64,000 bases of DNA from Heterodontus francisci (lineage: Eukaryota), in the NCBI RefSeq assembly GCF_036365525.1, contig NC_090377.1, positions 79,903,198-79,967,197 on the forward strand, in the 5' to 3' direction. Positions 1 through 64,000 of this stretch are shown here, piece after piece. The stretch's first letter is position 1, and each line of letters begins with the position of its first letter. A program made the position numbers and the translations under genes. Below the pieces are notes generated by a model. That model saw only the letters and a list, made by a program, of their open reading frames with translations, had not been told where the DNA came from and ran no database searches.

Positions 1-1850
1 AAATTCCATTCATTACTGACTTTACTCCAACCTCCCAACTCTGTTTCTCCCTCTTTAATCTATTTGTGTGTGTGTGTGGCTCTTGTGTGAATGTGGTTGT
101 GGATGCATATCATATTTTAGTAATTTAGGATTACTTTCCGTGCGAAAGCTAAGAAATCCGAACTCCTAAGACTGTGTCCAACCATTTTTCCCTCGAGCCT
201 GAAGGTTCAGAAACAGGGTTGGAGTTTGACTCAGACAGGATACTCTTAGCAAAAATACAATTAGAACAGAGGAAACTGGAATTGGAAGACAGGGAAAGAG
301 AAAGAGAGAAGGGAAAGATAAAGAGAGACAGGAGAGGGTAAGAGAGAGAACTTTCCAGAAGGAGCAGGAGGAAAGGGAGTTGAGGCAACTTGAATTAGCT
401 AGGGGATGACAGGGTAACCCCAGTGAAAGCATGGCCAGTATGGAGACTGCACTTAACTCGGGACCATGTGCTGAGCTCTTAAAGTTCTCCTAATTGATCC
501 CAAAGTTCAATAAGGGAGATGTGGAAACATTTTTTGTCACGTTTGAAAAACTTGCAAAGCAGTTAAAATGGCCGGCCGAGAGCTGGACACTATTGCTACA
601 AAGCAAGCTAACAGGAAAAGCCCATGAGGTTTACTCACTGTTGCCTGATGAAAGTTAATTAATTCATAAATTGACCAAAAATGCTATTCTCGGGGCATAT
701 GAGCTAGTAACAGAAGCGTACCAGCAGAAATTCTGAACCCTTCGGAAACAGGCTGATCCAACTTACCTTGAGCTTGAAAGAAGTAAGCAGCTGGCTTTTG
801 ACCAGTAGTTAAGGGCCCTTAAAGTGCTGCCCACATATGAAAATCTCAGAGAGGTGATATTCGAGGAATTTAAAAACTCTCTCCCTCTTTCTATAAAGAC
901 CCATGTGGAGGAACAGAAAGTGCAAAGGTCAAGGCAAGCTGCAGTTCTGGCTGATGTGTTCGCTCTCATATAAAAGTCCGTATCCCAGGGAAAAACCTTT
1001 CCTAGTCACCCCCACAACCCCGAAAAGGAAAAGAGGTGGGAGGGTGATAGGAGCCCAAACAGTCCTGGGACAGAAAGGAAAGCGGGACACACATGGGGCC
1101 CTCCTCAAGCCAAAAAAGACAATGCTGAAAGCAGGAGTGAGACCCGGAGACTTGTGTGTTTCCACTGTAACAAGGCAGGTCAGCTCAGAGCTGACTGCTG
1201 GAAACTATGGGGAAAGTCTGTAGGGTTAATCAGGGCACACCTGACTAATGCAGGAGAAGAGACCCTGATGGAACGCACAGCAGAGCAGGCTGTGGCTTTA
1301 ACTGCAGCAGTAAGGTCCAGTAGACCTACTGCTGTGAGTGTGGGAAAAGTTACTAAAATCCCTGCAGGCTATCAGGATTTTGCATCCCAAGTGAGTGTCA
1401 TCCCATACCCCTCGAGTGGGACAAGCAAGCTCATAATCATACTCAGGGATACAGGGGCTCTTCTGATGGGAAAAGGCCTGACCTTTCCCCCAGAGAGTGT
1501 AGTAAATGCCAAGGTGTTAGTGAATGGTATCACCCCCTTTGCCCATACCTTTATACAGGGTGCACCTGGAGTGTGACCTAGTTTCAGGACCAGTAACAGT
1601 GGGGATTGTCCCTAGCTTACCTGTGGACAAGGTTGACCTGTTCCTGGATACCAATTTGGTGTGGGTGAAGGTGGTAGCTTCCCCAGTAATTTTAGAAAGA
1701 CTGAAAGAGGTCAGGGAGACCGAACAATTGCAGGAGAAGGTCGCCGACATTTTCTCTCACTGTGTGGTAACTCGTTCGATAGTCAAACCAGCTCCCTCAG
1801 GGGAGACTGAATTGGGAGAACTTTAAGAGCTCAGCAAGCAGTCCTGAGCA

Positions 1851-2280
1851 GGATAGCCTGGGGTAGTTCTCCTTGGAACAGAGAAGGCTGAGAGGAGATC
1901 TGATTGTAATGTACAACATTTTGAGGGGCCTGGATAGAGTGAAGGTGAAGGGCCTATTTACCTTTGCAGAGAGGTCAGTGACTGGAGGGCATAGATTTAA
2001 AGTGATTGGTAGAAAAATTAGAGGGGAGATGAGGAAAACCTTTTTTACCCAGAGGGTGGTGATGGTCTGGAACTCACTGCCTGAAAGGGTGGTTGAGGCA
2101 GAGACCCTCAACTCATTCAAAAGGAATCTGGATATGCACCTCAAGTGCTGTAAGCTGTAGGGCTATGGACCAAATGCTGGAAGGTGGGATTAGAATAGGT
2201 GGATTGGTTTTCAGCCAGCACAGACATGATGGGCCAAGTGGCCTCTTTCTGTGCCTTAAACTTTCTATGATTCTATAATT
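1851..2280 (+). mobile_element. CR1 LINE 3' fragment nested in the LTR element
   Basis: EQRRLRGDLIVMYNIL..GHRFKV..FFTQRVVMVWNSLP; TTCTATGATTCTAT tail. Confidence 0.9.
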
Positions 2281-2315
2281 CCCATTGTCGCATTTCATTT
2301 GGTGTGGTATGGAGG

Positions 2316-3354
2316 TGTGACGGAAACCCCACTTGCCAAATGGAAATATTAATTTCATTGTATGGAACTTTACCTGAGACTTTTGCTGGACATTGTTACA
2401 GATAACTTTTAAAACACAACAACTAGCAGCCAAGATGGCCACGCACAATTTGCAAATGAAAAAAACAAATAATCAGGCTGGAGACAAATGTGATTACTCA
2501 GCCTAGCTAGAACAATGGGGTGCTCTCTGATCTACTTATCTGGAATAACCTTATCAATGGAGGTCGTCAAAAGCCATCGACACCCATTGACTTTGAAAGA
2601 GCCACCCCCCCCCCCTCCACCAAGTATGTCTGAGCAGCTAGAGGGAGGGCCTTGAATTTCAAGGACCATTCCAGAAGATCCAGACACAAAGAAGTGGTCA
2701 CATCACATAACTGCTTGGGCCACTCTGGAAATTTGTGAGTGGTGACTCAGAAGTCAGACAGTAACTGAGATCTAGCAAGAGAACATCTCTCTCTCTCCCT
2801 CTCTCCAGTGAAGTCCCAGAGAAGCCTTGGATTCAGCTACTACGCCTCAAGTCTACAGATCCTTACAGTCAACAACAAAGGGGACACAGATAAAGCCCCT
2901 CTTCTGCCTTCCGGAACCAGAGAAGCAAACCCGAATTGTGCACGTGGCTTAACGAGGACTTCAGAACTACAATTTCAACTAAAGATACTGAAACTCAGTG
3001 TTTAAATTCCCTTTATTATGGACTTTCCTCCAACCTCCCAACTCTGTTTCTGCCTCTGTAATCTATTTGTATGTGTGTGTGACTCTTGTGTGAATGGGGG
3101 CATGGATGCATATTGTATTTTAATAATTTTAGATCAGTTTAGAGTGATAAGGTTAATAAACTTACATCTTTCTTGTTTAAACTCAAGAAAACCTATCTGA
3201 TTGCTTCATTTGCAATTATATTAGAGGAACAGGAACAAGTACTCACTGAGGTGGTAAATTAAATCACTGTGTTATAAGGATAAGCCCTGTTGCCATCAAA
3301 CCGGAGAAGGGGCGAAAGAGGAGTCTGAGACCCCTTCCTCACCTGGTTGTAACA
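2316..3354 (+). repeat. 3' LTR of the Gypsy element
   Basis: TGTGACG...TGTAACA termini, G-rich tract immediately upstream, internal similarity to positions 1-133. Confidence 0.8.
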
Positions 3355-3470
3355 ACCTTATTAAATGCCTTCTGGAAATTCATATTGACAATGTTTATAG
3401 ACACTCCTTTGTCCACCTTGTTTTGTGATTTCCTCAAAGAATTCAACTAGATTAGTCAGACATGACCTAA
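3355..3470 (-). mobile_element. CR1 RT fragment abutting the LTR
   Basis: Minus strand reads SCLTNLVEFFEE..FQKAFNKV-like RT motif. Confidence 0.65.
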
Positions 3471-3689
3471 TAGTTTAGTTTGTTGGCGGTGAGATTTCCT
3501 TTTAAATTCAAAATATCCTATCTGACTGTTGCAGTTTTAGTTTAAACTGTTAATTGCCAATCAGATTACCACATATTTTTCAAAGCTCACCTACTTCCAG
3601 ATTAAATTGTTACATGTATAGACTTTACAGGATTGTTACAGGGTTAAATGCCATTTTACAGGTTGTAGTTGTTATAGAATTAAGCGTTA

Positions 3690-4075
3690 GTGTGCTTTCG
3701 TAGCACACTCATCTTGTAGTCAGATCTTCATGGGTTCAAGCTCCAACTGAGCTTGAACATGTTACCTAGGCTGCAATCAAACGCAGTATTGAGGAAATGC
3801 TGAGCAGTTAAATTGAGTTAAATTCAATCAATTTACTTTTGTGGTTCAGGTGCATGTAAAAGTTTCAATGGTGCTACCTGAAAAAGAAATCCTGGACAAC
3901 ATCCCTTTTGCAACAAAAAAGTGCACTGGTTATTCATTTCATTTGCAGTGGCTGCCACATTTGCCCACATAATGCAGTAACTACACTTAAAAAGTAATTA
4001 CTTCGCTGTAAAGCACTTTAGAAGATTCTAAGGACATGGTAATGTGTTAGATAAATGCAAGTTATTTTCTATCTA
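3690..4075 (+). mobile_element. Old tRNA-derived SINE, Deu-SINE-like
   Basis: GGTTCAAGC B-box-like head and 3' end GTAAAGCACTTT..ATAAATGCAAGT, similar to 11095-11445 and to the L2 tail at 55950. Confidence 0.55.
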
Positions 4076-4222
4076 GGTCTAGTTAGGTTAGTTATCAATA
4101 CCAAATATTAGTTATTCTACTTTTAACAATTCACACTTGGAATTGAAATTGTACCTATTGCAAGACAAACTGTAGATGTCAACAGGAGCTTGTTACTTAT
4201 AGTAATGTGAAATATTGCTCAC

Positions 4223-4510
4223 CAACTTGATCCTTTGCTACAAGTGTAATTTCACGTGGTACACTGTATCCAGCATCATTCTGTGCTCTTACTCGGAAAG
4301 TGTATTCTTTTCCTTCTTGCAGTTCATTTGTCATAAATTGCAGCTTCTTAGATCTCATCAATTCGCTCCATCTGTCCTCTTGAAGCATCATTTCAACAAC
4401 ATAAGCAGTAATTCGGGTTCCACCATCACTCATTGGTTTTTTCCATGTCAAAGTGCAAGATTTCTTGGACACGGCTGCAGCCTTCAAGTCTATTACAGGC
4501 CCAGGTTCTT
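4223..4510 (-). CDS. TTN: Titin exon, Fn3 A56, 288 nt
   Basis: AG/GTGAGC; [22 protein letters not shown]. Confidence 0.95.
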
Positions 4511-4628
4511 CTATATTAATACAATGGATTATTTTAGTGTAAAAATACTATATGCAAATTTTTGTTCTGTTTTACATTATAAAAAAAATTATGCTACACT
4601 GTAATCAGTATTTTTTAAAATTCCTTAC

Positions 4629-4919
4629 CTGAAGCTTTCACAGCATCTTTTGTCTCACAAGGTTCACCAATGCCATACTCATTTTCAGCTAGAACTCTGA
4701 AGTAGTAATATTTACTTTCTTCCAAATTAATAATTCTGAAACTTGTCTTGGCACATTCAGTTGCTACAGTTGACCATGCCTTTCTTTCAGCATCTCGTTT
4801 CTCTACAATGTAATTTTTAACTGGACTGCCACCATCCACGAGAGGAGGATCCCATGATATAACAGCAAAATCCTTTGATGTTTCTTTAACAATAAGATTA
4901 ACTGGAGGACCAGGAGTAT
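4629..4919 (-). CDS. TTN: Titin exon, Fn3 A55, 291 nt
   Basis: AG/GTAAGG; [21 protein letters not shown]. Confidence 0.95.
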
Positions 4920-5037
4920 CTAATTAAAAAGTAAAAGATAAGTAGTTGTCTCACTGAATAAAACAATTGTAATCAACTAGCTTTACATTCATAAAATTTT
5001 ACTTTCTATGACAATGAAATAATTATTAACAACTTAC

Positions 5038-5325
5038 CAAGAACCTTTACAGTAAGTGTGTAGGCCTTTGTTCCACTGCTATTTTGTAAAGTTAAAATGT
5101 ACTTTCCAGCGTCATATCGATTCATATTTTCACAGTACAACATTGTGTCATATTCTGAAGTTCTGATTTCAAGTCCTTGTCTGTCATGGATGTTGGCATC
5201 CATTTTAGCCCAACTAATCTTTGGTGGTGGTCGGCCTCTCACTGGCACATAGATTCTCATTGTGACACCAGCACGCAGAACAAGTACCTTCCTCAATTCA
5301 GCATCAAGATCTGCTTCAGGTGCAA
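5038..5325 (-). CDS. TTN: Titin exon, Ig A54, 288 nt
   Basis: AG/GTAAGT; [28 protein letters not shown]. Confidence 0.95.
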
Positions 5326-6269
5326 CTGTTCAGAAAAAATATGCTATTAAATTTTCATTATTAAAAAATTCAGTCTGTATCAAGATATGTTTGTGTGTCA
5401 TAGAGCTGCTTCTACCAAACAGACCACAGAACTTGAGGCCATGATCTCTTCAACCACCTACATCTTAGAGAACATTTTCATTTTAATCTGTCTGTTCAAT
5501 CAGATCCCAGAACCATGTCACAGGAACCAGTAATACCCTGGGCCACCTCTATGGTGTCATTTAGTTCAGCCACAAAAATGCCAATTTTATTCCATACAAA
5601 AATTGCTTCATCCACCCGACTATATACCTGCAAAGCTATTTTTATACATAATTAAAACAAAAAAAACAATATTGCACAAAAATAGTCATAAACATACCCA
5701 TAAAATTCCTATCTCACTTTACAATTATTTCAACAACTCCCAATTCCCATTAAAAAAGCAACAATCTAATTCTGTGTACATTTTCTCCATTAGAAAAATG
5801 GCACCACTGTACACCATGACACTACCCAACCCAGGCCTTGTTCCTAAGGGTCAGTTTGAAGAATGTATACACATTTACAGAACACCAAGGACATGCATGT
5901 CTGATTCTACTTCTAGCTAATTATATTTTCCCATTCTCTCCCCATGCTCTCTGCTCAAGAGTGGTTGTCAGTTTCCCAAGCTCCCCTTCTCATGGCTCTT
6001 CACAGTTCAGCAGCTCTGTAACATAGCAAGAGAGAGAAAGATGGATATTACCAAAGAAACATAGAGTAAAAAGGGATCGTAACAGTAAGCCAGGGACAGA
6101 TTAAAAGAGGGAAAACACAGACTCTGAAATTATGCTGTTGGCAACCAGACTCGAACATTTAAAATGTTTGTCTGAAATTCCCCTCTCCACTATTTTAGCA
6201 TAGGCATTAACCTATTTATTTAGAATGGGATATTGCTTCCATTTAAATAGTGGAGAAGGCAACTTCAGG

Positions 6270-6812
6270 AAAGCAAAATACTGTGGATGCTGGAAATCTG
6301 AAATACAAACAGAAAATACTGGAAATACTCAGAAGGTCAGGCTGCATCTATGGATAGAGAAACAGAGTTATGTGTGTACAGCAGTGTGCACCATCGACAA
6401 AATGCACCAAGGCTCTTTAGACAGCACCTTTCAAGCCTGTGACCTCTACTACCTAGAAGGACAAAGGCAGAAAATGCGTGGGAAAACCACCACCTGCAAG
6501 TTCCCCTTCAAGCCGCACACCATCCTGACTTGGAACTATATCGCTGTTCCTTCACTGCCGCTGAGTCAAAATTCTGGAACTCCCTTCCTAACAGCATTGT
6601 GGGTGTACCTACCCCACATGGACTGCAGCGGTTCAAGAAGGCAGCTCAGTAATTAGGGATGGGCAATAAATGCTGTCCTAGCCAGCGATGCCCACATCCC
6701 ATGAATGAATAAAAAAAGGTAATGTTTCAGATTGATGTCCTTTTATCAGAAAAGTACTGTTTATCGGTCCACAGATGTTGTCTGTCTTGCTGAGCATTAT
6801 TAGAATGTTTTA
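6270..6812. mobile_element. Older Penelope-terminus-derived inverted-repeat element interrupted by a LINE
   Basis: 6270-6370 is the reverse complement of the 33375-33480 type sequence; it resumes at 6719 (GTAATGTTTCAG..CCTTTTATCAGAA) and then turns into the opposite arm (CCACAGATGTTG..CTTGCTGAG). Confidence 0.65.
6375..6717 (+). mobile_element. 3' end of an L2/Crack-like LINE
   Basis: Clearly similar to about 18240-18610; shared end GGGATGGGCAATAAATGCTG..GCCCACATCCCAT plus A-rich tail. Confidence 0.75.
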
Positions 6813-6855
6813 GTGGCAATACTTAATTTGCTTCACATGATTAATGAAAACCTAC

Positions 6856-7161
6856 TCAAAATATCCTTGGCAGTATGTTTTTCCGGCACTTCACTTGGAT
6901 CACTGTAGCCTATTTTGTTCACTGCGCTTACACGGAACTGATACTCAGTGCCTTCAGATAGTCCTGTAACAGTATAGTGTGTATCACGAAGATTCTTTGG
7001 TATATTGCATTTTATCCAGTTTTCAGCATCTGCACGCTTAACCTCAACGAGATATCCCAAGATTGGACTGCCACCATCATATGCTGGCTTACTCCAAGAC
7101 AAGCTGATAGTACTGCGAGTTGTATCAACAACCTTTGGGAAGGCAGGAGGTCCTGGAGGAT
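6856..7161 (-). CDS. TTN: Titin exon, Fn3 A53, 306 nt
   Basis: AG/GTAGGT; [22 protein letters not shown]. Confidence 0.95.
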
Positions 7162-7250
7162 CTGAATGGAAAAAAATAATTTGTATGAAAAAAAGTTTAA
7201 AAAACAAGAGACTGAAATATAGTGCTATATATATTCAGATGTCTGCTTAC

Positions 7251-7553
7251 ATTGAGGATCAAGGGCAAATGCTGCTTTTGAAGATTCACTCGGTTTGCCT
7301 GGCCCAGCTTTATTTAAGGCAATAACTCGATACTCATATTCAGTGCCTTCCTGAAGTCCTGTAGCTTTAACCGTTCTTTCCAATACTGGTTTCCTGTTGA
7401 CTTTTGACCAACCAACAGCCTTTGCCTCACGTTTCTCCACTAAATATCCAGTCACCAGAGAGCCACCATCATCTGATGGGGCTTTCCAGCTAACAGTCAT
7501 GTGATCTTTTGTGATGTTGCTAATTATTGGAGGATCACACGGCCCAGGTACGT
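7251..7553 (-). CDS. TTN: Titin exon, Fn3 A52, 303 nt
   Basis: AG/GTAAGC; [22 protein letters not shown]. Confidence 0.95.
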
Positions 7554-7647
7554 CTATAAATAATACAAAGTATATGTTAAAAATCTTTTGTCTGTTTATC
7601 AATTAAAGTCAAAAATAGCTACAGAACTAAAAAAGTGTTTTACTTAC

Positions 7648-7944
7648 TATAAGGATTCTTAGCAACAACTGGGTTGGTAATGATTGGGTCACCAACACCA
7701 TACTTGTTTTCAGCACTGACACGAAACTGGTATTCATGCCCTTCTATCAGCTTTTCTATACCACACTTTGTAATCTGTAAATTGGCAGTAACTTGAGCCC
7801 AATTAGGACGGCTTGTCTCACGCTTATTGACAATATAGTTAGTAATCTCAGCACCTCCATCCTCAAGAGGAGGTTCCCAATTCACAGTAACACGATCTGA
7901 ATAAATATTGCTAACTTTGATAGAAGCTGGTGGACCAGGTTTAT
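7648..7944 (-). CDS. TTN: Titin exon, Fn3 A51, 297 nt
   Basis: AG/GTAAGT; KPGPPASIKVSNIYSDRVTVNW. Confidence 0.95.
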
Positions 7945-8202
7945 CTGACAAAAAACAGAACATAAGGATGCATTAATATTTTAGAAACATTATATTTTTA
8001 AATTAATTAGTTAAAAAATGAAACCAGTCATTTGCTTCAAAATCTTGTTTTCCGCTTTTTCATTAGGCTCTCAAAAGTACATTTATGTTTTATGAAGCTA
8101 TTAAGTATATAGTTGCACATTCATGTACACACTTAATGAAGCTATTGAATATTTAATAGTAGATTCAGACATATTTTATGAAGCATTTTAAAATATTTTT
8201 AC

Positions 8203-8490
8203 CTAGTACTTTCAGTTTTACATTAGCTGATTTGGATCCACTTGGGTTCTCTGCAACTATTGTGTACTCTCCAGTTTCTTTCCTTTGTACGCTATATAAC
8301 TCGAGTGTGCACAGATTTCTTTTTCTTGTTATTTTAATGCCTTCGGCAGGCATTACTATCTTGCCATCTTTCTTCCATGTGATCTTTGGAAAGGGTTTTC
8401 CAAAGACATTAGCGTCTAGACAAACATTCGATCCAGCCTTTACAATGATCATAGACTTCATTGACACACCCAAATCAATTTTTGGTGCAA
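8203..8490 (-). CDS. TTN: Titin exon, Ig A50, 288 nt
   Basis: AG/GTAAAA; APKIDLGVSMKSMIIVKAGSNVCLDA. Confidence 0.95.
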
Positions 8491-8637
8491 CTGTAAATTG
8501 AACAAAACATTTTAACATGAATAATTTTTCTTCTAAAAGATAATGTACGAAAGTTATCATCATTCTTTATGACATTGCAATGTCAGAAAATGAGAATCCC
8601 GTAGGAAATGATACAATAAAGTGTCATTAATTTGTAC

Positions 8638-8937
8638 CATGTTCTGCCAGGATGGTCACTGGGTCTGAAGGTTCAGATGGCTTGCTCATATTAACTGCTG
8701 TCTTTGCAATGATCCTGAATTGATACTGGGCACGTTCTTCAAGATTGGTAACAGTGAATTCTTCATGAGGTACATTTAGACAGTTGGTGTTGCATCGAAT
8801 CCACTTATCACCAGGTAATTTACAGGCTTCAACATAATAGCCAATTAGCTTACTCCCACCATCATGTTTAGGTCTTGCCCAGACAAGAGAAACAGTACTA
8901 TTCGTGACATCAATGGCTTCAGGTTTGCCTGGCGGAT
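8638..8937 (-). CDS. TTN: Titin exon, Fn3 A49, 300 nt
   Basis: AG/GTACAA; PPGKPEAIDVTNSTVSLVWARPKHDGGSKLIGY. Confidence 0.94.
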
Positions 8938-9043
8938 CTGTTGTAAAATATGGGTAACACATTTCTTAGTTTACCTACAAAAACTTTAAGATAGTTTATA
9001 AAGTTAATTCTGTAATTATTTTAATTTTTTTTTCTATACTTAC

Positions 9044-9346
9044 CAACAGGTGTTCTAGCTGTTACCAACTCAGTTGGTTTACTAGGCTTGCTAGATCCCG
9101 CTCTGTTCAGTGCACTGACTCTGAAAGTATATTCTAGTCCTTCAATCAGTCCTGAACATGGGTACTCAGTGGTACGGATAGAAGTGTCATTTGCCTTTAC
9201 CCAAAGAAGACTATTTCTCTCTTTACGCTCAATAACATATCCAGTGATGGGACTACCACCATCACTTTCTGGTCTGTCCCATGCTATAAATATGCAGTCT
9301 TTGTTCACCTTTGTGACATGTGCATTCCTTGGTTCACTCGGAACAT
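9044..9346 (-). CDS. TTN: Titin exon, Fn3 A48, 303 nt
   Basis: AG/GTAAGT; VPSEPRNAHVTKVNKDCIFIAW. Confidence 0.95.
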
Positions 9347-9410
9347 CTGTAGACAAAAATAAAAATTAACTCTAGTTAGGTCTCAAGCCAGATTTTGTAT
9401 CTTAAGCAAA

Positions 9411-10060
9411 GGCTGGGATTTTGTGTTGGAGGCCAGGCTCCCAGCACCGGGCTGAGAAGGCGGGGGAAAGACCGCCTCAGCCTTTACGGAATGATCCACT
9501 GGCCTTTTTAAATACAAGTTTCATGAGACAGGATCCCAGTCCCTTTAAAGATGGGGATCCTGCCTCGAAGAGCTGCTGGCCAATCAGAGGGCTGACAACT
9601 CAGCTGTATTGGCAGCGCCATTGGGAGTGGTGGCCACTCCCAGTACCTCAGAGGCCTTGGACACAGGCCCAGCACTGGAACCCTGGACCTCAGGTAAGTG
9701 AGGTGGGGTTGCCGGGACCAGCCTGAAAGGCCCTGGTAAGGGGGGGTTGGGAGGGTCGGTCTTGCAGTCCAGCGGGAGGGGGTTCGCGGGTGGTAAAGTG
9801 GTTCCCGGCAGGGTTCCTCCATGGGCCACAGATGCCCACATAGATTAGGTAAGATCCCAGCAGCAGCAGGAAGAGGCCCTTAATTGGCCAATAATAGGCC
9901 ACCGACGGGCCTCAATTGGCATCTGGGTGGTAAGGCCATTGTCAGCCTATCCCTCCCCCAGTAAGATTGCTTGGCGACGGGCCCTCTGCCCCCTGTCGTG
10001 AATCTCCATGCCCCCCCCCACCTCCGACCCTGCCTCAGGGGGCCCCATAAAATCCAGCCC
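9411..10060. mobile_element. GC-rich MITE, probably Harbinger-derived
   Basis: Ends GGCTGGGATTTT / AAAATCCAGCCC, AAA on both flanks, sharp GC step inside an AT-rich intron. Confidence 0.7.
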
Positions 10061-10095
10061 AAAATATGTAACCCAAATACTTTGTTATAGCTTAC

Positions 10096-10395
10096 CAAAT
10101 TGATATTTTGCCATCATTTTATCAGAGGTGAGAGGTTCTGAAATGCCAAATCTATTTTCTGCACGAACACGGAACATGTACTCTTGTCCTGGGATAAGCT
10201 TTCCAATTCTACAGTGTGTTTTTGTTACAGATGGCACAACAGTAACCCAATCACCACGGCTTAAATCGCATTTCTCTACTACATAGTTTGTTATGTTGCT
10301 GCCACCATCTTCAAATGGAATATGCCAATTAAGGCTGCATGCATCAGCATCAATTTCTGAAATATCAAACGGTGGCTGTGGTGGCCCAGGAATAT
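10096..10395 (-). CDS. TTN: Titin exon, Fn3 A47, 300 nt
   Basis: Not in ORF track; tcAG/GTAAGC; IPGPPQPPFDISEIDADACSLNWHIPFEDGGSNITNY. Confidence 0.93.
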
Positions 10396-10529
10396 CTGAA
10401 AGACATTAAGCATCGATAACAAAATGATTAAATAAGGCTGCTTGATAGAACACTATTAATATAAAGCTATTTACACAGCTCCAGTTCATGCAAATTCAAG
10501 GCATTACACAAAGTAACAAATATACAAAC

Positions 10530-10805
10530 CCATTATCACCACACGAATTTTCTGGGAGGCGATGCCAGAGCTATTTTCTGCAAAAAGATTGTAGTAGCCA
10601 CTATCTTTTCTGGTGACATCTTTGATGATGAGTACAGAGGTGCCCTTTGTCTTATGCACAACCAGACGACTGGATGGAACTACATCCTCATCACCTTTCA
10701 TCCACTTGCAAATTGGTGCAGGCTTGCCAGCTATATGAGCCTCAACTCTAAGCTTCTGCCCAGCTTTGATAGTTATGAATTCAGGCATGATAATCTTTGG
10801 TGCCA
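10530..10805 (-). CDS. TTN: Titin exon, Ig A46, 276 nt
   Basis: atAG/GTTTGT; APKIIMPEFITIKAGQKLRVEAHIAGKP. Confidence 0.92.
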
Positions 10806-11094
10806 CTATAAAAAAAATGGCAATAATTCAATCTTAATATGAGAGGGTGAACCTTTGTTAAAATGTGCATGCATACTTAAAAACATATCCATGCCAATTT
10901 TCCAAGTGTGTGCTGCTGGCAGGGAGCTTCCCAATCTCCCAATAACTACAGCCAGTTGGCAAGATTCCCCACCAGCAGCATGTACTCAGGAAATGGGTCC
11001 TATTATGTCAGCATCCTATATTACTTAACAATTTTTAACAATAAATAATTCATACTCTCCACTATTACACCATTGTTTCTGTAATTAACAAAGA

Positions 11095-11445
11095 TCAGTT
11101 CAGTTCCATTGGTAAACTTTTGCCTCTGTGCCAAAAGGTTGTGAAACAAGCTCCACTCCAGGACTTGAACATGGAACCTAGGCTGCAGATATGAGTGCTG
11201 GATTGTTGGAGGTTCCAATTTGATTCTATAAGATATTAAACTGAGGCCCTGTTCAGGTGTTCATTCAAAATCTCATTGTAGGATTCATGTCATTGCTGTT
11301 TATGAGACCTTGCTGGATGTAAAATGGTTAACATGCTTGCTTACAAAACTGTGCTGTCGCACGCCAAATTAATTTATTGTATGTGAAACACTTTGCAATG
11401 TCTCTGAGAAATGTGCTAAAGCACTATATAAATACAATTTTTTCT
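11095..11445 (+). mobile_element. Old Deu-SINE-like element
   Basis: tRNA-like head, CTTGAACAT..TAGGCTG block shared with 3690-4075, AAAGCACTATATAAATAC tail. Confidence 0.55.
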
Positions 11446-12062
11446 TTTTAAAATTTGAAACTATCTTGAAAAACTCACAGGGTTTGAATTTCAACTACTG
11501 TTGAAATCTGTTTCACACCTGAAAAATGGGTGACCGATAACTGAAAGTCTAGTGGGGACCTCATGTGTCCATTTGCCCACCAGAATTAACAATCAGTCGG
11601 CATTAAATGGAAGCTCAGCCAAGACCTCAATTACAACTTTCAAAGAGAAATGGATGAAGATGCACAGCACCTGCCAGATCCATTTCTCCAGGTGCTGAGA
11701 AACCTAATCAATAAACCTTAAAAAGGCTTTTGGAGGCCACTCTGAAAAGGTGGGTCTGGAAAGGGTAGGAGTTCTCCACTGTCAACCCAGTCTTACACTC
11801 ACTTGGAATCTGCATCCTCCCACCCGACTGGTTTTACCTGCCGGGGACTGCATGCTACAGTGGACTTTCCATCGTAGGAAACCAGAGAGCTGCAGCTTGC
11901 TGACATAATAAGGCAAGAATCTGAAAGTTTTTCAAGCCTCCTGACTGTCATTATAAGCAGATCTGCTCAATCTGAAAGTTTCCATCACAAGGCTTTTTAA
12001 AAAAAAAAGTTTGTTTCAATTTTGGCACTTTACGCATAAGAAATAATTTACTGTTTACTTAC

Positions 12063-12365
12063 TCAGCTGTTCTTTAATTTCAAAAGCTCCTTCAGTTTCC
12101 CTGGGCAAGCTGGCCCCTACAATATTTCTAGCTGAAACTCTGAATTTGTATTTAGTTCCTTCCTTAAGGCCTGTTACAAGAATGCCCAGTTCCTTGAGTA
12201 CAGAGTATTTTGTCCATTGTTTCTCAGATTGGCCTTCTTCCTGGTATTCAACAATATAACCATCAACTTTAGCACCGCCATCCCTAATAGGTGGTAGCCA
12301 TGCCAGTGAAGCACTACTCTTTGTCACATCAATGACATCCAATTTCTTGGGTGGATCTGGTTCAC
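12063..12365 (-). CDS. TTN: Titin exon, Fn3 A45, 303 nt
   Basis: AG/GTAAGT; DVTKSSASLAWLPPIRDGGAKVDGY. Confidence 0.95.
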
Positions 12366-12499
12366 CTAAAAATCAAATTGCAAATTGTTACTTTGAGACT
12401 AATTGATATCAAATAATATCCAGAAAAAACTAGTGATGAAAAAAGACAATTTGGCCATCTCTTAGTTTAACAGGAAAACTGCAAAAGTAAACTACTCAC

Positions 12500-12799
12500 T
12501 GATTGGATCTCTTGCTAAAATAGGTTTGGCAATGTCTTTTGGAACCCCAGGACCATATTGATTCACAGCAGTTACTCTAAAGTAGTATTCACTTCCAGGT
12601 ACTAGGCCAGTCACGCTGAAACTAGTTTTCTTCAAATCTTGTACCACTGCACCCCAGGTCTTTCTGTCCGCTTCCCGCTTCTCCAAGATATAATGAGTCA
12701 CTTGGCTACCACCATCATTTTCAGGTGGTGACCAAGATACATGACATGCCGTTTTTGTAACATCTGAAGCTTCAAAGTCGGAGACAGGTCCAGGTGTGT
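12500..12799 (-). CDS. TTN: Titin exon, Fn3 A44, 300 nt
   Basis: AG/GTGAGT; TPGPVSDFEASDVTKTACHVSW. Confidence 0.95.
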
Positions 12800-13408
12800 C
12801 TGTAAGCGAACAATATTGATAAAAGTCAAAACACAATCATAGAACAGAATAGCACAGAAGGAAGCCTTTCAGTCCATCGAGTCTGTGCCAGATCTTTCAA
12901 ACAGCAATCCTGTTAGTCTCACTCCTCCACTATTTCCCCATATCCCTGTAACTTTTTTCACCTTCAAGTACTGATCCAAACCCCTTTTGAAAACTACTAA
13001 GGAATCTATTTCCACCACCTTATCAGGTAGTGAATTCCAAATCCTAACCACTCATTGCATAAAAATGTTTTCCTCATCACCTCTGGTTCTTTTGCCAATC
13101 TGGTTATTGAACATTCATCCATTAGAAACAGTTTCTCTTTATTTACTCAATCTAAACCCTTCATGATTTTAAACATCTCAATCAAAGCTCCTCTTAGCTT
13201 TCTCTGCTCTGAGGAAAATAACCCCAGCTTCTCCAGTCTATCCACATAACTGTAATCCCTCTGCCTTGGTAACTCTGTTCAGTAACTACTCCAAAGCCTT
13301 TACGTCCTTCCTAAAATGTGATGCTCAAAATTGGGCACAATACTTGAGCTGGGGCCGGACTAGTGTTTTATATAGTTTTAGCATAACTTCCTAGCTTTTT
13401 TACTCATT

Positions 13409-14038
13409 GGGTTGATCTTTGTGGAAGAGAATCAAGTGCCACCATCAGGGTTGAAAGCAGGAGCTGATCCCATTCTGGTGGGTGGCAGGGCCCTGGGGTA
13501 GCATTTCGCCAGTGGCAGCCAATTAACAGGCCGCAGCTGGGGCTACTGCCCAACTGATGTTGGCGACCTGCCCCCCAGAGCTGTTGGCACAATCAGCGGA
13601 CTGGCATCTCAGCCGCACCACTGCTAGTGGTGGCCACTGCTGAGGCTGCACCACAAAGGAGAGGGTGCCTCAATGCCAAAGCGCACTCCAAGACAGGTGA
13701 GTTCTTTTGGGGAAGCTGTGCCAGGCAAGCAAGCCTTAGAGATCGTTGTGGGGGGGATTGTTCTGAAGCTGGTGCCTTGGGGGGGGGGGGGGGGGCGGGG
13801 CAGCCATTGCGATTGGGAGGGCCACTCTGTGGGCCAAAGAGCACCCATCAAGGCGCACCCCCCCCCCCCACCAAGGAAACAGCTGTGAAACTACCAGGGT
13901 TTACCTGGCAGTCACCCCATGTTGCAGCGGCCTCTCCCAACTCTGGTAAAATGCCTGCAGGGGTGGTAAATGGCCGCAGTCTGGGGCCTCCCAGTCTGTC
14001 TCCCAGTCTGTCTCCAAAGGGCTGGGCAAAATCAGCCC
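13409..14038. mobile_element. GC-rich MITE nested in CR1
   Basis: Ends GGGTTGATCTTT / AAAATCAGCCC; CR1 sequence resumes on either side. Confidence 0.7.
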
Positions 14039-14946
14039 TATGCCTCTCTTTATAATGCCCAAGATCCCATCTGCTTTATTAACTGCTTTGTTAATCTATT
14101 CCGTCACTTTCAAAGATTTGGGCCCAAACACCCCCAGGTCTCTCTGTTCTTGTATCCCCCTTTAAAATTGTACCATTTGCCTTGCACTGTCACTCCTCAT
14201 TCTTCCTAACAAAATGCATTATCCCACACTTTGCCGTGTTGAATTTTGTCTGCAATATGTCTACCCATTCCACTAGCCCATATGTCCTCTTGAAGCCTAT
14301 TACTATCTTCCTCACTGCTCACTACACTTCCAAGTTTTGTGTCATCTGCAAATTTCAAATTTTGCCCAGCACCCCCAAGTCCAAGTAGACGAAAAACAGG
14401 AGTGGTCCTAATATTGAACCTGGGAACTCCAATGTATACTTCCCTCCAGTCTGAAAGACAGCCATTCACCATAATAATGTGTTTTTTTATCCCTTGCCAA
14501 TTTTGTATCCATGCTGCTACTGCCCCTTTTATCCTATGGGCTTCAATTTTGCTAACAAGCCTATTATGTTGTACTTTATCCAGTGCCTTTTGAAGGTCCA
14601 CATATACTTCAACTGCACTGCTCATATCCACCATCTCTGTTACCTCATCAAAAAACTCAATCAAATTACTCAACCATACTTTGCCCTTAACAAATTTGTG
14701 CTAGCTCTCCTTTATTAGTCCATGCTTGTCCAAGTGGCTGTTAAATTTCTCCCAGATTATTGTTTCTAAAAGCTTCTCCACAGCAGACATTAAACTGACT
14801 GGTCTGTAATTGCCAGGTTTATCCTCTTTTTTGAACAATCCTCCAGCCCTCTGGCACTACCCCTATATCTAAGGAGGATTGGAAGATTGTGGCCAGCACC
14901 TCTGCAATTTCTACCCTTACTTCCCTTAGCATCCTAGGATGCATCC

Positions 14947-17569
14947 TGTTGTTGGGTTTATATTAGTAGTGTTGTAGGGCGTTCTAGAGAAACTCTTAGA
15001 CTCCGGTAAAGGCTAACTAACAATTCTTTATTTACAGTTACAATATCCACTCTCAGCAAGCCACCTAAGCTAGCATCCATCGTGCTACTATACCTTCTTC
15101 TTCTCCACCCTATCGCATGTGATTGTTACATCATCGCTTGCATTGTAGGAGGGATCTCTCTTACTGTCTTTGATATTAACCCGTTACAATCTTATACTAT
15201 ATCTCCCCCCAAGTCTTTATCCAACATTTTTCAAAACATATATACATTTATGACTTCTCTACTATTCTCTTTCCCCCACCACCACCCACCCCCTGCCCCA
15301 CCCCCCAAGTCTCTGACTTTACAAATTCAATCTCATTGGAGATTTGACAAATTTCCCTGATCTGGTTGTAATTTGTCTGGGACAATCAGTAGTCTTCATA
15401 GGAAGTCTGGGTTGCTGACTTGTTCTTTTGTTTCCATGGGTTGTAGTATTCCGTTCAGTTTGGCTTTGTACATCTTCATCCGGATCTTGCAAATAGATTA
15501 TTGGCTGTTGCTTTTGCAGAATAGGAATGATATTCCTCTAATTCCTTTGCATGTTCCCTTCATTCGTTTGTATAACATATGATCGCTGATAGTCCTCATG
15601 TTTATGGATTACTATACCTTTTCATTCCAGGTCACGTATCCAAACTTTTTGACCATTGTTTAATTTGGGTAAGCTTCTCGCTTGAAATCTCCTATTGTAA
15701 TTCCAGGTTTATTTCTTTCTGCAGGAGCTTTCTCTTTCTCAGACTTTCTCATAGTGTTGAGACTTCAATCCTGGCATTAATTGTTGAGGCAATACTGGAA
15801 GCTGTGTCATTAACTTCCTTCCCATAAGGAATTCTGCTGGTGATAATAAGGAATTATTTACCTTTGTTTGCATGACTTTGGCTACCTTTTCAATCAACTG
15901 TAGTTCCAAGCATGCATTCCTGCTCAGTAAAAAAAAAATATCTTGATTGTGTCAGACATATAAGGTATCAGTTGTCTGCCTCTATTCTGAAGAGTTGCTT
16001 GGAGTTTGGCTTTTACTCGCAGTTGTGTCCTGCCTGGACCATGCAACTGTATATCAGCCGGTTGCAGGTAATGTCTCTTCACCCAAGGTTCTTGGTCAGA
16101 CAACAGCATGATGCTCGCCCCTGTATCAAGCTTAAAATTCATGCGGTGTCCATTGACATAGATGTTTGCTGTCCAGAAATCTTGGTCTGGATTCCTGATT
16201 TCTCCCAAGAACTATCCTGGTTCTTTCTCTTGTGGGTACTGTTGTACTGATTCACTGCTCTTTGCGTGAAGGTCTTCTGCTTTGTATCTTTAAGCACAGA
16301 AATTTTCCACACTTGAAACATGCAGCTTTACTTGCTGGGCACTGCTCTCGTCTATGGGTCTTCTTGGCTCCACAATGTTGGCAAAGTTTTCCTATTTCAT
16401 TTGCCTTCTCACCTGTATGTTTTTTCTGTTCCCCAAAGTGTTTCCCTGGCTTTGGCTTAACCGGTTCGACGGGCATTGGACTCCTCATCTATGGCTTGTC
16501 TTCAGGTCGTAGGATGTCCCTATTCTGTTTGCGAACTTCTGCCTGTCTTACAATTTGAATGGCCTTTTCCAGTGTAAGGTCCTCCTTGGATTGCAACAGG
16601 TCTAACAAGGATTCATCCACTATGCCAATGACTATCCTGTCTCTGATTAGTTCTGTCTTTTATTTGCCGTATTTGCAACCCTCTTCCTATCCATAAAGGT
16701 CATTACTATAGAGTCTACAGTTTCGCCAATCAACTACACCCGCTTATTAAATTTGGTTCTTTCCAAGATTTTATTGGTAGCCTCGTTGATCCCTTGCTCT
16801 GCTAAGGTGTTCTCCTTCAATTCTAAATTTTTCAGGCTTAGCTAGAGGTGTTCGCGTTCTGCTCAGGGCTTTCCTGTGCTCCCTGACCTATCCCGTGCTT
16901 TCTGATGATTACCGCGTTTTTCTCCTCGGCGAGGCTGAGCAATGACTGCTGACTGTACTCGCCTCCCCAGTTGTCGATTTGATGAAGATCGCGTTCTGCA
17001 CCCGTTTCTTTTCCCCAGTGTGTTTAAATAAATGGCCCGTTTCATTGTCTAACTGATCCTGGATTATCGCCCAGTATGAAGGCTCAGACTCAACTGCTGG
17101 ATGTGCTGGAAGTACCGACGCAGAGCCGCATGCTGTTGTGGTGTGGTCTGAGAGGCGTCAGAGTTCTTCACAACCTCTTCTGCAGGTAAGTAGTTTTCTT
17201 ACTGTACCGCGCCAGTGTTTATCTTTAAATTTCTCTGTGGTTCCCCAGGGGTTTCTTCCAAAGGTAAGAACATTTTCAAATTCTCCTGGTTGCTTTCACC
17301 ATTGCCACCATATTATGTTGTTAGGTTTGTATTGGCAGCATTGTAGGGCATTCTAGAGAAAGTTGTAGACTCCTGTAAAGGTTAACTAACAACTTTTTAC
17401 TATTTACAGTTACTATATACACTCTCAGCAAGCCACCTAAGATAGCATCCTTTCTGCTGCTATTCCTTCTTCTCAAGCCTATCCCTGTGACTGTTACATT
17501 ATCGCTCATACAGTGGGAAGGGTCTCTCTCACTGTCTACAGTATTAACCCTTTACATCCTTATACTACA
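14947..17569 (-). mobile_element. Internally deleted Gypsy LTR retrotransposon with both ~255-bp LTRs
   Basis: LTRs 14947-15201 and 17316-17569; PPT GGGGGGAGA next to the 3' LTR; PBS-like TGGTGGCAATGGTG (tRNA-Leu-like) at about 17297-17310; gag ELIRDRIVIG..LTLEKA, Cys knuckles, protease FKLDTGAS; 5-bp TSD CATCC/AATCC. Confidence 0.9.
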
Positions 17570-17975
17570 AATCCCATCCAGCCCTGGTGACTTATCCACT
17601 TTAAGTATTGCCAGCCTTTCTAGTACCTCTTCTTTATCTATTTTGATTTTTCCAGTATCATGACAAACTCTTTATTTACCAAGACTTTGGCAAAGCCCTC
17701 TTCCTTGGTAAGCACCATGCAAAGTACTCATTTAGTACCTCAGCCATCTCTTCTGTCTCTATCATTGGATCTCCATTTTGTTTCCTAATTGACTCCATCA
17801 TTCCTCTGACAACCTTTTTATTGTTAATATGCCTTTGAAGACTTTTGGATTCCCATTAATGTTAGCTGCCAATCTATTCTCGTACTGTCTCTTTGTCCCT
17901 CTTATTTCCTGTATTCACTTCTTTGTACTTTTTATATTCAGCCTGATTCTCCCTTTTATTATCAAGCTGACAACT

Positions 17976-18610
17976 GAACTGGAATAGCCATATAAATGCC
18001 GTGGTTACAAGAACAAGTCAGAGGCTAGGAATCCTGCGGGAGTAACTCACCTCCTGACTCCCCAAAGCCTGTCCACTATCTACAATGCACAAGTCAGGAG
18101 TGTGATGAAATGCTCTCTACTTGCCTGGATGGGTGCAGCTCCAACAACACTCGAAGCTCAACACCATCCAGGACAAAGCAGCCCGCTTGATTGGCACCAC
18201 ATCCACAAACATTCACTTCCTCCACCACTGACGCACAGTGGCTGCACTGTGTATCATCTACAAGATGCACTGCAGCAACGTACCAAGGCTCCTTAGACAG
18301 CACCTTCCAAACCCGCGACCTCTACCACTGAGAAGAACAAGGGCAGCAGATTCATGGCAACACCACCACCAGCAAATTCCCCTCCAAGCCACACATCATC
18401 CTGACTTGAAACCATATCGCAGTCCCTTCACTGTTGCTGGGTCAAAATCCTGGAACTCCCTTCCTTACAGCACTGTGGGTGTACCTACCCCATTTGGATT
18501 GCAGTGGTTCAAGAAGGCAGCTCACCACCACTTTCTCAAGGGCAATTAGGGATGGGCAATAAATGCTGGCCTAGCCAGCGATGCCCACATCCCATAAATG
18601 AATTTAAAAA
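17976..18610 (+). mobile_element. L2/Crack-like LINE 3' fragment nested in CR1
   Basis: ORF2 C-terminal remnants LSTIYNAQVRSVM..LAWMGAAPTTL..TIQDKAARLIG; A-rich tail; second copy at 6375-6717. Confidence 0.75.
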
Positions 18611-19114
18611 ATCTGCCAAATGCCCCCTTTTAATGCTTCATCCTACTCTATAAATCCTTTTGCCATCCAGAGAGCTTTGGCTTTGTTTGCTCTCACTTTG
18701 CCCCTTGTGGAAATGTACATAGACTGTACCCAGACCATCTCTTCTTTTAGTGTCCCCTATTGCACCACTGCATTTTTGCCTTCTTGTTTTTGATTCCAAT
18801 TTACCTGAGCCAGTTCCCTCCCCAATTCATAGGAATTAACCCTTCCCCATTTAAGTATTTTCATTCTAGATTTCTCCTTGTCCTCCTCCATAACTAGTCT
18901 AAACTTTATGATACTATGATCCCTATTCCTGACATGCTTCTCCACTGTGACATATTCCTCTTGACCCATTTCTTTCCCTAGGATTGAATCCAGCAATGAC
19001 TTCTTCCTCATTACTGATTAAGAAAGTTCTCCTGAACATACTTCAGAAATTCCTCCCCCATGATCAAGTCGAATCAGGAAACATCGAGAATAAAAAAATA
19101 TGAATACAACTTAC

Positions 19115-19399
19115 CCAGAACTTTAACATTCACGAACACTGCCTTTTCGCCTGCTGCATTTACAAGGGTCAGCGAATATTTGCCAGAATCATCACGAGTA
19201 CTATCAGGAATGACGAGAAAAGCCATTGTGTCAATTAAGTCTACTTGACCCTTTCTGACAACATTGTCTATTCCCACTCTCCTCCAGGTAACTTTAGGTG
19301 CAGGTCGGCCTCTGATAGTGGCAAACAACCTGATAGGACATCCTGCTCTGACGGTTACAGTCTTTCTCAGGCTTGCATCTAAATCAATCTCTGGTGGTT
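19115..19399 (-). CDS. TTN: Titin exon, Ig A43 (first C-zone domain), 285 nt
   Basis: AG/GTAAGT; FATIRGRPAPKVTWRRVGIDNVVRKGQVDL. Confidence 0.95.
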
Positions 19400-19516
19400 C
19401 TGAAAAAAATCCATTTTGTGTGAGCAGTCATTGTGCCATAAAGAAATATTAACACATTTAAACAAAATGTTTTATTTACCTCACAAAGAGAAAAAAAGGC
19501 AAAATGCAGTGCCTAC

Positions 19517-19837
19517 CTAACACCTCCTTTGGTGATACTGCTTCCTTCAGTTCAGCAGGGCGACCAATTCCAACCTGGTTCTGTGCAGAAACTCTAAATT
19601 CATATTCTTGTTTCTCATCAAGGCTGGTCACAGTAAACTGAGTAAGAACAAGGTGAGCTGCAACATTACATCTCTTCCATCCTTCTTCAGGTGATTTGCT
19701 GACACCTTTTGGTCTTATTTCAACAATATAGCCAATGATGGGGGAACCACCATCATAGACTGGCTTTGTCCAGCTAAGGGAAATGGAACTCTTGGTACTA
19801 TCGATCACCTTTAGACCACTTGGAGGACCAGGAGGTT
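19517..19837 (-). CDS. TTN: Titin exon, Fn3 A42 (last D-zone domain), 321 nt
   Basis: AG/GTAGGC; DSTKSSISLSWTKPVYDGGSPIIGY. Confidence 0.95.
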
Positions 19838-19960
19838 CTGTGCACAGAAAGTAGGAAATGGATTAGGAGAATGTGATGTGAGTGACAGCAAATTTAAAGA
19901 GTGAGAAGGAACCAAAATATTCATGCTTAGAAAATACACAAAATGTTATGAAATAAATAC

Positions 19961-22927
19961 CCATAGGATCCTTTGCTAATACTGGTCTTGACGGTGGACT
20001 TGGGTCTCCTAATCCAACTTCATTTTCAGCTTTGACACGGAATTGGTATTCATGTTCAGGAATCAGATTTGTAACCTTCATACGTCTCTCTGGAATTGGA
20101 CGCTTGGTGACTGCTATCCATCTAACAGATCGTTTCTCTTTCTTCTCCAATATATATCCTGTGATTGATTTTCCACCATCATCTTCTGGTGCATTCCATA
20201 CAACAGTCATTTCTTCCTTGCTAACTTTCGTGATCTCTGGTGCATCTGGAGGGCCAGGTCTATTAAACTGTGTCTTAGCTACAATTGGCTTAGTTTCTGT
20301 TGGTGGACCTGTACCTATTTTGTTTTCTGCACGTACCCTGAAGATATATTCGTTTCCTTCAATAAGACGAGTGACATTTGTATAATCGGTAATTATAGAA
20401 GAGGAATATATGGACCAGACCACTCTCTTACTTTCACACTTCTCTAGAATATAGTTTTGAATTTCACAACCCCCATCATCTGCTGGTGGGTCCCAGCTGA
20501 CTCTGCACCTATCACTTGCAATGCCAGAGACCTTTAGGTTTCTGACTTCACTTGGTACATCCAAAACATTCACGGTAGCATAGGCTGTAAAGCTACCAGC
20601 TGGATTTGTTGCAGTGATTACATATTTGCCACTGTTCTCACGTTTAGCTTTAATTATAGTAAGTCTGGATGCATCAGCAGTTGTTTCAATCTTAGCTCGA
20701 GGTGATCTGCTCAGATCAATTGCTTCTTTGTCTTTTACCCAAACAACTTCTGGTTGAGGTTTGCCTCTGAGAGTTGCCTCAATTCTGATGGTTTCACCTA
20801 CTTTTACAGTTAGTATTCCAGTTAGCTTTAGCTCCAAAACCGGCTTCTGCATTTCTTGCTTTACAATAATATAATCTGTCTTCACCCAGTTGCTTTCACC
20901 ACCTTCATTCTTAGTCTGAACTCGAAACTGGTAGCTCTGGTTCTCAATACATCTGTCAGCCATGAAACTAGTGTCTTTAATACTTCCTTTGTGTATTCTT
21001 TCCCATTCATCTGAGTCCTTTAGCCTTCTTTCAACATGATAAGACAGGTTGGGACTACCGCCATCATAATCGGGTCTCCTCCATTTAAGCAGAACAAATG
21101 TCTTTCCTATATCAGCAACATGAAAATTTTCAGGTTCTCCAGGTTTTTCAACAGGATCAATGGCTAAGATTGGTGTTTTGGTTTCAATGGTTGGACCTAG
21201 TCCAACTTTGTTTTCTGCACACACGCGGAAGAAGTACTCATGATTTGTTGAAATTTGAACCTTGACCACACGTTTAGTCAAATCAGATGAGATCACAGAC
21301 CATCCTCTCTGGCTGGGTTGACGGTTTTCTGCTATGTAGTTAGTAATTTCTGAGCCTCCATTATCGTCTGGATTTTCCCAGGCAAGCATACAGGAATCTT
21401 TAGTGATGTAGCTTACCTTGATATTCTTACAAGGGCCAGGTCTATCAAGGACATTGACAATAACAGCAGCTTGGGCATGTCCACTACTGTTTTTAGCAAC
21501 AATAGTATATTTACCATGGTCAGCTCTGGTTGCATCTTTAATCAAGAGTTGTATAACAGGGTAGTCATTATTCATCTTTACACGTTTGTCAGCAGAAAGT
21601 ACCTTGCCTTCTTTTGACCATGTAATTTCTGGATCCGGTCTGCCTTTAACACGGCCAGTTATGGCAATAGTTTGTCCCACACGAGCTGTGACCAGCTCAC
21701 GGCAAACAATATCAAGTTCTAGTTCTGGAGGATGAAGAATATCCTTTGTAATTACAGATTCCGGTAGTTCTCTTGGCTCACCTTCACCAACTATATTGGC
21801 AGCCTTTATACGGAATCGATACTCATTGCCTTCAATAAGACCAGGTACTCTAAAAGCACACTGTTGGATTAAGTCATCTTTATTAATCCTATTCCACGTT
21901 GTCATATTTGCTTTCTGACATTCTACAATATAACCTAAGATTGGGCTGCCTCCATCCTTGGTGGGCTTTGTCCAGACTAAGTCAACCGTTTCTCTTGTCT
22001 TGTCTTTCAGTTTAGGATTGATTGGCGGTCCAGGTGGCCTAATAGGACGCTTTGCTGAAACTGGATCAGAGATTGGTGATGGTTTACTTAAACCAGCAAT
22101 ATTTTCAGCAAATATTCTGAATTCATACATATTTCCTTCAAAAAGTCCAACAGTTCTCAATTTTAGATCCAATACTGGGGTCTTATTCACCCGTATCCAT
22201 TTACCAGTTGTTTCTCTGCGTTCCATAAGGTAACCAATAATTGGGCTACCACCATCGTACTTTGGTATGCCCCAAGAAACTGTTGCAGCATTTTCTGTGA
22301 CATCAGAAACAAGTGGTTTAGTAGGTGGTCCTGGAACATCAAACATGTACTTGGCAACAGTTGGTTTAGACTCTAGTGGTTCACCAATACCAATTTTGTT
22401 TTCTGCTCGAACACGCATAATGTATTCACATCCTTTTTGAAGACGTGGAATTTTAACTTGAGTGCTTGTGCTTCCAGTGCTGACAACACCCCAGGTTTCA
22501 TTCTTAGTTTCTCGCTTCTCAACAATGTAATTCATGACAGGACTTCCACCATCATCCTTAGGTGGACGCCAAGAGATAACCATGTGCTCTGGTGTTACTT
22601 CGAGGATATTGATTGGACCAACTGGAGGGCCAGGAACATCCAGGACTATTAAGTGTAGACCTACTGTCTTGCTACCAGCTGGATTGGAAACAGTAAGTAA
22701 ATATTCACCAGTGTGCTTTCTAGTACAATCCTTAATAGAAAGCACCGTTGAGTAGATATCAGTATCAATTTTGTAATTGCCTTCTGATTTAAGCTCAGTA
22801 TTGTCAGTGACCCATTTCACTGAAGGAGGAGGAATGCCTCTCATCAAAGCAGGAAGTCTGACTGTGCTGCCAGCCTTCACAACAAGACCTTCAATCAACT
22901 TTACATCTATATCCAACGATGGGGATA
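19961..22927 (-). CDS. TTN: Titin large exon, ten domains A32-A41 (Ig-Fn-Fn-Fn-Ig-Fn-Fn-Ig-Fn-Fn), 2967 nt
   Basis: 1030-aa ORF trimmed to atAG acceptor and GTATTT donor; 2967=989x3. Confidence 0.97.
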
Positions 22928-23042
22928 CTATAAAACAAAACCATATATGAACCAATGAGTGTCATGAAAATGTCAATGAAATACAGATTGAAAGCAATGG
23001 GAAACAGAAATCAAATAGTATGAGTCAATGTAAGTAACTAAC

Positions 23043-23336
23043 CTAATTTCTCCTGGCACAGTATAGGCACTGTTGTATCGGGACGACCAAGCCCAGCTGC
23101 ATTTTGAGCTTTAACACGGAATCTGTACGTTTTTCCTTGTTCTAAACCAGTTACAACACATTCTGGTATGCTAACAGTTTTGAATTTAGTCCAGTCTTGT
23201 GCTCCTTCTTCCTGGTATTCAACTAAAAATCCTGTGATTTCAGAACCTCCATCACGATCTGGATAATTCCAAAGAAGAGACACTTCTGTTTTGTCTACAT
23301 CAATATGGTGTAAGTTCTTAGGTGGGCCAGGAGGAG
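23043..23336 (-). CDS. TTN: Titin exon, Fn3 A31, 294 nt
   Basis: AG/GTTAGT; SLLWNYPDRDGGSEITGF. Confidence 0.94.
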
Positions 23337-23437
23337 CTATAAAAATAAGATAATAACATGATAATTTAGCTGTTGTAGGTACAAAGGTTGTGAGCTTGAA
23401 TATGTAAAATTATTAATTTTAGCGAATAGGGACTTAC

Positions 23438-23737
23438 ATATTGGATCAATTGCTTTTATAGGTTTAGTTGATTCAGTAAAGCTACTTCTACCATATTGAT
23501 TTTCAGCAGCCACACGGAACAAATACTGGGTGCCTTCCATTAGGTACTTAGCCATGATGCTGTGCTTCTTGGTTGTGGATGAGACAGGGATCCACTGAGG
23601 AGCTGCAACATCTCGTTTCTCAATAATATAGTTTGAGATAACAGCACCACCATTGTCTTCTGGTTCCTTCCATGTCAGATAGCATGAATCTTTTCTAACT
23701 TCACTAATATTCAAATTGCGCGGTGGACCAGGTTTAT
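23438..23737 (-). CDS. TTN: Titin exon, Fn3 A30, 300 nt
   Basis: AG/GTAAGT; ISEVRKDSCYLTWKEPEDNGGAVISNY. Confidence 0.95.
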
Positions 23738-23852
23738 CTGAAAATAATTCATATATTATTAATATTGTAATTATTGGAAAAAAGACAAAAAGATCAAGAT
23801 TCAGTTAAAAACACAGATTGTTCCTACAATCTTTATGCTCCAGCCATATTAC

Positions 23853-24134
23853 CTAATACTGTAACTGTACACAAAGCACTCTTGCTTCCAGCTTCATTTT
23901 CAACAGTGAGTGAATAACATCCACTGTCACCTCTAACGGTATTACGGATTTCAAGCTTGCTGCTGACAGGAGTAATTTCAATATCAGCTTTCATAGGTAC
24001 TTCCAAGTCATTCTTTTTCCATGAGACCTTTGGAAATGGCATTCCCTTTATGGTTGCACTTAGGGTTAAAGTAGTTCCTGCTTTTAGGTTTACACTTCGA
24101 GCCATGTTAGCATCTACAAACAATTCAGGTGCCT
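23853..24134 (-). CDS. TTN: Titin exon, Ig A29, 282 nt
   Basis: AG/GTAATA; APELFVDANMARSVNLKAG. Confidence 0.95.
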
Positions 24135-24248
24135 CTGTAAAAGGAAGAAAATGATTTTGAATGAACAGAATGAACCACACAGAACAGGATCAATATCAAA
24201 ACTCTTCAATGTGGAATGATCTGCATGGTATTCTTAAAAAACACTCAC

Positions 24249-24557
24249 CAAGCCTGTCTTTTGCTTGAACTGGATCATGGACATAAGCTGGGTCTGATTC
24301 ACCAGCTTGATTGACTGCCATAACCCGGAATTTGTATGTATCACCTTCAGTAAGACCCGTCACCTTCGAATGAGTGTCAGGGCAGGAATCCGGAGTTTGA
24401 TTAGCTTTCTTCCACTCTTCATCACCGACTTTCTGGTACTCCACTAAATAACCTAATATTTTCCCTTTTCCATCATGGCGTGGAGGTAGCCAAGTTAAAT
24501 CAACAGTAGATTTAGTTTTGTCCACTGCTTCAGGATTAATAGGGGGGCTTGGCTTGA
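24249..24557 (-). CDS. TTN: Titin exon, Fn3 A28, 309 nt
   Basis: AG/GTGAGT; DKTKSTVDLTWLPPRHDGKGKILGY. Confidence 0.95.
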
Positions 24558-24656
24558 CTGAATAAAAGCAGTTAAAAATATGGTCATCATAAATCTGACA
24601 AATGCATGAGAAAAGTTATTTTGAAGAAAAAAAAATTGAGTATATATCTTATTTAC

Positions 24657-24959
24657 CAATTGGATCCTTTGCAAAGATGGGCTTGGATGGTGGACTAGGA
24701 TCGCCAATGCCTATTTCATTTTCTGCTGAAACACGGAATTCATATTCACAGCCTTCAAGGAGGTCAGTTACTTTGAACTGAGTGTCTGGGTAAATTGGCT
24801 CTTTAGATACTCTTGCCCAGCGATTGGACATGGTTTCTTTCTTTTCCACAATATATCTAATAATAGGCTTGCCACCATCACGTGGTCTATTCCAAACCAC
24901 CACAGCGGAATCCTTAGTAATATCCTTTATAACTGGCTGTTCTGGTGCTTCAGGAACTC
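24657..24959 (-). CDS. TTN: Titin exon, Fn3 A27, 303 nt
   Basis: gaAG/GTAAAT; VVWNRPRDGGKPIIRY. Confidence 0.93.
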
Positions 24960-25289
24960 CTTCAGAGAAAAGAATAAAAACTGAATAAGCAAAAATAAAA
25001 ACTAAGATTTCTCCCTATTACACTATTAATACATTAAAAATGTTGATAAAATAGGAGACACAACACCTTTTTTGTGTGCAATACTTATAACTAAAATTGT
25101 ATTTTGAATATCAAAACCATTATATATTTAATATTATACTCAATATGAAATCACAATGCTATTTTACTTTAAGTGGAGCTAGTTAGGAGAAAATGCAAGA
25201 TTTTTAATTTGCTGTTCTGAGTATTTGCTTGTTTTATTTTGTCTTTTGCTCAATACATTAACTAGAAAATTCTAAAGTCCAACACTTAC

Positions 25290-25589
25290 TATAACGATCT
25301 TTAGCTTTAACTTCTTCTGAAAGCAATGGATCACTGATTCCATACATGTTTTCAGCATAGATACGGATAATATACTCTCTTCCCTCAATTAATTTTGGAA
25401 CCTTGCAAGTTGTTTTAGTAGTTGAAGAAGTAACAGGCATCCAGAGTTCTCGGTTTGTATCTCTCTTTTCAACAATATAATTAGTGATCATACTGCCTCC
25501 ATCATCAAGTGGAGGTTTCCAGGAAATAACCATATTATCTCTGTGGACTTCATTGAACACAACTGGACCAACTGGAGGTTGTGGACGAT
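25290..25589 (-). CDS. TTN: Titin exon, Fn3 A26, 300 nt
   Basis: AG/GTAAGT; RPQPPVGPVVFNEVHRDNMVISW. Confidence 0.95.
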
Positions 25590-25678
25590 CTGAAAAAAGT
25601 GACATTTTGTTTCAATCCTGTTTTCTTCTTCAATATTACAAGATTTTAACTGAAAAAGATTAAAAATAACTAACTTAC

Positions 25679-25960
25679 CAACAACAGTCACTTGACAGGG
25701 ACCCTTCCGTACCCCTGTGCTGTTCTCCACAACTACACAGTATTTACCCGAGTCGTCACGAATACCTTTCAGAATTGCCAGACACAGTTTTGACGGTGTA
25801 GTTTTTATTTTTAGGCGATTACTTTCTTCAACTGCAACATCATCCTTAAACCAAGAAACCTTTGGAGCAGGTTTCCCTCTATATTGTCCTGTCATGCTGA
25901 AAGATTCACCAACACGCACAACAAACTTGTCTCGGAAATCCAGCTCAAGTGTCGGTGGTT
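25679..25960 (-). CDS. TTN: Titin exon, Ig A25, 282 nt
   Basis: AG/GTAAGT; PPTLELDFRDKFVVRVGESF..DSGKYCVVVEN. Confidence 0.95.
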
Positions 25961-26039
25961 CTAAAGATAATAACACACTGTTAATGCCTTTATGGAAAAA
26001 AAGAAATATTTCTTTAAACATTTTTGAAAGAAGTCTTAC

Positions 26040-26342
26040 CAAGTTGATCCTTGCAAGTTACTGGTTTTGTACAGAATGATGGCTTGCCCTGGCCAACTTC
26101 GTTCACTGCACTGACACGGTACTCATAAGTGTCACCTTCCTTTAAGCCACTATGTGTAAAAATCCGATCTAACAATTTCTCTTTAGTAACCTTGTTGAAC
26201 TTGTCTTTGCCGATAAGACGACACTCAAGAATGTACTTTGTAATGTCTGAGCCACCGTCATATTTAGGAGGGTTCCATTTCAAGCTAACCGATTGCTTTG
26301 TAACGGCTGTTACTTCAAGATCTTCAGGGCGTTCAGGGACAG
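26040..26342 (-). CDS. TTN: Titin exon, Fn3 A24, 303 nt
   Basis: gcAG/GTAAGA; KWNPPKYDGGSDITKY. Confidence 0.94.
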
Positions 26343-26445
26343 CTGCAAGTAAGAATAATATATTAAAATTAATGTATTCAGTGACTACAATTGATTTCTT
26401 TAATATTTAAAGACAGGAAAAACATGTAACTAAAGAATTACTTAC

Positions 26446-26748
26446 ATATTGGTTCTTTAACTGTAATTTCTTGTGTTGTCTGCACCCATGGGCCCATGCC
26501 TATGATATTTTCAGCTGCAATTCTGAAGAAATAAATATTTCCTTGAATTAGACCCTGAACGATAGCATTCTGTCTGGTAACTGTGCATGTGACAGGTGAC
26601 CAGCCTCGACGTTCAGCTTCACGCTTTTCAATTATATAATTGGTAACAGCAGATCCACCATCATCATCTGGAAGAAACCATGTTAATTTGCAAGAATCGT
26701 TTGTTAGGTTTTCACAGCGGAAAGGTTCACCAACTGGTCCAGGAACAT
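26446..26748 (-). CDS. TTN: Titin exon, Fn3 A23, 303 nt
   Basis: Not in ORF track; acAG/GTAAGT; VPGPVGEPFRCENLTNDSCKLTWFLPDDDGGSAVTNY. Confidence 0.93.
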
Positions 26749-26834
26749 CTGTAATAAAAAAATAATAATTTTACTTAAATACATAAAAAAAATTGATTGC
26801 ATTCAGTGTAAAATCAGAAAGTAAGAATATTTAC

Positions 26835-27116
26835 CTAATACATCAACAATAATGGTCTTTCTTCTTTCGCCTCCTGCATTCTTAGCAATGAGATTGTACA
26901 CACCTTGGTGCTTTCTCTGACATTTCTTAATAACAAGAGCAGAGCTGATAACTGTAGTTTCAATTGTCGCTTCTTCTGGTACTGGTTTATCATCTCTTTT
27001 CCATATGATCTCTGGAGGTGGTTTACCTGATACATATGCCAGGATACGAATCACACCACCAGCATGCACTACAATTCTGTCTCTCACGCTGGCATCCAAG
27101 TTAATGTCTGGAATAA
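26835..27116 (-). CDS. TTN: Titin exon, Ig A22, 282 nt
   Basis: AG/GTAAAT; IPDINLDASVRDRIVVHAGGVIRILAYVSGKPPP. Confidence 0.95.
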
Positions 27117-27203
27117 CTAGAATAAAAAACAATTAAGTCAGATATTTATCATTGCCAAAGTAATACAGAAGAAATGCAACAAAGGTCTACACTTTTTTTT
27201 TAC

Positions 27204-27354
27204 CTATTCTATCCTTAACTTCAATGGCGTCAGAAACCTCTCCCGGATTGCCAACTCCAGCAGCATTTACTGCCCTTACTCTAAATCTATACAAACTTCC
27301 TTCCTTCAGTCCTGGTACAACAAACTTTGTGCCTCTAACTTCTTTGTCTTTCAC
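27204..27354 (-). CDS. TTN: Titin exon, second half of Fn3 A21, 151 nt
   Basis: Not in ORF track; ttAG/GTAAAA; VKDKEVRGTKFVVPGLKEGSLYRFRVRAVNAAG; 149+151=300. Confidence 0.92.
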
Positions 27355-28120
27355 CTAAGAAGAAACAGCAGAAAAGGCAAAAACGTTAGCCAAAACTAAG
27401 CAATATAGATTCAATTTTCTTGAGGTCAGCAACTTTCCACATATAAATGTCAGGAAATGAGGTGGGAGGTGGTGGAGCGAGAAAACTATGATGCCAGATT
27501 TCTGCCTCTTTGACATTGCCCTGGAATTTCTGTGCTTTGCCTGAAGGATGGCAAAAGGCCTGTGCCGACAATAGATGTGTTGTCATGTACATTGCCACAT
27601 GTTGTCATGGAAATGAAATGGTAGGATGCATTTCCAGCTCTACAATCTCATTTTCCTGTCATTGCCCAAATGCAGGGGCAGAAGGATATGCTGGTGGTAG
27701 GGTTCGAGTTTGGATCTTCTCAGATAGGAGGGTCTGAGGGAGTCATGTGACAAAGTGAAGGCAGCCCAAAAAGGTGATTGGCCTTTTTGTTGTTGGGACT
27801 CTTCAGAGCTTTAGACTTGGGGGCCTTCCAGCTGCTGTTCTTCAACAGTAGTCAGTGGGGCCTGAGGCTAGTGGGCAGTACTGCCACTGTAGGTCTGAGA
27901 GACTCCAGCTGCACTTTTGTTTTTGCCCTTGTTTTATGGCCCTGCCAAGGAGTGAAGCTGCAACACTTGGCCCATCAAATTTGGGCACTCTAACACCTGG
28001 AAAGGCACACTGTCCTTCAGGTAAGCTCTGTCTATCTAGCACCTGGCAAAGGAAGACGACAGGGACTAGAAAATCTGCCTCTATATGTAAAATATATCAA
28101 ATAATTATTGATGCATTTAC

Positions 28121-28269
28121 CTTTTCCCATTCTTCCTTTCCTTCCTCCTTAAATTCAACAAAATAACCAGTAATCCTTGATCCGCCATCTTTTGTTGGTG
28201 GAGTCCATTCAAGATCTACAGTTGACTTAGTCCAGTCTGTCACCTTTGGAAATGGAGGGCCAGGTGGTG
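28121..28269 (-). CDS. TTN: Titin exon, first half of Fn3 A21, 149 nt
   Basis: Not in ORF track; acAG/GTAAAT; PPGPPFPKVTDWTKSTVDLEWTPPTKDGGSRITGYFVEF. Confidence 0.92.
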
Positions 28270-28611
28270 CTGTTAAAAAAAAAAAAAAAATTCAGTACAA
28301 GTTATCAAAACTGTGTTGTTAATCTAGGTGTGCATAAAGCACAGGTTTCCAAACTGGGATCTAGGGGTTCATGAGTGAATGTAGTCATTAGATTTCTGTA
28401 TTTGTTAACTTACTTGTATGTTGTTTCTGTTGCTATACACAAATAAAAAATATTTTTGCAATATTGCATTGTTTTATTTATGGGTAGCTAACAGTGCCAG
28501 AGGTTAGGGTCGGTCCCAGGAATGTGTAAATAGCTGCACCAGTGTGCCAATATTTACAGATGTCTCCCATACATAAAAGTTTGAAAACCTCTACCAGAAC
28601 TGTATACCCAC

Positions 28612-28926
28612 CTATGGGATCTCTTGCCGTCACTGGATCAGAAGGCATACTTGGGGGTCCGACGCCTGCTGCATTGATGGCGAACACACGGAATTGATAA
28701 TCTGAACCTTCAATAAGGCCAGTTACTGGATAGGATACTCCAAGTGGCATAATCCTAATTGGATCACGATTTATTCTATTCCATCTCTTCCCGGTAGTCT
28801 CTTTACGCTCTAACCAATAGCCAGTTACTGGAGAGCCACCATCATATTCTGGCTCTTCCCAGTTGACTACCATAGAATCGCAGGTCACACTGCTTATAGT
28901 TGGTTTGTCACAAGCTCCAGGTACAG
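28612..28926 (-). CDS. TTN: Titin exon, Fn3 A20, 315 nt
   Basis: aaAG/GTGGGT; VPGACDKPTISSVTCDSMVVNWEEPEYDGGSP. Confidence 0.93.
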
Positions 28927-29310
28927 CTTTGAAAAAAATATACATTTCATTGGTATTTTCCAAATTTACAACAGAAGTTAGCTTCTATATTCTGACTGTA
29001 ATTTTGAAATTAAAGGTAGAAAAGTTAATGCTCCAAAAAATAGTGGATAACTCAAGCACAAAATTTTAATAATTTTTGTGAGTGAATGCCCAGAATTATG
29101 AAGCCTGTACAATAATTGGTACAAGTTTTAACTGAAGTATTTTTGTTAAACAATCAACAGTCTTGTACTACTAAATATTAACTTAGAACTCAAGATAAAC
29201 AATTTTGCTATCCACTGTTAAATATGTAGAATTGAACTGTATGGATGCATCTGTAAACTCAGCAATATCAAAATATAGAATATCTGTAGGAAATTTATTT
29301 CAATACATAC

Positions 29311-29610
29311 TAAACAGGTTTCTTGCTGTCTCTGGTTCACTGTCAAGAGGTTCACCAATACCATATTTATTCTGAGCCAGGATGCGGAATACATATTCAT
29401 GTCCTTCCAGTAACTTGGGTACCGTGCAAATGCACTCTTTAACATTATTGGTAACCTGAATCCAAGTCTTCCTATTTGCTTCTCTCTTTTCAACAACATA
29501 GTTAGTGATCTTGGAGCCACCATCATCTTTTGGAGGTAGCCATGATAGGGTCATCTTCTCAGCACCAATTTCTTCAAACTTAATAGGACCAACTGGAGGA
29601 CCAGGGCGAC
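29311..29610 (-). CDS. TTN: Titin exon, Fn3 A19, 300 nt
   Basis: AG/GTATGT; MTLSWLPPKDDGGSKITNY. Confidence 0.95.
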
Positions 29611-29733
29611 CTAAGTATTAGAGCAAGTCAAAATGTGAATATTCTTAATTACACTAGTTATAGTAAATGACAGGAATACACTTGCATTACCAGAACAAGA
29701 AATGTAAAGAGGTAAATTATAAAAAAAGATTAC

Positions 29734-30030
29734 CAAGAACATTGAGTCTCATTTCCTTAGAAGCAGTTCCCAAATTGTTTGTAGCAGTGAGGGTGTAAAG
29801 TCCAGTGTCCTTTCGGAGGGACTGATGAATTAGTAGAGTGCAAACATCCTCAGTCACAATTTTGTTGACATGTTGATCATATTCTACTTTAGATTTTTCC
29901 TCTGGTTTCTGAGTAGGTGCTTTGTACCATGTCAAAGTTGGGAATGGTGTGCCCTTGACTTTGGCTATAATGCTGATGTCTGTATTTTGTTCTGCCTCTA
30001 AAAATTCTTTAAGTTCGATTGCAGGTCCAC
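29734..30030 (-). CDS. TTN: Titin exon, Ig A18, 297 nt
   Basis: ctAG/GTAATC; TWYKAP..DTGLYTLTATNNLG. Confidence 0.93.
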
Positions 30031-30034
30031 CTAG

Positions 30035-30070
30035 ACATGGGAAAATCAGTACATGGGAAAATCAGTACAT
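30035..30070. repeat. 16-bp tandem duplication next to a splice acceptor
   Basis: ACATGGGAAAATCAGT x2 plus ACAT. Confidence 0.9.
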
Positions 30071-30143
30071 TTTAAGTAGGTTTAAATTTGGTATTTTTTA
30101 TGTTTACATTTGTGTGTTATGACATAATTGTGTCAGTACTCAC

Positions 30144-30461
30144 ATGTTTGATCTTTCACAATAGTGGGTCCAACAGGATTACATGGTTTACTAGTGCCAG
30201 CTTCATTAACAGCTTTTACACGGAATTCATACTGTCCACCCTCATTAAGATCTTCCACTGTAAACTTGGTTTCTTCCACATCACGTTTGTTGCATTGCTT
30301 CCAGATTTCCTTCTTTTGTCCAGTAGGATCCAAGGAAAGACATTCAATAATGTAATGTGTTACTGGAGCCCCTCCATCTTTCTTTGGTGGCCTCCAAGTA
30401 AGTGAAACGGAATTCTTAGTAACCAAACCAATTCTGAGTTTTGTTGGAGGTTCAGGGGGGT
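30144..30461 (-). CDS. TTN: Titin exon, Fn3 A17, 318 nt
   Basis: AG/GTGAGT; PPEPPTKLRIGLVTKNSVSLTW. Confidence 0.95.
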
Positions 30462-30577
30462 CTGAAATATAAAAGCAATTCATCAAAAATGATTGCTAAA
30501 AAAAAGCATAACCATTAAAATGAATTATAGTGATATCTGAACTAGACAAGTATATGTTTTTCAAACTGCAAACTTAC

Positions 30578-30877
30578 GAATTGGATCTCTAGCCCTGGTC
30601 CTCTGGATGGTTTCTACTGGTGGACCAATGCCAAATCGGTTTTCTGCCCGGACACGGAAGAAGTACTCCTGCCCCTCAATAAGATCAGGCACAACAAATG
30701 ATGTGCCTGCACAGGAAGCGCTAGCTTTTACCCAAGCCTTTCCTTCTACAGTCTTTTTCTCCACAACATAGCATTTAATTCTATCTCCACCATCATTGTC
30801 TGGGGGCTTCCATGAAAGTCTGCAGGTACTCCTTGTAATGTCACTTACTTTGAGATCTTTCGGTGGACCTGGCATAT
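30578..30877 (-). CDS. TTN: Titin exon, Fn3 A16, 300 nt
   Basis: AG/GTAAGT; MPGPPKDLKVSDITRSTCRLSW. Confidence 0.95.
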
Positions 30878-30971
30878 CTGTGACACACAAAAGATAATTA
30901 ATTTAATAATCACATTAAACTACTACAATTTATTCTCTTTCAAATATACTTCAATAAAATAATTTACATAC

Positions 30972-31101
30972 CAAGAACATTTACTCTGACATGTACGGTT
31001 TTTTGTCCAGCCTTGTTCTTAGCAGTAATACTATATCGACCAGAATGGCTTCTGTTACATGCTGAAATAACCACAGTTGTCTTAGTTTCGGTACTTTCCA
31101 C
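30972..31101 (-). CDS. TTN: Titin exon, C-terminal part of Ig A15, 130 nt
   Basis: gtAG/GTATGT; VESTETKTTVVISACNRSHSGRYSITAKNKAGQKTVHVRVNVL. Confidence 0.92.
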
Positions 31102-31214
31102 CTACAAAAGACAAAAAGATGAACCATTAATCAGTAAGCAAAATGCAATTTTTATTTCTACATTCCAAAATGTCAAATGTGATACAGTAAAAGAATCATT
31201 AAACACATTATTAC

Positions 31215-31247
31215 CTGGACATCAGCTGGTAGATTATGTCCTTCATC
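31215..31247 (-). CDS. TTN: Titin 33-nt microexon within Ig A15 (DEGHNLPADVQ)
   Basis: ttttgtttAG acceptor, CAG/GTAATA donor, phase 0-0; resembles the mammalian titin peptide DGVHDIPEDAQ at the same position (recalled, not searched). Confidence 0.85.
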
Positions 31248-33280
31248 CTAAACAAAACAGTAAAACATCAAATGTTACAAAATTTGTTTAATTTTTTTGA
31301 GGAAAAATCTATGATTATTGCTGATTGATTTGTTCTGGAGAAGATTCCATGTTAAGCTTGCCCCCAATTATTTTTGTAATGATGTCATGCTGGATGGTGC
31401 CACATGTGATCTTCAGCTGGGGTCTGCATTATGGCTCCATTTCATTTTGACCCAACAGTGATGTGAACCAATTTCAAACAAGATAATATATAATCCAATC
31501 AAAAACGCAAACACAGCGTGTCTGAGGCGATAGCTGGGAGGAATCATAGTTTGTGAAAGACACCTATGATTTAAAGAATGAAGACCACCGTTCTTCAATG
31601 GATATCCTTCATGTAGAGCCCCATAGCAAACTAAAACTAATCAGAATGGGGGGAGGGGAGGAGTGAACACTCATGCTGAGGAGCTTTAACCACTGCTGTC
31701 AGAAGAGATCTGTCTAAACATTAGCCCTGATTTTAAACTAACCAGTCCATCTTAACACCCTGTCCAATTATACTCTCAATTGAAGTAAAGTGCAATGTTT
31801 CTGCCTCTGTCATTCTCTTTGGCAAGCATTCCATTTTCCAATAACTCTGTGAGTAAAGAAATTTCTCCTAATCTCTCTCATCACTCCTTTATTGCCAATT
31901 TTAAGTTACTGACTCGCCAACAAAAAGACATAAGGGGCTAAATTGGATAGCCCTTGAAATTGGGCATGGGGATCATGATGCGTAACTACCCCATGCCCAT
32001 TCAAAGTGATGCAGACAGCACACAAACTTCATGCTGCTTACTAATTATAATAATAGTGGTGTGTAGTCCAGCACTACATGGGCTGCTGAGCGGCTGCATG
32101 CTTCAGCAAGGGCACAAGTTCGTGCAAGACAAGCACCACTTAAAGCTAGCCTGCACTATTTAAATTCAGACTGCATCACTTAAAGGCAAGTAGCATCCCG
32201 GCTGCAGCAGAAGCTGAAACTGATTAGAGTGGAAGATTAGGATGAAGCTGTAAAAATGGCACACCAGGCCAGAGAGCATGCTCCAAGGTACTCAGATGCC
32301 ACGTTGGAGGCCTTGGTGCAGGAGAAAAGAGGTCCTCTTCTTTCAGTGGCTCAGGAAGCCCTCTAGAAACATTCTGAAGAGGCAGTGGGAGCAGGTAGCC
32401 ACAGCAGTCAATGTCAGCAGTTTAGCGCTGAGGGCCTGGATGCTGGGTCAGAGAAGTTTAATGACCTGATACAAGTGGCTAAGGTCACTAAATGCATCTT
32501 CACATGCCATATCCTACTAACTACACCACTTGGCCTCAGACACTGCTCCATTTATCACACTTCCTCCACTCGCTTGCCAACAATCTCGATCAATCATGAC
32601 TCATACCTCACATTCATAGCATAACCTCACCCTCACATATTTATCACTGCTGCAAGCCACACACTCACATCTTCCAACTTGCAACACTGCCAGCTTTTCA
32701 ATCTGTAGTTGGTGTAACCATGCACCTCTTTCTTTTCCCTCTTCCCTCATCCCAACCTTGCCCTTGTGCCTTTACACTTTGAAATACCCAAGAACTGCTG
32801 GCTGGCCAGCAGTGGTGCGGGAGGCTGAAGGCCTGGATGAAAATGAAACTAAGGAGAAAGAAACACTGTAACTCGATCTGCAATTCACAGCCACCCACTC
32901 AGATACTGGCACAGTTGAAAGTTAGATGGTAGCATAGAGGTGAGATCTGCACAGGGTGAATCACCAGGCACGAGTGGGGAAAAGGATCACACAAGTATCA
33001 GCTTCCCAGAGGATGAGGTAGCAAACAAGTTCTGCTGCAGAGGACTTAGATGAGGACTTCAATGGGGCGATGTATAGAAAAAGGCTGATGGGCATGCACA
33101 CAAAATGCTGGTGCATTGGCTGGACTGCCAGAAAGTCTGCTGCTATCATTTAGCATGGAGAAGTCTGGCTCCAACTTGGCACAGAGCTTTGCACAGAGCG
33201 TGAAAGCCATTCTTTTCCGTGTGGAAGCAGTGACCAACTCCATGAGAACACTTGTGGAACTGACCATGATACAGCATCTG

Positions 33281-33478
33281 GCAGCATCTGTGGAAAGAGA
33301 AGCAGAGTTAACGTTTCGGGTCAATGACCCTTCTTCGGAAGCAGAGTTCCGAAGAAGGGTCACTGACCCGAAACGTTAACTCTGCTTCTCTTTTCACAGA
33401 TGCTGCCAGACCTGCCGAGGGATTCCAGCATTTCTTGTTTTTATTTCAGATTTCCAGCATCCGCAGTATTTTGCTTTT
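33281..33478. mobile_element. Palindromic Penelope-terminus-derived insertion with 15-bp TSD
   Basis: TSD ATGATACAGCATCTG at 33266-33280 and 33479-33493; inverted arms 33277-33340 and 33347-33410. Confidence 0.85.
33341..33385 (+). ncRNA. Putative minimal type I hammerhead ribozyme (variant core)
   Basis: Stem I GCAGAGUU/AACUCUGC, core CCGAAGA(A), stem II GGGUC-ACU-GACCC, GAAA, palindromic ACGU in place of stem III, predicted cleavage after GUU at 33377; activity untested. Confidence 0.55.
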
Positions 33479-33719
33479 ATGATACAGCATCTGTTGGCCA
33501 ATGTCTCAACTTCCATTGTAGCCCAAGGAGAAACCACCCAACATCTGAGTGCTGCAGTGGAAACTCAGACTGAGGTCATGAAATCTCAGCTTGTTGCCTT
33601 GAAAGCCCAGCACAAGGGTGATTAGTTGAGTACTGTATAGAGTATTGGATGTTTTGTTGGATTAAGTTGGTATAGAACGGATGCTTTGTAGTGGCTTTTA
33701 TTTCAGCATTGTGGCCAAG

Positions 33720-34910
33720 AGGACACAGTGATGGTCAGTGACAGAGGGAAGGTAAGGTGTGTGACTGTTGCAGAATGGGGATTTCGGGTTATGTTCAGTG
33801 GAATCATAATAAAATGAGGCAATCATAGACAGCCTGGCCGGAAAGAGGATTTGTTGCTTGCCTGCTCCCTTTCTCCTGCATCTCAGCTGCTCACAAGTGG
33901 CAGGGGTCATGCCTTCGTGATAGCAAGGATATGCAGGACACATCAGACCACGGCGAATTGGGACACATCCTCTGGCCAATACTATAGGGCTCCTCCAGAG
34001 TGGTCCAGACAGCTGAAGCGTTGGTTGGGCACGCCAATGGTCTGCTCTATGATGTTTTGTGTGGCAGCATGGCTCTCATTATAGGCATACTGGTCACGTG
34101 TGCTTGGGTTGCGCGGCGGAGTCATGAGCCAGTTGTTAGACGGATAGTCCTTTTCACCCTGCACACAACCCTCTAGTTAATGTGCTGGCACAAATACTGA
34201 GAGACCAGTGAACTGGCACAAAATGCATGCATCCTGACTGCTGCTAGCATAGTGAGCATTCACCTGCATAATATGCTGAGCATGGTCACACACCATTGTG
34301 AGTGAGTGCTAATCTTTGAGATTGCAGTACATCTCAACATTTTGATACGATGCCCGCAAAGCCACATGTGTGCAGTCGATGGTGCCTTGCACCATGGAGA
34401 AGCGTGCGTTCCTGGCAAAGCCACATGAATGCTCCTCCTGCTTCTCTCTAGTCAGAGGGAAGACAATGAACTTCCCTCTCCTGACATAAAGCGCATCGGT
34501 CACATCCCTTATGCAGCATTGGACAATGAAATGGGAGATGTTAAAGATGTCACCTGCTCAAGCCTGGAAAGGTCCTGACACAAAGAAATTCAGGGCCACA
34601 GTGAGCTTCACAGTCATTGGATGCACGGTCCATACCCTGCTCTGAGGTTGCAGGTCTGACTGCAAAAGATGGCAGATTTCCTTAAGCGCCTCCTTTGCAA
34701 AGCCGAGTCAATGCACTTACTGCCCCTGGCTTAGGTGGATGTAAAAGAAATTCTATGGGAGACCCTGGGTGGATAAGGCCTCCTGCTGAGAGCCCACCAC
34801 CGCCTACTCCTCCTCCTCCCCCTGTGAGCAGTTTGTCCTCTTCTGTGTTGCCTCTGCTCATTCTCCCTGTCGTGCTGCAGGTCAAGGGGGATTGTTATTA
34901 TAGCACCCAT
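33720..34910 (-). pseudogene. Harbinger (HARBI1-like) DDE transposase relic
   Basis: VQGTIDCTHVAL; GEKDYP..WLMTP..YNESHAATQNIIEQTIG..RFSCLDHSGGAL; stops and frameshifts. Confidence 0.88.
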
Positions 34911-36310
34911 GACTGGGAGAAAGTGGTCTAACCACAGCCCTTGAAGTCAAAACCAAGGCCATCTCCATGTGCAACACCACTCCCTGTCGACTTACCAACT
35001 TTAAACAACTCTGCACTGGTGAAGGGGCCCATTCTGCTGCCAAATACAAGTTCAGCAGTGCATGTTTAAGAGAGGGTGATAGCTGGAGTGGCGAGATCAA
35101 AAATGACAATGCTGGTGTCAAATCAGTGTTAGATGCTGACTGATGGCATGACCTGCTTGCTCTGCAAACGTCTGGCACATGCTCCTAACGCCCAGGTTAC
35201 TGACCTCCCCAAAATGGCATCCGACGAGGGGCATGCTGGGACTGTGACCAAAATGGCAACCATAGTGCCGGCACTACCGAGCCATGTTTTGCGGCCTGTG
35301 TCTTTTGCCAGAATAAGATCAAATACCCACAAATAAACTTCTACTATGGCAAATCCATCCAGGAAGGAGGTGGGGAGATAATAACCCAGAGCACTGTCAC
35401 ACACAGGTCACGCACGAGTTCCGCTGCAAAGGACTCAGAGGACTTAGATGGGGTGGCGAACAGGACAGCAGTGATGTGCATACAGAGAATCTTGGTGCAT
35501 TGGTAGGCCTGCCATAGAGTCTATTTTACTGTCAAGGAGCATGGAGCAGTCCTGCTCCAACTTGGCACAGGGCTTTGCACAGAACTTGGGAGCCCATTCT
35601 CTCCAGTGTGGAAGTAATGGCCAATGCCATGACAATGTTTGCTGATGCATACGTGATGCAGCATCTGGTGGTGATGTCTCAGCTTCCACTGCAGTACAGC
35701 CAGAAGCCACCCAGCCTTAGGGCTGCAGTGGAAACTCAGACTGAAGTCATACCATCCATGCTTGTTGCCATGCAAGCCCAGATTGGTACCATGCAGGTTC
35801 TGACTGCAACCATCATGGTTACAGATACGAATGCTCAAAGGGGTATGCAGGCTCTCATAGCAGTCTAGTAATCTGTTCTCCAGCAGATGACTAGGATTGC
35901 TGAGCTGCTGCCTTGTGGGAGTGCCACTGACTCCATGGAGCATGAACTTGCTGTCTTCTCACAGGATGACAGCATTCATATTCCCATCACTGCCACTCTG
36001 CCAGTCCCCTTGCTGTTGCCTTCCAGCCAGACTGCGGGGCCCTCAAGGCCTAGAGCTGCTCGAGGTTGTCCGGCAGGACCACCTGCAGTCTGTGCCACTG
36101 AAAGTCAAGAGCCTTCCATCAGCCAAGCTGCAGTCACTGGGGTAGCACTGTGTAGAAGTACTCAGAAAAGACTTGTGCTCACTCCTCCTTCTGTCTGGTA
36201 AGTGTTACGAAAGTGCTTCTATATTTTTTGTCAAGTATGTTTTTGAAGACATATTTAAATTGTGAAGATGGAGTCATTGAAAGCTGAAGATTTCATAGAA
36301 GCTGTACTTT

Positions 36311-36633
36311 GCTTTCGTTTTAGTTTGGAGATACAGCACTGAAACAGTCCCTTCGGTCCACCGTGTCTGTGCCAACCATCAACCATCCATTTATACTAAT
36401 TCTACACTAATTCCATATTCCTACCACCTACCTATACTAGGGGCAATTTACAATGGCCAATTTACCTATCAACCTGCAAGTCTTTGGCATGTGGGAGGAA
36501 ACCGGAGCACCCGGAGGAAACCCACGCAGTCACAGGGAGAACTTGCAAACTCCACACAGGCAGTACCCAGAATTGAACCCGGGTCGCTGGAGCTGTGAGA
36601 CTGCGGTGCTAACCACTGCGCCATTGTGCCGCC
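36311..36633 (-). mobile_element. HE1-like V-SINE
   Basis: GGGCGGCACAATGG head, GGTTCAATTC B box, GGTGCTCCGGTTTCCTCCCA V-domain, CR1-type tail. Confidence 0.85.
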
Positions 36634-37366
36634 CTTTGTTGTTGACAATTCATTGAAAAGGCACTGAGATATTGTTTAAAAACAGCCTTGTGGGAAATCA
36701 TGTGCTTTCAGCAATAAACAACAGAAACCTTGGTGACCTGGAAAGATGTTTACAAAGAAGAGACAGGTCAAGATTTCTAGGGGTCAGGAGGCTTGACTCT
36801 TGAGATATTATTTTTGGGTTCACTTTGGACTGTGTGTTGGGGTGTGTGCACTGTTTTGAAGACAGTTGGAGAAAACCAGCCAAGAGAGCAGCCACCTCTT
36901 CCATCTCTTTGAGAACTGCCTGAGAATCAAGTGTAAGAAATAGAGAAACAGAAAACCCTGCCAAACTGATCCTCAACACCGCCTGAAAAGAACTGCTCTA
37001 GAAAGATCTCAGTGACAGCCATCTATTCGTATTTGGGATGCCAAACTAAAAGGGGACAACTGACATCTTTCCATATCTTTTTTCTTCAAGAATTAGCCAG
37101 TGTTTGGCCAAAATATTCTTTTTTTCCCCTTTTTTTTGTAAGAGAGCTCTGCAGAGAGAATCTCTTTTCTTCAGTGTGTGTGTGAGTTTGTGTGTGGGGG
37201 ATTTAAAAAAGGGAACTTTCATATTTCAATCTGTGTGTTAATGCTTTGCTTCGTTACTGGTTAAGTCTTGTTATATAATAAATTGTTAATTTTGTTGTTT
37301 ATTAAAGAAACCTGATTGGTGTATTTTATTCTGGGATAAAGAGCAGAGTATATGATTGACTGTAGT

Positions 37367-37690
37367 GGGCGGCACAGTGGCTATCACCACAGTCTCACAG
37401 CTCCAGGGACCCGGGTTCGATTCTGGGTACTGCCTGTGCGGAGTTTGCAAGTTCTCCCTGTGACTGCGTGGGTTTTTGTCGGGTGCTCCGGTTTCCTCCC
37501 ATAGCCAAAGACTTGCAGGTGATAGGTACATTGGCCATTGTAAATTGCCCCTAGTATAGGTAGGTGGTAGGGAGTATGGGATTATTGTAGGGTTAGTATA
37601 AATGGGTGGTTGTTGGTCGCTACAGACTCGGTGGGCCGAAGGGCCTGTTTCAGTGCTGTATCTCTAAATAAATAAAAAATAAATAAAGTA
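37367..37690 (+). mobile_element. HE1-like V-SINE
   Basis: GGGCGGCACAGTGG head, GGTTCGATTC B box, V-domain, GGGCCGAAGGGCCTGTTTC tail and (TAAA)n. Confidence 0.85.
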
Positions 37691-37791
37691 TTGGTAACTG
37701 GGTAAACATTTTAAGAAAAATATGTTGTGAACAGTGGAGAAGTGGAACTAGAAACGACAATGCACTCCTCCAGCCTTGGTTGTAATATAAG

Positions 37792-40500
37792 AACAAGGAG
37801 CAGGAGTAGGCAATTCAGCCTCTCGAGCCTGCTCCGCCATTCAATACGATCATGGCTGATCTCATCTCGGCCTCATCTCCACTTCCCTGCCAGTTCTCCA
37901 TAACCCTTCAACCCATTACTAATTAAAAATCTGTCTATCTCCTCCTTAAATTTACTCAATGTCCCGTCATCCACTGCACTCTGACCCTTTGAGAGAAGTA
38001 ATTTCTCCTCATCTCTGTTTTAAATCTGCTACCCTTTATCCTAAAACTATGACCTCTCGTTCTAGATTGCCCCACCAGAGGAAACATCCTCTCTGCGTCT
38101 ACTTTGTCAATCCCGTTAATCATCTTATATACCTCAATTAGATTTCCTCTCATTCTTCTAAACTCTAGTGAGTAAAGGCCTAAACTGCTCAATCGCTCTT
38201 CATAAGACAAACCCCTCATCTCTGGAATCAATCTAGTGAACCTCCTCTGAACTGTCTCCAATGCAACTACATCCCTCCTCACGTAAGGGGACCAAAACTG
38301 TACGCAATACTCCAGGTATGGTCTCACTAATGCCTTGTACAGTTGCAGCAACACTTCCCTACTTTTATACTCTATTCCTTTAGCAATAAATGCCAAAATT
38401 CCATTTGCCTTCCTTATTACCTGCTGCACCTGCATACTAGTTTTCTGCGATTCATGCACGAGGACACCCAGATCCCTTTGCACTGAAGCACTCTGAAATT
38501 TCTCCCATTTAGATCATAATTTGCCTTTCTATTCTTCCAACCAAAATGGATAACCTCACATTTAGCCACGTTAAACACTATCTGCCAAATTTTGGCCCAT
38601 TCACCTAACCTATCCATATCCATTTGTAAATTTCTTATTTCTTTATTGCAACTTACTCTCCCACCTATTTTCATGTCATCTGCAAATTTGGCTATAGTAC
38701 CTTCTATCCCTGCATCCAAGTTATTAATATAGATTGTAAATAGTTGGGGCCCAAGGACCGAACCCTGTGGCACCCCACTAGTTACATCTTGCCAACCAGA
38801 AAAGGACCCATTTATCCTGACTCTCTGTTTCTGTTGGTTAGCCAATCCTCTATCCAAGCTAATAAATTGCCCCAACCCCATGTGATCTTACCTTGTGTAT
38901 TAACCTTTTGTGTGGCACCTTATCAAATACTACAGCTACAGGATCCCCATTATCCACTTTACTTGTTACATCTTCAAAGAACTCTAGCAAATTAGTCAAA
39001 CACGATTTACCCTTCATAAAACCATGCTGACTCTGATGGATTGCGTTTTGACTTTCCAAATATCCTGTTATTACTTCCTTAATAATGGATTGTAACAATT
39101 TCCCAATAACAGATGTTAAACTAACAGGTCTATAGTTTCCTATTTTCTTCCTCCCTCCCTTTTTAAATAAGGGCATTATATTAGCATTTTTCCAATCTAC
39201 TGGAATCTTCCCTTCATCTGGGAAATTTTGGAATATTATAACCAATGGATCCACTATCTCCACTGCCACTTCCTTTAAGACCCTAGGATGAAGGCCATCA
39301 GGCCCTGGGGACTTGTCTGCCTTCAATCCCAATAGTTTGCTCAGTACTTTTTCCCTAGTGATGATGATTGTTCTAAGTTCTTCCCTTTCTATAACCTCTG
39401 CATTACCTTTTATTATTGGGATGGTACTAGTGTCCTCCACCGTGAAAACTGAGGTAAAATACTTGATTTAGTTTCTCTGCCATTTTTGTTTTCCCCACTA
39501 TTAACTCCCCAGTCACATCCTCCAAGGGACCAACATTCACTTTAGCTACTCTCTTTCTTTTTTTGTACTTATAGAAGCTTTTGCTATCCATTTTTATATT
39601 TTGCGCTATTTATTTCATAATTTACCTAGCTCTTTTTATTACTTTTTAGTATCCCTTTGTTGATCTTTAAAAGTTTTCCAATCTTCCAGCCTTCCACTGG
39701 CCTTTGCAATATGATATGCCTTCGCTTTTGTCTTCATGTTATCCTTAACTTCCTTGCATAGCCATGGATGTTTTTTCCTCCTCTTACAATCTTTCTTCCT
39801 CTCTGGAATATATTTTAGTTGCGAGGAATTCAATATCTCCTTAAACATCTGCCACTGCTCATCAACTGTCCTACCATTTAGTCTTCCTGCCCAGTCCACT
39901 AGGGCCAAATCTGTCCTCATGCCTATGTAATTACCTTTGTTTAACTCCAGAACGCTAGTGTGGGACTCCAGTTTCTCGCCGTCAAACTGGATTTGAAATT
40001 CTAGCATGCTATGATCACTCTACCCGAAAGGATCCTTAACTATGAGATCATTAATTAATCCCACCTCATTACACAATACCAAATCTAGAATAGCCTGCTC
40101 TCTGGTTGGTTCCACAACATACTGCTCCAAAAAACAATCTCTAATACATTCAATGAACTCTCCCTCGAGGCTACCCTTGCCAATTTGATTAATCCAGTCT
40201 ATATGCATATTAAAATCACCCATGATTATTGCTGTACCTTTCTTTTCCTTCCTGCCTATCCTTCCAAAATACTGAGTACCCTTGGATATTCAATTCCCAA
40301 ACCTGGTTTCCCTGCAACCACGTCTCAGCAATCGCCACTAAATCATACCCATTCGTCTCTATTTACGCTGTTAACTCATTAATTTTATTCTGAACGCTTC
40401 ATGCATTCAGATACAAAGCTTTTAAGTTTGTTCTATTATCAAATTTCCCTACTCTTGTAAGATTCCTTGGTGCAATATGGCGTTCACATGTTCTGTCCCT
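37792..40500 (-). mobile_element. CR1 LINE, most of ORF2 (APE endonuclease to RT to 3' UTR), decayed
   Basis: LYLNA..ETWL, MGDFN, KSPGPDG, NYRPVSLTS, GVPQGSVLGP, KFADD, RDLGV, LVRPYLEYC. Confidence 0.93.
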
Positions 40501-40503
40501 ACC

Positions 40504-41876
40504 AAAGCATTAATTAGACTGCAACCAGAGTACTGTGTACAGTTCTAGTTGTCACATTACAGGAAGGATATGATTGCATTAGAGAGGCTACAGAGGACAT
40601 TTACAAGGATGTTGCCAGAAATGGAGAGTTTTAGCTATGAGAAAAGATTGGATAGGCCGGGGTTGTTTTCTTTGGAACAGAGGAGGCTGTTGGGAGATTT
40701 AATTGAGTTATATTAAATTATGAGGGGCCTGGACAGGAAGGACCTATCTCCCTCAACAGAGAGGTCAATAACCAGGGGGCAAAGATTTAAGGATTAGAGG
40801 GGAGTTGAGGGGAATTTTTTTCACGCCAAGGATGGTGGAGATCTGCAACTCATTGCCTAAAAGGTTGGTGGAGGCAGACACCCTCATCGTATTAAAAAGT
40901 ACTTGGATATTGTTATGATCTTGTAGGGTTTTTTTTCAGGAAGAATGTGGTGTGCCTTTAAGGCTGGAAAAGAAACCGTACTGCTTTAAGGCAGCAAGCC
41001 CCAGAAACTCAGTCAAAGAGTGCATTCTTGCTGCCCGGCATATAGCCATTCAGGACCAGAGATCGAGCGATACATTGTTAGAATTCAATTTTGAACTGGT
41101 TTATCGTGGAAACAGACTGTTCTAACTCAGAGACATAGATAGACAACTGGTCCAGCAGGAACAGAACAGAGATCTCTGATAATTTAAACTGAAGGAAGGG
41201 ACGTTAGACTGTGTCAATCTTTTATCCCTCAAAAATTCTAAAGTCAAATTGATTCATTAAAAAGTGTTTGCAAGTTGTTAATTGTTGAAATTTATCGCTG
41301 GAGAAGGAAAGCATCACTTACTGCTGAATTAGACTATGGATTGTTCTACTGTTGAAGAACCTTTTCTTTTCCCCCCATCGGATGGCTTTGAGGACTTCAA
41401 GCAACCTTGGACTATTCCACATTGGAAGATTTCACTGCGGCAGGAGCGTAATATGCAAGGACTTTAATTTTTCTATTTTAAATGTTGTTTATATCTTAGT
41501 AGTGTTTAAGAATTTAGTTTTTCTAATTAAACAGTTAATTTGTTGATTTAAAGACACCTGGTTTGATTAGCCTCATTCGGGGGGCTTAATAGATGGTACA
41601 ATTTGGCTGGGTGTTTCTTTAATTTGGCAAGTTTAAGATATGTTAGGCAATCTATGGAGGGACGGGATTGAATTAACAGTGCATTTCTCCCACCACAATC
41701 AGAATCGTATATTTTGATTGGGGCATTGACTGGAGCGGTTGGTTGTAACAATATGCACTTGAAGTGCTGTAACCTACAAGGATACAAAGCTGGAAAGTAT
41801 AGGTTGGATAGCTCTCTTTTGGCTTCTACAGACACAAATCGCTCATTTTGTGCTGTAAGTTTCTATGATTCTATGA
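40504..41876 (+). mobile_element. CR1 3' fragment split by a solo LTR
   Basis: EYCVQF..LERLQRTFTRM remnants; sequence resumes in register at 41755; TTCTATGATTCTATG tail. Confidence 0.85.
40911..41750 (+). mobile_element. Solo LTR, 840 bp
   Basis: TGTTATG...TGTAACA termini; ATAT TSD at 40907-40910 and 41751-41754; cleanly interrupts a CR1. Confidence 0.85.
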
Positions 41877-42276
41877 AATAGCACTAGTGGGGGAATCCCT
41901 TATGCTGTTGAATGAATATTCAGTTGGAAGTAATTAAGTGAGGGTGATAACAGGACCTGTGAGGTCCAAAATGGCAGGTAGGTGCCAAACCAGCATGAGA
42001 TACTGTTTGATGTTACAATCTGCCCACTCTGCATGCTTCCGGCGCACGCATGGCATTACCGTGCTAGTATTGTTAAAATCATGGCACACATGCAGGCTGT
42101 GCTGCAAGTGGCCAGAATCGGTCTGCCAACATTTCTGGAGTTCCTGGCTTCCATAATGCGGCACCAGCAGCCCTAATTTCTTGGGCACACTTAAGTAATT
42201 GGAGTAATGTCCCTTATTTTCTGCTAATTGTGAATGCATTCAATCACCCTGGATACCAGAAATCTTTGAAAATTAG

Positions 42277-42924
42277 GGGGAGAATTTTATGCTCGTGGTG
42301 GGGATTTCAACGTCAGGGGAAACCGACACTGAGATCCCCGCGCCCCCTCTTCTACGGAAGGCCTGCAAAATTTAGTGCCAATCAGGCACTTAACTGAATA
42401 GCGGTGGGTCTTCCATAGGATTTAGGACTCTGTTGCTGGAAGTCCCGGTCTTGCAGGGCTGCCGCCCAATCAGAGGCCTGCAGCAGCAGCGCCTCAGCGG
42501 ATGCGGTGGCTTCTGCTGTAGCTGCAATGATCAGACACGAGCAGTGGCACTGGAGTGAGGTCGGCAGCAAGGGCAGTGGGGTGTCCCTCAGCGGCCACCC
42601 CCCTTCCCAATGCCGGATCCCTCGTTGAGGAGCCGGGAAGCAGCCCACACCATTTTTTGTGCTGTGCGGCGACAGGGCGGCCCACCACATGGGTAATTGC
42701 GGTTGCGGCGGGAAAAGCTCTTTATTGGGGGTTAATTACCCAGTTCAGGGCCTCAATTGGCAATGGAGGGTGGGTGCGGGGAAGGTCATTCATAGGATTC
42801 CCTGTACCAGACTAAATTTTGGCGGAGGTGGGTTGTGGCGGGGGAGACCCCGCCACCAACCCACCTGATTTTATGCTCTCCCCACCTCCAAACCAACCAT
42901 GGGGGAGAGAATAAAATTGAACCC
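42277..42924. mobile_element. GC-rich MITE
   Basis: Ends GGGGAGAATTTTAT / ATAAAATTGAACCC; internal CCAATCAGAGG and GGGCCTCAATTGG blocks shared with 9411-10060 and 59060-59760. Confidence 0.7.
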
Positions 42925-43110
42925 AGGTGTTTTGGCTGTAATCATTCTAAGTTTTCCTGAAAATCTTTAAAGAACTTTCCACTTGACTTCCAAAATAGAA
43001 AAAAGAAAAGCTGTTGCAGTTGCTTCCAGCGTGGGTTCAGTCATCAATATTGTGTATGCAACAACGTATTAGTTGCCAATGTATGTCACATCGCCTATTG
43101 TTGCAGTTTA

Positions 43111-43320
43111 ATAGGTAAATTGGCGGTTGTAAATAGCCCCTAGTGTAGGTTGGTGGTAGGAGAATGGTGGGGATGTGGTAGAGAATATGGGGTTAGTGTA
43201 GGATTAGTATAAATGGGTGGTTGTTGGTCGGCACAGACTCGGTGGGCCGAAGGGCCTGTTTCAGTGCTGTATCTCTAAAATAAATTTTAAAAATAAATAA
43301 GTAAATAAAAAATAAAAATT
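43111..43320 (+). mobile_element. 3' half of an HE1-like V-SINE with A-rich tail
   Basis: Matches about 37522-37690. Confidence 0.8.
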
Positions 43321-43797
43321 TACCAGACTGATTCTTGGAATGGTGGGTCTGACGTATGAGGAGAGACCGAGTCAGTTAGGATTATATTCGCTGGAGTTCA
43401 GAAGAGTGAGGGGAGATCTCATAGAAACCTATAAAATGCTAACAGGACTTGACAGGGTGGATGCAGGAAGGATGTTCCCGATGGTGGGGGAGTCCAGAAC
43501 CAGGGGTCATAGTCTAAGGATACGGGGTAAATCTTTCAGGACTGAGGAAAAATTTCTTCACCCAGAGAGTGGTGAGCCTGTGAAATTCGCTACCACAGAA
43601 AGCAGTTGAGGCCAAAACATTGTATGTTTTCAAGGAGGAGTTAGATATAACTCTTGGGTCTAAAGGGATCAAAGGGTATGGGGCGAAAGTGGGAACAGGC
43701 TACTACTGAGTTGGATGATCATCCATGACCATAATGAATGGCGGAGCAGGCTCGAAGGGCCGAATGGCCTACTCCTGCTCCTATTTTCTATGTTTCT
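43321..43797 (+). mobile_element. CR1 LINE 3' end
   Basis: GLTYEERPSQLGLYSLEFRRVRGDLIETYKML; CTCCTGCTCCTATTTTCTATGTTTC tail. Confidence 0.92.
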
Positions 43798-43826
43798 GTG
43801 TTACTGTGACTGGCATCTGATATTCA

Positions 43827-44425
43827 GGGTTGGATTTTAAGGAGCCCTTGACATTGGGATGTGTGGCGAGGGGGGGGGGGGGTGCCTGAAAATGGCCCCG
43901 GATGAGGCCTGCCATGGACCTCGACACTGGCAGGGTCCAGTCAGATCCACCTGGCTGCGGCGGGGCACCATGGCGCCACCTCACCACGCCGCTCGGTGAC
44001 GGGAGCACAACCAGCATATGCAAATGAATAAAATTATTACATTGACATGTATGTACCATTATTTTGATGTCCCACTGCAATCTTTGGGGGGAAGGGCAAA
44101 TAATTAATTTAATTGTTATTGTGGGGGTGGGAGAGGGCAAAAGAGATGTATTTATTTAATTTCATTAAATGCTTCTTTAAATATTTAAATATGCAAGTAG
44201 GGGTAATGGCTCTTTAAAAATGGTGTCGGTGCTTGTGCGCAGGCAGCTGACACTATTGCCGGGGACGGCCAACCTGCTCCCTCCATGTGATTGGCCGGGG
44301 GTGGGGGGGCCTGACCTGCCCCAGCTACTTAAATAAGCCGCCGCATTTGGAATTGCAGCAGCGCTTTGGCAGCCATTTTTTTCGCCCGTCGCCAATTTTG
44401 GCGGTGGGCTTATAAAATTCAGCTC
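43827..44425. mobile_element. GC-rich MITE
   Basis: Ends GGGTTGGATTTTAAGGAGCCC / GGGCTTATAAAATTCAGCTC. Confidence 0.65.
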
Positions 44426-45221
44426 CCAAAAAGCGGCAATTAGTAGCAAAAAATGGTCATTAAAACGGCATCAGGTTAGACTTGGTTAGTCTGCAAACTG
44501 TATAATTGAGATGGCCAAATATTGCTCAATGTACCTGGTGGCATATTATGGGGGCCAGTATGTTCTTTAAAAGAGGAGAATTGGGCTGAGAGGATCACAC
44601 GCCTTAATAGACAGAGCCTGCTAATTTTTCTTCCATTAATTTAATTCGTAGAAAAATCAGGTAAGCTGCATTGCGCATGTGTGATTTTCCCCATATTTAC
44701 CTTTCTGCACTAATGATAGTTTACATCTTGGTGGTACAAATGAAATCTACCCTGGGTGTTCTTTACAGGTCACCTAAAGTTTTGTACAAACTGTAGCAAA
44801 TTCTTTGCATTTTGGTCGGGATTATGTGCACAAAACATTTCACTTGGAGGTATCAAATAGATGGGGAGGATCAACAGAGAGCCCCTCATTCCACCGGTAG
44901 CAGCCTTATAAGTACAAGCCAGATGAAACAAAACTCCGAATCAGCTCCACCAGCCTCACCAACAAAAAGACAACTCATTTATATTATCAGGAAGGAGTAA
45001 ACAAAACGTATATAGTTCTTTGATTGTTAGAATATGTTATTCAGTCTTGTCACAGCCGGCAAACAAATTTCACTATAGTAACTCTCTAGAGCACACCCAC
45101 CAAACATTGTCATCCTCAAGCCCATATGCCCAAGGTATTTTGAATTGGGATGGCTCTGAGGATTCCTTCCCAGGGACATAGGTGACCATACAGACCTACA
45201 TATAATTAAAATATTTCATAC

Positions 45222-45370
45222 CGTCATCACTGTCTTAGCTTGTCCTTCAAACTCCCAATTAATCTTTGGAATAGGACGGCCTTTGACAATAGCTGGAATT
45301 CTCAAAGGTGCACCAGCATGGCAACTGAGGAGATCTTGTGCACCCAGTTCCAATATTATATCTGGTTCCT
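45222..45370 (-). CDS. TTN: Titin exon, N-terminal part of Ig A15, 149 nt
   Basis: acAG/GTATGA; EPDIILELGAQDLLSCHAGAPLRIPAIVKGRPIPKINWEFEGQAKTVMT; ends in phase 0. Confidence 0.92.
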
Positions 45371-45456
45371 CTGTAAATCATGAAGAAAAACATGTTTGTT
45401 TTAACCTGTAAATAGTATATTCTAATACTCTTAAGTGCTAAATCTAGAGTACTTAC

Positions 45457-45765
45457 CAAGAATTTCCTTCATAATTATTTCTGAAGTTGGCAAACTTGGT
45501 TCAGATTCCCCTGCAGCATTAACAGCTTTAACACGGAACCTGTACTTCTTGAGTGCCTTTAAGTTGCGCACCACATATTCACAGTTAGGAACTAGTTTAT
45601 CTGGCTCTGATGCTCTGGTCCAATCGGATGAACCCTCCTCCTGCATCTCAACAATATAACCCTGAATTGGGCTATGACCATCTTTTTCTGGGCGTTTCCA
45701 AGCAAGTGATATTGTATTCTTAGTTTTGTCAGTAACTTCAGGACAGGATGGAGCATCTGGTGGAT
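45457..45765 (-). CDS. TTN: Titin exon, Fn3 A14, 309 nt
   Basis: caAG/GTAAGT; KKYRFRVKAVNAAGESEPS. Confidence 0.93.
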
Positions 45766-46049
45766 CTTGGGGAGGAAAAAAAAATTCATACTTATGTTGA
45801 TTTCATCCATTTTCTGTAGTATGTTTGTGTATGCCTTTATGCTATTTGCTTGATTTGAACAGTGTCATAAAACATAAAATACATTGTACAATGTTGTTTA
45901 AGTAAATTAACATATTACCGACACATTTGTGATTGCATGTAGATTATTTTAGGAAAGGTTTATTTTAATTAAATTTTTAATCAATTACAATTCCTTTAAC
46001 TGTTAAGAAGAAACATATAATTGACATCCATGGATTGAATGGAACTTAC

Positions 46050-46479
46050 TTTTAGGATCAGTTGCCAAAACAGGATCAGAAGGTTCACTAGGAGGTCCAA
46101 CTCCAGCAGCATTTATTGCCATGACTCTGAAAAGATACTCAACACCTTCTAGCAAGCGTAGGACATTGAAGTTTAGGCCTTTTACTGCTGGCTTTGTTAC
46201 AGGAGCCCTGTTGACACGTGACCAATACACACCATCCAGCTCTCTCTTCTCAATATAGTAACCTGTGATTGCAGCACCACCATTGTCCAATGGAGGCTCC
46301 CAAGATACAAGCATTGAAGATCTTGTAACATCAGATACTTTTGGTTTACTTGGTGGTCCTGGGAGGCCAAATGGGTCTTTGATTGTCACTTTTTCAGATA
46401 CACAGCCATCACTAATTCCATACTTGTTCTCTGCTCTAACTCTAAATTGATATTCTCCATCAGTTGTCAGTTTCCATAC
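46050..46479 (-). CDS. TTN: Titin exon, end of Fn3 A12 plus Fn3 A13, 430 nt
   Basis: ctAG/GTAAGT; VWKLTTDGEYQFRVRAENKYG..LPGPPSKPKVSDVTRSSMLVSW. Confidence 0.93.
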
Positions 46480-46583
46480 CTAGACAGAAGAAAACATTGG
46501 TTACGCATAGAAAATTTGCTAAACTGTATTAAGAAGCTTATGAGAACATTAACTTCATGCAGTAATATGAAAAGAAACATTAC

Positions 46584-46774
46584 GCCATATCGTCTTTCAA
46601 TAATATAGTTCGTGATTTCCTCCCATTCAGACTTCTTCTTGCTTGCATCACGCTTGTCAACAATATAGTTAGTTATTTCACTGCCACCATTGTCCTCAGG
46701 GGCATCCCAAGTCAGATAGCAAGACTCCGCTTTGATATCAGAAATTTTAAGGTTTCTTGGTGGTGAAGGTTTAT
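46584..46774 (-). CDS. TTN: Titin exon, N-terminal part of Fn3 A12, 191 nt
   Basis: Not in ORF track; tcAG/GTAATG; KPSPPRNLKISDIKAESCYLTWDAPEDNGGSEITNY. Confidence 0.92.
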
Positions 46775-46898
46775 CTGAAGTTAAAAAAAGTGCAAATTAA
46801 ACCAATATTTAAACAAAATAGTCACTTTTTGGGAATTTATTATACAAGCCTCATATTATTTTCTCAAATTCGTCATTGCAATCATTTTGCTTTCTCAC

Positions 46899-47207
46899 CT
46901 AAAATATTAACATCCACAGACTGGGATGCTGACCCTAGACGGTTTGAAACAGTAATGGTGTAAGTATCTGTATCCTTTCTAACAGTTACAGGAATACTAA
47001 ACTTTGTGAATGCATTCATTCTTGATACTATTTCAGTATCTATCTTCTGTCGGTCAGTTGATCTTTCGACGACAGTCTCCCCTTTACTCCATTCGATTTT
47101 GGGAAAAGGAAGGCCTTCCACCTCAGCTGGAATGTCAACTGGTTCACCAGTTTTCACAGTTATACAGCCTTTCCTAACTTTCAGTCGCAGTTTCACAGTT
47201 GGAGGCA
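46899..47207 (-). CDS. TTN: Titin exon, Ig A11, 309 nt
   Basis: AG/GTGAGA; PPTVKLRLKVRKGCITVKTGEPVDIPAEVEGLPFPKIEW. Confidence 0.95.
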
Positions 47208-47347
47208 CTGTTAGAAAAATAAGCAAATCAAACAAGAACAAAAATGTTGAAAAAGTATGAACATTTGAAATAAATTGTACTTAAATTTTCAACATGAAAA
47301 GTTAGTTACAGGTCAATAGCACGGCACATAACTACAAATGTATGTAC

Positions 47348-47647
47348 CTTCATCATCTTGTACTATTACATTAAGAGTAATTGATGGTTCACTTTCTCCA
47401 ATTTCATTGACAGCTCTGACACGGAAATCATACATGTTTAGATCTTCTAGATCATCAACCACAAAAGTTGTATCTGGACAAACCCGTTGGTTAACTCTCT
47501 CAAATTTAGGCTGGTCATGTCTTTTCTTTTCAACAATGTATCCTAAAATGGGACGACCACCATCATTTCGTGGCGGTTTCCACTTAAGTGTGACTGTTGA
47601 CTTTGTCCGCTCTGTATATGTAAATTTCTCAGGCGAAGTTGGTGGTC
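47348..47647 (-). CDS. TTN: Titin exon, Fn3 A10, 300 nt
   Basis: Not in minus ORF track; gtAG/GTACAT; PPTSPEKFTYTERTKSTVTLKWKPPRNDGGRPILGY. Confidence 0.92.
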
Positions 47648-47732
47648 CTACAATCAGAATACATTATTAATTCAAACATGTAACATATATGAACAAAAAT
47701 TATTTAATTCTCCTGTTTTCCTCATATATTAC

Positions 47733-48026
47733 CTAAGGGATCAACTGCAGCTATAGGTCCAAGCGTATCACAAGGGCCACAGCCATATTTATTTTTAGCA
47801 CAAATACGGAACATATATTCCTGTCCTTCAAGAAGACCAACAATGTCACATTTGGATTTTTCTGTCTCCATCGGTTGTCTCCAGGAATGCATTTTAGCAT
47901 CCTTTCTCTCAATAACATAGCCAATGATATCACTACCACCATCATCTGCAGGTTCAGACCAGTTAAGTAGTATCATCTTTCTTGTAACAACTACAGGTTT
48001 AAGATCCAGTATAGGGCCAGGCACAT
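47733..48026 (-). CDS. TTN: Titin exon, Fn3 A9, 294 nt
   Basis: AG/GTAATA; VPGPILDLKPVVVTRKMILLNWSEPADDGGSDIIGY. Confidence 0.95.
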
Positions 48027-48123
48027 CTGAAAGAAAAGGTGGCATATACCATTTAGATTTAACAAAGGTACTGATGTAGAATATCAAACTATTTTATGTT
48101 TGTTTCTTTAGTACGTGTCTTAC

Positions 48124-48408
48124 CTACGATGTCCACTCGGGTCCATGCAGATTTGGTGCCACTGCTATTTGTACCAGTGACTATGTATCTGCCAAAATCG
48201 CTTCTTTGTGCATTTTCTATAATTAACTCTGTCTTAGTACCAACTGTTTCAATAACAACAAGTTTTTCATCAAGTTTTCCTTCTTCCTTGCTCCATTTAA
48301 TTACTGGAGGTGGTCGGCCTGTTACAGTGGCAGGAAGTCTAAGCGTTTCTCCAGCTTGTTTTAGAACACCTGCTCTTACGCTGACATCAAACTCTACTAC
48401 TGGAGGCT
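48124..48408 (-). CDS. TTN: Titin exon, Ig A8, 285 nt
   Basis: Not in minus ORF track; acAG/GTAAGA; PPVVEFDVSVRAGVLKQAGETLRLPATVTGRPPP. Confidence 0.93.
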
Positions 48409-48494
48409 CTGTAAAACAAGATGTGTTTTTATGAATGAAAAAAAAAATTGAAAAATATAAACCTATTACTAAGTACTTGCATAATTTTTAATAC

Positions 48495-48791
48495 CTTTTG
48501 GATCCATTACGGTTACAGCTTCAGTCTGACCAGGAGCTCCTTCTCCAGCATTATTGACTGCCACAACACGAATTATATAATCCGCATCTTCTCTAACCCC
48601 AAAGACTGTGAACTTGCGGTCTTTAACTAGTTTTTCTGTGCAGCGTGACCATTCCTTTGACCCTACAAGTTGCTTGTCAACATGATAACCAATAATGTCA
48701 CCACCACCATCGTAGATAGGAGGATCCCAGATTACATCTATTGATGTTGCAGTTGTATCTAGGATTCTTGGTACTGGTGGCCCAGGTGGTA
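48495..48791 (-). CDS. TTN: Titin exon, Fn3 A7, 297 nt
   Basis: Not in ORF track; taAG/GTATTA; PPGPPVPRILDTTATSIDVIWDPPIYDGGGDIIGYHVDK. Confidence 0.92.
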
Positions 48792-48893
48792 CTTAAACAG
48801 GAAAAAATACATTATTAATTATAAAACGTATAAGGGGTGCATTCATTTCTTTGTGCTTTTTAGTTTATCAGCTACTGTTAAGCCAGTACTTAC

Positions 48894-49193
48894 AAATTGG
48901 GTCCCGTGCTGTCTTGGGATCTGAAGGTAAACTAAATTTTCCAGGGCCAGCAGCATTTTCTGCACAGACTCTGAATATATACGTTAATCCCTCCAAGAGG
49001 CCTTCAGCCCGTACTTCCAGAGCATTTAATAAGTTTTTATTAACACGAGTCCAATGCGTGCTGTTAATTTCTCTTTTTTCAATCCAGTAGCCTACAATAG
49101 GGCTACCGTTGTCTTTTGGTTCTTTCCATGTAACAACCATGCTATTTCCAGTAACGTCCACCACTTCAGGTTTATCAGGTGCCTCAGGAGGAT
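48894..49193 (-). CDS. TTN: Titin exon, Fn3 A6, 300 nt
   Basis: AG/GTAAGT; VDVTGNSMVVTWKEPKDNGSPIVGYW. Confidence 0.95.
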
Positions 49194-49397
49194 CTAAATC
49201 AGAAATGACAAGGATATATGAATTGCAATGAATGTATCAACAACCCAACATAAAACAATATTTACAATAAAGTTGAAAACTATATATTAATACGGTACTT
49301 TTATAAACAATGTTAGTGACAAATAACATTTTAACATAACCTTTAAGCATTGCATCTTATATTATGATGATTTTGAGAATGGAAAGTAAAAGCTTAC

Positions 49398-49700
49398 CAA
49401 ATGGATTTTTGGCAACGAGTGGCTTTGAGACACAAGGTGGACCAGGACCAAATTTATTTTCTGCTGCCACACGGAAAATGTACTCTTTTCCTTCAATAAG
49501 TTTAGTCACATGATATTTGCAGTGTCTAAGAGTTGTTGTTACCGTAATCCAGCTGATTGCAGCTTTGGAATTATCTTTCTTCTCCAATATATAGTTAAGA
49601 ATTTCACTACCACCATTGTCCAAAGGAGGATCCCATTTACAGATGACAGAATCTTTTCTGACTTCCTCAAATGTGAAGTTGATTGGTGGGCCAGGTGTGT
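49398..49700 (-). CDS. TTN: Titin exon, Fn3 A5, 303 nt
   Basis: AG/GTAAGC; TPGPPINFTFEEVRKDSVICKW. Confidence 0.95.
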
Positions 49701-49813
49701 CTAGAATGCCAAATACAAAATTCATAAATTATGTTAACAGCAACAACAGTAAATATTTGTATTTTAGCAGCTTCCATTAAAAATATTATGAAAGAATTTG
49801 TGCAACATCATAC

Positions 49814-50188
49814 CTAGGACATTTACGTCACAGTTAGCATGGGCAATACCGTGATCATTTTCTACTCTGACAGTAAATTTTCCATAGTCTTTTCTGATGG
49901 AATCCCGAACCATTATTTGGGATTCTCCTGTTATGCTGTTGTCAACAGTTAAACGTTCTGGTAAACTGAGAGAAAAAGCCTCCTCCTCTACAACTTCCTT
50001 CTTCCTAGTTGGTATGACTTTTGCTATTCTCTTTTTGATTTCTTCAGGTTTGATTACTTCATCGTTTCGAAGCCATGTTATAGTTGGATAAGGAGAACCA
50101 GAAATACGGGATAGAAGAGCAATCTCGTCACCCCTTCTGACACTTAATCCAAACTGAAGGTTTCCAACAAGGAAGACCTTTGGTGGAT
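49814..50188 (-). CDS. TTN: Titin exon, Ig A4 with charged insertion, 375 nt
   Basis: AG/GTATGA; PPKVFLVGNLQFGLSVRRGDEI..DYGKFTVRVENDHG. Confidence 0.95.
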
Positions 50189-50284
50189 CTGTACAGAAAA
50201 GCAGAATAATTGTAAATAACATTGATCTCTTATTACTGAATTGTTCAATCATGAAATTGTTGCAAATTGTTTCCTCAGTTGGTA

Positions 50285-51395
50285 CATACAAACATACGAA
50301 TTAGGAGCAGGAGTAGGCTACTCGGCCCTTTGAGCCTACTCTGCTATTCAATAAGTTCATGGCTGAACTGATTACTCCACATTTCCACCTACCCCCGATA
50401 ACCTTCCACCCCCTTGCTTATCAAGAATCTATCTACCTCTGCCTTAAAAATATTCAAAGACTCTGCTTCTACCACCTTTTGAGGAAGAGAATTTCAAAGA
50501 TTCACGACCCTCTGCGAGAAAAAATATTTCCTCATCTCTGTCTTAAATGGGCGACCCCTTATTTTGAAACAGTGATCCCTAGTTCTAGATTCTCCCACAA
50601 GGGGAAACATCCTTTCCACATCCACCCTGTCAAGACCCCTCAGGATCTTTTTGTTTCAATCAAGTCGCCTCTTACTCTTCTAAATTCCAGCAGATACAAG
50701 CCTATCCTGTCCAATCTTTCCTCGTAAGGCAGCCCGCCCATTCCAGGTATTAGTCTAGTAAACCTTCTCTGTACTGCCTCCCAACGCATTTACATCCTTC
50801 CTTAAATAAGGAGACCAGTACTGTACACAGTACTCCAGATGTAGTCGCACCAATGCTCTGTATAGCTGAAGCATAACCTCCCTACATTTGTATTCAATTC
50901 TCCTTGTGATAAACAATAACATTCTATTTGCATTTCTAATTACTTGCTGTACCTGCATACTAACCTTTTGCAATTCATGCACTAGGACATCCAGATCCCT
51001 CTGCATTTCAGAGCTCTACAATCTCTCACCATTTAGATAATATGCTTCTTTTTTATTCTTCCTGCCAAAGTGGACAATTTCACACTTCCCTACATTATAC
51101 TCCCTTTTCCAGGTCTTTGTCCACTCACTTAACCTCTCTATATCACTTCGTAGCCCCCTATGTCCTCTTCACAAGTTACTTTCCTACCTATCTTTGTGTC
51201 ATCAGCAAATTTAGCAATCTTACCTTTAGTACCTTCATCTAAGTCATTTATATAAACTGTAAGACGTTGCGGCCCCAGCACAGATCCCTGTGGCATACCC
51301 TCATTTATATAAACTGTAAGACGTTGCGGCCCCAGCACAGATCCCTGTGGCATACCACTCGTTACATCTTGCCAATCAGAAAATGACCCATTTAT
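50285..51395 (-). mobile_element. 5'-truncated CR1 LINE
   Basis: PQGSVLGP, KFADDTKIG, QRDLDVLVH..LVRLHLEYC; 3' tail at 50285. Confidence 0.92.
51244..51356. repeat. 57-bp tandem duplication inside CR1 RT
   Basis: TCATTTATATAAACTGTAAG..GGCATACC occurs twice; peptide MPQGSVLGPQRLTVYIN repeated. Confidence 0.95.
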
Positions 51396-51474
51396 GGTAG
51401 ATTATAAAAATCAAGGAATCAAGTTTTCACCCATGAATGATTTTTCTGAGCCTCACATGAAAAAGAATACTCAC

Positions 51475-51777
51475 CAACTGGGTCTACAGCTTTGATCCCT
51501 GGAGTTATTCTTGAAGGTTCACTAATTCCAGCAATATTCTCAGCACGTGCACGAAACTGGTATTGATTTCCTTCTTCAAGATTTTTTACAGTATAAGATA
51601 GAACAGGAACCAAGTACTCATTGCATCTCTCCCATTTGTCACTTCCTTTAGCTATCTTTTCTATGATATAGCCCATGATCTTACAGCCACCATCATAAAG
51701 AGGTGGTTTCCATGTGAGTGTTACTGATTTTGATGTTGGATCTTGCGTCTCAAGATCAATTGGTGGATCAGGGCGTT
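51475..51777 (-). CDS. TTN: Titin exon, Fn3 A3, 303 nt
   Basis: AG/GTGAGT; RPDPPIDLETQDPTSKSVTLTWKPPLYDGGCKIMGY. Confidence 0.95.
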
Positions 51778-51810
51778 CTGAGGAAAATTAAAAACATAAA
51801 CTAATAATAT

Positions 51811-52866
51811 TGCTATGCACAGAAGGAGCCATGATGAAATCGACAAAGAAATGGAAGAATTATGAATTTAAAAATGTCAACTGTTAAACAAAACCACAAG
51901 AACATGGACACTTGTACCACAATCAAAATGAAGTAGCAGTCACCTATACTGGAAATCAACAAACCTATCTACAAGGATGGAACTCAGTAACCTATTGAAA
52001 TTATTCTTGGGATAACCCCTTTAAGTTGAAAATAGCACTATAGTATATTAATGACTCTTATCGACATGACTAAACTAAGAAAGGATTCTGGAGCCAGATG
52101 GACTCACAGCGCAAACCAAAATTGAATAGATGTGAAACAGAACCGTGTTAACAGAATTATCTCCATTCAGACATCAATCAATAGCCATGATCTCCACATC
52201 CTGGTCTATTGTGTGATCACACCAGGGGAGCGGACCATGTGTCTCCCAACAGAAACCCTAATGGGATGATTTTTTTAACCTTAAAAAGGTAACCGTCTGG
52301 AGAGAGAGGGGGCGAGCAACCCAACACCTTCAGAAAGTGGTCCAGCCAGGAGTTGCAAAAGAGCTCCAGCCAGGCAAAGAAGAAGCTCTGCTGCTAATTC
52401 TACACTTCAACTTGCTGCAGCAGAGAATTTAAAGTGACCTCCACCTCTAGGCTGTAATTTTAACCACCAGAAAATCTACAAAACCTCAACAAGTTCAAGA
52501 CTACAAACACTCACGCTTGCACCTTTAAAAGACACTGCCCTCCTGGGAAAATTCAACAGGTTTACTGTAAACCACAAACATCTACCTTACATCAAACTTT
52601 AAATTACTTACCCTTTTTCTCTCTATCTATCCATTCTTGTGTATATGTGTGTGAGTGAATGTGTGCATGGGTAAGGTTGCAACCATTTCGGGAATTGTTT
52701 AAAAGTAGTTATCTTTTTTTAACCTATGAGAAAACCTGTCATTTGTCTGTTTATTTGACCTGAAAGACTCTCAGGGGCTAACATAGCATTTTAACAAAAT
52801 ACGATTGCAGTCAGTTGGGAGGTGAACAGTGGGAACCACCCACATCCCCGCCACCTCTCCGTAACA
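51811..52866 (+). mobile_element. Solo LTR, 1056 bp
   Basis: TGCTATG...CGTAACA termini; ATAT TSD at 51807-51810 and 52867-52870; GT-rich tract and GAAAACCTG block as in LTR 2316-3354. Confidence 0.78.
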
Positions 52867-52936
52867 ATATACAAGATATTACAATGATTACAGATTAAAC
52901 ATATTTTGTGATTGTTTTCTTCCCCAAAATACTTAC

Positions 52937-53236
52937 GCTTTTGATCCTCTGCGATAACTGGGTTACGTAGCTCAGTGAATTCACCACCACCAATTTTGTT
53001 AACAGCCTTCACACGGAAATAATATTCACAATTTGGAATAAGATCTTTTACTGGCCAGCTCAGTTTATTCTCACCAGACATTACTGGTGTATATGTTCTT
53101 CTACCAGACTCCCGACGTTGAAGAACATAATGCAAAATTGGGCTTCCGCCATCATAGTCTGGAGGATCCCAGGTTATCTTGCAAGAACTCTTGGTGACAT
53201 CACTCGCTCTGATATCTTTACACCGGCCAGGCAATC
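52937..53236 (-). CDS. TTN: Titin exon, Fn3 A2, 300 nt
   Basis: AG/GTAAGT; LPGRCKDIRASDVTKSSCKITWDPPDYDGGSP. Confidence 0.95.
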
Positions 53237-53340
53237 CTTAATTAAAACAAAGGAAAGCATATTCTTTTAATCTGAAAATAAACTTTTCAGACAAGAAGAT
53301 AATTAAGTAAGTCTCTCTCCATTTCATTTCAGATTATTAC

Positions 53341-53619
53341 CTATGACTTTAACATTAATGGTGCCTGTCGTTGAACCCAGTTTGTTCTCCAAAGTAATAG
53401 TGTAAACACCAGCATCAGCATGAACACTGTTCGTAATCTCAAGGGATGCAAGGGTATAGGCACTTTTCATAGTCACTCTGTCATCTGCTTTGAGTTCCTT
53501 TCCATTCTTAAACCATGAAATAGTTGGTACTGGTACAGCTCTAAAAGATACGGGGATGTTCAATTTCTCACCCTCCACAATAATTATATCTTGAGTCTGT
53601 ACTTCGATACTTGGGTTAC
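53341..53619 (-). CDS. TTN: Titin exon, Ig A1, 279 nt
   Basis: AG/GTAATA; PSIEVQTQDIIIVEGEKLNIPVSFRAVPVPTISW..DAGVYTITLEN. Confidence 0.95.
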
Positions 53620-53727
53620 CTATTAAAATAAATAATTTTAAGTATAATGCAAAATACAATTCTATTTATAGAAGAACTACAATTTAAGATTGAGAAATGG
53701 AACATTTCAAAAGAAATTTGTTCTTAC

Positions 53728-54033
53728 AGTCAGAATCCTTTGCCACAACATTTTCTGAAACTTCTGATGGATCACTTGCTCCAATGGCATTAACAGCCCT
53801 AACTCGCAGAATATATTCCTTATCAGGGATAATGCCTTCTTCTGCTTTATATTTCAGTTCCTTTATTGGGCGCGAATTAACTCTCATCCATTTCTCTGTT
53901 CCTACTTCGCAAATTTCAATATGATAGCCAATAATAGGGCTACCACCATTTTTATCTGGTGGTTTCCATTCAATAGATATGTGATCTCTGCTTGCATCCG
54001 TCACATGCAATTCAAGAGGAGGAGATGGAGGAC
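53728..54033 (-). CDS. TTN: Titin exon, Fn3 (about I118), 306 nt
   Basis: AG/GTAAGA; HVTDASRDHISIEWKPPDKNGGSPIIGY. Confidence 0.95.
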
Positions 54034-54132
54034 CTAGACAGAACCAATATTACATTCAATATTATCTGCTATTTCTTTTCAAAATTTAAAGGAATTCACA
54101 TGATAACATTTTTACTTGCAGTTTCTACTCAC

Positions 54133-54329
54133 TAGTTGGATCTTCAATTGTAAGCAAATCAGTTGGTTCACTTGGATGCCCACAGCCAGCTTCATTTTCA
54201 GCACGGACTTGGAATTGTACATCTGTGCCCTCAATTACATCAGTGACTCTGTAATTGCATTCTGGTCCCGCAGTCTTCCCAGCTTTAACCCAGCGAGTTC
54301 CTAATTTCTCTTTCTTTTCAATTACATAC
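54133..54329 (-). CDS. TTN: Titin exon, second half of Fn3 (about I117), 197 nt
   Basis: Not in ORF track; aaAG/GTGAGT; YVIEKKEKLGTRWVKAGKTAGPECNYRVTDVIEGTDVQFQVRAENEAG. Confidence 0.92.
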
Positions 54330-54433
54330 CTTTGTGAACATTCAATATCATTTATTAGTGTATATATAGTAACATTATAAAAAAATCCACTGTGATGGTA
54401 CAGTGCACTAAATAAAAATAGAACTAAAATGAC

Positions 54434-54539
54434 CTCTGTATTGGTCTTCCACCATCATTTTTGGGAGCCTCCCATTTCAGTTCAACATGTCTCTTGGTTA
54501 CATCAACGACAGTAAGAGCGTAAGGTGGTCCAGGAGTTG
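54434..54539 (-). CDS. TTN: Titin exon, first half of Fn3 (about I117), 106 nt
   Basis: Not in ORF track; gcAG acceptor, weak GTCATT donor; TPGPPYALTVVDVTKRHVELKWEAPKNDGGRPIQ; 106+197=303 nt with next exon. Confidence 0.9.
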
Positions 54540-54640
54540 CTGCAGAGAAATCGCAGTATATGTGTAAGATAAAAAGAATTCAAAGTAGCAAATAATTATA
54601 CACAGGGAAAGGGACAAACAATATCCACAGAAGAACTTAC

Positions 54641-54940
54641 TGAAGGTATCTTTAGCAAGTACTGAGTCTTCCAGTTCACAGTATTCACTTTGTCCAATTG
54701 CATTTTCTGCAGCAACCCGGAATACATACAGAGAACCTTCTGAAAGAGGTGTAACTGTGGACTTGATGTCTTTTACTGTTGTGTCAACAGTCTGCCAGCC
54801 CTTTCGTCTTACATCTCTTTTTTCCACAATATAGTTTGTAATTGGAGAGCCACCATCCTTTTCTGGTGGTGTCCATTTGAGATCGGCAGAATTTTTTGTG
54901 ATATTAACAACTTCAAGCCAACGTGGAGGTGAAGGAGGAT
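54641..54940 (-). CDS. TTN: Titin exon, Fn3 (about I116), 300 nt
   Basis: AG/GTAAGT; PPSPPRWLEVVNITKNSADLKW. Confidence 0.95.
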
Positions 54941-55053
54941 CTGTGGGGAAGAAAAAAATTCCCATGTATAAAAGATTATGAAATTTAGCATTGATTATGG
55001 TTATTTAAAGTTGCTATGTAATTTATGAAATATATAGATTGTATGTAACTTAC

Positions 55054-55353
55054 TCAATCTATCCTTGCACAGTACAGGATCACTGGGTTCACTCGGTTCA
55101 CTTTCACCAACTTTATTAACAGCTTTAATACGGAATGAGTATTCTTGTTTTTCCATAAGCCCTTTCAGGAAATATTCAGTCATAGGAACACCTTCAGCGA
55201 CTCTAACCCAGTCCTCTGTTCCACTCTTCAGTAACTCAATAACATAAGACTCAATCTTTGCCCCTCCGTCATGTTCTGGTTTATTCCAGTTTAAGAACGC
55301 TGAAGTCTTCATGACATCTTTAACATTTGGCTTTCCAGGAGGCCATGGTGGGT
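55054..55353 (-). CDS. TTN: Titin exon, Fn3 (about I115), 300 nt
   Basis: AG/GTAAGT; PPWPPGKPNVKDVMKTSAFLNWNKPEHDGGAKIESY. Confidence 0.95.
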
Positions 55354-55581
55354 CTATCAATTAATTACATGAAAAATTGGTCAATTCTTAGGTAAACAGA
55401 ATATGGTCAATTCTGAAAGGCCTTGCACACAGCCAGCAGATATTGGAAAATTGCAGGTATAATTTTTCTGATCCTTGCTGGCTTCTTGCGAGATCCTATT
55501 GGTGGTGGAGTGTCTAACAAAATTTACCCTAATATATAAACAATTATGAAATTTCATTTGGGAAGAAATTTGTGCACATAC

Positions 55582-55697
55582 CGATAGGATCTTTCACCAG
55601 TATTGGGTCTGTTTCTTTGCTAGGTTTGCCGGTACCAGCTAGATTCTCTGCCCGAACACGGAACTTGTACTTCTTCTTTGGAGTAAGTCCTTTCACT
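55582..55697 (-). CDS. TTN: Titin exon, C-terminal part of an I/A-junction Fn3 (about I114), 116 nt
   Basis: caacAG acceptor, GTATGT donor; VKGLTPKKKYKFRVRAENLAGTGKPSKETDPILVKDPI. Confidence 0.9.
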
Positions 55698-55949
55698 CTG
55701 TTGGTTGCATAATATGCATGTGCACATGTCAATTTGTTTGCAATGCCTCTATCTAATTTACTTGTATCTGTAATACCCATAATGACAGGATCATAGTTAA
55801 CTGTTTGTACTATCAGCAATCACATTCTACCACTGTCAAAAATTCTGAGCGGTCATATTCTCCCTAAATTTTTCTCCCTTTTCTGCATCAACAAAACTTA
55901 CCAATCACAAGTCACAATTCACAAATTCAGAAACTAATTAGAAAATCAC

Positions 55950-58100
55950 ATAACAACAATTTACATTTATATAAAGCACTTAACATAGTAAAATGTTCCA
56001 AGGCGCTTAACAGGAGAATAACAATAAAATTATTTTTGATACTGAGCCATTGAAGGAGAAATAAGGGCAGATAACCAAAAGTTTGATCAAACACGTACGT
56101 TTTAAGGAGCATCTCAAAAGAGCCCCTCATGACTGCAGGATGTCCTAAAACACTTTACAGTGAATGAAGTAGTTTTGAAGTGTAGTCACTATTGCAATGT
56201 AGGAAAGGCAGCAGCTAACCTGCACACATCAAACTGCCATAAACAGCAATGTGGTAATGTCCAGATAATCTGTTTTAATGACGTTGATTGAGAGATAAAG
56301 AGGAGCAGAGAGGTGGAGAGGTAAGTACAGCTGCCAATGGTGGAGCAATTAAAAGCAGGAATGCACAAGAGCAAGAATTAGAGCAGCGCAGAGATTGCGA
56401 AGGCTTATAGGGCTGGAGCAGGCTGCAGAGATAGGGAGGGATGAGATCATGGAGGGATTTGAAAATAAGGACGAGGATTTTAAAATTAAGGTGTTGTCAA
56501 ACAGGGAGCCAATGAAGATCAGCAAACACAGGGGTGATGGGCGCATGAGTTTTGGAGCGAGCTAAGATATGGGCAGCAGGGTTTTGGATGAGCACAAGTT
56601 TATGTAGGGTGGAAGCTGGAGGTCAGCCAGGAGAGCATTGGAATAGTCAAGCCTGGAGGTAACATAGGCATGGATGAGGGTTTCAACAGCAGATGAGCAG
56701 GGTCGGAGTCAAATGATGTTACCGAGGTGGAAGTAAGCAGTCTTGGTGGTAATGCAGATATGTGGTCAGAAACTCATCTCAGGGTCAAACACAACACCAA
56801 AGTTGTGAACTGTCTTGGTAAGCTTAAGACATTTACCAGTAATGGAAATGGTGAACAAGAAACAGAGTTTGTGATGGAGACCAATATATAGTTGGAGAAA
56901 ATTTTTACTTATCCAAAATTAAATGTCGAACAAGCAATGTAACAAAACAGAGACTATGGAGATGTCCAAGGAGGTGATAGTGAGATAGAGCTGAACGTCA
57001 TAAGTATACACATGGGAACCTGATGTTGTATTTTCTTATATTACTGGGGTAGAATGTAGATAAGAAATAGAAGGTGGCCAAGGATAAATCCTTGGGAAAC
57101 TCTAGAGATAACCGAAGAGAAGCCATTGTAGGTGATTTTCTGTCCACGATTAGATAGATAGGAATGGAACCAAGCAGATCCCTCCAGTTGGACAACAGAG
57201 GAGAGGTGTTGGAGGAGGATGATGTGATCAACTGTGTTTAAAGCTGCAGATAGGTCAAGAAAGATGAGAAGGGTAGGTTATCACAGTCACAAAGAAATCA
57301 GCACAGATTTAACACATGCAAGGACTTGGGAGAGGAAAGGGAAGTTGGAAAAGGGGGCAGTAGTTTACAGATACAGAGTGGTCAAGTTCCGAAGAAGGGT
57401 CACTGACCCGAAACGTTAACTCTGCTTCTCTTTTCACAGATGCTGCCAGACCTGCTGAGTGGTTCCAGCATTTCTTGTTTTTATTTCAGAGTGGTCAAGA
57501 GTAGGTTATTTGAGAAGAGGAGTCAAACACCAGATTAGAAGGGTGGTGGGGACAGCACCTGAACAGAAGGAACTGTTAGTTATCAGTTAACATGAGGCTC
57601 AGAAAGGTAAGTTGTGTGGTCAACTGATTGGTTGGAAAAGGATCGAGGGAGCAGGAGGTGGGTCTCATGGACAAGATAAAGTTGGGGCAAGCACTACAGC
57701 AGATGGGATAGAAATAAATGAGTTCATGGCTAGGGCACCAGGGAACTTTTGGGGAAGTATGTCCCAAAGGGTTATGGGAAGGGATGGAAGCAGCAGAGGC
57801 AGCTGAACAGATGGTCTCGATCTTTGTGTCATTAAAGTCTATGAGCTCCTTGCACTTATTGTTAGAGGCGAGAATGGAGAAGGCATGGTAGGGTGGTTTA
57901 AAAAGATGGTTTGCAGTAGAGAAAAGAAGGCAGGGATTATCTCTGCACTCCTGGACGATATTTGAATAATGAACAGTTTTAGCAATGGAGAGCATAGCCC
58001 AATAGTGCTTTTTCCACATAAACAACCACAATAACCCAATATGCAGAGAAAATAATTTTTCCACACTCTACATGCCCATCAGGCATCAAGACAGTTGCTT
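55950..58100 (-). mobile_element. Decayed L2-clade LINE, with a Deu-SINE-like piece at about 56135-56298
   Basis: MRPTSCSLDPFPT, GVSQGFILGHLLF remnants; 3' end GTGCTTTATATAAATGTAAATTGTTGTT. Confidence 0.75.
57387..57486 (+). mobile_element. 100-bp Penelope-terminus-derived insertion with hammerhead-like motif and 13-bp TSD
   Basis: TSD CAGAGTGGTCAAG at 57374-57386 and 57487-57499; 3 differences in 104 nt from 33347-33450. Confidence 0.88.
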
Positions 58101-59059
58101 ATTCCTTCTCAGGTAGATATCTGCTTTAGTCCACTCCTTAGTCCAGACCCTACTCTTTGTTGCGCTCCATTGCTTCAGCTCACAATTCCCGTTCCTAACT
58201 CTAGTATTTGCACCCCATTCCAGGTTTTATTTCCCACTAACTTGAGTCCCATACTTGACCTTGGCATCAGCAAATGGGGAGGCTAGAGCCGGGAGATGGT
58301 TATCTGCAGACCCTGACCCTTATTTACAAAATATAGATTGAAGTCCTCATACTGCAAAAATGCAGAATTTCTACTATATGATTTTACAGTAAGTGTGGGG
58401 TCTCAAGGAGGTGATCATATTTTAAAAAAAACAGTGTTATGGAAGCAAAGTTTCATGATGGTACCACCTTAGAGGATTCATATATTTATACCCCACCACA
58501 CCACTACCCACCCTGCACTTCTCCACTGGCTCTGACTTCTCTGCTTGCTCCTTGCTGGCTCTAGGCAAGTCCCCATGGTCCATTCACTCTTTTCCAGTTT
58601 GGCCTCCTGCTAACTCCCTCCTAGTTGCAGGTAACCCTCATCACTCTTTCCTGGCCCATTTTCCCAACCACTCTCTCTAACTCAGCCTCCCTTTTTCCCT
58701 CTTCTCCATGTAGACAGAAGCCTACCCCTCCACTTTGTCATTCCAGGCCCCGTCTTTGAAGGAAGGAGATAGTAATATTAATATCGTTGCACTATTAAGT
58801 TACAGGTGTATTATAAATGGAAGTTCTTATTTCTTTTTCTTACGGAGATATAGCAAGGAACACAGTGGCGTTATTTTCATCTTCACCATCTGGTGGAAGG
58901 GTTTGCCTGGCCTTTATAGTACAGGCCTAATTTTCATTTCATTAAAATTAAATGAACTAAAATTTGGCAGGTTGTATAATGAGTGGGCAATTTGTTCTGC
59001 TAGACTGCTGCCTACGTGTTAAAGAATTCCTTAAAGTGGGTGATCAAACAAGTTGGCCA

Positions 59060-59760
59060 GGAGTTTATCTGGCCAATGGCAGGTCTCAACCACTGGCTAA
59101 AGCACTGGCAAGAGCATCTTCTGGGGAAGGCCCATGGATTTCGTGCCAATTAGGTACTTCAGTGGAGAGGGGCGGGCCTTCCCCATGATTAAGGACCCTA
59201 GCAACTGAAGCCCCGCTTGCTGAGAGCTGTCGGACAATCAGAAGAGGCAGTGGCTGCTGCAGGCACTGAACTCACCGGAAGTGCTGGACCCAGATCACAG
59301 GTGAATTGGGGGCGGGAGGGGTTTCACGGGGTGGGGATCATGGGGGAGGGGGATGTAGGGGGGTTGGCAGCAAGGGCAGGGGGGGGTGGCTCTCAGCAGG
59401 TACGCACCCCACCCCCCCCACCTTCCCGATGCCTGGTCCCTCGATCAGGTACTGTGCCTATTAACAAGGGAGCCCCAACACCCCCACCCCAAAGCTGGCA
59501 AGCAACGTGCTCCCCGTGCAGCGACAGGCCTGCCTGCACTAGGCTAGTACCAGTGCCGGTGGGATGAGACCCTTAATTGGGCATTAATTGCCACTTAAGG
59601 GCCTCAATTGGTGGTGGTGTGGGAAACCCATTCACAGGCCTCCCCCCCCACCCCGACTTAATTTGGGTGGAAGTGGAAAGGTGGTGGGGTCCCATCCCAC
59701 TCGCTTAAATGTTCTCCCCGCCTCCAAACCTGCCCTGGGGGAGAGCATACGGCTCCCCAT
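59060..59760. mobile_element. GC-rich MITE, same family as 42277-42924
   Basis: Shared GTGCCAAT.AGG.ACTT, GGGCCTCAATTGG and CCTCCAAACC..GGGGGAGAG blocks; ends degenerate. Confidence 0.6.
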
Positions 59761-59980
59761 GTTATGTGGGATGGAAGACACAATAATCTCACATTCACTC
59801 TGGATGCAGCAGACGTGACTCCAAAAAATAATTTTTTCTTTTCCAGATTTTATTAAATACTTAAAAAAAGAAAGAGAAAAATTTAAAGATTGCGTATGAG
59901 GTACACAAACATACTGAGAAATATACACAGGATACAAGGGAAATGAGGAAAGTGAGAATTACAGAAAAAGGGACAATATG

Positions 59981-61852
59981 TGTCAGGGTCGAACGGAGAT
60001 GTAGGTCCTGATTTTCGTGTATTCAATATACCTTTTGACTTTCCCCTCTCTGATGCTGAACGTTCTGTACTCAGCAAAGGACTCAGTTTTATCCCCTTAC
60101 ACCCCACCTCAATGAATTTCGCGCTCGGCATGATGTTGGGCTCTTCTTCCGTCGCTTTCGCCTCCGGGCTCACTTCTTTGACCAGGAATCCTCCCCCTGA
60201 CCAGCAGACTCATTCAGCCGCCTCCAGCATTCTCCTTCCACCTGGACCCCTCCCTCTGGCCTCTTACTGACTCTTGATCATTTTGACAATTTCCAGTTTC
60301 CTGGCCCTAACCGCCTCCTCTTCACTATGAAAGTCCAATCTCTCTACACCTCCATCCCCCAACAGGATGGTTTGAGGGCTCTTCGCTTCTTCCTTGAACA
60401 GAGGCCCAACCAGTCCCCATCCACCACGACCCTCCTCTGCCTGGCTGAACTTATTCTCACATTGAACAACTTCTCCTTCAACTCCACTCCCTTCCCTCAA
60501 GTAAAAGGTGTTGCGATGGGTACCCGCGTGGGTCCTAATTATGCCTGTCTTTTTGTGGGATATGTCGAACATTCCTTATTCCAGTCCTACTCAGGCCCTC
60601 TCCCCCAACTCTTTTTCTGGTACTTTGATGACTGTATCGGTGCCGTTTCTTGCTCCCATCCCGAACTGGAAAACTTTATCAACTTTGCTTCCAATTTCTA
60701 CCCTTCTGTCACCTTTACACGGTCCATCTCCACCACTTCCCTTCCATTCCTCGACTTCTCTGTCTCCATCTCTGGGGATAGACTGTCAGCTAATATTCAT
60801 TATAAGCCCACCGACTCCCACACTACCTCGACTTCACTTCTTCATATCCTGCGTCGTGTAAGGACTCCATCTCTGGGGATAGACTGCTAATATTCATTAT
60901 AAGCCCACTGACTCCCACACTACCTCGACTTCACTTCTTCACAACCTGCCTCCTGTAAGGACTCCATCACATTCTCCCAGTTTCTCTGTCTCTGACGCAT
61001 CTGCTCTGATGATGCAACCTTCCACAACAACGCTTCTGATATGTCTTCCTTTATCCTCAACCGAGGATTCCCCCTCACTATGGTTGACAGAGCCCTCAAA
61101 TGTGTCCGGCTCATTTCCCACAACTCTGCTCTCACCTCTTCCCCCCCCTCCCAGATTCCCCTTGTCCTCGCTTTCCACCCCACCAGCCTCCACATCCAAA
61201 GGATCATCTTCCACCATTTCTGCCATGTCTAGCATGACGCCACTACTAAACGCATCTTCCCCTCGCCTCCCCTGTCAGCATTCCGAAGGGATCATTCCCT
61301 CCACGACACCCTGGTCCACTTCTCCATTATCCCTGACACCTCGTCCCCTTCCCACAGCACTTTCCCATGCAATCACAGGAGATGTAATACGTGCCCCTTT
61401 ACCTCACTATTCAAGGCCCCAATCACTTCTTTCATGTGAAGCAGCGATTTACTTGTACTTCTTTCAATGTAGTATATTGTATTCGCTGCTCATAATGTGA
61501 TCTCCTCTACACTGTGGAGACCAAACACAGATTGGGAGACCGCTTTGCAGAACACCTTTGCTCAGTCCGAAAATATGACCCTGAGCTTCCTGTCGCTTGC
61601 CATTTCAACACACAACCCTGCTCTCATGCCCACATCGCTATCCTGGGCTTGCTGCAGTGTTCCAGTGAACATCAACGCAAGCTCAAGGAACAGCATCTCA
61701 TTTATCGATTAGGCACACTACAGCCTGCTGGACTGAACATTGAGTTCAATAATTTCAGAGCATGACTGGCCCCCCCCTTTTTTCTTTTTCTTTTATTTTA
61801 GTTTGTTCCATCATTCATTTTTTTATCACGTGCCTGCCCACTGTATTTTTTT
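59981..61852 (+). mobile_element. Decayed Penelope-like element (RT plus GIY-YIG endonuclease)
   Basis: LSDAERSVLSKGLSF, VQSLYTSIP, GVAMGT, YFDD, YKPTDSH, NRGFP, VVYCIRC..ETKHRLGDRFAEHL, HFN, GLN motifs; deletions and stops. Confidence 0.92.
60771..60968. repeat. ~100-bp diverged tandem duplication in the Penelope RT
   Basis: Units 60771-60871 and 60872-60968, bounded by CTCCATC microhomology. Confidence 0.9.
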
Positions 61853-64000
61853 CATAGAAACATGGAAAATAGGAGCAGGAGTAGGCCATTCGGCCCTTCG
61901 AGCCTGATCATGGCTGATCATTCAACTCAGTAGCCTGTTCCTGCTTTTGCCCCATACCCTTTGATCCCTTTAGACCCAAGAGCTATATCTAACTCCTTCT
62001 TGAAAACATACAATGTTTTGGCTTCAATTGCTTTCTGTGGTAGCGAATTCCACAGGTTCACCACTCTCTGGGTGAACAAATTTCTCCTCATCAAAGTCCT
62101 GAAAGGATTACCCCATATCCTTAGACTATGACCCCTAGTTCTGGGCTCCCCCACCATCGGGAACATCCTTCCTGCATCTACCCTGTCAAGTCCTGTGAGA
62201 ATTTGATAGGTTTCTATGAGATCCCTCCTCACTCTTCTGAACTCCGGCGAATATAATCCTAACTGACTCAGTCTCTCCTCATACATCAGTCCCACCATCC
62301 CAGGAATCAATCTGGTAAACCTTCGCTGCACTCCCTCTATAGCAAGAACAGCCTTCCTCAGATAAGGAGACCAAAACTGCACACAATATTCCAGGTGTGG
62401 CCTCACCAAGACCCTGTATAATTGCAGCAAGACATCCCTACTCCTGTACTCGAATCCTCTCGCTATGAAGGCCAACATACCATTTGCCTTTTTTACCGCC
62501 TGTTACACCTGCATGCTTACCTTCAGCGACTGGTGTACGAGAACACCCAGGTCTCGCTGCATATTCCCCTCTCTCAGTTTATAGCCGTTCAGATTATAAT
62601 CTGCCTTCCTGTTTTTGCCACCAAAGTGGATAACCTTACATTTATCCACATTATACTGCATCTGCCATGCATTAGCCCACTCACTCAACTTGTCCAAATC
62701 ATCCTGAAGCCTCTCTGCATCCTCCTCACAACTCACCCTCCCACCCAGTTTTGTGTCATCTGCAAATCTGGAGATATTACATTTAGTTCCCTCATCTAAA
62801 TCATTAATGGATATTGTGAATAGCTGGGGTCCTAGCAACGATCCCTGCAGTTGCCCACTACTCACTGCCCGCCATTTGGAAAAAGACCCATTTATCCCTA
62901 CACTTTGTTTCCTGTCCACCAACCAATTTTCTATCCATCGCAATACACTACCCCCAATCCCATGCGCTTTAATTTTACATGCTAATCTCTTATATGGGAC
63001 TTTGTCGAAAGCCTTCTGAAAGTCCAAATAAACCACATCCACTGGCTCCCCCTCATCAATTCTACTAGTTACATCATCGAAGAATTCTAGTAGATTTGTC
63101 AAGCATGATTTCCCTTTTGTAAATCCATGCTGACTCTGCTCAATTCTACCACTTTTCTCTAAGTGCTCTGCTATAAAATCTTTGATAATGGACTCTAGAA
63201 CTTTTCCCACTACCGACGTCAGTCTGACTGGTCTATAATTCCCTGCTTTCTCTCTACCTCCCTTTTTAAATAGTGGGGTTACATTAGCTACCCTCCAATC
63301 TGTAGGAACAGTTCTAGAGTCTATAGAATCTTGGAAGATGACCACCGATGCATCCACTATTTCTAGGGCCACTTCCTTAAGTTCTCTAGGATGCATACCA
63401 TCAGGCCCTGGGGATTTATCGGCCTTCAATCCCATCAATTTTCCCAACACCATTTCTCTACTAATTCTGATTTATTTCAGTTCCTCTCTCCCACTATGCC
63501 CTGTGTTCCCCTGGTATGATATTTGTGTCCTCCTTTGTGAAGACAGAACCAAAGTATGTATTTAGTTGGTCAGCCATTTCTTTGTTCCCCATAATAAATT
63601 CCCCTATTTCTGACTGTAAGGGACCTACATTTGTCTTCACCAATCTTTTTCTCTTCACATACCTATAGAAACTTTACAGTCAGTTTTTATGTTCCCCGCA
63701 AGCTTGCTCTCGTACTCTATTTTCCCCTTCTTAATCAATCCCTTGGTCCTCCTTTGCTGAATTCTAAACTGCTCCCAATCCTCAGGTCTGTTGTTTTTCC
63801 TGGCAAATTTATATGCCTCTTCCTTGGATCTAATGCTATCTCTAATTTCCCTTGTAAGCCATGGTTTGGCTACCTTTCCCATTTTACTTTTGCGCCAGAC
63901 AGTGATAAACAATTGTTGCAGTTCATCCATGCGCTCTTTAAATGTTTGCCATTGCCTATCCACCATCATTCCTTTAAGTAGCATTTCCCAATCCGTCATG
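61853..64000 (-). mobile_element. CR1 LINE ORF2 (RT, C-terminus, 3' UTR), running off the window
   Basis: 316-aa and 183-aa ORF pieces with KSPGPDG, NYRPV, QHGF, DFQKAFDKV, RFADDTKL, LVRPHLEYC. Confidence 0.95.

What the first reader, a model, noticed from the sequence alone, without database searches (positions are those of the whole stretch)
33266..33493. Palindromic retro-insertion containing a minimal hammerhead-ribozyme fold with a variant CCGAAGA core
Seen: a 198-bp insert between 15-bp direct repeats, whose arms (33277-33340, 33347-33410) pair at 62 of 64 positions around a 6-nt loop. On the plus strand, 33341-33385 folds as a type I hammerhead: 8-bp stem I, CCGAAGA-A, 5-bp stem II, GAAA, self-complementary ACGU instead of stem III, GUU site. 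Established: Penelope-like element termini carry minimal hammerheads thought to cleave as dimers, and often have inverted 5' ends. Unusual: the core has C where CUGANGA has U, in both arms and in the 57387 copy, so it is a family trait, not decay. Inference: the copy with full stem I is antisense to titin; the titin-sense copy has almost no stem I and would be locked in the long hairpin, which could spare the pre-mRNA.
Basis: partly seen in the sequence, partly recalled or inferred. Interest (0 to 1): 0.7.

Follow-up and report, generated by a model that had tools for sequence, protein, structure and literature searches.

The report
Penelope mirror stub, altered ribozyme core
This 198-base hairpin in a titin intron is one short mirror-image stub among tens of thousands of copies of a young Penelope-type jumping gene; the changed core letter of its predicted self-cutting RNA motif is shared by nearly the whole family and likely weakens cutting, but the long ribozyme stem seen here is likely a one-off joining accident and both motifs are predicted to be locked shut, so this copy is probably a silent passenger.

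Summary
In detail: 15-bp target duplication, 62/64 inverted arms, and a minimal hammerhead motif with C at core position 4. The insert is an inverted stub of a young Penelope-like element (3.3-kb unit, 916-aa RT plus GIY-YIG ORF). C4 is a family trait: 35,895 of 37,647 exact motif matches, and 86 of 86 core-bearing copies beside an ORF start. The 4.7% with U4 behave like CpG decay. Older sister families carry U4 (42 of 44), so C4 is likely derived; one stem II pair covaries (A-U, G-U, G-C). The family's stem I is 4 bp, and the 11-bp stem here comes from the junction (0 of 90 sampled matches reach 8 bp). The hairpin is predicted to lock both motifs (49 and 54 kcal/mol). Titin introns tolerate two sense-strand U4 motifs. 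Copy ends pile up just before the motif, not at its cut site. Cleavage is untested. This scan noted the same family, core change and pile-up before, in this genome and others.

The parts
33266..33280 (.). Left target-site duplication (15 bp); its last 4 bases also match the element strand at the outer end of the inverted arm
33281..33340 (-). Inverted arm: element positions +1 to +60 (to +64 with the 4-base overlap). It holds the titin-sense hammerhead motif, with C4 core and only 2 bp of stem I
33338..33348 (+). Junction: 11 bases that are the exact reverse complement of element +32..+42. They lengthen stem I from 4 to 11 bp in this copy only
33345..33478 (+). Forward arm: element positions -1 to +132, from the predicted RNA start to the downstream of the two common 3' ends
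33349..33377 (+). Minimal hammerhead motif: CCGAAGA core, extra A, stem II 33357-33361/33365-33369, GAAA, ACGU, predicted cut after 33377
33479..33493 (.). Right target-site duplication
57374..57499 (+). Second, non-inverted stub of the same family (-1 to about +104), C4 core, 4-bp stem I, 13-bp target duplication at 57374-57386 and 57487-57499
6270..6370 (-). Older, 85% identical family stub without the core; begins at +31, next to the predicted cut site
31102..45236 (-). Approximate titin intron holding the insert (nearest Ig/Fn3 exon matches 30973-31101 and 45237-45365; small exons may be missed)

Best explanation
The insert is a head-to-head stub of a young, very abundant Penelope-like retrotransposon, likely made when both cut ends of the target primed DNA copies of the same short front end of the element's uncut RNA, and it is predicted to be catalytically silent. 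SHOWN: the parent is a 3,301-bp tandem unit with the hammerhead motif 170 bases before a 916-aa RT/GIY-YIG ORF; C4 is the parent's state; copy 3' ends fall at two sites (about +95-105 and +133-135); copy 5' ends pile up at -5..+1. INFERRED: (1) RNA starts at about -1, because a TATA-like box lies about 29 bases upstream and an initiator-like word spans the site. The motif is therefore the very 5' end of the RNA, and its 4-bp stem I begins there. (2) The forward arm was primed at about +133 and ran to the RNA start. (3) The other target end primed at +61..+64 through a 4-base match. (4) The first cDNA's end folded back through the DNA image of stem I and copied 7 more bases before the arms joined, which made the 11-bp stem. 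(5) In RNA from either strand each motif comes after its own complement, so the 64-bp hairpin wins. (6) U4-to-C arose in the lineage now active and likely slows cleavage without stopping spread.
For: Parent element. C4: 35,895 of 37,647; 86 of 86 core-bearing copies among 111 ORF starts chosen blind to the motif. U4 behaves as decay: 6 of 90 at position 4 against 6 of 45 at the control CpG +116, and all 4 distinct palindromes holding a U4 arm have C4 in the other arm. Older sisters: U4 in 42 of 44. 5' ends: 48 of 90 matches end 0-5 bases upstream and 4 of 90 end 6-29 bases upstream. In the ORF-selected set 7 of 61 ends lie at -3..+1 (0.55 expected, Poisson p=1.8e-6) and 0 at +30..+33. Two-ended priming: 18 of 21 inverted insertions have one long and one short outer end; L003 has the same 4-base match at the same place. 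Stem I and folding. Literature: PMC11167929 (two internal RT start sites, both strands extended, uncut RNA the dominant substrate); PMC3088659 (U4C lowers activity in vitro yet a viroid stays infective).
Against: No RNA start, cleavage or expression was measured; the runs available were contigs only. The same bases upstream of the motif also resemble a 3' splice site, and PMC4209133 reports an intron end at helix I in Drosophila virilis Penelope. The absence of ends at the cut site has low power (0.44 expected by chance) and cannot see cutting followed by ligation. In the older U4 families 3 of 29 copies, plus the 6270 copy, begin at +29..+31, a weak hint that cut RNA was sometimes copied. This copy's inverted arm starts at +64, outside both common sites. 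PMC3846280 explains such palindromes by self-priming on an antisense template. The polarity U4 to C4 rests on divergence and on the canonical consensus, not on a rooted tree.
Confidence: 0.8

Rival explanations
1. The C4 ribozyme still works well enough, as a dimer in tandem transcripts or with help from the element's protein. Cut unit-length RNAs are ligated into circles that give the long tandem copies, so cutting leaves no mark in DNA. This concerns the family and is compatible with this copy being silent.
For: The rest of the core, the palindromic ACGU and both stems are kept, and stem II covaries. 85 of 111 ORF-start copies reach the motif's front edge or beyond, 40 of them past the 480 bases compared. 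Tandem arrays exist. Two native motifs co-fold through the ACGU region at -25.0 against -8.0 kcal/mol for one. PMC4209133 proposes circles, PMC11167929 shows protein-assisted cleavage, and U4C is viable in a viroid.
Against: No copy end at +30..+33 in 61. Conservation within a family about 1% diverged is not evidence of selection, and the covarying pair may predate C4. Ribozyme mutants did not change insertion in vitro for the anole element.
Confidence: 0.4
2. One reading: the copy with the full stem I is an active ribozyme on the antisense strand, and orientation or the hairpin spares titin pre-mRNA.
For: The isolated 33338-33389 fragment folds with an 11-bp stem I. Core-bearing copies in titin lean antisense, 8 to 3.
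Against: The lean is not significant (p=0.23; all 20 hits 12:8, p=0.50). Two sense copies with U4 cores are tolerated. Both motifs are locked by about 50 kcal/mol. The long stem is copy-specific, and stem III still needs a partner.
Confidence: 0.04
3. The pile-up in front of the motif marks a 3' splice site or a reverse-transcriptase stall, not the RNA start.
For: A branch-point-like word and a CAG precede +1 in young and old families. There is a precedent in D. virilis.
Against: No shared upstream exon: of 65 junctions, one had adjacent plus-strand element sequence (40 bases from inside the ORF) and two had weak short non-adjacent hits. Only 7 of the 86 ORF-start copies that reach this point stop there, against 48 of 90 motif matches overall, which a purely local stall would not give.
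Confidence: 0.15
4. The palindrome arose by fold-back self-priming of one cDNA (or on an antisense template), not by priming at both target ends.
For: The junction itself shows an 11-base fold-back signature. PMC3846280 proposes self-priming.
Against: Outer ends of inverted arms fall at the second RT start site (18 of 21 long plus short). Here and in L003 the inverted arm starts at a match to the target end.
Confidence: 0.15

Closest known systems
[quoted passage not shown]
   Same: Type I motif in the terminal repeat, short helix I, extra base between positions 9 and 10.1, G10.1-C11.1 pair, palindromic 15.2-16.2 in place of stem III, thousands of scattered single copies.
   Different: C at position 4 and a GUU triplet in the active parent. 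The core variant named in the text read is U3-A8, not C4. Helix II is 5 bp.
EN+ Penelope-like elements with inverted 5' copy, tail and target duplication (Craig et al. 2021, PMC8557442, passages; Arkhipova et al. 2013, PMC3846280, passages)
   Same: Partial tandems, head-to-head inversion, optional 30-40-base tail, target duplication, TATA plus initiator-like words in the repeat. The CX2-5CxxC linker matches Neptune/Nematis.
   Different: The stub has no ORF at all, and its inverted arm starts at +64 rather than at either common end.
Poseidon_Ac (PAc) of Anolis carolinensis (Frangieh et al. 2024, PMC11167929; read parts 1-2 of 4)
   Same: Two internal RT start sites about 35 bases apart; both target strands cut and extended; uncut RNA is the main template.
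   Different: Different clade by linker motif. In PAc the ORF starts inside the ribozyme; here it starts 170 bases downstream. PAc cleavage was measured.
Natural U4C hammerhead variant of a viroid (as cited in Perreault et al. 2011, PMC3088659; passages and section 8)
   Same: Same core change, reported to lower activity in vitro yet allow infectivity.
   Different: The viroid ribozyme is a full hammerhead; the authors suggest that tertiary contacts offset such changes. This one is a minimal motif without stem III, so tolerance need not carry over.

Membership tests
EN+ Penelope-like element | Single ORF with RT and C-terminal GIY-YIG endonuclease | tested here: met
   916-aa ORF; Pfam RVT_1 E=6.2e-6 and GIY-YIG E=0.0018, both below gathering score; DKG and YIDD motifs
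EN+ Penelope-like element | Tandem or partial-tandem layout forming pseudo-LTRs that hold a hammerhead | tested here: met
   3,301-bp tandem units with the motif at each junction
EN+ Penelope-like element | Inverted 5' copy and optional 30-40-base tail | tested here: met
   21 inverted insertions among 90 matches; 3' ends at about +95-105 and +133-135
Neptune/Nematis type | CX2-5CxxC linker before GIY-YIG | tested here: met
   C-x4-C-x2-C in P0002, definition
Neptune/Nematis type | RT phylogeny groups with Neptune | not tested
   No reference PLE set was fetched
Minimal hammerhead ribozyme | Core C3 U4 G5 A6 N7 G8 A9 and G12 A13 A14 | tested here: not met
   Position 4 is C; all other core positions are met. 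It works like a min-HHR by anatomy but is a variant
Minimal hammerhead ribozyme | Helices I and II with covariation | tested here: inconclusive
   One stem II pair runs A-U, G-U, G-C across subfamilies; 65 of 500 shuffles reach the score in a 7-row alignment; stem I shows no compensatory change
Minimal hammerhead ribozyme | Palindromic 15.2-16.2 allowing a dimer | tested here: met
   ACGU present in 177 of 179 young motifs; co-fold
Minimal hammerhead ribozyme | Site-specific self-cleavage | not testable with these tools
   Only contigs were available
Non-LTR retrozyme | Short non-coding monomers in tandem arrays | tested here: not met
   Single stub with a target duplication; the tandem unit is the 3.3-kb coding element; definition from bioRxiv 10.64898/2026.07.22.740005 (abstract and Results part 1)
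MITE or microRNA hairpin | Terminal inverted repeats at both ends, or an Rfam gathering score | tested here: not met
   The inversion covers only 64 of 132 bases; miRNA hits are all below gathering score

The most novel reading that the evidence does not exclude
The currently expanding Penelope-like lineage in this genome swapped a canonical core base (U4 to C) in its master copy, lost most or all self-cleavage, and still made at least 37,000 copies and dozens of intact ORFs. Its U4 sister families sit in the same genome as a matched control. That would show that a vertebrate Penelope element does not need an efficient ribozyme, and that the motif now serves mainly as the RNA's 5' end.
Probability: 0.4. 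Interest if true: 0.5.

Novelty: new variant of a known kind. Interest (0 to 1): 0.28.

Why it matters
This one copy matters little. The family does offer a ready test of an open question, whether Penelope-like elements need their hammerhead: natural U4 (A-U), U4 (G-U) and C4 (G-C) versions coexist in one genome, and the C4 version is the one now spreading. The result also warns that long ribozyme stems at such palindrome centres can be junction products.

Tried and rejected
Rfam scan: no hammerhead hit, only sub-threshold miRNA hairpins. DNA searches with this copy returned nearly the same small set of loci twice and gave no unbiased sample. A genome-wide count of copies that begin at the predicted cut site was not obtained, so that question rests on 111 ORF-selected copies and 29 older copies. 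Sequencing runs were all assembled contigs; they showed neither RNA ends, nor splicing into +1 among the joints listed, nor an empty allele of this site. A reverse-transcribed cap G as proof of the RNA start was considered: 52 of 65 junctions have G before +1, but the native base is G and several such Gs belong to the target, so it was not used. Lunse et al. (PMC5785218), which describes PLE hammerhead variants, could not be read; only its title and a review's summary were seen, and it may already report C4. Searches for U4C, for shark plus Penelope plus hammerhead, and for Penelope plus twin priming listed no paper on this family; only listings were seen for most. PMC2377424 (passages) describes an internal TATA-less promoter in Drosophila Penelope, unlike the layout proposed here. 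PMC1636495 (passages) has no GUU data. The host being a shark comes from recall and earlier scan notes; it was not tested.

Full report
Numbering: +1 is the base at window 33347; the core is +3..+9 and the predicted cut lies between +31 and +32.

OBSERVATION. All stated features are in the sequence. The arms pair at 62 of 64 positions between identical 15-bp repeats. The host gene is titin on the minus strand: Fn3 and I-set domains in minus-strand frames, best solved-structure match titin at E=1.4e-258, and 70 minus-strand Ig/Fn3 matches with none on plus over 264 kb, with 6 minus-strand PEVK-like exons bridging the gap.

WHAT IT IS. A 30-base motif from the forward arm, with two positions left open, has 37,647 exact matches in the 6.0-Gb genome and 0 for the reversed control. 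Long copies run upstream into an ORF. A protein search gave 73 scored places, many with 924-codon open frames and several in tandem. The unit is 3,301 bp: motif, 170 bases of leader, a 916-aa ORF, about 380 bases of trailer. The protein has RT and GIY-YIG matches below Pfam's cut-offs and a C-x4-C-x2-C linker, which PMC8557442 ties to Neptune and Nematis. The insert is element -1..+132 with an inverted +1..+64 in front, a layout known for this class.

THE CORE LETTER. U4 matches number 1,752, so C4 is 35,895 of 37,647 (95.3%). I took 110 of the 150 places found with the ORF's first 100 residues (in I mostly took only the first unit of a tandem array), giving 111 ORF starts. 86 hold the core: 85 CCGAAGA, 1 CCGCAGA, none U4. 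U4 in the young family looks like CpG decay: 6 of 90 sampled matches against 6 of 45 at the control CpG +116, and each of the 4 distinct palindromes with a U4 arm has C4 in the other arm. Older sister copies found with two diverged queries (29 loci each after dropping the query's own) carry U4 in 42 of 44 with a readable core, C4 in 1 and A in 1. Their first stem II pair is A-U (43) or G-U (7), against G-C in the young family. C4 is therefore likely a recent change in the active lineage. The covariation is one event and does not beat shuffles in a 7-row alignment (65 of 500). PMC3088659 says U4C lowers activity in vitro but leaves a viroid infective.

STEM I. The parent's stem I is 4 bp. Among 90 matches (from the first 100 listed, all on contig C1, both arms of palindromes counted) the lengths were 2 bp (12), 3 (14), 4 (56), 5 (5), 6 (2) and 7 (1). 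This copy has 11. The junction bases 33338-33348 are the reverse complement of +32..+42. I infer that the cDNA end folded back through the DNA image of stem I and was briefly extended.

CAN IT FOLD? In context, forcing the hammerhead costs 48.8 kcal/mol on the plus strand and 54.4 on the titin strand; the predicted pairing probability of stem II rounds to zero on both. On either strand the complement is transcribed first. These are predictions.

IS TITIN SPARED? In the window plus 200 kb further up the gene there are 20 family hits, 12 antisense and 8 sense (p=0.50). Of those I judged by eye to have a core, 8 are antisense and 3 sense (p=0.23). Two sense copies (L381 near 1150-1260, L382 near 6700-6830) have U4 cores, the native stem I and no inverted partner found. 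The sample is small, but it gives no support for purging.

WHERE COPIES BEGIN AND END. 3' ends fall at about +95-105 and +133-135, like the two internal RT start sites of the anole element. 18 of 21 inverted insertions pair one long with one short end, as expected if both target ends prime. This copy is an exception at +64, where the target end matches 4 bases; L003 has the same junction. At the 5' side, 48 of 90 matches lose the native sequence within 5 bases upstream of +1, 4 within 6-29 bases, and 38 run on; this set cannot show ends inside the motif. In the ORF-selected set, blind to the motif, 61 ends lie between -340 and +160: 7 at -3..+1 (0.55 expected) and none at +30..+33 (0.44 expected; nearest +29 and +26). 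In 29 older copies chosen blind to sequence upstream of +31, 10 begin at -2..+3 and 3 at +29..+31; the last is a weak hint the other way. A CCAAT word, C-rich boxes, a TATA-like box about 29 bases up and an initiator-like word at -1 (read) suggest the RNA start; a splice acceptor or stall fits less well. Copied templates were thus mostly uncut at this motif, as in PMC11167929, but cutting followed by circularisation would be invisible.

NOVELTY. The layout and the motif class are described. A family-wide, derived C4 in an active vertebrate element did not appear in my searches, but the most relevant paper could not be read. Earlier notes of this scan report the same family, core change and pile-up in this genome and others; they are unchecked AI notes and add no support.

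VERDICT. A real but ordinary stub of a known class. The interest lies in the family's core change, whose effect is untested. Interest 0.28.

Noticed in passing
L381:1150-1260 (-) and L382 near 6700-6830 (-), about 41 and 57 kb beyond the window's end: Two titin-sense minimal hammerhead motifs with U4 cores about 15.5 kb apart in the same pre-mRNA; better candidates than the finding for any effect on titin RNA, though still partnerless and GUU.
   Followed up: partly
window 6270-6370 (-); L354, L368, L375: Older U4-family stubs that begin at +29..+31, next to the predicted cut site; a possible fossil trace of cutting in the older families.
   Followed up: partly
L164-L165 (G000:C23:66092500-66108500): Four tandem 3,301-bp units with intact 924-codon frames; the family looks currently or very recently active.
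   Followed up: partly
L017-L020, L022 (G000:C40): One palindromic insertion with the same flanks at five places up to 14 Mb apart: a segmental duplication or carriage by another repeat.
   Followed up: no
motif positions +4 and +23: Both of the latest changes in the young lineage are T-to-C before a G and create CpG dinucleotides, against the usual direction of decay; unexplained.
   Followed up: no
L380, about 38 kb beyond the window's end (position 102194): A more distant family copy with a different stem II and a GUC triplet, suggesting further sister lineages.
   Followed up: no
window 19110-22958 (-): Large titin A-band exon region (1,031-codon open frame of Fn3/Ig super-repeats).
   Followed up: yes
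window 38417-39464 (-) and 62503-63468 (-): LINE-type reverse transcriptase fragments in titin introns (Pfam RVT_1).
   Followed up: no
L063:1234-4660 and 5982-6649: Tandem arrays with about 70-bp and 28-bp periods next to a long family copy.
   Followed up: no
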